In this document: one piece after another, positions 1 through 32,000 of the stretch
Layout of the letters: each line of letters begins with the position of its first letter
Position numbering within the stretch: the stretch's first letter is position 1
Assembly (NCBI GenBank): GCA_963843975.1
Contig: CAWJMG010000001.1
Location: forward strand, 180,001 to 212,000
Length of the DNA stretch: 32,000 bases
Origin: an uncultured Actinomycetes bacterium
GTDB lineage: Bacteria; Actinomycetota; Actinomycetes; S36-B12; CAIYMF01
Reading direction: 5' to 3'
Position numbers and translations under genes: made by a program
The notes under the pieces: model-generated
The model's input: the letters and a program-made list of their open reading frames with translations, nothing else
Database searches by the model: none
What the model was told of the DNA's origin: nothing

Positions 1-748
1 TCTCGGTCGAGATCGAGATGCCCTTGCCCTGGGCTACCGCGGTGAACTCGGCGTCGAACGTCGCCGCCTCACCGGCCACGAGCGCCGGGCCGCTCTCGCG
101 GAACTCCTCAGCCAGCCAGTACTCGCGCCACGCACCCGCGCTCTTTGGCGCGGCGATAATCGGCTCGGCCAGGATGTCTTGCAGCACAAGGGAGACCCGA
201 CGTGCGAACCGATGGTCGAGTGGAAGGCAGGCGACCCAGCCCTCTTGTGATATCTCGAGGTAGCGGAGGCCCTTCACGTCGATCGGCGGGCGCACCAGCG
301 CGATGTCGACGGAGCCAGAGGCAAGCCCTGCGGACGGGTCGGAGAAGTCGTACTCGACTGTCTCGACGCGGATCTCGGGGTAGGCGTCGGTGAAGTCGCG
401 CAGCAGTCTGGGGAGGCGTTCGAGTCCGGCACCGATCAGGTAGCCCAGCCGAAGGATCCCGCGCGTACCGTCCGCCCACCGGGTGGCCGACTCCAGAGCC
501 GCGTCCAACGCCGCGAGCGCCGGGCTGACCCGGGCCAGGAAGTCCTCGCCTGCGGGCGTGAGGCTCACATTCCGGGTCGACCTCGTGAGAAGCGGTACCG
601 ACACGGCCTTCTCGAGCTGCTGGATGGCCAGCGACAGCGCTGGCTGCGACACGTGCAGCCTCGCAGCGGCGCGGCCGAAGTGGAGCTCCTCGGCCAGGAC
701 GACGAAGGCTCGCAGCTGGCGCTGCGTCACCTCTGGCGTCGTGGGCAT
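1..748 (-). CDS. LysR-family transcriptional regulator (C-terminus lies off the window)
   Basis: Not in the ORF track because it runs off the edge. My reverse-strand translation from CAT at 746-748 reads MPTTPEVTQRQLRAFVVLAEELHFGRAAARLHVSQPALSLAIQQLEKAVSVPLLTRSTRNVSLTPAGEDFLARVSPALAALD... and stays open down to position 2 (249 codons). The N-terminal winged-HTH pattern is typical of LysR-type regulators. The gene is divergent from an MFS gene. Confidence 0.85.
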   Translation of the reverse strand, partial: MPTTPEVTQRQLRAFVVLAEELHFGRAAARLHVSQPALSLAIQQLEKAVSVPLLTRSTRNVSLTPAGEDFLARVSPALAALDAALESATRWADGTRGILRLGYLIGAGLERLPRLLRDFTDAYPEIRVETVEYDFSDPSAGLASGSVDIALVRPPIDVKGLRYLEISQEGWVACLPLDHRFARRVSLVLQDILAEPIIAAPKSAGAWREYWLAEEFRESGPALVAGEAATFDAEFTAVAQGKGISISTE

Positions 749-2048
749 GCAGCGATTGAAGCATCCCGGGCCGCGGCAGTGGTTGGATCAACCGGTGACG
801 TACGACCCCGCCATCGGCCACCCGGCACACCCGCCGCCCTCCGCGCCGCGGGACGCAGCTCACGCCCGGTTCTGGCGCCCCGCCGTCCTCGCCAGCGCGG
901 CCGCCTTCCTCGTCAACGCGCTCATCATCTCGACCTGGGTGTCGCGACTACCGGCCACTCGGGACCGCCTCGACCTCGACACCGGCACGATCGGTCTCAC
1001 CCTGCTGATGTCGGGCGTCGGCGCCCTGGTCGCGATGCCGTTCGCGGGCCGGCTCGCCGCGAGGTGGCGCAGCGGCCCACTCGTCATGGCTTCCTCAGGG
1101 CTGTGCTCGCTCTGCCTCGTCGTGCTGTCGATCACGCCGAACGCCCTCACCACAGGTGCTGTCCTCTTCGTGCTCGGTGCCTGCCTCGGCGTCTGGGACG
1201 TGTCGATGAACATCCAGGGCTCGTTTGTCGACCGTCGCTCGGGCCGCGACTACATGCCGCGGTATCACGCGTCGTGGTCGGTCGGGGCCGCGATCGGCGC
1301 GCTGGTTCTCGGAGCCGGTGCCGCAGCGCTCGGTGTCAGCCTCACCCTGCACTTCGCCGTCGTCGGCATCATGGCCACGGGACTCAGCGCCCTGCTCGTT
1401 GTCCGTTGGTATCTCGACGACCGCGAACCGCCCGTCGCGCGCGTCCCGGTGGTCGACGCCGAGGACGGCAGCACCACGTCGACGAAGCCCCGGCTGCTCG
1501 ACCGACGCCTCGTCCTACTCGGCATCATCACCTTGTGCTCGTGCCTTCTGGAGGGCTCCGCCGCCGACTGGATCGCGCTGTACCTCACCTCCGAACGCGC
1601 TGCCAGCGAAACGATCGCAGCTGTCGGATACGGGCTGTGGGCCGCAGCCATGGCGGCCTCCCGCTACTCGGGCACCACCCTCATCGACCGACTCGGGCGA
1701 GTCCGCGCGATCCGGCTCGCGGGCGCCGTTGTCCTCGCCGGCGTCGTGGCCACCTTGGCGGCCCCAGGTGTATACGGATCGCTCGTGGGGGTCCTGCTGT
1801 GGGGCGCCGGCGTCGCCCTCGTGTTCCCCGCGGCCATGAGCGCGGGGGGCGAGACGCCCGGCAGAGCTGCCGCCGGCATCGCCGCCGTATCGACGATCGG
1901 ATACGGCGGGTTCCTCGTCGGGCCGCCGCTCATCGGAGTCCTCGGACAGCACATCGGCCTCGGAAACGCGCTCTGGATCCTGCCCGTCCTCGGCCTCGGC
2001 ATCGTCCTGCTCGCCCCGATCGTGAAGCCCCTCCGCGCGACCCCCTGA
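747..2048 (+). CDS. MFS transporter
   Basis: ORF 483..2048. Residues encoded before 747 are antisense to the LysR gene and do not look like protein. From MQRLKH... there are about 12 hydrophobic segments and MFS loop motifs (PFAGRLAARWRSGP after TM2, LIDRLGRVRAIRL in the second half). The start is uncertain: ATG 747, TTG 783 or GTG 795. Confidence 0.8.
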   Translation: MQRLKHPGPRQWLDQPVTYDPAIGHPAHPPPSAPRDAAHARFWRPAVLASAAAFLVNALIISTWVSRLPATRDRLDLDTGTIGLTLLMSGVGALVAMPFAGRLAARWRSGPLVMASSGLCSLCLVVLSITPNALTTGAVLFVLGACLGVWDVSMNIQGSFVDRRSGRDYMPRYHASWSVGAAIGALVLGAGAAALGVSLTLHFAVVGIMATGLSALLVVRWYLDDREPPVARVPVVDAEDGSTTSTKPRLLDRRLVLLGIITLCSCLLEGSAADWIALYLTSERAASETIAAVGYGLWAAAMAASRYSGTTLIDRLGRVRAIRLAGAVVLAGVVATLAAPGVYGSLVGVLLWGAGVALVFPAAMSAGGETPGRAAAGIAAVSTIGYGGFLVGPPLIGVLGQHIGLGNALWILPVLGLGIVLLAPIVKPLRATP

Positions 2049-2065
2049 CACCCCCACCGGGTGGA

Positions 2066-3328
2066 TCAGCAGAGCTCGGCGGGCCAGGCCTTGTAGCCGG
2101 TCTCGGTGGGCCACGTGCTGATCAGCAGGTAGGGGATGCCGTCGACCGAGCCGATCCAGTACTGGTCGGGTGCTCCCGCGTAGCCGATGGGCACGTGCTC
2201 CGAGGACACGTACGCGCCGGTGGCCGCGCGGTCGAAGCTGCGCAGCACCTCGGCGGCAGCCTCGTTGCGCGTCCGCCCTTCGCCTTCGTGACCACCGGCG
2301 AAGTCGGCCAGGCCGCTGTAGTGGCAGCTGTACTCGGACAGCTCACCCGGCCACCAGAAGCCCCGGGGGTCGACGACCGTCACGGTGGCGGCGGGTCCGC
2401 GCGCTGCATCGTCGGCGGGCACGTAGCACGACAGCGTGAGCGGGCCCGGAGGGAACTGGCGCGTCCAGGTGGTCGGTGCCGCCGGCAGGGTGTCGCCGCC
2501 GCTGGTGCCGCCGAACGGGCTCGACGTCGCCTGGTACGCCAGATAGGCGCCCTTCGGCAGGGTGCTGGAGACACGCAGGAGCACACCGGAGCGCTGCGCG
2601 GCGACGGTGTCGCCGGACACCGTGATCCCCTCCGCCGAGCACGTCACCTCGAGCACAGCCTCCGCACCGGTCGGTGCCGTCACCGGCGTCGTGGTCGGCG
2701 CGGGCTCGGGTGCCGCCGACCGCTGCAGGACGACGAGAGGCGACCCGCGGTCGTTCATGAGCGTGAGCGAGTCGGCGCCGCCGCTGAGCGTTGCCGAGGT
2801 CGTGGTGACGAGGGCGCCCATGAGCTGGTCGTACGGGCAGAACTCGTAGGTGATAGGGCCCGTGCGTCGGGCTTCGAACGCCCCGGAGGAACGGACGATG
2901 AACTCGCCGGACCGGGGCAGGCAGGAGCCGGTCACCCCCCACACCGATCGTCCGTCGACCAGGCTGAACGTCACCGTCCGTGCCGGCGGCTGCGTACCGG
3001 TCGAGGGCACCGGCCAGGTGTCGTCCACGACGGCCCAGGTACCGAGGACCTGGTCGACCGAGGTCACCAGCTGCGGCGACGGTGGTGCGACGGAGACCGA
3101 GTCCGTCGGGTCCGCCGGAAGCACGTGCGTCCCGGTGACACGCGGGAAGAGGCCGAGGCCGAGGGCACTGACGAGGGCGAGGACTCCGACGACCGACCCC
3201 ACGGTCGCGGCGACGCGGATGCGATGGCGGCGGCGTCCGCCGCGCAGGACGGCGTCGAGGTCGATGCGGTCGACGCCGGGGGTTGCGACGGCGACGGCGA
3301 ACCTCTCGTGCAGGTCGGTGTCGTTCAC
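2066..3328 (-). CDS. Single-pass membrane protein coupled to the ECF sigma factor; ectodomain with a META-like (HslJ-type) segment
   Basis: 420-aa ORF with a GTG start at 3328 that overlaps the sigma stop codon (GTGA). GGAGGAGG lies 4 nt upstream. It has a short cytoplasmic N-terminus, then a TM segment (VAATVGSVVGVLALVSALGLGLF). The segment LGTWAVVDD...TVTFSLVDGRSVWGVTGSCLPRSGEFIV...TYEFCPYDQLMGALV...SLTLMNDRGSPLVV follows the META-domain pattern as I remember it. The C-terminal half is Cys-containing and of unknown function. Confidence 0.7.
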   Translation of the reverse strand: MNDTDLHERFAVAVATPGVDRIDLDAVLRGGRRRHRIRVAATVGSVVGVLALVSALGLGLFPRVTGTHVLPADPTDSVSVAPPSPQLVTSVDQVLGTWAVVDDTWPVPSTGTQPPARTVTFSLVDGRSVWGVTGSCLPRSGEFIVRSSGAFEARRTGPITYEFCPYDQLMGALVTTTSATLSGGADSLTLMNDRGSPLVVLQRSAAPEPAPTTTPVTAPTGAEAVLEVTCSAEGITVSGDTVAAQRSGVLLRVSSTLPKGAYLAYQATSSPFGGTSGGDTLPAAPTTWTRQFPPGPLTLSCYVPADDAARGPAATVTVVDPRGFWWPGELSEYSCHYSGLADFAGGHEGEGRTRNEAAAEVLRSFDRAATGAYVSSEHVPIGYAGAPDQYWIGSVDGIPYLLISTWPTETGYKAWPAELC

Positions 3329-3846
3329 AGCGCCTCCTCCGGCGTGGTGACGTGGTCGGTATCTGGCTCGAGCGCCGCGCGCAGGGCGTCGAGGCCGCGA
3401 CTGGCCTGGGAGCGGACGTTGCTGGCGGACGTGCCGAGGATCTGGGCCGTCTGCTCGATGGACAGGTCCTCCCAGTAGCGCAGCACCAGCACCGCGCGCT
3501 GCCCCTTCGGCACCTGGTGAAGCGCGGTCATGAGCTGGTCGCGGTCGCCGTCAGCTGGATGGGCCTGACCGTCGGCGACGTCGGGCAGGTCGGCCTCCGG
3601 CCGCTCCCGGCGCGAGGGCCGACGCCGGTGGTCGAGGTAGAGGTTCACGAGGATCTTGCGGGCGTACGGCGCGGGATCGCCCGCGGCCGAGACGCGCGGC
3701 CAGACGCCGTACAGGCGGGTGAGCGCGTCCTGGACGAGGTCGTCGGCGAGGTACCAGTCGCCCGACAGCAGGTACGCCGTCGTCCGCAGGCCGTCGCGGC
3801 TCGTCGCCACCCAGCCCACGAAGTCCGCCTCCGCACCCTGCCTCAC
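3325..3846 (-). CDS. ECF (sigma-70 family, group 4) RNA polymerase sigma factor
   Basis: 173 aa. Region 2-like segment DLVQDALTRLY...YARKILVNLYLDHRRR and region 4 HTH QRAVLVLRYWEDLSIEQTAQILGTSASNVRSQASRGLDALR. GTG start at 3846 with GGAGGA 7 nt upstream. Confidence 0.9.
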   Translation of the reverse strand: MRQGAEADFVGWVATSRDGLRTTAYLLSGDWYLADDLVQDALTRLYGVWPRVSAAGDPAPYARKILVNLYLDHRRRPSRRERPEADLPDVADGQAHPADGDRDQLMTALHQVPKGQRAVLVLRYWEDLSIEQTAQILGTSASNVRSQASRGLDALRAALEPDTDHVTTPEEAL

Positions 3847-4093
3847 GCGCCCATCCTCCCCGTGGGGCGACCGACGCCCTACCCCCTACACGTGAGCGGA
3901 GCGTCGAAACGCTGCACGACGCCGCACGCCGCTTCGACGTCGACCCGTGACGTGCGTCTCGCCCCGTGTCCTGCCACCGGACGACGGCCTGCGGCGTACC
4001 GCGGAGTCAGGTGTGCTGGTCGTACCACGTGAGAGCCGCCGCCGCCGTCGCGCTCAACGCGTCCATCCCTCGCACCCTCGCCCCGGGAGACCC

Positions 4094-4927
4094 ATGACCT
4101 CGGCTCGTCGCTGGACCCTTGCTGCCGCCGCTCTGTCGTGCGCCACCATGCTGACCTCCTGCGGGAGCTCGGCACCGGAAGGCCCGAAGCTCGTGTGGTC
4201 GGACGAGTTCGCCGGCGCGGCCGGTGCGGCACCGGACGCGACGAGCTGGAAGCCCGTCTCCGGCGGCGACGGCTGGGGCAACGGCGAGCTCCAGTGCTAC
4301 ACGGACTCGCGTGAGAACAGCATCGTCGACGGCAAGGGCTACCTCGTCATCTCGGCCCGACCGACGCCTGGCCACGCCTGCGCCGACGGGAAGTACAACG
4401 ACTTCACCTCGGCCCGCCTCATCACCCAGGGCCTGCGCAGCTTCCAGTACGGCACGTTCGAGATGCGCGCCAAGGTGCCCACCGGCGTCGGCGCCTGGCC
4501 GGCGTTCTGGGCGCTCGGGCAGGACCACGAGACGGCGGGCTGGCCTGCCTCGGGCGAGATCGACGTGACCGAGGTGCTCGGCCGCGAGCCGACCATCACC
4601 CACGGCTCGGTGCACGGGCCGAAGGCCGACGGATCGCCGTTCACCCTCACCGGCCAGCGGGTACTGCCCGCCGACCTCGGCACCGGCTTCCACGTCTACT
4701 CGACGACGTGGACCCGCGACGGCATCTCCTTCGCCATCGACGGCGAGGAGTACCAGCGCGTCACGCGTGCCGAGGTGGAGGCGCAGGGCCGATGGGTGTT
4801 CGACCAGCCGTTCTACCTGCTGCTCAACGTCGCCGTCGGCGGCCGGTGGCCCGGGCCGCCCTCAGCGAGCACCACCTGGCCGCAGCAGATGGTCGTCGAC
4901 TACGTGCGGGTGTACGCCGACCGCTGA
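4094..4927 (+). CDS. GH16-family beta-glucanase (laminarinase-like), predicted lipoprotein
   Basis: Inside ORF 3947..4927. ATG at 4094 is preceded by GGGAGA. Signal peptide with lipobox MTSARRWTLAAAALSCATMLTSC. GH16 catalytic motif E-x-D-x-x-E is seen as GEIDVTE. Flanking GH16 blocks are present: WPAFWALG, LLLNVAVGG, VDYVRVY. Confidence 0.9.
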   Translation: MTSARRWTLAAAALSCATMLTSCGSSAPEGPKLVWSDEFAGAAGAAPDATSWKPVSGGDGWGNGELQCYTDSRENSIVDGKGYLVISARPTPGHACADGKYNDFTSARLITQGLRSFQYGTFEMRAKVPTGVGAWPAFWALGQDHETAGWPASGEIDVTEVLGREPTITHGSVHGPKADGSPFTLTGQRVLPADLGTGFHVYSTTWTRDGISFAIDGEEYQRVTRAEVEAQGRWVFDQPFYLLLNVAVGGRWPGPPSASTTWPQQMVVDYVRVYADR

Positions 4928-6520
4928 GGTCTCCAGCACGCGCTCGCCGAGATTGCGCAGGTCGACGACCGTCTCGGCCGCGGTGCGGCCCGTGCGGGTC
5001 GCCAGGACGACGCCGACGAACGTCACCATGACCGCAGCGTTCACCGCGGCCCAGAACAGCATGGGCAGCGAGAGCCGGTCGGTCACCACAGAAGACGCCA
5101 GGCACGCGACGGCGACGACGCCGATGACCATGTGCGGCAGGATCATCGCGATCGGCGTGCGGTCGCGCTGACCCTCGCCCTTCGGCGTCACCTTGAAGAC
5201 CAGGCGCTTCTGCCGCAGCACTCCGATCGTCGCGAGCAGGTAGACCGGTGCCGTCACGACCGCCATGAAGCGGCCCGCCAGATGCAGGCCGCGGTCCCTG
5301 GACGGGTCGGGGTTGAACCGCTGGAGCCACGACGCGACGAGCTGACGCGCCACGACCAGCGGCATGACCCACAGCAGCATCTCCACGAGACCTACGTCGG
5401 CGGGCGTGATGCCGGTGGCGAAGTACAGGACCAGGAGCACGAGCCCGACCGCCGTGGCGATGCCCGAGAAGTAGTGCTGCTGGAGCGACACGTAGAGCGC
5501 AGCCTGCCGCCGGCTCATCTCCTTCACGAGCGCAGGCGTGTGCCAGCGCAGGATGTCCATGCAGCCGAAGGCCCAGCGCGTCTGCTGGTTGAAGTACGCC
5601 TGCCACGTCTCCGGTCCCTCGCCGATCGCGAGCGGCACGGGCACGTAGCGACTGCGCCATCCGGCCGCGTGCATGCGCATGCCTGTGAGCAGGTCCTCGG
5701 TGAGGTGGCCGGCGTACAGGCCGACCTCGCGCAGGGCGGCGACGCGGACCACGTGGTTCGCGCCGATCATGTTGGAGTGCCCGCGCGAGGCGAGCCCGCG
5801 CAGCAGGGGGCCGTAGAAGGCGTACTGCTGCTGGGATGCACCCCGGGCGACGAACGACTGGTCGCCGTTGCCGTAGACCTGCGGGGTGCCCACGAAGCCG
5901 ACCGTCGGGTCGTCGAAGTGACCGAGGGTCCGCGTCAGGAAGTCGCGCGACGGCACGAAGTCGGTGTCGATCTGCGCCACGACGTCGTACTCGTCGCCGA
6001 AGGCGTCGTACCACGCGTTGTGGTTGCCGCCCTTGGTGCGTGCCGTGAACGGGCCGGCCACGAGGTTGTAGCGCCGCACGCCGGCGCGGCTGAAGTAGCG
6101 GACGCCGAGCTCCTCGCACAGCAGCCGGACCTCGTCCACGCCGCCCTCGTCGAGCACCCACGTGTCGTGCGCGTAGTCGGCCGCCTGCATCGCAGGCAGC
6201 GTCACGCGCAGGAGGTCGAGCGGCTCGGACGACGGCACGAAGGTCGTGATGAAGGCGACGCGGAGCCCGGCGGCGGGTGCCGGCGGCTCCTCCTCCACCT
6301 TCATGCCCCACGCCACGACCCAGGTGAACGCGTCCATGAAGAGCCGGTGCCCGAACACCAGGGTCAGGAGCACGAAGAGGCCCACGTCGACCACGTGCCA
6401 CCAGCCCTGGAAGCTGGCGCCGACGTGCTCGGGCCGGAACCACCAGCCGAAGAAGACGACGAGGGAAGCGACCGCCAGCGCGAGCAGCGCGGAGTACTGG
6501 ATGCGTTCGCTGCGGGTCAT
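4862..6520 (-). CDS. Processive family-2 glycosyltransferase, cellulose/curdlan-synthase-like (GT2-A)
   Basis: Inside ORF 4862..6670. ATG at 6520 (MTRSERIQYSALL...) with GGAG upstream, and its start overlaps the stop of the upstream acyltransferase (ATGA). Motifs seen: VLDEGG, TKGGNHN, QIDTDF (DxD), LTEDLLTG (TED), QQTRW (QxxRW), FKVTPKG. Multiple TM segments flank the catalytic domain. 552 aa. I saw no PilZ-like motif. Confidence 0.9.
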   Translation of the reverse strand: MTRSERIQYSALLALAVASLVVFFGWWFRPEHVGASFQGWWHVVDVGLFVLLTLVFGHRLFMDAFTWVVAWGMKVEEEPPAPAAGLRVAFITTFVPSSEPLDLLRVTLPAMQAADYAHDTWVLDEGGVDEVRLLCEELGVRYFSRAGVRRYNLVAGPFTARTKGGNHNAWYDAFGDEYDVVAQIDTDFVPSRDFLTRTLGHFDDPTVGFVGTPQVYGNGDQSFVARGASQQQYAFYGPLLRGLASRGHSNMIGANHVVRVAALREVGLYAGHLTEDLLTGMRMHAAGWRSRYVPVPLAIGEGPETWQAYFNQQTRWAFGCMDILRWHTPALVKEMSRRQAALYVSLQQHYFSGIATAVGLVLLVLYFATGITPADVGLVEMLLWVMPLVVARQLVASWLQRFNPDPSRDRGLHLAGRFMAVVTAPVYLLATIGVLRQKRLVFKVTPKGEGQRDRTPIAMILPHMVIGVVAVACLASSVVTDRLSLPMLFWAAVNAAVMVTFVGVVLATRTGRTAAETVVDLRNLGERVLETSAVGVHPHVVDDHLLRPGGAR

Positions 6521-8619
6521 CCGGAGGTCTCCTGTCGTGCGGCCGCCCGGAGGGTCGGGGCGAGCATGGGCGCGAGCGTGGTCGAGAACGTGTTCGAGAG
6601 GTGGCTGTCGTCGCGGTAGACGAGCTCGTTGCCGACGATGACGGGGCAGGCCTCCGGCGAGCACAGCCACGAGAGCGGCTCGATCATGGGGAAGCCTGCG
6701 GCCTTCGCCGCACGTCCCACCTGCCGGTGCCGATCCGTGTAGAGCGCGGAGCCGTGATACGCGTCAGCCCTCGAGACCTGGCAGGCACGGACGTCTGCGA
6801 GGTTGGCCGCGACGCAGGTCGGCACGTCACCGCTCGGGTACGGCGTGTCCCGGATCAGCTCGACGCGGCTGCCCGCCTGCCTCAGCTTCTCGAGCGTGAC
6901 GACCGTCTGCTCGGCCCACGTCTCGTTCGAGACGAGACGGCCGGGGACGGAGTCGCTCTGGCTGACGAGGACGAGGTCGGGCTTCAGGGCGGCGATGCGC
7001 TCGAGAGTCTGCTCCCGCCACGTCGTGCATTCGGTGTAGTCGCGCTTGAGGGTGGGATTGACCAGCGTGACGTCGGCGACCGGGCACGCGGCCTTGGTCA
7101 GCGACACGACCTTCCAGTGCTGGGCCTTCGCCTCGGTGTCGAGGGCGCCCATCCACTGCTGCGCGTGCGAGTCGCCGAAGAGCACCACGGTGCGTGCGCC
7201 TGCTGGGTCGCCGTACTCGCACGCTCCCTGATCGATCTGCAGGAAGCCGAGATGGCAGCCCGACTCGGTGATGGCGACGTCGCGGCGCGCCGACTGCAGC
7301 TCCGGAGTCAGGTTGCCGGGGACGGCCGGGTTGTCGGCCGCGACGACGAGTGCCTCGGCCAGAGCGGCGGGGCGGCTCGAGGTCAGGGTCAGCGGAGCCG
7401 CCGGTGCGCCGTTGCCGGCGACGGCGGGTGCAGTGAGCAGCACAGCTCCGGCAGCGATCGCGGAGGCACCTGACAGCAGCGCGCCGCGGCGCAGCCACGG
7501 CCCTGTGCGCAGCGAGGTGCGCAGGGCGGGTCGCTCGACGGCGACGTAGGTGAGACCCGCGAACCAGAGGGCGATCACGCACATCTCGAGGTTCCGGATC
7601 CACGAGAGCTCGAGGCCCAGCACCGCCGGTGCGAGCAGGAGAACCGGCCAGTGCCAGAGGTACCAGCCGTAGGACACCCGCCCGATCCACTGCACCGGGC
7701 GATGGTCGAGGACCAGGTCGGCACTCCGGCGCGGCGCGCCCCCGCAGCCGCCCGCGATGACGAGCACGGTGCCGAGCACCGGCGCGAGCGCAGCGATGCC
7801 CGGGAAGGGCGTGGCGTCGTCGTAGCGCAGCGCGCTGCCGATCACGAGAGCGAGACCGACCCACGTGGCGGGTGCGCGCAGCCAGGCGGGCACAGTCGAG
7901 AGCCGGGTGATCGCGAGGGCGACGAGCGCCCCGATCCCGAACTCCCAGGCGCGCGTGAGTGCGGAGAAGTACGCCGTCGGCGCGGACGACGCGGTCAGCG
8001 ACACCGACAGCAGCAGGCTGCCCACCACCACGAGCACCACCAGCGCCGCCGTCAGCCAGCGGCCGGTCCGCCGGGCCACGGCGACGCCGGCCAGCACGAG
8101 CAGCGGCCAGGCGAGGTAGAACTGCTCCTCGACGGCCAACGACCAGAAGTGCTGCAGCGGCGACGCCGTCTCGCTCGCCGCGAGGTAGTCGACGCCCTGG
8201 TTCGCCAGGTGCACGTTGACGGCGTACCCGGAGGTCCAGATGGCGTCCCAGGCTGTCGCGCGCAGCGCGAGCGCCGGGCCCCAGAAGCGTGCGACCACCA
8301 GCGTCACCACGACCACGACGACCGCTGCGGGCAGCAGCCGTCGGATGCGCCGGGCGTAGAAGGCACCGAGCGCGAGCCGACCGGTGCTCGAGATCTCGCG
8401 CACGATGTGGCCGGTGATGAGGAAGCCGCTGATCACGAAGAAGACGTCGACGCCGACGTAGCCGCCCGTGATGCCCGGCACGCCCGCGTGGTAGAGCACG
8501 ACGAGCAGCACGGCGACGGCGCGCAGTCCCTGGATGTCGGCGCGGAAGCGCCTTGTGCCCTCGACGACGTCGAGGTCGTTGGCGGAGGTCGCTGTCGACG
8601 AGGCGATCGTGGCCGTCAT
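6517..8619 (-). CDS. Acyltransferase-3 (OafA/OatA-type) membrane O-acyltransferase fused to a C-terminal SGNH domain
   Basis: 700 aa. AT3 signature RADIQGLRAVAVLLVVLYH ... VDVFFVISGFLI, with about 10 TM segments. The C-terminal SGNH block I is VVLFGDSHAQQW and block V is DDSH. ATGA overlaps occur at both ends (8616-8619 and 6517-6520). Confidence 0.9.
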   Translation of the reverse strand: MTATIASSTATSANDLDVVEGTRRFRADIQGLRAVAVLLVVLYHAGVPGITGGYVGVDVFFVISGFLITGHIVREISSTGRLALGAFYARRIRRLLPAAVVVVVVTLVVARFWGPALALRATAWDAIWTSGYAVNVHLANQGVDYLAASETASPLQHFWSLAVEEQFYLAWPLLVLAGVAVARRTGRWLTAALVVLVVVGSLLLSVSLTASSAPTAYFSALTRAWEFGIGALVALAITRLSTVPAWLRAPATWVGLALVIGSALRYDDATPFPGIAALAPVLGTVLVIAGGCGGAPRRSADLVLDHRPVQWIGRVSYGWYLWHWPVLLLAPAVLGLELSWIRNLEMCVIALWFAGLTYVAVERPALRTSLRTGPWLRRGALLSGASAIAAGAVLLTAPAVAGNGAPAAPLTLTSSRPAALAEALVVAADNPAVPGNLTPELQSARRDVAITESGCHLGFLQIDQGACEYGDPAGARTVVLFGDSHAQQWMGALDTEAKAQHWKVVSLTKAACPVADVTLVNPTLKRDYTECTTWREQTLERIAALKPDLVLVSQSDSVPGRLVSNETWAEQTVVTLEKLRQAGSRVELIRDTPYPSGDVPTCVAANLADVRACQVSRADAYHGSALYTDRHRQVGRAAKAAGFPMIEPLSWLCSPEACPVIVGNELVYRDDSHLSNTFSTTLAPMLAPTLRAAARQETSG

Positions 8620-10295
8620 GCCGGCGCTCCGACCCGGTCGCGCAGGTCGACGTCCACCCGGTCCGGGTAGGAGTCACCGGCCGGCCCGAGGGTGAGGAGC
8701 ACGGGTCCGAGCAGCGCGACCTGGACGAGTGCGAGCGCGATGCCGGGCCACACCAGCCACGGGTTCCCACCGCTCAGGAAGAGCCGGACCAGACCTGCCC
8801 ACAGCAGCGCCTGGGACACGACCAGCCAGGTGCGGGCGACGAGCGCGACCCGCTGCGGGATCCCGGCCTTCTTGGGGCCGGCCGCAGCACCAGTAGGCAC
8901 CCAGCTCGCCACCTGGTTCCGCATCGCGTCGGTCACGGCGAGCAGGTGGCAGAAGCTGTTGATCATCGTCACGCGGTAGATGCCCGGGTCCCAGCCACGC
9001 GCGACGAGCGGGAAGATGAACAGCGTCGAGATGATGGACGGGATCATGAGCAGGTAGTTCGAGGGCACGATCGTGTCGGCGAAGAACCACACCATGATCA
9101 ACGTGGGCAGCACCGAGATGAGCGGCATGGCCGCTGATCCCATGTAGTACAGGAACGCCGCCCAGAACGACGTGCGCTGCCGCTTGTCGAACGGCGCCTT
9201 CTGGAAGAACGCGCTCATCATGAGGAGCATCGAGCTGCGGCACCAGCGGTACTGCTGATTCGTGAGCGCGTTCCAGCTGTCGGGTGCGAGCCCCTTGGCA
9301 AGCACGATCGGGACGTAGCGGGTGCGGTAGTTCGCGACCCAGAGCTTGACGCCCGAGTGGACGTCCTCGCCGATCGGCACCTGGGCGAACCCGCCGGCGG
9401 CCGTCACTGCCTGCCGCCGGTAGACGACGTTCGTGCCGGCGCAGATGGCGGCCTCGCAGGTGTCGCGGGCGGGCTGGATCCAGCGGAAGAACAGCTCCTG
9501 CAGGGCTCCGGCGTAGCGGGCGAAGTACGTGACGCGCCGGTCCACGTCGAAGTACTGCGCCGTCTGCACCACGCCCGTGGCCGGATCGGCCATGTACGGC
9601 ACCGTCTCCCAGAGGAAGTCCGGCCGCGGGGCGAAGTCGGCGTCGAACACGGCGATGAAGTCGCCGTCGGTGCGGTTGAAGGCGGCGATGAGGTTGCCGG
9701 CCTTCTTCCACTCGCCGCGGTTGGCGCGCACGACGTAGTCGAAGCCGAACTCCTCCGCGAGCCGCTGCGTCGGCTGGTCCGCGGCGTCGTCCAGGACATG
9801 GATGCGGACCTCGCCGTCCCACTCGAGGGCCCGGACGTGCTCGAAGGTGTTGGCGAGGACGACAGGGTGCTCGCCGCACACGGGCAGGAAGACGTCGATG
9901 CTGGGAGCGTCGCCGTCGAGGGCGGCGCGCCAGGTCTCGACGCCGACGACGTGGGCCTCGAGGGTGAGCCTGCGCCGCTTGAGGCGGAGCCACAGGTTCA
10001 CCACCATCGGCGGCACCATCACCGTCAGCAGGATGAGCCCGAGCGCCGTGTCCGGCGTGTGCAGCATGACGAGGATGAACGCGTAGACGAGGCACGCCTG
10101 CGAGAAGAAGAGCCACACGAACGGCCAACGGCGCTGCACGCCGAAGTAGCTGTACTTCTCCTGGTCGCTCGGCGCCGACGGCAGGTGGAACGTGGGGGCG
10201 ATAGCCGCCTCGTCCATCGGGACGGGTGCCGGTGCGTCGCGTGCGATGTGCCTCCTGGTGGTCCCGGCGCGGACATCGGTGTCGAACGTGGTCAT
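8616..10295 (-). CDS. Processive family-2 glycosyltransferase, cellulose-synthase-like (GT2-B)
   Basis: Inside ORF 8616..10478. I prefer ATG at 10295 (MTTFDTD...) because GAGGA lies 5 nt upstream; ATG at 10301 is also possible. Motifs seen: VLDDAAD, KKAGNL, FDADF (DxD), GEDVHSG (G/TED), QQYRW (QxxRW). Its stop overlaps the AT3 start (ATGA). Confidence 0.85.
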   Translation of the reverse strand: MTTFDTDVRAGTTRRHIARDAPAPVPMDEAAIAPTFHLPSAPSDQEKYSYFGVQRRWPFVWLFFSQACLVYAFILVMLHTPDTALGLILLTVMVPPMVVNLWLRLKRRRLTLEAHVVGVETWRAALDGDAPSIDVFLPVCGEHPVVLANTFEHVRALEWDGEVRIHVLDDAADQPTQRLAEEFGFDYVVRANRGEWKKAGNLIAAFNRTDGDFIAVFDADFAPRPDFLWETVPYMADPATGVVQTAQYFDVDRRVTYFARYAGALQELFFRWIQPARDTCEAAICAGTNVVYRRQAVTAAGGFAQVPIGEDVHSGVKLWVANYRTRYVPIVLAKGLAPDSWNALTNQQYRWCRSSMLLMMSAFFQKAPFDKRQRTSFWAAFLYYMGSAAMPLISVLPTLIMVWFFADTIVPSNYLLMIPSIISTLFIFPLVARGWDPGIYRVTMINSFCHLLAVTDAMRNQVASWVPTGAAAGPKKAGIPQRVALVARTWLVVSQALLWAGLVRLFLSGGNPWLVWPGIALALVQVALLGPVLLTLGPAGDSYPDRVDVDLRDRVGAPA

Positions 10296-10643
10296 GCGCA
10301 TCCTCGTGGGTCGTGGTGGCTGGCCAGGGCACGCGCGCACGTGCAGCGCGGCGTACGGCGGCATGGCGAGGCCCACCAGCACGCGCCGACGGCCGGTCGG
10401 AGGCGCACGGTGAAAGAGCCTGGTGTGCGGTGAGGTCGGGCGACTCGATGGTCGCGTCGAGGCGATGGCCGTCTGCAATGACGACCCGGACTCGGTCAGC
10501 CCCTGGGCGGGACCGTTCCCCCGACCGAGGCGGACGGGGATCGGCCGGGACCCTCACCCCGGCCGTCGTGCTGACTTCTCGAGACTACGTGTCCCGCTCA
10601 CGGGCAGCGCAAACCTGCCGTCCGGCTTACGGTCGGCCGTTGT

Positions 10644-10666
10644 GACGTGACCGACAGGGTCACGTC
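10644..10666 (-). terminator. Perfect 9-bp inverted repeat (GACGTGACC-N5-GGTCACGTC), 7 nt after the CocE/NonD stop codon; either a hairpin terminator or an operator
   Basis: Read directly: gacgtgacc gacag ggtcacgtc. No U-tract follows on the minus-strand RNA, so it may instead be a protein-binding palindrome upstream of the GT2 operon. Confidence 0.35.
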
Positions 10667-10673
10667 GACGGCG

Positions 10674-12638
10674 TCAGGCGAGGTCGCGGGGGAACTGGCG
10701 CTCCCAGCGTCTCTCGGCCACCACGCGGTCGCCCTCGCTGCACGTCATCGCGATGCGCACGTCGTACGTCCGCTCGCCGGCGTGCACCTCGAGCACCGAG
10801 CGCGTCGTCACGGTGACGGGGTTGCCGCTGCCGTCGTCGGCGAACGACAGGCGGAAGCTCACGTCGGACGCCGCGGTCTGCTCGAACGTCCGCGACGACA
10901 CCGACACTCGGCCGCCGTAGTGCTCGACCACCGCGCCATAGGGCGCGTCGTACGCCGAGCCGTGGTCGATCACGCACGTCGTGCGCCGCGCGAGCACGTC
11001 GCGCTCGACCCGCCACACCACGCCGTGGTCCGACTCGCTCGAGACGTCGTCGCCGGGCGAGAACGCAGGCGGCGGAGGCGATCCCGCCGGGTCGTACGCC
11101 GGCAGCACCAGCGTGCCGCCGTGCACGGTGAGCATCACCGGCAGCGGCGGCGCGGCCGTGTTGGGCCAGTCCGCACCGGCGAACGCGAGCCGTAGCACGT
11201 GACCAGGCAGCCAGCGGTAGGCCGCCGCCTCGATCTCGACCTCCACGTCGTACGCCGTCCCCGGCACGAGCGGCTCGACCGCCGCCATGCCGCCGCGGCG
11301 CGTCAGGTTGAGCACGCCGCGCGACACGAGAACCGACGTGCCGTCGGGTGAGACGTCCTGCAGCTTCACCGACACCGTCGCCACCGGCTGGTCGGACGAT
11401 ACCGACAGCACCACGCGCGCGTTGCCCGCGATCTCGAGCGGGCCGTCGGTGCCGAGGGCCGACGGGTCGACGTCCCACGTGAGCGAGTCGGCGTCGTCGT
11501 GCCGCTGGTCGAGCGACTGCCCGTACGGCAGGTGCCCGGCGCACGAGATCCAGGCCGCAGTGCCGACGTCGGGCTTCACCGCGTACGCCGCCCGCGCGTC
11601 GAGCGGCACCTCGAGCACCGACGAGCGCGGCGACGGCCACGAGTCGGCCCGCCACTCCCCCGCCACGACGTCGAGGTCGGGCTCGGGCGCGGTGAACTCG
11701 CGGACGTACCAGACCGCCTCGGGCTGGGCGTCGATCCCGTTGTCGACGCCGCGCAGCCAGCGGTCCCACCACGTCACCATCTCGGGCACGAGGTCGATGC
11801 GCGGCCCGGGCAGCGCCGACGACGTGGCCGCGTGCGACCACGGCCCCGCGAGAAGCCGTCGCGGGACGCCGTTCTCGCCGAGGCGCTCCATCGTGCGGAA
11901 CGTGTTGTTGCGGTAGCCGTCGGCCCAGCCCGCGACGATCATCGTCGGGATCTCGATCCGGTCGTACGCCGGACGCACCGAGCCGTGCCGCCAGTACGCG
12001 TTGTCGCGCTGGTTCTCGAACCACGTCATGATCCAGGGCTCGTGCTCGGCGATCCTCGCCTTCCACTCCTCGCGCCACGTCGCCCCGAACACCGCGGGCA
12101 CCGGCGGCAGCGCGTTCATCGGCGTCATGTAGTGGCAGTAGTCGACGAGGTCGATCCACCGTCGCAGGCCGCCCATGTAGTGCACGTCGTCGGTGTGCCG
12201 GTCGTCGGTGGCGTAGATCGCGATGACGGCCTTGAGATGCGCGGGCCGCTCGCACGCCATCTGCAGCGAGTTGAACCCGCTGTACGACGTGCCGTACATG
12301 CCGACGTTGCCGTCGCACCACTCCTGGGCTGCGAGCCAGGCGATCACCTCGGCCAGGTCGAGCTGCTCGGCTGCCGGGTACTCGTCCGTCGCACGCCCGC
12401 CGCTGCTGCCCGTGCCGCGCACGTCGAGACGCGCGACGGCGTACGCGTGCTCGTCCCGCAGCCGCACATACTCCGGCCGGTACGACGACGTCATGTCGTC
12501 CTTGCGGTAGGGCAGCGCCTCGAGGATGCAGGGCTGCGGCCCGTGCGCGGCGTTGGGGACGTACAGCGTCACGGACAGGAACACGCCGTCGCGCATGGGG
12601 ATCCAGGCGTCGACCTTGGTGCCCTCGAGGGCGTTCAT
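10674..12638 (-). CDS. CocE/NonD-family hydrolase (S15 X-Pro dipeptidyl-peptidase-like alpha/beta hydrolase)
   Basis: Inside the merged ORF 10674..13460. ATG at 12638 (MNALEGTKVDAWIPMRDGVFLSVTLYVP...). Family hallmarks: ILEALPYRKDD, RLDVRGTGSSGG, nucleophile elbow GTSYSG, later GPWSH. 654 aa. Its start overlaps the stop of the upstream gene (ATGA). Confidence 0.9.
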   Translation of the reverse strand: MNALEGTKVDAWIPMRDGVFLSVTLYVPNAAHGPQPCILEALPYRKDDMTSSYRPEYVRLRDEHAYAVARLDVRGTGSSGGRATDEYPAAEQLDLAEVIAWLAAQEWCDGNVGMYGTSYSGFNSLQMACERPAHLKAVIAIYATDDRHTDDVHYMGGLRRWIDLVDYCHYMTPMNALPPVPAVFGATWREEWKARIAEHEPWIMTWFENQRDNAYWRHGSVRPAYDRIEIPTMIVAGWADGYRNNTFRTMERLGENGVPRRLLAGPWSHAATSSALPGPRIDLVPEMVTWWDRWLRGVDNGIDAQPEAVWYVREFTAPEPDLDVVAGEWRADSWPSPRSSVLEVPLDARAAYAVKPDVGTAAWISCAGHLPYGQSLDQRHDDADSLTWDVDPSALGTDGPLEIAGNARVVLSVSSDQPVATVSVKLQDVSPDGTSVLVSRGVLNLTRRGGMAAVEPLVPGTAYDVEVEIEAAAYRWLPGHVLRLAFAGADWPNTAAPPLPVMLTVHGGTLVLPAYDPAGSPPPPAFSPGDDVSSESDHGVVWRVERDVLARRTTCVIDHGSAYDAPYGAVVEHYGGRVSVSSRTFEQTAASDVSFRLSFADDGSGNPVTVTTRSVLEVHAGERTYDVRIAMTCSEGDRVVAERRWERQFPRDLA

Positions 12639-13723
12639 GCGCGCGGCCCCGCGTAGTGGCGGTCGAGCAGCTCGGCCACCGCGTCGCGCGGCAGCGCCGG
12701 GATCGTCTTGCCGCCGACGCCGGTCACGTCGTGCGCGTTGAGCAGGCAGCTGATGACCGCCTCCTCCGACGCGTCGACGACCGCCTCGAAGTACGGGTCG
12801 AGCTCGCGGCCGGTGAGCGGTGCCTTCGCCGACGCCGTGCCGCGGGGTGCCCGCAGCCCGGTGGCCGCGGCCATGAAGATCTCGCCGCTCCCGTGGTGCG
12901 CGGTCGACCCGGTGCGCGCGAGGCCGAGGCCGATGCGGGTCGCGAGCCGCTCGCACCCGCGGTGGTCGATCGGTGCGTCGGTGACGACGACGCCGAGGCA
13001 CGAGCCCGCGGGCGGCGGCGGCACGTGGTCGGGGCGGCCGAGCAGCTGCCCGACCGGCACGCCGGCGATCGTGAGCCGGTCCCACTGGCCGAAGTTGCAC
13101 AGCAGCACGACGCCGACAACGTGGCCGTCGGGGAGCACGCGCGACGACGTGCCGATGCCGCCCTTCCACTGGTAGCAGGACATCCCGGTGCCAGCGCCGA
13201 CCGCGCCCTGGTCGGGCGTCGCGCCCGACCCGACGGAGGCCCGAGCCGCGGCGAGCGCCTCGCGCACGTGCTCGTGCGTCACGTGCATGTACCTCGCGTC
13301 GTTGAGCCACGAGTCGTCGCACTCGCCCACCACGGGGATCAGGAAGTCGTCGACGCCGATCCGCGGCTGCTCCTCGATGAGCAGGCGGCAGGCGGAGTCG
13401 TACACGCGCCCGACCTGCATCGTGGAGGTGAGGAACACCGGCGTCTCGGCCACACCCCACTCGTCCATCTGCGAGCGCGAGGTCAGCTCGCCGGCGCCGT
13501 TGAGCAGCGCGACGCCCGCCGGCACCGGCTCGAGGAACGGGTCGCCGCCGAGGTCGACGACCGTCACGCCCGTCCGCGCGAGCCCACGGCCCTCCGGCGG
13601 GTTGGGCTCGTCGTACACCACCGTCGCGTGGCCGAGACCCGCCCCCGGGACGTCGATCACCGAGTTCGTCGCGCCGCGCGGCAGCGTCCCGATCCTGACT
13701 CCGAGGTCAGCAAGCGTCGTCAT
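12635..13723 (-). CDS. P1/DmpA-family (S58) aminopeptidase-like Ntn hydrolase
   Basis: Inside ORF 12635..13993. ATG at 13723 (MTTLADLGVRIGTLPRGATNSVIDVPG...). DmpA-like blocks: NAITDVPG-like N-terminus, GAGTGMSCYQWKGGIGTSS, GVVVTDAP, ARTGSTAHHGSGE. 362 aa. Confidence 0.85.
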   Translation of the reverse strand: MTTLADLGVRIGTLPRGATNSVIDVPGAGLGHATVVYDEPNPPEGRGLARTGVTVVDLGGDPFLEPVPAGVALLNGAGELTSRSQMDEWGVAETPVFLTSTMQVGRVYDSACRLLIEEQPRIGVDDFLIPVVGECDDSWLNDARYMHVTHEHVREALAAARASVGSGATPDQGAVGAGTGMSCYQWKGGIGTSSRVLPDGHVVGVVLLCNFGQWDRLTIAGVPVGQLLGRPDHVPPPPAGSCLGVVVTDAPIDHRGCERLATRIGLGLARTGSTAHHGSGEIFMAAATGLRAPRGTASAKAPLTGRELDPYFEAVVDASEEAVISCLLNAHDVTGVGGKTIPALPRDAVAELLDRHYAGPRA

Positions 13724-13760
13724 GCGCCGATCCTGCCCGACCCCCGGCCCCGGCGCTGGC

Positions 13761-14834
13761 ATGCTCGCCCACATGAGCGCTCTCGTCGTGCGATCGGCCG
13801 ACTGCCTGCTGCACGTGCCGTCGGCGGAGATCTGGGTCGGCGTGCGCACGCCGGGCACCGAGCTGCCCGAACGGGCCACCCGGATCGAGGCCGAGCTGCG
13901 CGCGCGCGGGCACGAGGTGCGTGACGCCGAGGCGCACGACGACGACGTGCTGATACGCGTCCACGACCCGCGCCTCGTCGAGCACCTGCGCACCGTCTAC
14001 GACCGCTGGGTGGAGGCCGGCTTCCCCGACGAGCCGGGCCAGGACCGGGTGGTCCCGTACCTGATGCCGACGGCGGGGATGCTCGACGGCCTCCCCGAGC
14101 GCGAGCCCGCGGCGGTGCACGCCGCCGCCGGCCGCTGGTGCTACGACACGATGACGCTCGTCGGCCCAGGCACGTGGACTGCGGCCCGCGCTGCCGTCGA
14201 CGTCACCCTCACCGCGGTCGACGCCGTCGCCGCGGGAGCACCGCTCGCCTACGCCCTCGTGCGCCCGCCCGGCCACCACGTCACGCGGTCGGCGTACGGC
14301 GGCTCCTGCTATCTCAACAATGCGGGCATCGCGGCGCAGGCCCTGCGCGACGCGGGGCACGAGCGCGTAGCGGTGGTCGATCTCGACGCTCACCACGGCA
14401 ACGGCACGCAGGCTCTCTTCTACGACCGTGCCGACGTGCTCTACGCGTCGCTTCACGTCGACCCGGGGGCTGGCTGGTTCCCGCACTACGCCGGGTTCGC
14501 CGACGAGACCGGCCGCGGCCGGGGCGCCGACGCGAACCTCAACGTCCCGCTCGCACCCGGCACCGGCGACGCCGCCTGGCTCGACGCGGTCGGACGCCTC
14601 GCGGAGAAGGTCGAGGCGTCAGGAGCGACGGCGCTCGTCGTCAGCCTCGGCGTCGACTCGGCTGCAGCCGACCCCGAGTCGCCGCTGGACGTCAGCGTCG
14701 AGGTGCACCATGCCGCGGGCCGACGGCTCGCCGCGCTCGGGCTGCCGGTCGTCGCGGTGCAGGAGGGCGGCTACGACCTCGGCACGATCGGTCTGCTGGT
14801 CGCCGAGACCCTGGCGGGCCTCGACGGGCGCTGA
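13761..14834 (+). CDS. Histone-deacetylase-family Zn-dependent deacetylase/amidohydrolase (AcuC/APAH-like)
   Basis: Inside ORF 13188..14834; the upstream part is antisense to the DmpA gene. Start is ATG 13761 or ATG 13773. Motifs seen: VRPPGHH, DLDAHHGNGTQ, SLGVD, QEGGY. Confidence 0.9.
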   Translation: MLAHMSALVVRSADCLLHVPSAEIWVGVRTPGTELPERATRIEAELRARGHEVRDAEAHDDDVLIRVHDPRLVEHLRTVYDRWVEAGFPDEPGQDRVVPYLMPTAGMLDGLPEREPAAVHAAAGRWCYDTMTLVGPGTWTAARAAVDVTLTAVDAVAAGAPLAYALVRPPGHHVTRSAYGGSCYLNNAGIAAQALRDAGHERVAVVDLDAHHGNGTQALFYDRADVLYASLHVDPGAGWFPHYAGFADETGRGRGADANLNVPLAPGTGDAAWLDAVGRLAEKVEASGATALVVSLGVDSAAADPESPLDVSVEVHHAAGRRLAALGLPVVAVQEGGYDLGTIGLLVAETLAGLDGR

Positions 14835-14859
14835 CCCGCGAATACGGCATCCTGACTGC

Positions 14860-15474
14860 ATGACCGAGGGCCAGATCAGCGTCGACCCGCTGGGTGAGCC
14901 GGATCCGGAGCGCCCGGACATCTACATGCGCGTCACCCTCAAGAGCGGGCTGCACCTCGTGATCCGGCCGCTGAACCCCGAGGACCGCGCGGCCCTCGCC
15001 GACGGGTTCGTCGGTCTCTCCGACCGCAGCAAGTACCTGCGCTTCCTCACCGGCAAAGGCGTGCTGTCCTCGCGCGGCCTCGACAAGCTGGTCGACCAGG
15101 TCGACCAGCACGACCACGTCGCGCTCGCTCTCTGGTGGACGCGGCACACGCAGGCAGACGTGCTCCTCGGCGACGCCCGCTTCATCCGCCTCCCGGCCGA
15201 CCCGGAGTGCGCCGACGTCGCCGTCACCATCGCCGACGACATCCAGGGCGAGGGCGCCGGCACCCTCATGATGCTCGCGCTCGCGCGGCGCGCCCACGAC
15301 GAGGGCATCCGCCGATTCTCCGCCGTCATCTCGCCCGAGAACGAGGCGTCCCACCGCATGATGCTGGCAGCCGGCACGGTGATCCGGGACGAGTACTCCG
15401 ACGGACTCCGCGAGGTCGAGGTCGAGCTCGGCGAGCCGGTGCAGATCCCCGACGGCGTACCGCCCCGCTACTAG
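14860..15474 (+). CDS. GNAT-family N-acetyltransferase, Pat-type (protein-lysine acetyltransferase-like) domain
   Basis: Inside ORF 14428..15474; ATG at 14860. IRPLNPEDRAALADGFVGLSDRSKYLRFL resembles the S-x-x-S-R-Y-L-R-F-F block of Pat-like GNATs. Acetyl-CoA loop-like DIQGEGAGTLM. The last 8 codons lie in the left direct repeat of the insertion. Confidence 0.85.
   Translation: MTEGQISVDPLGEPDPERPDIYMRVTLKSGLHLVIRPLNPEDRAALADGFVGLSDRSKYLRFLTGKGVLSSRGLDKLVDQVDQHDHVALALWWTRHTQADVLLGDARFIRLPADPECADVAVTIADDIQGEGAGTLMMLALARRAHDEGIRRFSAVISPENEASHRMMLAAGTVIRDEYSDGLREVEVELGEPVQIPDGVPPRY
15448..15472. repeat. Left copy of the 25-bp direct repeat (cccgacggcgtaccgccccgctact)
   Basis: Read directly; 23/25 identical to 17392..17416. 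It encodes the GNAT C-terminus (P)DGVPPRY. Confidence 0.85.
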
Positions 15475-17354
15475 TCCCCCAAAGCCTTGCCGAGCGTCAC
15501 GCGAAGAGCATCAGCCCCACCAGGGGACACAGCCTCGACGATCCAATCCACGTGAAGTGATTTCGCGTCCAGCATGGAGTTCAACGCGACCAAGTCGTCC
15601 AGACGGAGTGGCTCATAGCACGACAACAGAGCTATCGCTTCGGCCCGAAACTCGTCTGAATCAGAGTCGTCGCGAAGCGTGCGCAGCGAATCTAGAGCGC
15701 CGCCATCTGGCCCAGACTCCTTCAAGGTGAGTGCCGCTTGCATCAGTCGATGTAGGTCACTCGGCGAGGTCTTGCTGATGCGGCTGAGGTGACGGCGCGC
15801 CCCATCAAGCTTCTGTTGCGCGATCAGCGAGGCGACAAGCGCTGCTCGAAGTGGCGGGTCATTCTGCTGACGCTTGAGCGCGCGCTGCGCGTAGTAGGCC
15901 GCCGCGTGAAACTCGGCAAGGTGACACTTTAGGAGAGCGACAAGCCGCAGCAGAGAATGCCGATGCGGATCAAGCAAGACGGCCCGCTCGGCGATAGCTC
16001 CGGCCGTCTGCAAGTCCCCGAGGTATTCTGCGTAGGCGTGTGCGGCCATTCGCAAGACTTCGACATCAGGTCCTTGCGAGCCAACGAGGTCATCGAGGGT
16101 GGCCCATCCGTCGGCCGCCGTCGGATCTGTCGACAGCCTCGATAGCGCTCTTCGCGCCGCCGCGATCTGGTTGGTCCCATCCACGCAGGCGATGTCATGC
16201 CAGCCAATCGCTTCCGCATGGCGGCCCATCGCGTCAAGAAAAGTGGCGTAGCCCGAGGCAGCGACGGAGGCTGCGAACGTGCCGGGTTCGTTCGCAGCAG
16301 TCGAATACAGACTCTCCGCCTCTTCGATCGAACCGTGCCCTCGGAGGAGGAGATCAGCCAACGTCACCTGAGCGTGTGCATTCTTCGGGTCAACCTCCAG
16401 CGCTCGACGAAGCACCTCAACCGCACCTACCTCGTCTTTGTCGGCGAGGAAGGCGCCGAAGTTTGCCAGCAGAGCACTGTCGTTCGGTCGAAGGCGAACC
16501 TGGGCTTTGTAATCCTTGACCGTCCCAGGCAGCGAACTGAAGCCGGAACCGATGAGCTGTGGCCTCTTCGGCCGCCCCTCTGCGTCCATGGCTGGCTTGA
16601 GCCGAATGCCCATTGCCTCAAGTTGGGCAAGGAAGTCCGGCGGCTGGTAGGCGGCGTCGTGTTCGCCTTCTAGGTAGGCCTTCGAGCTTCCGTGTCCGGT
16701 CGCGCGCACCGACCCGACGGAACAACCTCGGCTTACCGTCGGTGTCCGTTCGCTCACCGAGGCATTGACCTCGGCCAAGCGTTCGAACACTTCGTCGTCA
16801 GATGGTCCGGTTCTGAGCAAGCGCTGGAGGGACTCGATCTCTTCGGCCGTTAGGGCGTTCCGCGCGCCGGTAGCGACGAGTGTGCCTGACTTTGGCCTAA
16901 CGCTAGTGACAGTGAAGTGCGTGTCGGCGACGTCCCGCGCTACGACCCGGCCGTCCACAAACGACTCGAAGTTCGATACGAGCGAAACGACGATCTGCGT
17001 ACCGGCTACTGATCCGACGACGAAGGAATGCCGCCGCTGCACTGGGTCAGAAACGCGGGAAAGGGCAGCATCTGCTCGGGATTGCAGCAAACTCAGCAAC
17101 GCCCCCAACGACGTCACCGCGTTCGCCTCGACAACGACACCAGCCAGCCAATCGCCGATGGCTCGGCCGTCTAGAACCCCTAGACCCGTAACCCCAATCC
17201 GGGCGTGCACAGACAGGGTCTGGACGGTGGCGAGCTTGTACGCATCCTGCATTGGCGCACCAGAGCCGTATGCCGAGAGCCTGAAGTCGCAAGACATGAA
17301 CATCGAGTTCTCGTCGGCAAGGACCATCACCAGGGTCACGCCCACAGTCTCCAT
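15471..17354 (-). CDS. Fusion protein: N-terminal proteasome-beta/HslV-like (Ntn-hydrolase-fold) domain plus C-terminal TPR-repeat array; function unknown
   Basis: 627-aa ORF filling the insertion. The N-terminal ~230 aa align by eye to the Thr1/Asp17/Lys33 proteasome pattern (T7, D23, K40). Residues ~290-620 have TPR-like periodicity (e.g. ALLANFGAFLADKDEVGAVEVLRRALEVDPKNAHAQVTLADLLL). No Walker A motif. Alternative in-frame GTG starts occur at 17345 and 17339; the latter would give Met-Thr-Leu-Val. Confidence 0.8.
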   Translation of the reverse strand: METVGVTLVMVLADENSMFMSCDFRLSAYGSGAPMQDAYKLATVQTLSVHARIGVTGLGVLDGRAIGDWLAGVVVEANAVTSLGALLSLLQSRADAALSRVSDPVQRRHSFVVGSVAGTQIVVSLVSNFESFVDGRVVARDVADTHFTVTSVRPKSGTLVATGARNALTAEEIESLQRLLRTGPSDDEVFERLAEVNASVSERTPTVSRGCSVGSVRATGHGSSKAYLEGEHDAAYQPPDFLAQLEAMGIRLKPAMDAEGRPKRPQLIGSGFSSLPGTVKDYKAQVRLRPNDSALLANFGAFLADKDEVGAVEVLRRALEVDPKNAHAQVTLADLLLRGHGSIEEAESLYSTAANEPGTFAASVAASGYATFLDAMGRHAEAIGWHDIACVDGTNQIAAARRALSRLSTDPTAADGWATLDDLVGSQGPDVEVLRMAAHAYAEYLGDLQTAGAIAERAVLLDPHRHSLLRLVALLKCHLAEFHAAAYYAQRALKRQQNDPPLRAALVASLIAQQKLDGARRHLSRISKTSPSDLHRLMQAALTLKESGPDGGALDSLRTLRDDSDSDEFRAEAIALLSCYEPLRLDDLVALNSMLDAKSLHVDWIVEAVSPGGADALRVTLGKALGD

Positions 17355-17391
17355 GCAACCCGACGCCAGGGTAGAACTTGAGCGAAACCGT

Positions 17392-17416
17392 CCCGTCGGC
17401 GTACCGCCTCGCTACT
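17392..17416. repeat. Right copy of the 25-bp direct repeat (cccgtcggcgtaccgcctcgctact)
   Basis: Read directly. In the GNAT-equivalent frame it reads (P)VGVPPRY followed by TGA at 17416-17418. This is why the antisense ORF 16765..17418 ends in GVPPRY, like the GNAT. Confidence 0.85.
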
Positions 17417-17494
17417 GACCTCCCGCACCTCGACCTGGCGGGGCTCCATACTTCCTGCCGGGACGACCGCGCGGGCGGTCGCGAGGAGGACCGC

Positions 17495-18331
17495 ATGAGC
17501 ACGCAGCCCGAGGCCGCCACCACCGAGGTCGCCGCAGCGCCCGAGCCGATGATCGACAACATCGGCTACGAGGTCTTCATCGCCGCCCTGTCGATCCTGT
17601 CGATCGTCAACCTCGTGCTCATCTTCTTCGTCCGCGACGATTCGCTCGACATCGTGCTGCAGGCGATGAACCTGATCCTGTCGCTCGTCCTGTTCTTCGA
17701 CTTCCTCTACCGGATGCGCAAGGCGCCGTCGAAGTCGACGTACTTCTTCCGGGAGTACGGCTGGGCGGACCTCGGCGCCTCGCTGCCGCTCCCCCAGCTG
17801 AAGGTGCTGCGCATCTTCCGGCTCATCAAGGTCTGGCGGCTCTTCCGCCTGTACGGCGCGAAGCGGCTCCTCACGGCGCTCGTCAAGGACCGCGCGGAGA
17901 CCGCCCTCTACCTGCTGCTGCTCATCGCCGTCCTGGTGCTGGAGTTCGGCAGCCTTTCGATGCTGCGGCTGGAGCAGAGCGTCGAGGGTGCCAACATCAC
18001 GACCGCCTCCGACGCGATCTGGTACGTCCTCGTCACCATCTCCACCGTCGGCTACGGCGACCAGTTCCCCGTGACGAACGCCGGCCGCGTCCTGGGCACG
18101 GCGATCATCGTGCTCGGCGTCGGCATCTTCGGCACGCTCACCGGCTTCCTGGCCAACGCGTTCATCGCCCCGCGCCGGACCGAGGACGAGATCGCTGCCG
18201 ACGAGGCCGCGGAGGAGGCCGAGGTCGAGCGCGAGGTCGACATCGCCACGAAGGTCGACGACCTGCACCGCATGCTCGCGGAGCAGCAGCAGACCATCGC
18301 GCGCCTGGAGACGCTTCTCAGCCAGCGCTGA
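17495..18331 (+). CDS. Voltage-gated (6-TM, KvAP-like) potassium channel
   Basis: Inside ORF 17378..18331; ATG at 17495 preceded by GAGGAGGA. S4-like segment LRIFRLIKVWRLFRLYGAKRL has basic residues at every third position. Selectivity filter TVGYGD. The C-terminal tail is acidic and coiled-coil-like. Confidence 0.9.
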   Translation: MSTQPEAATTEVAAAPEPMIDNIGYEVFIAALSILSIVNLVLIFFVRDDSLDIVLQAMNLILSLVLFFDFLYRMRKAPSKSTYFFREYGWADLGASLPLPQLKVLRIFRLIKVWRLFRLYGAKRLLTALVKDRAETALYLLLLIAVLVLEFGSLSMLRLEQSVEGANITTASDAIWYVLVTISTVGYGDQFPVTNAGRVLGTAIIVLGVGIFGTLTGFLANAFIAPRRTEDEIAADEAAEEAEVEREVDIATKVDDLHRMLAEQQQTIARLETLLSQR

Positions 18332-18350
18332 CCGGACATCGCTCAGGGTC

Positions 18351-18366
18351 GATCCGGGGCCGGATC
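18351..18366 (+). terminator. Short GC hairpin (gatccg-gggc-cggatc), 20 nt after the channel stop codon
   Basis: Palindrome read directly. The stem is short and there is no T-tract. Confidence 0.2.
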
Positions 18367-18426
18367 AGGGGTGCGCCACAGTCATAACGGGTGGTCGCAG
18401 CGGCCGGGACGCGGCAAGGTGGAGGT

Positions 18427-19377
18427 ATGACGCAGACCAGCACCAGCGGCACACCCGCGGGCACGGTCGTCGGAGCGCCCATCGAGGTCACGAACCTCAC
18501 GAAGCACTTCGGCGGCGTGCACGCCGTCCAGGACCTCTCCTTCACCGTCGCCCCCGGCCGGGTCACCGGCTTCCTCGGGCCCAACGGCGCGGGCAAGACC
18601 ACCACCCTGCGATGCCTGCTCGGCCTCGTCGAGCCGACGTCGGGCAGCGCGACGATCGGAGGCAAGCGCTACCACGACCTGCACGCGCCGATGCGCGTCG
18701 TCGGGTCGGCGCTCGAGGCGACCGGCTTCCACCCCGGCCGCACCGCCACCAACCACCTGCGCGTGCTCGCCCGCTCGGGCGGCCTGGACGAGGCCCGCGT
18801 GCCCGTCGTCCTGGAGTCCGTGGGCCTGGCAGACGCCGCCGGACGTGCCGTCGGAGGCTTCAGCCTCGGCATGCGCCAGCGGCTGCAGCTCGCAGCAGCG
18901 CTGCTCGGCGACCCGGGCGTGCTCGTCCTCGACGAGCCGGCGAACGGCCTCGACCCCGAGGGCATCGCCTGGCTGCGGTCGTTCCTGCGCTACCTGGCGA
19001 GCCAGGGCCGCACCGTGATCGTGTCGAGCCACGTGCTGTCGGAGGTCGAACAGACCGTCGACGACGTCGTGATCATCGCCAACGGCCGCCTCGTGCGCGC
19101 CTGCCCGCTCACCGAGCTCACCACCGGACGCGCGCACGTCGTCGTCCGCACCCCGAGCTCCGACCAGCTCCTTGCGGCAATCGCGTCCGCAGCACCTCAA
19201 GCCACGGTGCACCGCACCGACGAGGAACTGCGCGTCGAGGGCCTCGAGTCGGCCGACGTCGGCCGCATCGCCTTCGGCGCCGGCGTCGAGCTGCACGAGC
19301 TGCGACCCGGTGCCGACGACCTCGAGCAGGTCTTCCTCGCGCTCACCAGCGCCCCCACGGACGGAGCCACCTCATGA
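18427..19377 (+). CDS. ABC transporter ATP-binding protein (ABC-2/DrrA-like)
   Basis: Walker A GPNGAGKTT, signature FSLGMRQRL, Walker B VLVLDEPANGLD, H-loop SSH. The start is either ATG 18427 (AAGGTGGAGG just upstream) or GTG 18391. Confidence 0.9.
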   Translation: MTQTSTSGTPAGTVVGAPIEVTNLTKHFGGVHAVQDLSFTVAPGRVTGFLGPNGAGKTTTLRCLLGLVEPTSGSATIGGKRYHDLHAPMRVVGSALEATGFHPGRTATNHLRVLARSGGLDEARVPVVLESVGLADAAGRAVGGFSLGMRQRLQLAAALLGDPGVLVLDEPANGLDPEGIAWLRSFLRYLASQGRTVIVSSHVLSEVEQTVDDVVIIANGRLVRACPLTELTTGRAHVVVRTPSSDQLLAAIASAAPQATVHRTDEELRVEGLESADVGRIAFGAGVELHELRPGADDLEQVFLALTSAPTDGATS

Positions 19378-20171
19378 GCGCCACGCTCACTGCACCGACC
19401 CAGGCGTCGACCCACCGCCAGCGCCTCGTCTCGGCGGAGATCCTCAAGGTCACGAGCACCAAGATGTGGCTCGCGATGCTCATCGGCGTCGTGCTCTACA
19501 TCGGCATCGGGGTGGTCGCCAGCATCTTCGCCCCGGCCCAGCCCGGCCAGGACGCCACGACCCTGCAGACGGCCGCGGGCATGCGCAACCTGTTCGCGCA
19601 GGCAGGAGGCGCGTACGTCTTCGCGATCGTGCTCGGTGCCCTCGGCATGACCCAGGAGCTGCGGCACCAGACGCTCACCTCGACGTTCCTCGCCGAGCCG
19701 CGCCGCAACAAGGTGATGGTCGCGAAGATGGCGGCGTACGGCGTGATCGGCGCGATCTACGGCGCCGTCGGTGTCGTCTTCGGCTACGCGCTCGCGTTCG
19801 CGCTGCTGCCGCTCAAGGACCATGCCGACGTCCCCACCGACGCGCTCTGGCAGATCGCGGGCGGCGCCATCCTCGGATGCGCGCTCTTCGCCGTCGTCGG
19901 CGTCGCACTAGGCACGTTGATCCGCAACCAGATCGCCGCGATCCTCGGCATCCTCGTGTGGGTGCTGCTCATCGAGCAGCTCGTCGTGGTGTTCCTCCCG
20001 GCCGTCGGCAAGTGGCTCCCCGGCGGCGCGCTGTTCGGCGTCCTGCAGACCACCGGCTTCAACGGCACCGAGTACCTCCCCGTGTGGGCGGCGTCCCTGG
20101 TGCTCATCGCGTACGCCGTGGTCTTCGGCGCCATCGCTGCGGCTACGACGCAGCGCCGCGACGTCACCTGA
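19374..20171 (+). CDS. ABC-2 type transporter permease
   Basis: Inside the merged ORF 18612..20171. ATG at 19374 overlaps the ATPase stop codon (ATGA). 265 aa with about 6 hydrophobic segments. Confidence 0.85.
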   Translation: MSATLTAPTQASTHRQRLVSAEILKVTSTKMWLAMLIGVVLYIGIGVVASIFAPAQPGQDATTLQTAAGMRNLFAQAGGAYVFAIVLGALGMTQELRHQTLTSTFLAEPRRNKVMVAKMAAYGVIGAIYGAVGVVFGYALAFALLPLKDHADVPTDALWQIAGGAILGCALFAVVGVALGTLIRNQIAAILGILVWVLLIEQLVVVFLPAVGKWLPGGALFGVLQTTGFNGTEYLPVWAASLVLIAYAVVFGAIAAATTQRRDVT

Positions 20172-20177
20172 CGGCGG

Positions 20178-20936
20178 TCACCACGGGACGACCTCCCGGT
20201 CCTCCCACAGCACGCCGGTCTCGGTCCCGTCGGTCAGGGGGCGCGCCGCGAGCCACACGGCCGTGGCGGCCCCCTGCTCCGCGCTGCGGGGCGCGTCCTG
20301 GCCGCCCATGTCGGTGCGGCAGTGCGCAGGGCACATGGCGTCGACGAGCACGCCGCGGCGTCCAGCGCCGAGCTCGACTGCGAGGTTCTTGGTGTAGCCG
20401 TTCACGGCGGCCTTGCTGACGCGGTACGCCGCGAGCCCTCCGGACGTGCCCGGCCCGGACATCCGGCCGAGGCACGCGCTGACCGTCACGATGCGGCCGT
20501 CGCGCCGCGCGGCCATCCCGGGCGCGAAGGCCTGCACCACGTGGTGGACGCCGTCGAGGTTCACGCCCATCACCCGCCGCCACTCGTCCGGCGTCGTCCG
20601 CAGGGTCTTCGCGGTTCGCTCGCTCATCACCCCGGCCGCCAGCACGAGGACGTCGACATCAGCCAGCGGGCCGAGCGAGTCGTGCAGCGCGGCCACCGCG
20701 CCTGGATCGGCGACGTCGCACCCGCGCCCGACGGCGTCGAGGCCTTGCGCCACGAGGGCCGCGGCGGCGGCCTCGGCGCGGCCGGCGTCCTGGCCGACCA
20801 GCACCACCGTGGCGCCGAGCCGGGCCATCCCGTGGGCCGCCGCGAGGCCGATGCCTCGCGAGCCGCCGGTCACCAGCGCCACCCGTCCCTCCAGAGCGGC
20901 CGGGGCGACGTCGTCGAGCACGCGGTCGGGATCCAT
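20178..20936 (-). CDS. Short-chain dehydrogenase/reductase (SDR)
   Basis: ORF 20178..20972; probable ATG at 20936 (MDPDRVL...). Cofactor motif TGGSRGIG and catalytic YRVSK (YxxxK). Confidence 0.85.
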   Translation of the reverse strand: MDPDRVLDDVAPAALEGRVALVTGGSRGIGLAAAHGMARLGATVVLVGQDAGRAEAAAAALVAQGLDAVGRGCDVADPGAVAALHDSLGPLADVDVLVLAAGVMSERTAKTLRTTPDEWRRVMGVNLDGVHHVVQAFAPGMAARRDGRIVTVSACLGRMSGPGTSGGLAAYRVSKAAVNGYTKNLAVELGAGRRGVLVDAMCPAHCRTDMGGQDAPRSAEQGAATAVWLAARPLTDGTETGVLWEDREVVPW

Positions 20937-21096
20937 GCACACCACTCTGAGGTCGACGGACAGCGACCGCACCCCGACCGAGAGGCGGCCGAGAGGGTGC
21001 GGTGCCGCTCGGCGCGGGACACGTGCCGTACGCCGGAACCCGCGTGGTCCGCGCGGGGACCCGGGAGCGGAACCGCGTAGGCTGACCTTCGATCAC

Positions 21097-21125
21097 GACC
21101 CGGGGGCCAACAGGTGGCCCGGGTC
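21097..21125 (+). promoter_or_regulatory. Strong GC hairpin in the kgd 5' leader (gacccgggggcca-acagg-tggcccgggtc, with a 2-nt bulge)
   Basis: Read directly. It lies 24 nt upstream of the kgd start. A TAnnnT-type -10 candidate, TAGGCT, sits at 21078-21083. Confidence 0.3.
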
Positions 21126-21148
21126 CTACCAAGAGTCTTCTACGAGGG

Positions 21149-24100
21149 ATGTCGATGTCGACGTCGGAACCGTCGGACCAGAGCGCCCGGCTCGCTGCAT
21201 TCGGTCCGAACGAGTGGCTGGTTGACGAGATCTACCAGCAGTACCTGACCGATCCGAAGAGCGTCGACCCCGCCTGGTGGGACTTCTTCGCCGACTACGT
21301 CCCCACCGAGCACGCCGGTGCCGACCTCGTCGCCGCGTCGGCCGCCGTCCGCGCGGCCGCCAGGGCCTCCGCCGAGGCAGCAGAGGTCGCCCTCGACGTC
21401 GAGGTCGCCGCGCACGAGGCCCCGCAGCCGATGAAGCCCGAGGCCGAGGTCGCGCCCAAGCCCACGCCTCCGGCCGCTCCGGTCGCCACGCCCGTGCCGG
21501 CCGCCACCCCGGTCGCCGTCGAGAGCGTCGAGCCGACCGTGCTCAAGGGCCCGGCAGCGCGCGTCGTCACCAACATGGAGTCGAGCCTCACGGTCCCGAC
21601 CGCCACGAGCGTGCGCGCGATCCCGGTGAAGCTCCTCGTCGACAACCGCATCGTGATCAACAACCACCTCGCCCGCGGGCGCGGCGGCAAGGTCTCGTTC
21701 ACGCACCTCATCGGCTGGGCCGTCGTCCAGGGCCTCAAGGCCATGCCCGAGATGAACTACGGCTTCACCGAGGTCGACGGCAAGCCGGCCGTGGTCAAGC
21801 ACCACCAGGTCAACCTCGGCCTCGCGATCGACCTCACCAAGCCCGACGGCACCCGCCAGCTGCTGGTCCCCAGCATCAAGGGCGCCGACGAGATGGACTT
21901 CGCGACCTTCTGGTCGAGCTACGAGGAGATGGTCCGCAAGGCCCGCGGCAACAAGCTCGTCGTCGACGACTTCGTCGGCACGACCGCCAGCCTCACCAAC
22001 CCGGGCGGCATCGGCACCGTGCACTCGGTGCCGCGCCTCATGCAGGGCCAGGGCGTCATCATCGGCGTCGGCGCGATGGACTACCCCGCCGAGTGGCAGG
22101 GCGCGGCGATCGAGACGATCGCCCGTCACGCCATCAGCAAGGTCACCACGCTGACCTCGACGTACGACCACCGCATCATCCAGGGCGCGCAGTCGGGCGA
22201 GTTCCTCCGCTACATCCACGGTCTGCTGCTCGGCGACGACAACTTCTACGACGACATCTTCCGCGCGCTGCACATCCCCTACGAGCCGATCCGCTGGGCC
22301 GCCGACATCGCGACCGCCCACGACGACGACCTCGACAAGACCTCGCGCGTGCACGAGCTCATCCACGCGTTCCGCGTGCGCGGCCACCTCATGGCCGACA
22401 CCGACCCGCTCGAGTACAAGCAGCGCCACCACTCCGACCTCGACGTCGCGAGCCACGGCCTCACTCTGTGGGACCTCGACCGGGAGTTCGCCACGGGCGG
22501 CTTCGGCGGCAAGCCGTTCAAGAAGCTGCGCGACATCCTCGGCGTCCTTCGCGACGCCTACTGCCGCACCATCGGCATCGAGTACATGCACATGCAGGAC
22601 CCGGAGCAGCGCTCCTGGATCCAGCAGCGCGTGGAGCGCCGCTACGACAAGCCCGAGCGCGACGAGCAGCTGCGCATCCTGCGCAAGCTCAACGCGGCCG
22701 AGGCGTTCGAGACGTTCCTGCAGACCAAGTACGTCGGCCAGAAGCGGTTCTCGCTCGAGGGCGCCGAGTCGGTCATCCCGCTCATGGACGCCGTCATCAC
22801 CGCTGCGGCCGAGGCCGGGCTCGACGAGGCCTGCGTCGGCATGCCGCACCGCGGCCGCCTCAACGTGCTCGCCAACATCGCGGGCAAGTCGTACGACCAG
22901 ATCTTCCGCGAGTTCGAGGGCGACTTCGAGGTCGAGGGCTCGGTGCAGGGCTCCGGCGACGTGAAGTACCACCTCGGCACGAGCGGCACCTTCACGACCG
23001 AGTCGGGCGCGACCATCCCGGTCTACCTCGCGGCCAACCCGTCGCACCTCGAGGCCGTGAACCCCGTGCTCGAGGGCATCGTCCGCGCCAAGCAGGACGT
23101 GCTCCCCCGCGGCAAGATCTTCTCGGTGCTGCCCGTGCTGCTGCACGGCGACGCCGCATTCGCCGGCCAGGGCGTGGTGACCGAGACCCTCAACCTCTCG
23201 CAGCTGCGTGGCTACCGCACCGGCGGCACGATCCACATCGTCGTCAACAACCAGGTCGGCTTCACGACCGCGCCGGAGTCGTCGCGCTCGTCGGTCTACT
23301 CGACCGACGTCGCCCGCATGGTGCAGGCGCCGATCTTCCACGTGAACGGCGACGACCCCGAGGCCGTCGTCCGCGTGGCCCGCCTGGCGTTCGAGTTCCG
23401 CCAGCGGTTCAACAAGGACGTCGTCATCGACATGGTCTGCTACCGCCGTCGCGGCCACAACGAGGCCGACGACCCGTCGCTCACGCAGCCGTTGATGTAC
23501 AACCTGATCGACGCCAAGCGCTCCACGCGCAAGCTCTACACGGAGGCGCTCATCGGCCGCGGCGACATCTCGGTCGAAGAGGCCGAGCAGGCGCTGCGCG
23601 ACTACCAGGAGCAGCTCGAGCGCGTCTTCACCGAGACCCGCGACGCCCTGGCGCACCCGACCGAGAAGCACCACCCGGTGCCGCCGCCGTTCCCGGCCGT
23701 CGTCACCACGGCGATCAGCGACGACACCGTCAAGCGGATCGTCGACAGCCAGCTGAACATGCCCGAGGGCTTCACCGTCCACCCGCGTCTCGCGCCGCAG
23801 CTGCAGCGCCGGGCGCAGATGGTGCAGGACGCGACGATCGACTGGGCGATGGGCGAGACGCTCGCGTTCGGGTCGCTCCTGCTCGAGGGGCGCACCGTGC
23901 GCCTCGCCGGCCAGGACTCCCGCCGCGGCACGTTCGGCCAGCGCCACGCCGTCATCGTCGACCGCGTCACCGGCGCCGAGCACACGCCGCTCGCGAAGCT
24001 CAGCGACGACCAGGGCTTCTACTTCGTCTACGACTCGCTGCTGTCGGAGTACGCCGCGATGGGCTTCGAGTACGGCTACTCGGTGGCCCGCCCCGAGGCC

Positions 24101-24853
24101 CTCGTGCTCTGGGAGGCGCAGTTCGGCGACTTCGCCGACGGCGCGCAGACGATCATCGACGAGTTCATCACCTCGGGCGAGCAGAAGTGGGGCCAGACCT
24201 CCGGCGTCACGCTGCTGCTGCCGCACGGCTACGAGGGCCAGGGCCCCGACCACTCGTCGGCGCGCATCGAGCGCTACCTGCAGATGTGCGCGCAGGACAA
24301 CATGACCGTGGCCATGCCGTCGACGCCGGCGTCGTACTTCCACCTGCTGCGCTGGCAGGCCCTCGCGCCGCACCACAAGCCGCTGGTGGTCTTCACGCCG
24401 AAGTCGATGCTGCGCCTCAAGGCGGCCGGTTCGGCCAAGGAGGACTTCACCTCGGGCACGTTCCGCCCGGTCATCGGCGACGACACCGTCGACCCCGCCG
24501 GCGTCCGCCGCGTGCTGGTCTGCACCGGCAAGGTCACGTACGACCTCCTCGCCGAGCGCGAGAAGTCCGGCCGCACCGACGTCGCGGTCGTGCGCATCGA
24601 GCGCCTCGCCCCGCTGCCCGTCGACGAGCTGACCGCCGCCATCGCGCCGTTCCCGCGCGATGCAGAGCTCGTGTTCGTGCAGGAGGAGCCGGCCAACCAG
24701 GGCGCCTGGCCGTTCGTCGTGCTCAACCTTCCGACGATCGACGGTCGTGCGCTGCGCCGGGTCTCCCGCCCTGCGGCCGCCACCACGGCCGTGGGCACGC
24801 ACAAGGTGCACGAGCGCGAGCAGGCCGGGCTCGTCGCGCAGGCCTTCGCGTAG
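21149..24853 (+). CDS. kgd: Multifunctional 2-oxoglutarate decarboxylase/dehydrogenase E1o fused to a succinyltransferase (E2o-like) domain
   Basis: 1234 aa. N-terminus [32 protein letters not shown], then a Pro/Ala linker. E2 catalytic block [17 protein letters not shown], then E1o blocks ([58 protein letters not shown]). This is the architecture known for actinobacterial Kgd/OdhA. ATG at 21155 is an alternative start. Confidence 0.95.
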
Positions 24854-24863
24854 GGGTCGGCCG

Positions 24864-25046
24864 ATGTACTTCACCGACCGCGGCATCGAGGAGCTCGAGA
24901 ACCGGCGCGGCGAGGAGGAGGTCTCCTTCGCCTGGCTCGCCGAGCGCCTGCGCACCTTCGTCGACCTGCACCCCGACTTCGAGATCCCGGTCGAGCGCCT
25001 CGCCGTCTACCTCGCCCGCCTCGACGACGACGACGACCTCGACTGA
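24864..25046 (+). CDS. Small acidic conserved-looking protein (I recall similar MYFTDRGIEELE... proteins annotated DUF6104)
   Basis: Tail of ORF 24660..25046; ATG at 24864, 10 nt after the kgd stop codon. Sequence: MYFTDRGIEELENRRGEEEVSFAWLAERLRTFVDLHPDFEIPVERLAVYLARLDDDDDLD. The family name is from memory only. Confidence 0.6.
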   Translation: MYFTDRGIEELENRRGEEEVSFAWLAERLRTFVDLHPDFEIPVERLAVYLARLDDDDDLD

Positions 25047-25077
25047 GCCCGTCCGGGCGGGGCCGTAGGGTCGCGGG

Positions 25078-26820
25078 GTGACCTCGCCCGCTGCCTCCTT
25101 CGCCGCGGAGCTCGCGGCGTCCGGGGTGGGCAGCGGTACGCCGCTGGCCCTCGCGATCTCACCCGGGCGCGGCCTGGCCGTCGCCCACGCCGGCGGCACG
25201 CACGCGCTCGCCACGGCCGAGCCGGTCGCCGTCGTCGCGGCGGTCGAGGCGCTCAACCCGCGCTGGGTGTGGTGGACGGCCCGCGGTACGGCGTTCCCGC
25301 TCGTCGAGGCCGACGTGCGCCCCCGGGCGTGCTGGGACCTCGGCGCCGTCGGCCGCCTTCTGCACGGTCTCGGTCGCGACGACGAGGGCGCGGTCTGGGC
25401 CGCTGAGCACGGCCTCGACTCCCCCGACCTCGCCGAGGGCGCGCTCACCCTGCTCGACCTCGACGGCGAGTCCGACGACGCCGTCCGCGCGGACGGCCAC
25501 CTCAGCCGCGAGTGGCTGCGCGGCTCGTGGGCCGAGAGCCTCGAGGGCACTCGCCGCTGGGCGGCGCTCGCCCTCGACCTGCACGGCCGTCAGGAGGCCG
25601 CCGTCCGCGCGCTGCCCGACCGCCGTGACACGCCGGGCACGACGCCGCTGCCCTACCTCGTCGCGCTCAGCGAGAGCATGGCCGCGCTGCTGTGCGTCGA
25701 GCTCGAGGTCGACGGCCTCTGCATCGACCGGGTGCTCCTCGAGGAGATGCTCACCGACGTCGTCGGCCCGCGCCCGCGCAGCGAGGCCGAGGAGATCGCC
25801 GCCCGGCGCGAGCGCGACGCACCCGTCTGGGCCGCATTCCCCGGTGAGCCGGTCGACCTGCGCAATCCCGCTGCCGTCCGAGATCTGTTGGCGCGCACGG
25901 GGATCGACGTCCCCGACACCCGCTCCTGGCGGCTCGAGCCGTACGCCGACGCCTCCCCCGGCGTCGCGGCGCTGCTGCAGTGGCGCAAGGCGGAGCGCAT
26001 CGCGACGACGTACGGCTGGCGCTGGGTCGAGAACGACATCGGCGACGACGACCGCCTGCGCGGCGTGTGGGGTGCGGCTGAGGGTGCCGGGCGGATGACG
26101 GCGTCCGCAGGTCTGCACAACCTGCCGGCCGAGCTGCGGCCGGCCGTGCGACCTCGGCCCGGCCGCGTGCTCGTGCGCGCCGACCTCGGCCAGGTCGAGC
26201 CGCGCGTGCTCGCCGCGGTGTCGCACGACCGCGGCCTCGCCGCCGCCGCGCGCGAGGACGACATGTACTCCCCCGTAGCCGCGGCGTTGAAGAGCGACCG
26301 ACCCACCGCGAAGGTCGCCGTCCTCGCCGCGATGTACGGCCAGACGTCCGGCCCCGCCGGCGCGGCGCTCAAGGACATGGACCGCGCCTACGCCACCGCG
26401 ATGGCCTTCCTGCGCGAGGCCGAGGAGAACGGCCGCCGCGGCACCGACCTGCGCACCTACGGCGGGCGCCTGCTGCGGCTCTCGACCCTCGCCGAGCGCC
26501 TGGCCGACGCCGGACCCGAGTCGAACGTCGCGCACGGCTACGGCCGGTTCGCACGCAACGCCGTCGTGCAGGGCGCAGCCGCCGAGCTCTTCAAGGCCTG
26601 GGCCGCCACGGTGCGTGCCGGCATCGTCACCCTCGATGCACGCATCGTGCTGTGCCTGCACGACGAGCTGCTGATCGAGACCTCCGCCGAGCAGGCGGAC
26701 GACGTCGTCGCCGTCGTCGGGCGCTCGCTCGACCAGACCGCGGCGTGGTGGTCGGCGGGCAGCGGCGTCCGCTTCGTGACCGACACGACGATCGCTTCGA
26801 GCTGGGCCGAGGCGAAGTGA
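25078..26820 (+). CDS. Family-A DNA polymerase-like protein (the bifunctional 3'-5' exonuclease/DNA polymerase type; the exonuclease motifs look degenerate)
   Basis: 580 aa with a GTG start. Pol I motif A-like LVRADLGQVEPRVLA, motif B-like RPTAKVAVLAAMYGQTS, motif C-like LCLHDELLIE. No 5'-3' exonuclease domain. Confidence 0.8.
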   Translation: MTSPAASFAAELAASGVGSGTPLALAISPGRGLAVAHAGGTHALATAEPVAVVAAVEALNPRWVWWTARGTAFPLVEADVRPRACWDLGAVGRLLHGLGRDDEGAVWAAEHGLDSPDLAEGALTLLDLDGESDDAVRADGHLSREWLRGSWAESLEGTRRWAALALDLHGRQEAAVRALPDRRDTPGTTPLPYLVALSESMAALLCVELEVDGLCIDRVLLEEMLTDVVGPRPRSEAEEIAARRERDAPVWAAFPGEPVDLRNPAAVRDLLARTGIDVPDTRSWRLEPYADASPGVAALLQWRKAERIATTYGWRWVENDIGDDDRLRGVWGAAEGAGRMTASAGLHNLPAELRPAVRPRPGRVLVRADLGQVEPRVLAAVSHDRGLAAAAREDDMYSPVAAALKSDRPTAKVAVLAAMYGQTSGPAGAALKDMDRAYATAMAFLREAEENGRRGTDLRTYGGRLLRLSTLAERLADAGPESNVAHGYGRFARNAVVQGAAAELFKAWAATVRAGIVTLDARIVLCLHDELLIETSAEQADDVVAVVGRSLDQTAAWWSAGSGVRFVTDTTIASSWAEAK

Positions 26821-26845
26821 GGCGCGCACGCCGCGGCATGGCAGC

Positions 26846-27442
26846 ATGACGCAGGTGGGGCAGGACAGCCGCGCGCAGGTGGGGGGCCCTGGCGCGCTAC
26901 TTGAGGTACGGATCAACGCGCGGGTGCAGCCCGTGCACCGAGGCGACCGCTACGAGGACCCGCTCGCGTTCCTGCTGGAGCGCAGCTTCCCCGGCAGCGC
27001 GGTGACCGGCGGCGGCACGCTCGTGTCCGGCGACGGCGAGCCGCTCACGTGCGCGATCGAGGCCGACGTCGTCGGCGACCACGGCGAGATCGCCGACGCC
27101 GTGATCACTCTGCTCGAGGCGCAGGGGGCGCCGCGAGGGTCGAGCCTCGCGGTCGAGCGCGGCGACGCGCGCTTCTTCGGCTCGACCGAGGGCCTCGCGC
27201 TCTACCTCGACGGCACCGGTCTCGCGCCCGCGGTGTACGCCGAGAACGACGTCAACATCCTGCTCGACCACCTGCACATCGCCCTCGCGGAGGTCGGCAG
27301 CCTGCAGTCGTTCTGGGAGGGCCCGACCGACACGGCGCTCTACCTGTACGGACCGTCCGCCGACGCTATGCGCGAGGCGCTCGCCGACCTGCTCTCCACC
27401 CACCCGCTGGCGGAGAACCACCGGCTCGTCCCGCTCACGTGA
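26846..27442 (+). CDS. Hypothetical protein
   Basis: 198-aa ORF with normal high-GC coding character (acidic, not Arg/Pro-rich junk). I recognise no motif. Its 3' end overlaps the convergent gene by 8 bp. Confidence 0.55.
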   Translation: MTQVGQDSRAQVGGPGALLEVRINARVQPVHRGDRYEDPLAFLLERSFPGSAVTGGGTLVSGDGEPLTCAIEADVVGDHGEIADAVITLLEAQGAPRGSSLAVERGDARFFGSTEGLALYLDGTGLAPAVYAENDVNILLDHLHIALAEVGSLQSFWEGPTDTALYLYGPSADAMREALADLLSTHPLAENHRLVPLT

Positions 27443-28265
27443 GCGCGAACCACCGGGCCAGCGCGGCCGACGTACGGAAGCCTCCGCACACGAGGTCGTA
27501 GTCGTACTGGTCGTCCCACCACTGGGCGAGCACCGCGCGCCCGCCCTGGAACGACTGCGACGGCGCGCAGCGGTTCCACGCGACGTCGGCCCCGCGCGCG
27601 CCGGCCGAGCGCCACTCCGGGTAGCCCGTCGGACCGCCGGTGCCGATGATCGAGCCCCACATGTACGGGCTCGAGTAGAAGCCGACGCGGTAGCCGGCGG
27701 CGCGGTACTCACGCACGACGCCGCGCAGGAACGCGCGGTTCATCTGCTGCGACGTCGTCCAGTCCCACGGCGGGTAGTGCTCGACGTCGATCCACACGAT
27801 CGGCGTGCGGAAGCCGATCGAGCGCATGGTCCACACGTTGAAGCGCGCCTCGGCCACGCCCGCGTTCGACAGCCGACCGAGCAGCGTGGTCGTGGCATAC
27901 GGGCCGGAGCCGCCGTACTGGTGCAGCTGATCCTTGGTCGGGAACGTCGTCATCGCGTACGCCGCCACGCGGATGCCGTGGGCGCGCACGGACGCGAGGT
28001 GCGTCTCGATGCACGGGTTGCGGTGGAAGCCCGGCCCGTTGGTGAGGCCGATGACCGTGAACCCGGTCGTGGTCGGCGGCATCGGCTTGCCGAGGCCCAT
28101 GCGACCCGGGATGCCGACGTCGGTGGGGCACTCCGGCCACGAGATGTCGTAGCCGCGGTAGGGGTTGTCGGTGGCCGCTCGCGCGGTCGAGGCCGGGCCG
28201 AGCAGCGCGACGCCGACGGCGAGCAGCAGCGCGGTGACGGCCGACGTCGTCCTGCGCAGTCTCAT
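27435..28265 (-). CDS. Secreted glycoside-hydrolase-fold protein (GH25-like or Rv2525c/DUF1906-like)
   Basis: Inside ORF 27435..28406; ATG at 28265. Signal peptide MRLRRTTSAVTALLLAVGVALLGPASTARA. Mature start ATDNPYRGYDISWPEC, then FTVIGLTNG...NPC...VAAY...VWIDVE, resembling GH25/DUF1906 TIM-barrel families as I remember them. Confidence 0.6.
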   Translation of the reverse strand: MRLRRTTSAVTALLLAVGVALLGPASTARAATDNPYRGYDISWPECPTDVGIPGRMGLGKPMPPTTTGFTVIGLTNGPGFHRNPCIETHLASVRAHGIRVAAYAMTTFPTKDQLHQYGGSGPYATTTLLGRLSNAGVAEARFNVWTMRSIGFRTPIVWIDVEHYPPWDWTTSQQMNRAFLRGVVREYRAAGYRVGFYSSPYMWGSIIGTGGPTGYPEWRSAGARGADVAWNRCAPSQSFQGGRAVLAQWWDDQYDYDLVCGGFRTSAALARWFALT

Positions 28266-28400
28266 GGCCACGAACCTCACGCTAGGCGAGCGCTGCGTCG
28301 GGTGTCGCGACGGCATCCGCCAGGCGAGTCGCATCGCCGAGCTGACGGCTGCGTTTGCCTGCGACTGAACACTTCTCGGCGATTCGTCATGTGGAAACCT

Positions 28401-28429
28401 TTGCACGTTTCGAACATGTGTTCTATTCT
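28401..28429 (+). promoter_or_regulatory. Near-consensus sigma-70-type promoter (TTGCAC-17 nt-TATTCT) for the HNH/DUF222 gene; spacing predicts a leaderless mRNA
   Basis: Read directly: -35 at 28401-28406 and -10 at 28424-28429. The ATG at 28436 begins 7 nt after the -10 hexamer, and there is no SD sequence. Confidence 0.55.
28410..28425. promoter_or_regulatory. LexA SOS box (Cheo-box type): TCGAACATGTGTTCTA
   Basis: Matches GAAC-N4-GTTC and 14/16 positions of the mycobacterial consensus TCGAAC-N4-GTTCGA. It sits in the promoter spacer and overlaps the -10 by 2 nt. Confidence 0.7.
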
Positions 28430-28435
28430 TGCCCC

Positions 28436-30037
28436 ATGTCCTTCACCTCCTCCACCGACGTGCCGGGCGCTGGCGCGTCCGCGGTGGAGGTGCTCCTCGC
28501 CGGCCTGCTGGCAGAGGTCGAGACGGGGATCCTCCAGGGCCTGGAGTCCGACTACGCCCACCCCTCCGCGCAGCCGTCCGCCGAGCCGACGCGGGAGCCG
28601 GCGCGCCAGCCCGACGAGCGGGCACAGCACCTGGCCGCCCAGCGCACCGCCCGTGCTGCCGCGGCTCGCGCTGAGCTCGAGGCGCGGTTCGCCCCTGGTG
28701 GTGACGCGGCGGCGTTGTGGGCGCTTGCCCAGGGTGACGACGCCGCCCGCGACGCCGTGCTGCTGCAGTCCGCGCCCGAGCTTCTCGCCGGCCTCGCCGC
28801 GGCGGATCGTGAGCTGCACCGTGCCGCAGGGCGGCGCTTCGCCACCGTCGCCGCCCTCGCCGGCCCGGTCCCGACCTCGGGCCGATCCGGGTCCGAGCGC
28901 GACCGGCACCTCGCCCACGAGATCGGCATCGCCGTCGGCATCTCCAAGGACGCCGCCCAGCACCTCATCCGCCAAGCCCAGGCGCTGTTCGGGGAGTACG
29001 CCCCGTTCGGGCACGCTCTGCTCGACGGGACCGTCTCGGAGTGGCATGCCCGCACGCTGATCGAGCAGACGGCCAACCTCACCGACACCCCCGCCCGCGA
29101 AGCGATCGGGCACCTCGCGCTCCCCTACGCGCAGACCCTGGTCGTGGCGGAGTTCCGCCGCGAGCTCCAAGCCCTCATCGAGTCGTTGGACCCTGAGGCG
29201 GTGCGCCGCCACGAGCAGGCGCACGCCGAGCGGGGCGTCTACGCCCGGCGCGGCAAGGACGGCATGTCGTTCCTCGGGCTCACCCACGACACCCCGGTCG
29301 TCGACGCGATCATGGCCGCTCTCGTCCAGGACGGGCAGGCCATCGTCGATCAGCGGGAGCGGGACAACGACCAAGCGGCTGCCCAGAACGTCGAGCCGGT
29401 CTGGGACGACGCAGACCTGCGGGCCGAAGCCGCCCGCGCCGATGCCCTCATGGCGCGGGTGCTGGGCACGGTCACCCCCGACGGCGAGGTGTCGTTCGAC
29501 CGGGCCGCCGCCACGGTCATCACCACCGAGATCGTCATGGACCACGCCACCGCCGCCGGCCTCGCCGACCGGGTCGCGCTCATCAACGGCCAGCCCGCCC
29601 CGGCCCGCGTCGCCCGCGAGCACGCAGCATGGTCCACGTTCGTGCGCCGCGTCGTCGTCGACGACGTCGACGGGTGGGTCAAGGACTACGGCGACACGGT
29701 CCGCGTCCCACCAGCCCTGCGCCGGCACTGCTTCGCCCGCGACGGCGGCTGCCGGTCACCCGGCTGCACCCGCAGGGCACTGCGGTTCCTGCAGCTCGAC
29801 CACGCCGAGGAGCATCCGCACGGCCGGACCAATGCCGGCAACTGGGGCGCCCTGTGCGTGGAGTGCCATCAGCGCAAGACCGCCGGCCTCCTCGACATCA
29901 CCGACTCGATGCCCGACGGATCCGCCACCTTCCACACCGCCTACGGACAGACGGTGCTCATCCCCGCACGCCCCTACCTCCCCCGACCACCCGCCGTCAC
30001 CGCACTCGCCGTCGAGATCGACCAGCCCCCGTTCTAA
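28436..30037 (+). CDS. DUF222 / HNH endonuclease protein (13E12-repeat-family type)
   Basis: Inside ORF 28355..30037; ATG at 28436. The long alpha-helical N-terminal region is typical of DUF222. C-terminal HNH: CRSPGCTRRALRFLQLDHAEEHPHGRTNAGNWGALCVECHQRKT. Confidence 0.85.
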   Translation: MSFTSSTDVPGAGASAVEVLLAGLLAEVETGILQGLESDYAHPSAQPSAEPTREPARQPDERAQHLAAQRTARAAAARAELEARFAPGGDAAALWALAQGDDAARDAVLLQSAPELLAGLAAADRELHRAAGRRFATVAALAGPVPTSGRSGSERDRHLAHEIGIAVGISKDAAQHLIRQAQALFGEYAPFGHALLDGTVSEWHARTLIEQTANLTDTPAREAIGHLALPYAQTLVVAEFRRELQALIESLDPEAVRRHEQAHAERGVYARRGKDGMSFLGLTHDTPVVDAIMAALVQDGQAIVDQRERDNDQAAAQNVEPVWDDADLRAEAARADALMARVLGTVTPDGEVSFDRAAATVITTEIVMDHATAAGLADRVALINGQPAPARVAREHAAWSTFVRRVVVDDVDGWVKDYGDTVRVPPALRRHCFARDGGCRSPGCTRRALRFLQLDHAEEHPHGRTNAGNWGALCVECHQRKTAGLLDITDSMPDGSATFHTAYGQTVLIPARPYLPRPPAVTALAVEIDQPPF

Positions 30038-30057
30038 CGGGCACGCGGGGGAAGGTC

Positions 30058-30306
30058 GTGCGACCCAACTCAGGCTCGCGAATCCCGGTCGACGTCTTCG
30101 ATCAACTCACGCAACTTGTCGACCCCTCTCGCTGCCGGTTCATTGCGGCACACGCGGCCGAACGGAAGCCGAGCGCACAGACGCCGGTATCCGCTCCGTC
30201 CACCTCAGCAGTCGATGAGCTGAGAAAGCTCGCAGAGCTGCGAAGGGACGGGCTCATCTCCCAGGCGGAGTTCGACGAGATGAAGGCTCACATAACCGGG
30301 AAATAG
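30058..30306 (+). CDS. Small protein with a C-terminal SHOCT-like motif (uncertain gene)
   Basis: Tail of ORF 29629..30306. Candidate GTG at 30058 follows GGGGGAAGG. The C-terminus AVDELRKLAELRRDGLISQAEFDEMKAHI matches the SHOCT pattern. The region is lower in GC, and the N-terminal part is featureless. Confidence 0.4.
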   Translation: MRPNSGSRIPVDVFDQLTQLVDPSRCRFIAAHAAERKPSAQTPVSAPSTSAVDELRKLAELRRDGLISQAEFDEMKAHITGK

Positions 30307-30322
30307 TCTCTCCCCACCGCCG

Positions 30323-30346
30323 GTCGCCGCCTACTGCGTAGGCGAC
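30323..30346. terminator. Hairpin between convergent genes (gtcgcc gcctac tgc gtaggc ggcgac-like; core cgcctac-tgc-gtaggcg)
   Basis: Read directly. It lies 17 nt after the SHOCT ORF stop codon and 28 nt before the stop codon of the convergent oxidoreductase. Confidence 0.4.
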
Positions 30347-30373
30347 GTCCTACGTGACGAGCCCGTGACGCGA

Positions 30374-31345
30374 TCAACCAGTCGTGAGGACGATCTTGCC
30401 GACGACGTCGCCGGAGGCAAGGCGCTCGAACGCCGAACGCGCGTCGCGCAGGTCGAACACAGCGTCGATGGTCGGGCGCAGGCCGGTCTCGACGAGCAGG
30501 GCCACGAGCGCCTCGAGCTCCTCGCGGGTGCCCATGGTCGAGCCGACGACGTTGAGCTGCAGGAAGAAGACGCGGGCGAGGTCGGCCGGCGGGTTGGGGC
30601 CGCTGGTCGAGCCCGAGACGACGATCGTGCCGCCGGGGCGGAGCGCGCGCAGCGAGTGCGCCCACGTGGCCTCGCCGACGGTCTCGATCACGGCGTCGAC
30701 GCGCTCAGGAAGACGAGCGCCGCTCTCGAACGCCTCGTCGGCGCCGAGCTCCACCGCGCGCACCCGCTTGGCCTCGTCGCGGCTCGTCGCCCAGACGCGG
30801 TAGCCGAGCGCCTTGCCCAGCGTGATCGCCGCCGTCGCGACGCCGCCGCCCGCGCCCTGCACGAGCACGGTGTCGCCAGGCTTCAACCCGGACTTCGTCA
30901 CGAGCATGCGGTACGCCGTCAGCCACGCGGTCGGGAGGCACGCGGCCTCCTCGAACGTGAGCGCGTCGGGCTTCGGCACGACGTTGCGCGCGGGCACGGC
31001 CACGGTCTCCGCGAGCGTGCCAGGGTGCTTCTCCGACAGCAGCGACCGCTTCGGGTCGAGCGTCTCGTCGCCGCCGCCCGCGGCCGGGTCGCCGATCACC
31101 TCGTGCACGATGACGGGTGTCCCGTCGTCGAGCACACCGGCCGCATCGCCGCCGAGGATCATCGGCAGCTGCTCCTCGCGCAGGCCGACGCCCTTGAGGC
31201 TCCACAGGTCGTGGTGGTTGAGGCTCGCCGCGCGCACGTGCACGCGCACCCAGCCCTCGGGCACGACGGTGTCGGGCACCTCGCCGAGGGTGAGGCCCGA
31301 CAGCGGGTCGGAGGAGCTGAAGGAGGTGGCGGTGACGGCGAACAT
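30374..31345 (-). CDS. Medium-chain dehydrogenase/reductase, quinone-oxidoreductase-like
   Basis: Inside ORF 30374..31462; ATG at 31345 (MFAVTATSF...). VRVHVRAASLNHHDLW, cofactor loop VLVQGAGGGVATAAI, C-terminus GKIVLT. Confidence 0.85.
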   Translation of the reverse strand: MFAVTATSFSSSDPLSGLTLGEVPDTVVPEGWVRVHVRAASLNHHDLWSLKGVGLREEQLPMILGGDAAGVLDDGTPVIVHEVIGDPAAGGGDETLDPKRSLLSEKHPGTLAETVAVPARNVVPKPDALTFEEAACLPTAWLTAYRMLVTKSGLKPGDTVLVQGAGGGVATAAITLGKALGYRVWATSRDEAKRVRAVELGADEAFESGARLPERVDAVIETVGEATWAHSLRALRPGGTIVVSGSTSGPNPPADLARVFFLQLNVVGSTMGTREELEALVALLVETGLRPTIDAVFDLRDARSAFERLASGDVVGKIVLTTG

Positions 31346-31405
31346 GGGCCGAACGTACCCGCCCCGCTCCCCGCGCGCGCCGCAGGCGTGGGGCATCCTC
31401 TCCCC

Positions 31406-31759
31406 ATGAGCGAGCAGCCCAGCAGCAGCGACCCGACGACTGACGACGCCGGGCGACCTCAACCGCGTCGCGGGCGGGCGAAGGTCGTCGTGCTCCTCGG
31501 CGGCTTCGTCGGCACGCTCGGCGGACTGGTGTCGATCGCGCTCGTCGTGAGCTTCGCCTTCTCCGGCAGCTCGAGCTGGGGCCTGGCCTCGCTGCTCGCG
31601 CTGATCCTCAGCGTGGTCGGCGGCGGGATCGTCGCCTCGCTCGGCTTCCGCGGGCTCGGCGTACGCCCCGGCGTGCGGTCGGCGCTGCTCGGCGCGTTCA
31701 CCGGTGCCCTCGGGTTCCTCGGCCCCTGGCTGACCGCCGCCCTCCTCGCGCGCTTCTGA
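31406..31759 (+). CDS. Small integral membrane protein, hypothetical
   Basis: Tail of ORF 30365..31759; ATG at 31406. 117 aa with a polar N-terminus followed by 3-4 Gly/Leu-rich hydrophobic segments. Confidence 0.55.
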   Translation: MSEQPSSSDPTTDDAGRPQPRRGRAKVVVLLGGFVGTLGGLVSIALVVSFAFSGSSSWGLASLLALILSVVGGGIVASLGFRGLGVRPGVRSALLGAFTGALGFLGPWLTAALLARF

Positions 31760-31765
31760 TCGAGG

Positions 31766-32000
31766 TCAGGTGCGCTCGAAGCGGTAGTGCGTGACGGCGT
31801 CCGACGCCTCGTGCTCGACGACGGTGTAGCCGCTGGGCCAGCCGCCAGACGGGTCCCACAAGCGCTCCCCCGCGCCGAGGGTCACCGGCGCCACGGCCAC
31901 GTGGAGCTCGTCGACGATCCCGGCCGCGAGCGCCGCACGGATGGTCGCGGCACCGCCGCCGATGCGCACGTCCTGGCCGCCTGCGGCGTCGGTGGCCCGG
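31766..32000 (-). CDS. Dihydrofolate-reductase-family (RibD C-terminal domain) protein, N-terminus off the window
   Basis: The frame stays open to the window edge (...RATDAAGGQDVRIGGGAATIRAALAAGIVDELHVAVAPVTLGAGERLWD...THYRFERT). GGG..l....GlvDEl.l...Pv.lG.G..l is the RibD_C/DHFR-family pattern. Confidence 0.75.
   Translation of the reverse strand, partial: RATDAAGGQDVRIGGGAATIRAALAAGIVDELHVAVAPVTLGAGERLWDPSGGWPSGYTVVEHEASDAVTHYRFERT

What the first reader, a model, noticed from the sequence alone, without database searches (positions are those of the whole stretch)
4862..10295. Translationally coupled GT2 / AT3-SGNH / GT2 operon: candidate synthase for an O-acylated beta-glucan with two divergent catalytic subunits
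Three genes are chained by ATGA overlaps (8616-8619 and 6517-6520). Both GT2s carry the full processive-synthase motif set but differ in detail: GT2-B has KAGN, DAD, GED and QQYRW, while GT2-A has KGGN, DTD, TED, QQTRW and FKVTPKG. Neither shows a PilZ domain, and no BcsB/BcsC/BcsZ-like partners are present. Between them sits an OafA/OatA-type acyltransferase with an intact SGNH domain (GDSH ... DDSH). Two synthases around an acyltransferase suggests either a heteromeric synthase or a two-linkage polymer acylated during export. I do not recognise this layout as a described system.
Basis: partly seen in the sequence, partly recalled or inferred. Interest (0 to 1): 0.65.

Follow-up and report, generated by a model that had tools for sequence, protein, structure and literature searches.

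The report
Paired glucan synthases with acyltransferase and glucanase
An actinobacterial operon couples two different cellulose-synthase-like enzymes, an acyl-adding enzyme and a surface-tethered beta-1,3-glucanase; in other bacteria the same two synthases are fused into one protein, so they very probably work as a pair, an arrangement I found described nowhere.

Summary
Three minus-strand genes, GT2-B (8616-10295), AT3-SGNH (6517-8619) and GT2-A (4862-6520), are joined by two ATGA overlaps, and every quoted motif is present.

- **A fourth gene belongs to the unit.** A convergent GH16 lipoprotein (4094-4927) matches solved endo-beta-1,3-glucanases at E about 1e-70.
- **The four-gene module recurs.** Eight other complete loci carry it (54-77% identity) with unrelated flanks. 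It is rare: 3 of 27 congeners, and none of about 330 other sampled genomes of the class.
- **The two synthases belong to different clades.** GT2-A groups with Streptomyces CslA. GT2-B belongs to a separate clade in which WVPTG replaces FxVTxK.
- **The conserved core is GT2-A + GT2-B + GH16, not the acyltransferase.** Of 37 well-flanked GT2-A-family loci, 22 have a clade-B synthase beside it, 18 a GH16 and only 5 an AT3-SGNH; 7 carry a PMT_2 protein instead.
- **The two synthases are fused elsewhere.** In Saccharibacteria and related Patescibacteria they form one polypeptide of about 1,060 aa (at least 37 protein clusters), with both active sites intact.

Best reading: a synthase-dependent beta-glucan system run by a coupled synthase pair, trimmed by the GH16 and, in this lineage, O-acylated outside the membrane. 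Linkage type, acyl group and physical complex are inferred. The scan had already noted a sister locus in this genome (GT2-B'/AT3-SGNH/GH6/UGDH).

The parts
8616..10295 (-). GT2-B: a PilZ-less, BcsA-like processive synthase of clade B (559 aa). Motifs: LDDA168, KAGN198, DAD218, GED309, QQYRW347. WVPTG465 stands in place of the FxVTxK gating-loop motif.
   Evidence: Translation. Pfam and NCBIfam. BcsA sequence hits at 1e-28. Family invariants. AF2 pLDDT 84.6, with top Foldseek matches BcsA/CesA at TMq 0.57-0.60. Motif coordinates.
6517..8619 (-). AT3-SGNH O-acyltransferase (700 aa). The N-terminal AT3 membrane domain carries RADIQGLR...VLYH44. The C-terminal extracytoplasmic SGNH domain carries GDSH482 and DDSH670. 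The gene is translationally coupled to both neighbours by ATGA overlaps.
   Evidence: Translation. Pfam PF01757 at 108.6 bits and PF19040 at 121.3 bits. Best NCBIfam model is SucT at 288 bits against a cut-off of 1275. It is one of four AT3-SGNH paralogues in the genome. It holds the same position in L005-L008, L010, L025, L045 and L047.
4862..6520 (-). GT2-A: a PilZ-less, BcsA-like processive synthase of the CslA-related clade A (552 aa). Motifs: LDEG123, KGGN163, DTD185, TED274, QQTRW312, FKVTPKG442.
   Evidence: Translation. Pfam and NCBIfam. BcsA sequence hits at 1e-31. Family invariants. AF2 pLDDT 89.5, pTM 0.88, with Foldseek match to BcsA 4p00 at TMq 0.72. It is 32-39% identical to Streptomyces-type CslA.
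4094..4927 (+). Convergent GH16 lipoprotein (277 aa) of the laminarinase type, predicted endo-beta-1,3(4)-glucanase. It has a signal peptide with lipobox LTSC23 and the catalytic motif EIDVTE155. Its 3' end overlaps the GT2-A 3' end by 66 bp.
   Evidence: Pfam GH16. Sequence hits to solved beta-1,3-glucanases 2hyk and 3atg at 1.9e-70 and 5.8e-69. Translation. Conserved convergent partner of GT2-A. Lipobox-like N-termini and EIDVxE are conserved in the close orthologues.
10296..10673 (-). Intergenic region of about 380 nt upstream of GT2-B. It contains a promoter-like block at 10573-10590 (ACGTAGTCTCGAGAAGTC, holding a TAGTCT -10-like hexamer, with GGTTGCG 19 nt upstream). This implies a leader of roughly 280 nt.
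   Evidence: The block is shared with L008 and L010 in an alignment of upstream regions and is unique in the window. No Rfam family matches above noise. The consensus sigma-70 scan finds nothing.

Best explanation
The locus is a four-gene, synthase-dependent exopolysaccharide module: GT2-B, AT3-SGNH and GT2-A in one translationally coupled operon, plus a convergent GH16 lipoprotein.

Proposed mechanism:
1. Two different PilZ-less, BcsA-like membrane synthases each polymerise a UDP-sugar, most likely UDP-glucose, at the cytoplasmic face. Each threads its chain through its own transmembrane channel.
2. The two synthases act as a functionally, and probably physically, coupled pair.
3. On the outer face, the AT3 domain passes an acyl group (acetyl or succinyl) across the membrane, and its SGNH domain transfers that group onto the emerging glycan.
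4. The membrane-tethered GH16 endo-beta-1,3(4)-glucanase trims, releases or remodels the product. This is the role BcsZ plays for cellulose and the GH6 lipoprotein CslZ plays for Streptomyces CslA.

The GH16 partner argues that GT2-A's product contains beta-1,3-glucosidic bonds. Clade-B synthases are tied elsewhere to GH6, GH8 and GH26 enzymes, which argues for a beta-1,4-type chain from GT2-B. The output would then be either two co-secreted glucans forming a composite or a two-linkage material.

Shown here: gene structure, motif conservation, fold, conserved synteny and natural A::B fusions. Inferred: donor sugar, linkages, acyl group, physical complex and physiological role.
For: - **Gene structure and motifs:**
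- **Both synthases look active.** Their families keep invariant D, DxD, (T/G)ED and QQxRW residues.
- **Both models resemble BcsA.** They are confident (pLDDT 89.5 and 84.6) and match BcsA/CesA across the GT domain and the transmembrane region.
- **GT2-A is CslA-related.** It is 32-39% identical over its full length to synthases that sit in GT2-GlxA-GH6 loci, the Streptomyces CslA layout. CslA with GlxA makes cellulose from UDP-glucose in vitro, and CslZ is a convergent GH6 lipoprotein (PMC11022532, PMC9040799).
- **The GH16 is a beta-1,3-glucanase type.** It matches solved endo-beta-1,3-glucanases at about 1e-70. Its lipoprotein signal and catalytic motif are conserved in the close orthologues.
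- **The full module recurs with unrelated flanks.** It is present in L005, L006 (Galbitalea soli), L007 (Aeromicrobium wangtongii), L008, L010, L025, L045 and L047. L011, L042, L043 and L046 are partial copies.
- **The pairing is widespread.** Among 37 GT2-A-family loci with at least 3.5 kb on both sides, 22 have a clade-B GT2 within 4.5 kb, 18 have a GH16 and 15 have both. Gene order differs between lineages: B-x-A in high-GC loci, A-B in mid-GC loci.
- **The pair is fused elsewhere.** Eight loci encode A and B as a single ORF of 1,060-1,220 aa. At least 37 of the best 120 90%-identity clusters are full-length fusions, labelled Saccharibacteria, Saccharimonadales or Levyibacteriota. Both halves keep their catalytic motifs and give two GT2 stretches in Pfam.
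- **The pair diverges together.** The A and B distance matrices correlate at r = 0.77, with 0 of 2,000 permutations reaching that value.
- **AT3 enzymes are known partners of GT2 synthases.** IcaC with IcaA and OpgC with OpgH are reviewed in PMC9558356.
- **Clade-B hydrolase links:** GH6 in this genome's second locus, GH26 in L032, L033 and L006, and GH8 fusions.
Against:
- Each half occurs alone. GT2-B + AT3-SGNH occurs without GT2-A in Motilibacter and in this genome's second locus. GT2-A + GH16 occurs without GT2-B or AT3 in Modestobacter. The pair is therefore not obligate.
- Clade A includes cellulose-making CslA, so clade membership does not predict a beta-1,3 linkage.
- Guilt by association with a hydrolase can mislead. 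CslZ also acts on peptidoglycan and chitin (PMC11022532).
- UDP-glucose dehydrogenase accompanies clade-B synthases in several loci, hinting at a glucuronic-acid-containing product.
- GT2-A's best plasmid-borne relative in Sinorhizobium sits with sugar epimerases and a GH26, not in a glucan context.
- The Mantel correlation would also arise from shared host phylogeny alone.
- GT2-B lacks the gating-loop lysine, so it may not be a canonical processive synthase.
- The GT2-B model matches BcsA less tightly (TMq 0.57-0.60).
Confidence: 0.55

Rival explanations
1. There are two independent systems that merely share an operon. GT2-B + AT3-SGNH would make an O-acylated beta-1,4-type polymer. GT2-A + GH16 would make a separate beta-1,3-glucan. 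The two synthases would not interact.
For: Each pair occurs alone: GT2-B + AT3-SGNH in Motilibacter and in this genome's second locus with GH6 and UGDH, and GT2-A + GH16 in Modestobacter. The two GT2s are only 28% identical and belong to deeply separated clades.
Against: A::B fusion proteins exist in at least 37 clusters. The two are adjacent in 22 of 37 well-flanked loci across phyla despite changed gene order. In the window all three genes are translationally coupled.
Confidence: 0.2
2. The product is not a plain beta-glucan. One or both synthases would use another UDP-sugar, giving for example a glucuronic-acid-containing chain (as in pneumococcal type 3 capsule or hyaluronan), a pentose-containing polymer or a chitin-like polymer. 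The GH16 would serve another purpose.
For: UDP-glucose dehydrogenase is linked to clade-B synthases in L030, L012, L033 and L027. GH26 partners occur in both clades. GT2-A's best plasmid hit is a Sinorhizobium pSymB GT2 flanked by two NAD-dependent sugar epimerase/dehydratase genes and a GH26. Both synthases score far below every NCBIfam equivalog cut-off.
Against: The window operon has no sugar-nucleotide-modifying gene. The conserved partner here is a laminarinase-type GH16 closest to proven beta-1,3-glucanases. The nearest characterised relative, CslA, uses UDP-glucose (PMC11022532).
Confidence: 0.17
3. The AT3-SGNH protein is a housekeeping cell-wall acyltransferase, such as a peptidoglycan O-acetyltransferase or a SucT-like arabinogalactan succinyltransferase. 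It would sit between the synthases by accident and would not act on their product.
For: The best NCBIfam model is mycobacterial SucT. AT3-SGNH enzymes commonly modify peptidoglycan and other wall polymers (PMC9558356). The acyltransferase is absent from most GT2-A/GT2-B loci.
Against: The SucT score is 288 bits against a cut-off of 1275. The genome has four AT3-SGNH paralogues, two of them directly after clade-B synthases. The position between the two synthases, with coupled translation, is kept in eight other complete loci at 49-67% identity. The module as a whole is accessory: it was found in 3 of 27 congeners.
Confidence: 0.05

Closest known systems
Streptomyces CslA-GlxA-CslZ apical glucan (cellulose) synthase system
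   Same: GT2-A is a full-length homologue (32-39% identity) of synthases found in GT2-GlxA-GH6 loci. Both systems are Gram-positive, and both lack BcsB and BcsC. In both, a convergent lipoprotein glycoside hydrolase follows the synthase operon, and a membrane-anchored extracytoplasmic protein is encoded directly beside the synthase.
   Different: No GlxA copper oxidase was found in this genome (the model gave no hit in any control genome, so this is weak). The hydrolase is a GH16 beta-1,3-glucanase type, not GH6. A second synthase of a different clade and an AT3-SGNH acyltransferase are present. The host's relatives give no sign of filamentous tip growth.
Proteobacterial BcsA-BcsB-BcsZ-BcsC cellulose synthase
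   Same: The GT-A catalytic core carries D, DxD, TED and QxxRW. GT2-A has the FxVTxK gating loop. The predicted fold is closest to BcsA. A dedicated endoglucanase is encoded with the synthase.
   Different: There is no PilZ domain, and the genome has no PilZ or BcsB match. No outer-membrane BcsC is needed. There are two synthases instead of one. The hydrolase is GH16 instead of GH8.
GT2 synthase plus AT3 acyltransferase pairs: IcaA/IcaD with IcaC (PNAG O-succinylation) and OpgH with OpgC/MdoC (succinylated periplasmic glucans)
   Same: A processive or membrane GT2 glycan synthase is encoded together with an AT3-family membrane acyltransferase. That enzyme acylates the product outside the cytoplasm (PMC9558356).
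   Different: IcaC and OpgC are AT3-only proteins, whereas here the AT3 is fused to an SGNH domain of the OafA/OatA type. The synthases belong to other GT2 subfamilies, and no second synthase or GH16 is involved.
Acetylated cellulose systems: Pseudomonas fluorescens WssFGHI and Clostridioides CcsA/B/Z/H/I
   Same: They share the concept of a BcsA-type synthase whose glucan is O-acylated during export and which has a cognate hydrolase. This comparison rests on my own knowledge of those systems; Scott et al. 2020 is cited within PMC11022532.
   Different: Those systems use an MBOAT (AlgI-like) protein with separate SGNH/AlgX-like proteins, not an AT3-SGNH fusion. They also have a single synthase.
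Agrobacterium curdlan synthase CrdS (crdASC) and Sinorhizobium mixed-linkage glucan synthase BgsA
   Same: They are PilZ-less, BcsA-related GT2 synthases that make beta-1,3 or beta-1,3;1,4 glucans. That is the chemistry suggested here by the GH16 partner.
   Different: The partners differ (CrdA/CrdC, BgsB). Neither has a second synthase, an acyltransferase or a linked GH16.

Membership tests
BcsA/CesA-type processive membrane GT2 synthases (cellulose synthase superfamily) | GT-A catalytic domain with D, DxD, (T/G)ED and QxxRW motifs | tested here: met
   Both proteins carry all four motifs. The residues are invariant in 42-sequence family alignments. Pfam GT2 families score above their cut-offs.
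BcsA/CesA-type processive membrane GT2 synthases (cellulose synthase superfamily) | Transmembrane channel-forming helices flanking the GT domain, with an overall fold like BcsA | tested here: met
   AF2 models have pLDDT 89.5 and 84.6, with two N-terminal helices and several C-terminal TM-length helices. Top Foldseek matches are BcsA at TMq 0.72 for GT2-A and BcsA/CesA at 0.57-0.60 for GT2-B.
BcsA/CesA-type processive membrane GT2 synthases (cellulose synthase superfamily) | FxVTxK gating-loop motif | tested here: inconclusive
   GT2-A has FKVTPKG, and V444, T445, K447 and G448 are invariant in its family. GT2-B has WVPTG without the lysine, and this is also invariant in its family. The feature is met for GT2-A and not met for GT2-B.
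Bacterial cellulose synthase BcsA proper (c-di-GMP-activated, BcsB-dependent) | C-terminal PilZ domain and a BcsB partner | tested here: not met
   Neither protein has a PilZ match. The genome (93% complete) has no PilZ or BcsB match. The NCBIfam CelA models score 136-142 bits against a cut-off of 699.
Streptomyces CslA-GlxA-CslZ system | CslA-clade synthase | tested here: inconclusive
   GT2-A scores 241-290 bits (32-39% identity) against synthases from GT2-GlxA-GH6 loci, compared with 92 bits against GT2-B. In the tree the CslA group falls on the GT2-A side of the A/B split (support 0.977). GT2-A is not inside the CslA group.
Streptomyces CslA-GlxA-CslZ system | GlxA radical copper oxidase partner and a GH6 CslZ hydrolase | tested here: not met
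   No GlxA domain was found in the window or the genome (that model rang in no control genome, but it did score 155.8 bits on the L034 protein). The hydrolase here is GH16, not GH6.
AT3-SGNH fused O-acyltransferases (OafA/OatA type) | N-terminal Acyl_transf_3 membrane domain fused to a C-terminal SGNH domain, with an intact Ser-Asp-His triad and the conserved TM1 histidine | tested here: met
   PF01757 scores 108.6 bits and PF19040 scores 121.3 bits, both above cut-off. GDSH482, DDSH670 and VLYH44 are present. The acyl donor and acceptor cannot be tested here.
Mycobacterial SucT (arabinogalactan/LAM succinyltransferase) | NCBIfam equivalog score of at least 1275 bits | tested here: not met
   The score is 288.3 bits. 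It is a homologue, not an equivalog.
GH16 laminarinase-type endo-beta-1,3(4)-glucanases | GH16 beta-jelly-roll domain with the ExDxxE catalytic motif and closest similarity to characterised beta-1,3-glucanases | tested here: met
   PF00722 scores 78 bits. EIDVTE is at residues 155-160. Hits to 2hyk and 3atg are at 1.9e-70 and 5.8e-69, whereas lichenase-type GH16 entries score only about 1e-8. Enzyme activity cannot be tested here.
Curdlan synthase CrdS / crdASC | Orthology to CrdS and presence of CrdA and CrdC partners | not tested
   No CrdS, CrdA or CrdC sequence or model was available in the tools used. A published note reports that Cellulomonas GT2s are 35-39% identical to CrdS (PMC3544764); this is only a lead.

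The most novel reading that the evidence does not exclude
GT2-A and GT2-B would form an obligate two-channel hetero-synthase, a new class of polysaccharide synthase. The pair is separate but translationally coupled in Actinobacteria and fused in Saccharibacteria. Two different active sites would build a composite or two-linkage beta-glucan (beta-1,3 plus beta-1,4) that neither enzyme can make alone. Interchangeable outer-face decorators (AT3-SGNH acylation or PMT_2 glycosylation) and a dedicated GH16 would complete the system. Its presence in both epibiotic Saccharibacteria and their actinobacterial host phylum would point to a shared surface polymer relevant to attachment.
Probability: 0.3. 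Interest if true: 0.82.

Novelty: new variant of a known kind. Interest (0 to 1): 0.62.

Why it matters
Synthase-dependent glucan secretion is understood mainly from single-synthase systems: BcsA/BcsB, CslA/GlxA, CrdS and BgsA. A conserved pair of divergent synthases, sometimes fused, would be a different design principle. It would offer a genetic route to composite or mixed-linkage beta-glucans.

The natural fusion proteins are ready-made targets for cryo-EM and in vitro synthesis. The swappable AT3-SGNH and PMT_2 partners suggest a modular way of decorating a nascent glycan outside the membrane in Gram-positive bacteria.

The family is widespread in uncultured soil and freshwater Actinomycetota and in Patescibacteria, where surface polymers are almost unstudied. 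Acylated beta-1,3-glucans also have material and immunological interest.

Tried and rejected
- **Riboswitch or known RNA in the 380-nt leader:** rejected. The only Rfam match is at noise level (18.8 bits against a gathering score of 64). The consensus promoter and terminator scan gave nothing useful.
- **c-di-GMP control through PilZ:** rejected. Neither protein nor the genome has a PilZ match.
- **The neighbouring ECF sigma / membrane-protein pair (2066-3846) and the upstream S15 peptidase as part of the system:** rejected. These flanks are not shared by L005, L006 or L007.
- **A vertically inherited core function:** rejected. GT2-A orthologues were found in only 3 of 27 sampled congeners. 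None were found in 33 genomes of other genera of the family or in about 300 genomes of the class.
- **The one-helix micro-protein that an earlier scan report linked to clade-B synthases:** it exists in this genome's second locus (L030, about 9085-9251). It is absent from the window operon and from L005-L007, where GT2-B and AT3 abut or overlap.
- **Sequence match of AT3-SGNH to any solved structure:** none found.
- **Direct comparison with CrdS, BgsA, Tts or Cps3S:** not possible, because no sequences or models were at hand.
- **Literature searches for this layout:** nothing relevant was returned.

Full report
**1. Observation**

The window is high-GC DNA (about 71%) from a 4.19-Mb, three-contig genome. 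Its closest public relatives are MAGs labelled Candidatus Nanopelagicales or uncultured Actinomycetota.

On the minus strand lie three ORFs with strong GC3 coding bias:
- GT2-B, 8616-10295 (559 aa from the ATG at 10295)
- AT3-SGNH, 6517-8619 (700 aa)
- GT2-A, 4862-6520 (552 aa)

The plus strand reads TCAT at 8616-8619 and at 6517-6520, so both ATGA stop/start overlaps are real. Pfam finds GT2 families in both outer proteins and Acyl_transf_3 plus SGNH in the middle one. It finds no PilZ. NCBIfam places both synthases nearest to cellulose synthase CelA/BcsA, but far below the equivalog cut-off. It places the acyltransferase nearest to mycobacterial SucT, at 288 bits against a cut-off of 1275.

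**2. A fourth gene belongs to the unit**

A convergent plus-strand gene at 4094-4927 overlaps the end of GT2-A by 66 bp. It encodes a GH16 protein with a lipoprotein signal (…MLTSC) and the catalytic motif EIDVTE. It matches solved endo-beta-1,3-glucanases at 1.9e-70 (2hyk) and 5.8e-69 (3atg). Lichenase-type GH16 entries score only about 1e-8.

The same convergent GH16 follows GT2-A in every close relative, and those copies keep a signal-plus-cysteine N-terminus.

**3. Conservation and distribution**

The order GT2-B, AT3-SGNH, GT2-A, then convergent GH16 is found, complete, in eight other loci:
- L005 (an uncultured Actinomycetota MAG)
- L006 (Galbitalea soli, with an extra GH26)
- L007 (Aeromicrobium wangtongii)
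- L008 and L010
- L025, L045 and L047

L011, L042, L043 and L046 are contig-limited pieces consistent with the same order. Flanking genes differ between these loci, so the four genes travel as a module.

The module is rare and patchy. GT2-A orthologues occur in 3 of 27 sampled congeners. None occur in 33 genomes of other genera of the family. None occur in about 300 genomes sampled evenly across the class. It is therefore an accessory, probably mobile, trait.

**4. Two synthase clades**

GT2-A and GT2-B are only 28% identical.

In the class-level sample, the 32-43% full-length hits of GT2-A turned out to be Streptomyces-type CslA. Their loci read GT2, then a GlxA copper oxidase, then a convergent GH6. 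A BLAST matrix and a tree separate two clades:
- **Clade A:** GT2-A, the Modestobacter homologue and CslA.
- **Clade B:** GT2-B, a paralogue in this genome, and GH26-linked relatives. Clade B is monophyletic with support 1.0.

Family alignments show the catalytic residues invariant in both clades. The gating-loop motif FxVTxK is invariant in clade A. In clade B an equally invariant WVPTG, without the lysine, takes its place.

The AlphaFold models are confident (pLDDT 89.5 and 84.6). Their best structural matches are BcsA and plant CesA, at TMq 0.72 for GT2-A and 0.57-0.60 for GT2-B. Both therefore look like active, membrane-integrated, processive synthases. The genome has no PilZ or BcsB match. 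A GlxA model also found nothing, although that model gave no hit in any control genome.

**5. What is core and what is accessory**

A metagenome scan with the GT2-A family profile gave 80 more loci. I mapped the neighbours of every locus with tblastn probes. Among the 37 loci with at least 3.5 kb on both sides:

| Neighbour of GT2-A | Loci (of 37) |
|---|---|
| Clade-B GT2 within 4.5 kb | 22 |
| GH16 | 18 |
| Both clade-B GT2 and GH16 | 15 |
| AT3-SGNH | 5 |
| PMT_2-family membrane glycosyltransferase | 7 |
| GH26 | 4 |

All five AT3-SGNH loci belong to the high-GC group closest to the window. The PMT_2 loci have the order PMT_2, B, A, GH16. Gene order differs between lineages: B-x-A in high-GC loci and A-B in mid-GC loci. 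The A/B/GH16 association has therefore survived rearrangement.

Each half can also stand alone. GT2-B + AT3-SGNH occurs alone in Motilibacter peucedani. GT2-A + GH16 occurs alone in a Modestobacter.

This genome has a second locus between uvrB and uvrA, reading GT2-B', AT3-SGNH', GH6, UDP-glucose dehydrogenase. An earlier report of this scan (e1-2553316) had described that locus. Its claim that the clade-B synthase always travels with an acyltransferase and a one-helix micro-protein does not hold generally. The window operon and L005-L007 lack the micro-protein. L032 and L033 lack the acyltransferase.

**6. Natural fusions**

While building the tree I found that eight 'clade-B' sequences were really the C-terminal halves of single ORFs of 1,060-1,220 aa. 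The N-terminal halves of those ORFs are GT2-A homologues.

Direct translation of L055, and the ORF list of L014 (a Candidatus Saccharibacteria MAG, 1,066 aa), confirm one uninterrupted frame. Both motif sets are intact:
- A half: TKGGNHN, DTDF, TEDL, QQMRW, YKVTPKG
- B half: KKAGN, DADF, SEDV, QQYRW, W(Q/T)PTG

Pfam sees two GT2 stretches in these proteins. A database search with the fusion found at least 37 full-length fusion clusters among the best 120. Where a label is given it is Saccharibacteria, Saccharimonadales or Levyibacteriota. The 50%-identity library holds at least three full-length fusion clusters.

In both models the GT domain follows two N-terminal helices. If, as in BcsA, both termini are cytoplasmic, the fusion is topologically sound. 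This last point is inference.

Distances among A proteins and among their B partners correlate at r = 0.77, with 0 of 2,000 permutations reaching that value. Shared host ancestry contributes to this figure. By the Rosetta-stone argument, these fusions are the strongest evidence that the two synthases work together.

**7. Mechanism proposed**

The sequence of events proposed is:
1. Polymerisation from a UDP-sugar at two cytoplasmic active sites.
2. Export through two channels held together.
3. Outer-face O-acylation by AT3-SGNH in this lineage.
4. Trimming or release by the tethered GH16.

This scheme parallels known systems:
- CslA is inactive without its membrane-anchored partner GlxA. CslZ is a convergent GH6 lipoprotein (PMC11022532, PMC9040799).
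- AT3 proteins acylate the products of GT2 synthases in the ica and opg systems (PMC9558356).

The chemistry is inferred. The GH16 type points to beta-1,3 bonds for GT2-A. The GH6, GH26 and fused GH8 partners of clade B point to beta-1,4-type bonds for GT2-B.

Four observations counsel caution:
- UDP-glucose dehydrogenase accompanies clade B in several loci.
- GT2-A's best plasmid relative (29.5% identity) lies on Sinorhizobium pSymB, beside two sugar epimerase/dehydratase genes, a DUF995 gene and a GH26. From memory this resembles the arabinose-containing polysaccharide cluster. I did not verify that.
- CslZ is reported to be promiscuous (PMC11022532).
- Clade A includes a cellulose-making enzyme.

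**8. Comparison and novelty**

The locus works like the Bcs and CslA/GlxA/CslZ systems. It fails the defining tests for membership of either: it has no PilZ, BcsB, GlxA or GH6. It is best filed as a new variant of synthase-dependent beta-glucan systems.

The paired, and sometimes fused, clade-A/clade-B synthases are the unusual feature. I found no description of them in the literature searched. That library is incomplete, so absence there is not proof.

**9. Limits**

- There are no experimental data.
- No multimer prediction was available.
- No sequences of CrdS, BgsA, Tts or Cps3S were at hand for comparison.
- The counts come from tblastn best-hit labelling of neighbours on contigs of uneven length.

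**10. Verdict**

| Item | Assessment |
|---|---|
| Observation | Confirmed |
| Confidence in the coupled-pair glucan model | About 0.55 |
| Interest | 0.62 |

Noticed in passing
L030 (G000:C3:632001-651500), about 7306-13790: A second, paralogous locus lies in the same genome between uvrB and uvrA. It reads GT2-B' (40% identical to GT2-B), a roughly 55-aa one-helix micro-protein (about 9085-9251), AT3-SGNH', GH6 and UDP-glucose dehydrogenase. An earlier scan report (e1-2553316) had already described it.
   Followed up: partly
P0301, P0314, P0318, P0347 (metagenome proteins, 894-972 aa): These are clade-B synthases fused at the C-terminus to a GH8 (BcsZ-type) glycoside hydrolase. A synthase and its hydrolase in one chain hints that clade-B products are beta-1,4-type glycans.
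   Followed up: partly
P0292 and about 50 similar clusters (about 1,100 aa, Patescibacteria labels): A GT2-A-type synthase carries a C-terminal extension of about 580 aa with no Pfam match. It may be a further type of built-in partner domain.
   Followed up: no
window 10573-10590 (minus strand): An 18-nt block, ACGTAGTCTCGAGAAGTC, contains a TAGTCT -10-like hexamer, with GGTTGCG 19 nt upstream. It is conserved upstream of GT2-B in L008 and L010. It implies a 5' leader of about 280 nt with no Rfam match.
   Followed up: partly
L022 and L058 (mid-GC metagenome/MAG contigs; L022 is labelled Saccharibacteria): The B half of these A::B fusions is 60% identical to the window's actinobacterial GT2-B, whereas other fusion B halves are about 40% identical. 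This suggests gene exchange between Saccharibacteria and Actinomycetota, the phylum of the known host bacteria of Saccharibacteria.
   Followed up: no
L124 (Sinorhizobium meliloti pSymB, NZ_CP021823.1 150321-161859): The best plasmid-borne relative of GT2-A (29.5% identity, 94% coverage) sits in an unannotated stretch. Its neighbours are two NAD-dependent sugar epimerase/dehydratase genes, a DUF995 gene and a GH26. From memory this resembles the arabinose-containing polysaccharide (aps) cluster.
   Followed up: partly
L012 6456-8000: In this nanopore-derived MAG the gene between GT2-B and GT2-A is a frameshifted PMT_2-like membrane protein instead of AT3-SGNH, and a UDP-glucose dehydrogenase lies upstream. 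It links the AT3 layout and the PMT_2 layout.
   Followed up: partly
window 15000-18000: GC content falls to 0.63-0.66 against about 0.71 elsewhere, over a 627-aa TPR protein gene (15471-17354). This is consistent with the foreign insertion described in another report of this scan.
   Followed up: no

What the first reader, a model, noticed from the sequence alone, without database searches (positions are those of the whole stretch)
15448..17416. Single-gene, lower-GC insertion bracketed by 25-bp direct repeats that duplicate the GNAT 3' end, with no recombinase
cccgacggcgtaccgccccgctact (15448-15472) and cccgtcggcgtaccgcctcgctact (17392-17416) are 23/25 identical. Both encode ...GVPPRY followed by a stop codon. 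The right copy is followed by TGA and high-GC DNA that looks like native flank. The left copy runs into lower-GC DNA. That is the signature of site-specific integration into the 3' end of a gene with reconstitution of the reading frame, as seen for attL/attR. At the left junction a single CTAG (15471-15474) supplies the GNAT stop (TAG) on one strand and the cargo gene stop on the other. The 1.9 kb between the repeats is visibly less GC-rich, uses rare codons, and holds exactly one gene with no integrase, transposase or terminal inverted repeats. The mobilisation mechanism is therefore unexplained; the element is either mobilised in trans or a decayed remnant.
Basis: seen in the sequence. Interest (0 to 1): 0.85.

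Follow-up and report, generated by a model that had tools for sequence, protein, structure and literature searches.

The report
Integrase-less single-gene island after GNAT
A 1.9-kb piece of foreign-looking DNA with one gene (a proteasome-like protease fused to TPR repeats) sits exactly at the stop codon of an acetyltransferase gene between two copies of a 25-bp target that relatives carry once and unoccupied, so the insertion is real; it is most likely the stripped-down remnant or passenger of an actinobacterial integrative element, which is a known kind of element carrying an uncharacterised cargo.

Summary
The 25-mers at 15448-15472 and 17392-17416 are 23/25 identical and occur nowhere else in the window. 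They bracket 1,919 bp that is compositionally deviant: GC 0.62 vs 0.72, GC3 0.69 vs 0.91-0.98, tetranucleotide distance about 12 sd from host windows. Three relatives carry the precise empty site (Longivirga aurantiaca, one MAG, one metagenome contig), with a single 25-mer, TGA, then the ion-channel gene. The insert is one intact gene with no recombinase, no terminal inverted repeats and no hairpins. Its product is an N-terminal proteasome-fold Ntn hydrolase (Thr1/Asp17/Lys33-34 equivalents conserved family-wide) fused to a TPR array; Pfam lacks the N-domain. Homologues in other actinobacterial contigs form similar single-gene GC troughs. Two sit at the same end of related AICE backbones. One is a chimera with a truncated integrase inside a 2.2-kb remnant flanked by 49-bp tRNA-Lys repeats. 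None has the window's repeats or any conserved flank. Best reading (about 0.55): a CIME-like, att-flanked remnant or passenger of a tyrosine-recombinase integrative element. The recombinase itself was not found, and a local target duplication followed by drift is not excluded. This is a new member of a known kind. The cargo family is the more interesting part.

The parts
14860..15474 (+). GNAT acetyltransferase gene (204 aa), the insertion target. Its last 8 codons and the T of the stop lie in the left repeat, and its stop is now TAG.
   Evidence: Pfam Acetyltransf_3/1. NCBIfam Pat-like, partial. 96%, 94% and 89% identical orthologues in L001, L002 and L017 end in TGA.
15448..15472 (+). Left 25-bp repeat (attL-like), identical 25/25 to the single copy in Longivirga aurantiaca.
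15471..15474 (.). CTAG supplying both stop codons: GNAT TAG at 15472-15474 and cargo TAG on the minus strand at 15471-15473.
   Evidence: read directly from the sequence.
15473..17391 (.). Inserted DNA, 1,919 bp, absent from three relatives. GC 0.62.
   Evidence: BLAST of the window against L001 breaks at 15472/17392 and both pieces overlap the same 25 bp of L001. Alignment A1. Composition.
15471..17339 (-). Cargo gene, 622 aa from GTG 17339 (M-T-L...). The ATG at 17354 is probably not the start.
   Evidence: ORF. The database copy P0001 is 622 aa. 97 of 107 homologues start Met-Thr/Ser at this position. GGAGA at 17348-17352 lies 8 nt upstream of the GTG (read).
16530..17339 (-). Cargo N-domain (aa 1-270), a proteasome-fold Ntn hydrolase with T2, D18 and K35.
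   Evidence: AF2 pLDDT 94.9. Foldseek against PDB gave 685 hits at E<=1e-3, with 20S proteasome subunits and Anbu at the top. Conservation. No Pfam match.
15474..16529 (-). Cargo C-terminal all-helical TPR array (aa ~271-622).
   Evidence: Pfam TPR_19, TPR_14 and TPR_17. Full-length AF2 model, pLDDT 92.3.
17340..17391 (-). The 52 bp of insert DNA upstream of the cargo start. It holds the ribosome-binding site, so any promoter must overlap the repeat or host DNA.
   Evidence: Read. No sigma-70-type match.
17392..17416 (+). Right 25-bp repeat (attR-like). It differs at position 5 (A>T) and position 18 (C>T) and is followed by the native TGA and native intergenic DNA.
   Evidence: Positions 5 and 18 are invariant in the four native alleles.
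17417..18331 (+). Native flank: a 78-bp intergenic region and the ion-channel gene (17495-18331), contiguous with GNAT in relatives.
   Evidence: Pfam Ion_trans..

Best explanation
The 1.9-kb segment is a CIME-like element, meaning an att-flanked insert that has no integration or transfer genes of its own. It was placed at the stop codon of the GNAT gene by a site-specific (tyrosine-type) recombinase encoded elsewhere. The most likely vehicle is an actinomycete integrative and conjugative element (AICE) that carried the gene as end-of-element cargo. Recombination between a 25-bp attB (the last 8 GNAT codons plus the T of the stop) and a near-identical attP duplicated the 25-mer. If the left copy is the native one, the crossover lay in the last 7 bp (CGCTACT). 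In that case the GNAT reading frame stays intact with TGA changed to TAG, and the ion-channel gene keeps its whole upstream region. The backbone (int, xis, rep, tra) was later lost, either by deletion or by excision through a secondary site, or it never co-resided because the cassette travelled as a passenger by accretion. The intact cargo gene stayed behind. Shown here: a precise insertion, target duplication, empty sites, foreign composition, absence of a recombinase, and the cargo fold and its contexts. Inferred: that a recombinase did it, that the vehicle was an AICE, and how the backbone was lost. The cargo is probably an N-terminal-threonine protease whose TPR array binds a partner or trigger, and it is plausibly a conflict or defence gene. 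That function is inferred from fold, conserved residues and neighbourhoods only.
For: The insertion is precise and relatives have the empty site. L001, L002 and L017 carry one 25-mer followed by TGA and the ion-channel gene. The repeats are imperfect (23/25), direct, much longer than any transposase target duplication, and unaccompanied by terminal inverted repeats. They sit at the 3' end of a gene, as with ICE/AICE att sites. The CIME definition and the accretion model are taken from PMC5704250, which also cites a Streptomyces case. In 2 of 8 full-length homologue loci the homologue sits at the same end of an AICE backbone: NUDIX or IMPase, DUF5919, FtsK-like Tra, RepSA, and in L016 also HTH_17 and an integrase. 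The two backbones are related, with Tra 43% identical, and the cargo homologues are 31% identical. L007 shows the proposed decay path directly. It holds a 2.2-kb unit bounded by perfect 49-bp repeats of the tRNA-Lys 3' half. Inside is a family member whose N-domain is fused to the C-terminal two-thirds of a tyrosine integrase, next to a second integrase. L024 and L022 place homologues beside a small tyrosine recombinase and beside DDE transposases. The cargo gene is intact with all family-invariant residues, so it is a retained gene and not debris.
Against: No recombinase that could act on this site was found in the 32-kb window. The att core gave no match in IMG/VR or in the JGI metagenome contigs or in any fetched locus other than the empty sites. 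The insert holds no integrase fragment or any other backbone remnant, and there is no room for one. The cargo stop overlaps one repeat and the start lies 52 bp from the other, which a random deletion would rarely produce. That layout also leaves no space for lambda-type arm sites outside the coding sequence. The right repeat agrees with the window's own allele at the three positions that vary among relatives. It differs only at two positions that are invariant in coding copies. A local duplication followed by drift predicts exactly that pattern. No other family locus has significant flanking repeats or conserved flanks.
Confidence: 0.55

Rival explanations
1. Local target duplication without a site-specific recombinase. 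A staggered double-strand break about 25 nt apart at the GNAT stop captured a foreign DNA fragment, for example by Ku/LigD end joining, which actinobacteria possess (general knowledge). Fill-in duplicated the window's own 25 bp, and the non-coding right copy then acquired two substitutions.
For: The right copy matches the window allele at the positions that vary among relatives and differs only at two positions constrained in the coding copies. There is no recombinase, no inverted repeats, no hairpins and no conserved ends in the family. Two changes in 25 bp is compatible with the roughly 11% divergence among these lineages.
Against: No known process gives 25-bp staggered breaks at a gene end. 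A randomly captured fragment would rarely be trimmed to exactly one complete gene, with its stop codon on the junction and 52 bp upstream of its start. The family's repeated association with integrases and AICEs is left unexplained.
Confidence: 0.15
2. A purpose-built minimal cassette. On this reading a 1,944-bp circle, consisting of one gene plus a 25-bp simple recombination site placed directly after its stop codon, is integrated and excised in trans by a host or helper simple-site tyrosine recombinase. It would be analogous to integron cassettes or Xer-dependent modules, but with a different site.
For: The unit is extremely compact: about 96% coding, with the site abutting the stop codon. 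The 25 bp is roughly the size of a simple recombination site, and the 7-bp identical block CGCTACT has the length of a tyrosine-recombinase overlap region (general knowledge). Homologues are single-gene GC troughs in 7 of 8 loci.
Against: There is no second copy of the site or of the cassette anywhere. No other family member has flanking repeats or a conserved site. The site has no dyad symmetry beyond GGCG-TAC-CGCC and no structure beyond chance.
Confidence: 0.12
3. Campbell-type single crossover by general, short-homology recombination between the chromosome and a circular foreign DNA that happened to carry a 25-bp look-alike of the GNAT end.
For: The topology (direct repeats of the shared segment, with mismatches sorted to one side) is what a single crossover gives.
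Against: A 25-bp segment with two mismatches (longest exact run 12 bp) is at or below the minimal substrate for RecA-type recombination (general knowledge). A chance 23/25 match to the exact 3' end of a gene is very unlikely (one search found 0 chance matches in shuffles).
Confidence: 0.08
4. The gene is ancestral at this position and was lost from the relatives by deletion between the repeats. The low GC would then be a property of the gene family and not a sign of recent arrival.
For: The window, L001 and L002 form an unresolved trichotomy, with 124/125/103 informative sites. The family is low-GC everywhere.
Against: It requires at least two or three independent precise losses (L001, L002, L017), and the outgroup L003 lacks the gene. 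It still needs an earlier insertion to create the repeats. Tetranucleotide and codon usage are far from the host's.
Confidence: 0.05

Closest known systems
CIMEs (cis-mobilizable elements), e.g. CIME19258/CIME302 at the fda 3' end in Streptococcus thermophilus and the cis-mobilised toxicogenic region of Streptomyces (as reviewed in PMC5704250; details of the named examples are from memory)
   Same: Flanked by attL/attR-type direct repeats at the 3' end of a gene. No integrase, excisionase or transfer genes. The empty site is intact in relatives.
   Different: This element is only 1.9 kb with a single gene and no backbone debris. The helper ICE/AICE and its integrase are unknown. Mobilisation has not been shown. 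The repeats differ at 2 of 25 positions.
AICEs of the pSAM2 type (int-xis-repSA-traSA-...-pif/Nudix)
   Same: Homologues of the cargo sit at the Nudix/DUF5919 end of two such backbones (L016, L023). AICEs integrate at gene 3' ends and leave direct repeats.
   Different: None of the defining AICE genes is present in the window. Classical AICE targets are tRNA genes with identity segments of 40-110 bp (from memory). Here the target is a protein-coding gene and the repeat is 25 bp.
Integron gene cassettes
   Same: A single, tightly packed gene with a recombination site abutting its stop codon and no recombinase of its own.
   Different: There is no attC-like imperfect palindrome, no GTTRRRY core at the boundaries, no intI/attI and no array. 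A 25-bp target duplication is not an integron feature.
Proteasome-like Ntn hydrolases (20S beta subunits, HslV, Anbu, BPH and the further homologues catalogued in PMC8665760)
   Same: The cargo N-domain has the fold. It also has Thr directly after Met, Asp at +16 and Lys at +33/34, all conserved across the family.
   Different: There is no sequence-level match to Pfam Proteasome or to any PDB chain. The domain is fused to a ~350-residue TPR array, which is hard to reconcile with a closed ring. Its closest structural relative is an uncharacterised Gordonia phage protein. Whether it equals the 'DAH' group of PMC8665760 could not be tested.

Membership tests
CIME (cis-mobilizable element) | Bounded by attL/attR direct repeats at an integration target | tested here: met
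   23/25 repeats at 15448-15472 and 17392-17416. Three relatives have a single copy at the empty site.
CIME (cis-mobilizable element) | Lacks integration and transfer genes | tested here: met
   The only gene is the proteasome-like/TPR protein.
CIME (cis-mobilizable element) | Its att sites are substrates of the integrase of a related ICE/AICE (excision, accretion, cis-mobilisation) | not testable with these tools
   No element with this att core was found in the window, in IMG/VR or in the JGI contigs. Testing needs the whole genome and an experiment.
CIME (cis-mobilizable element) | Derived from an ICE/IME by decay | tested here: inconclusive
   There is no backbone remnant in the insert. 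However, family members lie on AICE backbones, and one lies in a decayed 2.2-kb att-flanked remnant.
AICE | int/xis, RepSA-type replication and FtsK-like transfer genes between the att sites | tested here: not met
   None is present in 15473-17391 or elsewhere in the window.
Integron gene cassette | attC imperfect inverted repeat with a GTTRRRY core at the boundary | tested here: not met
   The junction regions fold no better than shuffles (z 0.6-2.1). The boundaries read CGCTACT|AGTCC and AACCGT|CCCGTC.
Integron gene cassette | Located next to intI/attI or in a cassette array | tested here: not met
   The surroundings are housekeeping genes with no integrase.
Xer/dif-dependent element (IMEX, pdif module) | Flanking 28-bp dif-like sites with two ~11-bp inverted arms around a 6-8-bp spacer | tested here: not met
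   The only dyad in the 25-mer is GGCG-TAC-CGCC (read). The site is the coding 3' end of GNAT in all relatives. The dif consensus was recalled from memory.
DDE transposon / insertion sequence | Terminal inverted repeats, a transposase, and a short perfect target duplication | tested here: not met
   The best end-to-end inverted match scores 9 against a shuffle maximum of 10. There is no transposase. The duplication is 25 bp and imperfect.
Proteasome-type Ntn hydrolase (cargo N-domain) | Ntn (alpha-beta-beta-alpha) proteasome-subunit fold | tested here: met
   AF2 pLDDT 94.9. 685 PDB chains at E<=1e-3, with proteasome subunits and Anbu at the top, TM 0.44-0.64.
Proteasome-type Ntn hydrolase (cargo N-domain) | N-terminal Thr nucleophile with Asp17 and Lys33 equivalents | tested here: met
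   Thr/Ser at residue 2 in 106 of 107 homologues, and it is their own residue 2 in 97. D18 in 113/113 and K35 in 114/114. Spatial proximity in the model was not measured.
Proteasome-type Ntn hydrolase (cargo N-domain) | Sequence membership in Pfam Proteasome (PF00227) or similarity to solved proteasome homologues | tested here: not met
   No Pfam hit for 12 members at E<=1. A profile search against PDB sequences gave 0 hits at E<=10.
Proteasome-type Ntn hydrolase (cargo N-domain) | Proteolytic activity and ring assembly | not testable with these tools
   Needs biochemistry.

The most novel reading that the evidence does not exclude
The element is not debris. On this reading it is a functional minimal mobile cassette, one gene plus a 25-bp simple site directly after its stop codon, that a recombinase encoded elsewhere inserts at and removes from the stop codon of a housekeeping gene. 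It would be an integron-independent gene-cassette system in Actinobacteria, carrying a previously unrecognised TPR-fused proteasome-like protease that acts in phage or mobile-element conflict.
Probability: 0.1. Interest if true: 0.7.

Novelty: new member of a known kind. Interest (0 to 1): 0.4.

Why it matters
As a mobile element it is a clean, well-delimited example, with exact junctions and three empty-site alleles, of an integrase-less att-flanked islet in a little-studied actinobacterial lineage. It is useful as a test case for how integrative elements leave single genes behind, but it is not a new principle. The cargo matters more. It defines a family of about 300 sequence clusters of proteasome-fold, N-terminal-threonine proteins fused to TPR arrays, absent from Pfam and annotated only as 'TPR protein'. 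The family recurs as low-GC single-gene troughs on or beside AICEs, integrases, transposases and defence genes, and it has a structural relative in a Gordonia phage. If it is an active protease triggered through its TPR domain, it would add a new effector type to bacterial conflict systems and another branch to the proteasome-homologue family.

Tried and rejected
- **Longer att homology.** Extension beyond the 25 bp is not significant in local or anchored global alignments against shuffles. An apparent protein-level similarity (VEL.E..P.GVPPRY) is therefore not supported.
- **Terminal inverted repeats.** None found.
- **Hairpins at the junctions.** None beyond chance on either strand. This rejects integron attC and HUH-type ends.
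- **Rfam.** Nothing in the window.
- **Promoter and terminator scan.** Nothing.
- **tRNA genes as targets.** None in the window or in the empty-site loci.
- **Family-wide cassette ends.** No significant flanking repeats at 7 other homologue loci and no conserved upstream sequence.
- **att core pattern.** 0 hits in IMG/VR, 0 in the JGI metagenome contigs, and only the empty sites among the fetched loci.
- **Close relatives of the cargo.** The word-indexed search found only the protein itself. The exhaustive search was needed to find the family.
- **Cargo family on plasmids or phages.** No sequence match in PLSDB, INPHARED or IMG/VR.
- **Known defence systems and phage families.** PADLOC gave only a marginal TPR hit at E 0.015. 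PHROGs gave none.
- **Source contig.** The look-up of P0001 was not on record, so the rest of the genome could not be searched for a helper.
- **att sites of the L016 AICE.** No repeat of 18 bp or more was found within the 22 kb held, so whether the homologue lies inside that AICE's att boundaries is unresolved.
- **Gain versus loss by phylogeny.** The trichotomy is unresolved.
- **Assembly artefact.** Rejected because the two copies are not identical (longest exact run 12 bp), so they cannot be a k-mer overlap join.
Full report
**Observation.**
They are the only matches in the 32-kb window at up to three mismatches, and none of 100 dinucleotide shuffles produced any. When the two flanks of the cargo gene are aligned, the repeat scores 19 against a shuffle maximum of 14. 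In the GNAT frame the left copy reads PDGVPPRY-TAG and the right copy PVGVPPRY-TGA. CTAG at 15471-15474 supplies both the GNAT stop and, on the other strand, the cargo stop.

The 1,919 bp between the repeats is compositionally deviant:
- GC is 0.621, against 0.719 +/- 0.016 for host windows of the same size (minimum 0.684).
- GC3 is 0.69, against 0.91-0.98 in neighbouring genes.
- Tetranucleotide distance is 0.486, against 0.196 +/- 0.023.
- Codons used at under 0.3% in host genes make up 26% of the cargo, against 2.5% of host genes.

Homology between the two junctions stops at the 25 bp.

**It is a real, precise insertion.**
A scan of species-representative genomes with the GNAT protein found Longivirga aurantiaca (L001, GNAT 96% identical) and a Nanopelagicales MAG (L002, 94%). 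A metagenome scan added L017 (89%). In all three, GNAT ends ...GVPPRY-TGA (GEPPRY in L017) and is followed directly by the same 78-bp spacer and the ion-channel gene.

BLAST of the window against L001 gives two collinear blocks of about 90% identity. They break at 15472 and 17392, and both cover the same 25 bp of L001. Alignment A1 shows the same thing.

The window, L001 and L002 are about equally distant from one another (88-89% identity, with 124/125/103 informative sites). The 78%-identical outgroup L003 also lacks the gene and carries two host-GC genes at the junction instead. A gain in the window lineage is therefore the economical reading, although the tree alone cannot prove it.

An assembly join is excluded because the copies are not identical.

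**What is inside.**
The insert is filled by one ORF on the minus strand. The family alignment and a GGAGA 8 nt upstream place the start at GTG 17339, giving 622 aa beginning M-T-L. This matches the database copy P0001.

The C-terminal ~350 residues are TPR repeats. The first ~270 residues match nothing in Pfam, NCBIfam, PADLOC, PHROGs or PDB sequences.

An exhaustive HMMER search shows that the N-domain belongs to a real family. It returned 295 cluster representatives at E<=1e-3, with the best only 46% identical. Most members share the same two-domain length of 560-650 aa; some are the N-domain alone.

AlphaFold models are confident, with pLDDT 92 for the full length and 95 for the N-domain. 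Foldseek places the N-domain among 20S proteasome subunits and Anbu, with 685 PDB chains at E<=1e-3.

The conserved residues fit the proteasome-type catalytic set:
- Thr or Ser directly follows the initiator Met in 106 of 107 homologues.
- Asp18 is present in 113 of 113.
- Lys35 is present in 114 of 114.

After Met removal these correspond to Thr1, Asp17 and Lys33/34. The cargo is therefore most likely an N-terminal-threonine hydrolase with a TPR binding array. Activity is inferred, not shown.

PMC8665760 catalogues many new proteasome homologues, including a 'distant actinobacterial' group with an unassigned C-terminal domain. I could not test identity with that group.

**No mobility function in or near the insert.**
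The insert has no integrase or transposase, no terminal inverted repeats, no junction hairpins and no Rfam hit. The surrounding 30 kb is ordinary chromosome and is collinear with L. aurantiaca where DNA was available. It encodes an MFS transporter, a sigma factor, GH16, an acyltransferase, GT2, S15 and S58 peptidases, a deacetylase, GNAT, the ion channel, an ABC transporter, an SDR, 2-oxoglutarate dehydrogenase and a PolA-like protein.

**Where the cargo family lives elsewhere.**
Ten homologue loci were read.
- *GC troughs.* In 7 of 8 full-length cases (the window plus seven other loci) the gene is a sharply bounded GC trough, 9-17 points below its flanks. This holds although members are highly diverged and share no flanking repeats and no upstream sequence. 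Low GC is therefore a family trait and is weak evidence of recent arrival on its own.
- *AICE backbones.* In L016 and L023 (the latter from Actinomadura) the gene sits at the same end of related AICE backbones. The order is homologue, NUDIX or IMPase, DUF5919, small ORFs, FtsK-like Tra, RepSA, and in L016 also HTH_17 and an integrase. Tra is 43% identical between the two.
- *Recombinases and transposases.* L024 places a homologue beside a 304-aa tyrosine recombinase, a KAP NTPase and DUF4238. L022 places one beside two DDE transposases and an nSTAND NTPase. L014 has a NERD neighbour. In L008 an N-domain-only homologue lies between a helicase/toxin-antitoxin block and McrBC.
- *A decayed remnant.* L007 is the most telling. 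Perfect 49-bp repeats of the tRNA-Lys 3' half bracket 2.2 kb. That unit holds a family N-domain fused in frame to the C-terminal two-thirds of a tyrosine integrase, and another integrase lies next door. It is a decayed, att-flanked remnant in a tandem accretion.
- *Plasmids and phages.* The family is absent at sequence level from PLSDB, INPHARED and IMG/VR. Its best structural match among viral proteins is an uncharacterised Gordonia phage protein, with TM 0.67.

**Mechanism.**
[quoted passage not shown] I commit to this reading at about 0.55. On it, a tyrosine-type recombinase of an AICE-like element integrated the DNA at a 25-bp attB covering the last GNAT codons, and the backbone is now gone or was never resident.

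If the left copy is native, the crossover lay in the final 7 identical bp, CGCTACT. The left copy is 25/25 identical to L. aurantiaca, and positions 5 and 18 are invariant in all four native alleles. This crossover position leaves GNAT intact with a new TAG and preserves the ion-channel upstream region.

Several points weigh against this reading:
- No recombinase or second att site was found anywhere.
- The insert has no backbone remnant.
- The insert is trimmed to the gene with a precision that a random deletion would rarely achieve.
- The right copy agrees with the window allele at the three positions that vary among relatives and differs only at constrained ones. A local duplication followed by drift predicts this pattern.

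The rivals are therefore kept: staggered-break capture (0.15), a purpose-built minimal cassette mobilised in trans (0.12), short-homology Campbell integration (0.08) and ancestral presence with loss in relatives (0.05).

**Verdict.**
As a mobile element it is a new member of a known kind (a CIME-like or decayed integrative element) and of moderate interest. The unannotated TPR-fused proteasome-like cargo family, and its habit of forming single-gene low-GC troughs on and near actinobacterial mobile elements, is the part most worth following up.

Noticed in passing
L007:4400-8570 (JGI Ga0597060_0020637): Perfect 49-bp direct repeats (4692-4740 and 6925-6973) are the 3' half of tRNA-Lys(CTT). They bracket a 2.2-kb decayed element. 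Its main ORF (P0158) is a chimera of the cargo-family N-domain (aa 1-170) and the C-terminal two-thirds of a tyrosine integrase. Integrase 3' ends precede both repeats, and a further integrase plus HTH_17 lies beyond the tRNA, which indicates tandem accretion.
   Followed up: yes
L009, L010, L014, L016, L022 and L023 (homologue genes) and window 15471-17339: The proteasome-like/TPR gene is a sharply bounded single-gene GC trough (gene GC 0.52-0.62, 9-17 points below flanks) in 7 of 8 full-length loci. This holds even next to AICE backbones of near-host GC, although members are at most 46% identical and share no flanks. The cause is unexplained: recurrent gene-only transfer, or mutation bias or selection on a fast-evolving gene.
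   Followed up: partly
L016:10001-20153 and L023:7001-15917: Two related AICE backbones (FtsK-like Tra 43% identical) carry a family member at the same end, next to DUF5919 and a NUDIX or IMPase gene. The att boundaries of these AICEs could not be located in the DNA held.
   Followed up: partly
BFVD entry A0A142KAQ6 (Gordonia phage Nymphadora), matched to window 16530-17339: The closest structural relative of the cargo N-domain among viral proteins is an uncharacterised 289-aa actinophage protein (E 7e-14, TM 0.67, rmsd 2.8). It is closer than any proteasome subunit, although tblastn against phage genomes found nothing.
   Followed up: no
window 17339-17354: The longest ORF starts at ATG 17354, but the family alignment (Met-Thr start in 97 of 107 homologues) and a GGAGA 8 nt upstream indicate GTG 17339 as the true start. 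A free N-terminal Thr depends on this start.
   Followed up: yes
window 16765-17418 (+): A 217-aa ORF antisense to the cargo reads through the right repeat and ends on the native GNAT TGA (...NRPVGVPPRY*). It is probably a by-product of high GC and of the displaced GNAT tail, not a gene.
   Followed up: no
L003:6600-8300: In an 80%-identical relative the GNAT/ion-channel junction holds two host-GC genes, one phosphotransferase-like (minus strand) and one MarR-like (plus strand), and the GNAT C-terminus differs (...ITGPDPYEA). The junction is variable at deeper divergence, and the 25-bp target is confined to the closer relatives.
   Followed up: partly
L008:1-16627 (GCA_024449835.1 contig): An N-domain-only family member (208 aa) lies between a PhdYeFM/PIN toxin-antitoxin pair plus an MTES_1575/AAA_11-12 helicase block and an McrBC pair. 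This is a defence-island-like neighbourhood in a low-GC (0.45) host.
   Followed up: no
window 28355-30034 (+): This ORF encodes a DUF222 (13E12-repeat/HNH-type) protein, a family often linked to mobile DNA in actinobacteria. It is the only mobile-element-like gene seen in the window outside the insert.
   Followed up: no
window 2069-3328 (-), 4865-6440 (-), 26846-27439 (+), 27438-28406 (-): Four host-composition ORFs of 198-525 aa have no Pfam match at E<=1e-5. The first lies directly downstream of an ECF-type sigma-factor gene (3328-3846) and could be its anti-sigma partner.
   Followed up: no

Follow-up and report, generated by a model that had tools for sequence, protein, structure and literature searches.

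Proteasome-type proteases are normally core enzymes of the cell that form rings, degrade proteins and need separate unfoldases. Tetratricopeptide repeats (TPRs) typically bind short extended peptides, and they are known in bacterial immunity from TPR-CHAT (Csx29) of the type III-E CRISPR 'Craspase' and from the TPR-bearing protease effectors of Avs/STAND systems.

A catalogue of 22 uncharacterised subfamilies of proteasome homologues was published in 2021 by Fuchs, Alva and Lupas (PMC8665760), who admitted members of very low similarity also on structural grounds. In proteasomes, the positions D17, K33 and G47 lie at the end of strand S2, the start of S3 and the end of S4, respectively, and subunits in isolation are inactive outside the assembled ring (PMC8665760). 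The same work describes DAH ('Distant Actinobacterial proteasome Homolog'; representative WP_085249540.1), which occurs in Actinobacteria, Proteobacteria, Cyanobacteria and phages. TPRs, the word tetratricopeptide and fusions go unmentioned in that paper. Herein we describe a gene whose product is predicted to join a proteasome-beta-like domain to a long TPR array.

The gene and its translation start

The list of open reading frames for the window (the whole 32,000-nucleotide stretch of DNA that was analysed) includes a 627-aa ORF at 15471..17354 on the minus strand, and all peptides quoted from it in the original prediction are present in its translation. That prediction placed initiation at an internal GTG, 9 nt after GGAG, and the sequence agrees with it. 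On this evidence the translation start is the GTG at 17339 (17339-17337) and not the upstream ATG: this is where both the database copy of the protein (P0002, 622 aa) and the nearest homologue (P0001, which begins MTLVQVV...) start. Because the family starts with Met-Thr at the GTG, the five in-frame codons that precede it, and that carry the ribosome-binding site, are probably untranslated (Table 1). Residues are numbered from the GTG throughout; T7, D23 and K40 of the ORF-based numbering correspond to T2, D18 and K35. A scan for promoters and terminators found none. No P-loop or nuclease family was matched in searches of Pfam, PADLOC and NCBIfam, in agreement with the lack of such motifs reported earlier.

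Table 1. Features of the locus, in window coordinates. Residue numbers count from the GTG.
Feature	Position	Strand	Basis or remark
Acetyltransferase-like host gene, 204 aa	14860..15474	+	ORF list
Left copy of 25-bp direct repeat, CCCGACGGCGTACCGCCCCGCTACT	15448..15472		Identical to empty-site sequence; codes for the last residues of the acetyltransferase
CDS, GTG start to TAG stop, 622 aa; predicted proteasome-beta-like domain plus TPR array	15471..17339	-	ORF list, homologue N-termini, P0002
Inserted segment, 1,919 bp	15473..17391		Absent at the orthologous site of two close relatives; blastn and junction alignment, GC dip, GC3
TPR-like superhelix, residues 274-621, about 20 helices (about 10 pairs)	15477..16520	-	Pfam, PDB TPR matches, full-length model
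Conserved C-terminal extension of catalytic domain and linker, residues 223-273	16521..16673	-	Alignment, pLDDT 85-94
Predicted core alpha-beta-beta-alpha Ntn / proteasome-beta-like fold, residues 1-222	16674..17339	-	AlphaFold and Foldseek
Gly52 codon (= oxyanion-hole Gly47)	17184..17186	-	Directly after S4 (E45-51)
Lys35 codon (= proteasome Lys33, shifted by one residue)	17235..17237	-	Directly before S3 (E36-40)
Asp18 codon (= proteasome Asp/Glu17)	17286..17288	-	Final residue of S2 (E12-18)
Thr2 codon, putative N-terminal nucleophile (= proteasome Thr1)	17334..17336	-	Directly before strand S1 in the model
Five in-frame codons ATG GAG ACT GTG GGC, 5' of the GTG	17340..17354	-	Carry the ribosome-binding site
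GGAG Shine-Dalgarno-like motif, 9-nt spacer to GTG	17349..17352	-	Direct sequence reading
Right copy of 25-bp direct repeat, 2 substitutions	17392..17416		Followed by the original acetyltransferase TGA stop
Ion-transport (channel) host gene, divergent from the target gene	17495..18331	+	Pfam Ion_trans, Ion_trans_2

A predicted proteasome-type fold

The AlphaFold (AF2) model of residues 1-265 is of high confidence (pLDDT 95.2, pTM 0.92). When this model was compared with the PDB by Foldseek, 668 matches were returned at E<=1e-3, and the best 50 of the 668 are all proteasome subunits (mostly beta) or Anbu, with no unrelated fold among them; the best E value is 7e-8, and these matches have a probability of 1.0 and TM scores of about 0.5-0.6. 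The element order of the model is that of the proteasome fold, with S1-S4, H1-H2, S5-S8, H3-H4 and S9-S10 arranged as a four-layer alpha-beta-beta-alpha structure. Thus, the proteasome-type Ntn fold that had been proposed from the sequence alone is borne out by the model and its structural matches. An additional beta-hairpin (residues 125-134) follows S6 of the core, and the C-terminal extension contains a helix (234-242) and the motif D-x-x-G-x-P-x-P-I-R-x-V-G-S.

Sequence comparisons do not recover this relationship. For residues 1-265, no match was obtained with Pfam, NCBIfam, PHROGs, PADLOC or PDB sequence profiles, and the catalytic domain has no Pfam match at E<=10, PF00227 and the Ntn families included. 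In the PDB, phmmer and a family profile picked up TPR proteins and chance matches and nothing else. In an hhalign comparison with the validated beta subunits of T. acidophilum and A. fulgidus and with E. coli HslV, the probability was 0.1%, which is not significant; therefore, the residue-by-residue HslV alignment of the original prediction, which has no statistical support, is not used as evidence here. Given that sequence-level support is absent, homology to proteasomes rests on structure.

The residues assigned to catalysis nevertheless proved to be conserved across the family. Among 150 representatives, position 2 is Thr in 93% and Ser in 6%, D18 and G52 are invariant (100% each) and K35 is present in 99%. 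In the model, D18, K35 and G52 are at the topological positions of proteasome Asp17, Lys33 and Gly47. This predicted catalytic equivalence is drawn from element order in the modelled structure. The proposed Met-Thr start is likewise a family rule: Thr directly follows the start codon in 103 of the 120 intact N-termini, and almost all exceptions have M, V or L just before the Thr. S122-N123, N192 and C206 are further residues conserved in the family, and they are not among the hallmarks of proteasomes.

The TPR array

The approximately 350 residues of TPRs described after the catalytic domain are confirmed by Pfam, in which matches from about residue 275 onward exceed the gathering cut-offs for TPR_19 (46.5 bits, cut-off 25), TPR_14 (36.1, cut-off 23.5) and TPR_17 (25.4, cut-off 24.4). 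Structural matches to this half include CTPR, OGT and SPINDLY. The full-length model (pTM 0.83) predicts a fixed placement of the array relative to the catalytic domain.

The fusion is the standard architecture of the family, in that TPRs are present in every long member scanned. The TPR halves can still be aligned between members, with a mean identity of 26% versus 36% for the better-conserved catalytic halves, and the TPR half is the faster-evolving one in 88% of pairs. Judging from these alignments, the fusion of the two domains is old and stable. Database names of members, such as 'Tfp pilus assembly protein PilF', 'TadD' and 'TPR repeat protein', derive from the TPR half only.

A precisely bounded single-gene insertion

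The original prediction regarded the gene as cargo of a mobile insertion, and this premise is borne out, since the site is empty in two relatives (Longivirga aurantiaca and a Nanopelagicales MAG), as shown by blastn of the window against the corresponding loci (L004 and L005) and by alignment of the junctions. The acetyltransferase orthologues at these loci are 96% and 94% identical, respectively, to that of the window. In the filled site, the stop codons of the acetyltransferase and of the target gene overlap within the palindrome CTAG (15471-15474). GC content dips over the inserted segment, and the composition of the target gene is foreign, with a GC3 of 0.69 versus 0.81-0.98 for neighbouring genes. 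On our reading, this is a horizontally moving accessory gene and not a housekeeping gene.

The 1,919-bp insert carries one gene only and has no transposase or integrase of its own. Terminal inverted repeats were sought in the insert and none was found; the only repeat is the 25-bp direct duplication. An integron cassette, an IS and a MITE were considered and ruled out, given the lack of attC, terminal inverted repeats and transposase. An attC site in particular is excluded because the stop codon of the target gene abuts the repeat and leaves no room for one. There is no gene for an AAA+ unfoldase beside the ORF in the flanks, and no pilus genes are close by.

Family distribution and genomic contexts

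The catalytic domain is common to about 290 cluster representatives. A word-indexed homologue search returned one match and then eight, and an exhaustive HMMER scan was needed to reveal the family. For the locus search, the full family alignment was too divergent, and a flanking gene and a tighter sub-alignment were used instead. The distribution is sporadic and linked to mobile genetic elements, and the family is rare. Family genes retain a GC content of their own, 0.51-0.65, across hosts whose GC content spans 0.47-0.73.

Among 78 neighbour proteins, we found four integrases, a resolvase, two transposases, NotI, a type I restriction subunit, Cas1 and a WYL protein, which are small raw counts compiled with no background set. 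One copy of the gene is in a prophage-like context and another is near a TrwC relaxase with NERD, and several loci have unremarkable neighbours. Integrase, restriction and CRISPR genes thus occur at other loci, but the neighbourhood in the window consists of housekeeping genes and is not a defence island. An apparent fusion of the domain to an integrase (P0169) was rejected as such, since the family gene is cut at about residue 175 by an inserted integrase element.

A family member that lacks TPRs is gene 30 of the temperate Gordonia phage Nymphadora. In the Gordonia CZ1 phages, gene 30 belongs to a set of leftward-transcribed genes flanked by the tail genes and the integrase, and the phage copies, all without TPRs, are limited to this one small group. 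Two scans of IMG/VR (2.9 million contigs) revealed no family member, and tblastn with the domain and the family consensus found none in 50,697 phage genomes or 72,556 plasmids. In PADLOC-DB 2.0, the catalytic domain, gp30 and the members other than the window protein and P0153 are unmatched, and PHROGs likewise has nothing for the N-terminal domain. Weak PADLOC matches are confined to the TPR region: PDC-M71B for the window protein (E 0.015), and PDC-M71B (E 3.8e-4) and PrimPol (E 1.2e-3) for another member (P0153). A paper on defence in Gordonia phage CarolAnn mentions Nymphadora often and gene 30 never, and the survey of conflict systems by Kaur et al. (2020) includes no proteasome or Ntn effector.

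Proposed function and alternatives

We consider it probable that the protein is a cytoplasmic, self-contained threonine Ntn hydrolase joined to a TPR superhelix, which is mobile and most likely serves in conflicts with phages or other mobile elements. We infer that it is catalytically active on peptides, and that activation would proceed by removal of the initiator Met by methionine aminopeptidase, which is allowed because Thr is small. This step would expose Thr as residue 1, and no propeptide would be needed, which is also the case for most bacterial homologues of the proteasome. The catalytic apparatus would then consist of Thr1, Asp17, Lys34 and Gly51 (mature numbering). An extended polypeptide would be bound by the TPR array, which may pick the substrate and feed it to the active site, or may sense a trigger and thereby activate the protease, for instance through assembly. 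Several observations speak against this reading: proteasomes are not recovered by sequence comparison, their isolated subunits are inactive (PMC8665760), the genes around the window copy are housekeeping ones, and PADLOC, PHROGs, IMG/VR and the phage and plasmid collections searched by tblastn gave no match to the catalytic domain.

A role in defence is our working hypothesis for the TPR-fused protease, and the family-wide context lends it circumstantial support. In its most specific form, which we regard as doubtful, the protein would be the first single-protein immune sensor-effector of the proteasome family: recognition of a phage or plasmid protein by the TPRs would lead the protease domains, inactive on their own, to assemble into an active oligomer, and the resulting proteolysis would abort infection. 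On the same scenario, the TPR-less phage copies such as Nymphadora gp30 would act as exclusion factors or decoys, and the single-gene insertion flanked by 25-bp repeats would reflect mobility through an integrase acting in trans.

Several other explanations deserve consideration. That gene 30 of temperate phages is a genuine family member, that further copies lie in prophage-like or conjugative contexts and that phages carry the proteasome homologues PPH and AAH (Fuchs et al., PMC8665760) could indicate a factor that serves phages or other mobile elements through counter-defence, superinfection exclusion or host takeover; the copies in bacteria would then be its remnants, or cargo that was domesticated. 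We judge this unlikely, however, since the phage copies lack TPRs and belong to one small group, IMG/VR and the other phage genomes searched contain none, and the window copy stands alone with no phage genes around it. Another candidate is an enzyme of the Connectase type, namely a sequence-specific transpeptidase, ligase or processing enzyme rather than a degradative protease, in which the TPRs would bind a defined peptide motif and an amine, in place of water, would attack the Thr1 acyl-enzyme. Connectase is described as a monomeric homologue of the proteasome that has an additional C-terminal domain and is highly specific for its substrates (PMC7980362; PMC8665760), and the protein studied here has a large appended binding module, of a kind that typically binds short extended peptides, and no AAA+ unfoldase neighbour. 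However, the model retains H1 and H2, which Connectase lacks, and has no helical insertion between S3 and S4, the signature element of Connectase; moreover, no conserved neighbouring substrate gene was found at the family loci examined. A Connectase-like activity is therefore rather unlikely.

The chemistry might also be directed at a non-protein amide in the cell wall, a lipid or a small molecule, with TPRs that only localise or scaffold the enzyme. The Ntn clan does include acylases, amidases and phospholipase B (PMC8665760), low-ranking viral fold matches include a 'linear amide C-N hydrolase', and the family-specific conserved residues noted above could fit such an amidohydrolase. Yet the strong fold matches (the best 50 of 668) are all to proteasome-type peptidases, and the T/D/K/G set that is conserved belongs to the proteasome branch specifically. 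The protein has no signal peptide and its N-terminus is strand S1 in the model, so that it is unlikely to reach the envelope. On balance we find an amidohydrolase of this type quite improbable. Far less credible still is an ordinary TPR scaffold of the PilF/TadD kind with a catalytically dead N-terminal domain. The source annotations and weak NCBIfam matches to the PilW and PrsT TPR proteins point in that direction, but these matches score far below the curated cut-offs and no pilus genes are nearby. Moreover, the N-terminal domain is the more conserved half, and a domain without activity would have no reason to keep its catalytic residues invariant and its Met-Thr start strict.

Implications

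In this protein the catalytic domain is permanently joined to a large module predicted to recognise peptides, and its gene travels alone; the family of about 290 clusters is recognised by none of the curated libraries searched. If active, the protein could be a compact and possibly programmable threonine protease or ligase whose specificity comes from the TPR array, and the TPR ligand would then offer a built-in handle to the substrate for proteasome homologues that largely lack assigned functions. Should it prove to be a defence or exclusion factor, the proteasome fold would join the caspase-like and trypsin-like protease effectors of immunity. The pair of empty and filled sites is also a rare, precisely bounded case of the acquisition of a single gene with no recombinase in the insert.

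Comparison with known systems

The original prediction stated that no equivalent had been described. This is too strong because 22 subfamilies of divergent proteasome homologues were already catalogued in 2021 (PMC8665760); what stands is that none of these is described with TPRs.

The proteasome beta subunit, HslV, Anbu and BPH share with the present domain the predicted fold and element order, the N-terminal Thr, the Asp at the end of S2, the Lys at the start of S3 and the Gly after S4. As in Anbu and BPH, there is no propeptide (PMC8665760). In contrast to all four, the domain has no sequence similarity detectable by HMM or profile-profile comparison, has an extra beta-hairpin after S6 and a conserved C-terminal extension of 40 residues, carries a 350-residue TPR array in cis with no AAA+ partner gene, and is encoded by a mobile and sporadic rather than a core gene. 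HslV proper differs further in that no HslU or other AAA+ gene is beside the ORF and no HslV chain is matched by sequence.

DAH, compared by description only, is similar in having a divergent proteasome-like domain that keeps T1/D17/K33/G47 and an extra C-terminal domain; the family described here also spans hosts of varied GC content and includes an actinophage copy. However, for the C-terminal domains of DAH, RPC and DGH no counterpart among known structures is reported (PMC8665760), whereas the TPRs match readily. Connectase, an archaeal protein ligase, is comparable in that its proteasome-like domain needs neither ring nor unfoldase, a further domain is appended at the C-terminus and substrates are recognised with high specificity. 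It differs in lacking H1 and H2, in having a two-helix lid between S3 and S4 where the present model has none, and in being restricted to methanogens.

Among TPR proteins, OGT and SPINDLY are the source of some of the best structural matches to the repeat half and also join a TPR superhelix to a catalytic domain, and LbcA is, according to its database entry, the TPR partner of the CtpA protease. Their catalytic domains are unrelated to the one described here, and the likeness is architectural only. In TPR-CHAT (Csx29) and the Avs/STAND effectors, a TPR module is fused to or paired with a protease, and this immune effector is triggered by target recognition. Those proteases, however, are caspase-like or trypsin-like and need a CRISPR effector or a STAND NTPase, whereas the protein described here has a predicted proteasome fold and is encoded with no NTPase and no partner gene.

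Reading frame and insertion site

The target gene lies where the GC content, about 72% in the window, falls to about 62% (15.5-17.5 kb). Its minus-strand reading begins ATG GAG ACT GTG GGC GTG ACC CTG, which bears out the original prediction of a start at GTG 17339-17337, with GGAG 9 nt upstream and a threonine codon next, and all of the peptides quoted there are present in the ORF. The same GTG is the start in the database entry for this protein (P0002, 622 aa), and the nearest homologue (P0001) has the N-terminus MTLVQVV. We number residues from the GTG, such that the T7, D23 and K40 of the original prediction become T2, D18 and K35.

Relatives were found by using the flanking acetyltransferase as the query, with protein identities of 96% in Longivirga aurantiaca (L004) and 94% in a Nanopelagicales metagenome-assembled genome (L005). 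At about 90% identity, window positions 10669-15472 and 17392-23402 correspond to positions 1805-6613 and 6589-12612 of the L. aurantiaca locus. Because the two L. aurantiaca ranges share exactly 25 bp, both relatives represent empty sites, to which the window adds 1,919 bp and a duplication. The target gene is the only one in the insert, which lacks a recombinase and terminal inverted repeats. The GC3 of this gene is 0.69, versus 0.81-0.98 in neighbouring ORFs that pass the coding filter.

The left repeat copy is identical to the empty-site sequence. The right copy differs from the left by two substitutions (positions 5 and 18 of 25) and matches it over the final 7 nt; the original TGA stop comes next. 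This pattern is compatible with either decay of the right copy, which no longer codes for protein, or a site-specific crossover close to the right-hand end of the 25-bp core. At the left junction, the convergent acetyltransferase TAG (15472-15474) and the minus-strand TAG of the inserted gene (15471-15473) overlap in the palindrome CTAG (15471-15474), and thus the insertion boundary coincides exactly with the two stops, leaving no 3' untranslated DNA in the insert. At the same acetyltransferase/ion-channel junction, a third, more distant relative (L006) has other genes. The site is therefore variable, which suggests that it is a recurrent landing spot. By eye only, the 384-aa and 154-aa ORFs of this relative look phosphotransferase-like and MarR-like, respectively.

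Coordinates of the features described in the text
Feature	Sequence	Position	Strand	Remarks
Target ORF	window	15471..17354	-	627 aa from ATG
25-nt direct repeat, left copy	window	15448-15472
25-nt direct repeat, right copy	window	17392-17416
8.6-kb variable block	window	2050-10668
Junction genes of the third relative	L006	6566-8412	- (384 aa), + (154 aa)	equivalent to window 15425-17553
Nymphadora gene 30	KU963255 (L014)	27667-28536	reverse	between tail genes and integrase; annotated hypothetical
Disrupted family gene (P0169)	L012	5716-6993
Relaxase and NERD-domain region	L015	480-5257

A probable proteasome-type domain

Searches of Pfam, NCBIfam and PDB sequences detected TPRs alone (residues ~275 to 580), and residues 1-270 have no match in Pfam, PHROGs or PADLOC. 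Likewise, the family profile returned nothing significant against PDB sequences. Profile-profile comparison with Thermoplasma acidophilum beta and Escherichia coli HslV (validated against PDB entries) and with Archaeoglobus fulgidus beta (from the same output) was not significant (probability 0.1%), and therefore the hand alignment to HslV and proteasome beta subunits in the original prediction is statistically unsupported by sequence. The best path of this non-significant alignment pairs D18 with E17 and K35 with K33, and carries no weight.

The proteasome-beta-type fold proposed on the basis of that alignment is nevertheless supported by structure prediction. An AlphaFold2 model of residues 1-265, built from a 103-sequence alignment (pLDDT 95.2, pTM 0.92), has the element order four strands, two helices, six strands, two helices, two strands and one helix, wherein T2 precedes S1, D18 ends S2, K35 precedes S3 and G52 follows S4. 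Foldseek yielded 668 PDB matches at E<=1e-3, the best 50 of which are all proteasome subunits (mostly beta) or Anbu (best E 7.4e-8, probability 1.0, TM ~0.5 by query and ~0.6 by target). We consider it very probable that the N-terminal domain is a proteasome-type Ntn domain.

A single homologue came from a word-indexed search, and 292 at E<=1e-3 (91 of them at 1e-10) from exhaustive HMMER scanning of 1.84 billion representatives. In most of these matches, query residue 7, counted from the ATG, pairs with residue 2 of the match. Among 150 representatives, the predicted catalytic residues are retained almost without exception (position 2, 93% Thr and 6% Ser; D18, 100%; K35, 99%), as is G52 (100%), and L3, W64, S122, N123, G158, L171, N192, S203, C206 and G215 each exceed 90%. 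Further family alignments give the same picture. Some strongly conserved positions are not classical proteasome residues (alignments A3 and A6), namely S122-N123 at the start of an extra hairpin, N192 in helix H4, and the S203-C206 region, where an S-x-G-C motif with a near-invariant Cys precedes strand S9.

Position 2 is Thr or Ser in 103 of 120 members with an intact N-terminus, and in almost all others M, V or L directly precedes the Thr/Ser, which means that these gene calls are over-extended, like the ATG of the target ORF. Thr is a permitted penultimate residue for methionine aminopeptidase, and the strict rule of a start codon followed by Thr is the requirement of an N-terminal nucleophile exposed by this enzyme. 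We predict that the domain is catalytically competent, with good confidence, if less than for its fold.

The TPR half

TPR families were detected in 49 of the 103 members scanned, and in all nine individually scanned members of at least 400 aa; P0072 (377 aa) is the single individually scanned homologue without a match. The full-length model (pLDDT 91.4, pTM 0.83) places ~20 helices in residues 274-621, and all of its fold matches are superhelices of the TPR type, among them consensus TPRs, OGT, SPINDLY and LbcA. This pTM suggests that the two halves hold a defined mutual orientation. Over 653 pairs, identity averages 36% in the catalytic half and 26% in the TPR half, with the former more conserved in 88%. 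Given that the TPR half is still alignable, the fusion is old and stable. Source annotations name these proteins from the TPRs alone (PilF, TadD or TPR protein).

Genomic context and possible role

The window is not a defence island. Its other genes are housekeeping, comprising an MFS transporter, an ion channel, 2-oxoglutarate dehydrogenase, a DNA polymerase A-family gene, an ECF sigma factor, a GH16 hydrolase, two GT2 glycosyltransferases and an AT3-SGNH acyltransferase. The last five genes are encoded in an 8.6-kb block with host-like GC3 (0.90-0.93) that is absent from the orthologous regions of both empty-site relatives (positions 1804/1805 are adjacent in L. aurantiaca), and is probably a variable cell-surface polysaccharide locus.

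Elsewhere in the family, the surroundings differ from those in the window. Phage integrase is the most frequent domain (4) in a set of 78 neighbour proteins from ~14 non-redundant loci. The set also includes a resolvase, two transposases, NotI, a type I restriction subunit, Cas1 and WYL, with no recurring partner gene. One locus sits in a prophage-like region, and neighbours at several others are unremarkable. Family genes have a GC content of 0.51-0.65 while their contigs range from 0.47 to 0.73, and in 10 of 16 loci the gene lies at least 4.5 points under its surroundings (0.21 under in L015). At that last locus, a TrwC-type relaxase (1,254 aa) is encoded together with a NERD-domain protein ~4 kb upstream of the family gene, a sign that this gene travels on a conjugative or mobilisable element. 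In another homologue (P0169), the family sequence is preserved as far as residue ~175 before giving way to tyrosine-integrase sequence, and two more integrase genes and a TPR-bearing Ser/Thr kinase are close by; this copy was disrupted by an integrase-bearing mobile element.

The best match in a viral structure library is a 289-aa protein of Gordonia phage Nymphadora (E 2.6e-13, TM 0.72, rmsd 3.0), which is far closer to the target model than any PDB proteasome. This gene 30 product begins VTLVQTLLTPNHILQVSDRRLT, matches the family HMM at 65 bits across residues 1-228, lacks TPRs, and is confined to a few near-identical CZ1 phages. It retains T2, D18, the K, the G and the S-N motif, and lacks S203 and C206 (VSxGC is VGQDA). 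No further members were found by tblastn in phage and plasmid collections or in two IMG/VR scans, and thus the phage association is real but narrow.

Overall, we favour, with some reserve, a putative Thr protease guided by its TPRs and encoded by a mobile accessory gene. A specifically immune role for the target protein is a more doubtful proposition.

Comparison with known proteasome homologues

Literature searches revealed no description of a TPR-fused proteasome-like protein, nor of such a defence effector. The 22 uncharacterised subfamilies of proteasome homologues described by Fuchs, Alva and Lupas 2021 (PMC8665760) retain T1/D17/K33/G47 without exception. Propeptides are missing from most of them, no function is known for any, and some are carried by phages. 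The text of that paper makes no mention of TPRs or fusions, and reports that the extra C-terminal domains of its DAH, RPC and DGH subfamilies match no known structure. DAH occurs in Actinobacteria, Proteobacteria, Cyanobacteria and phages, a distribution that, compared by description only, could fit the domain reported here.
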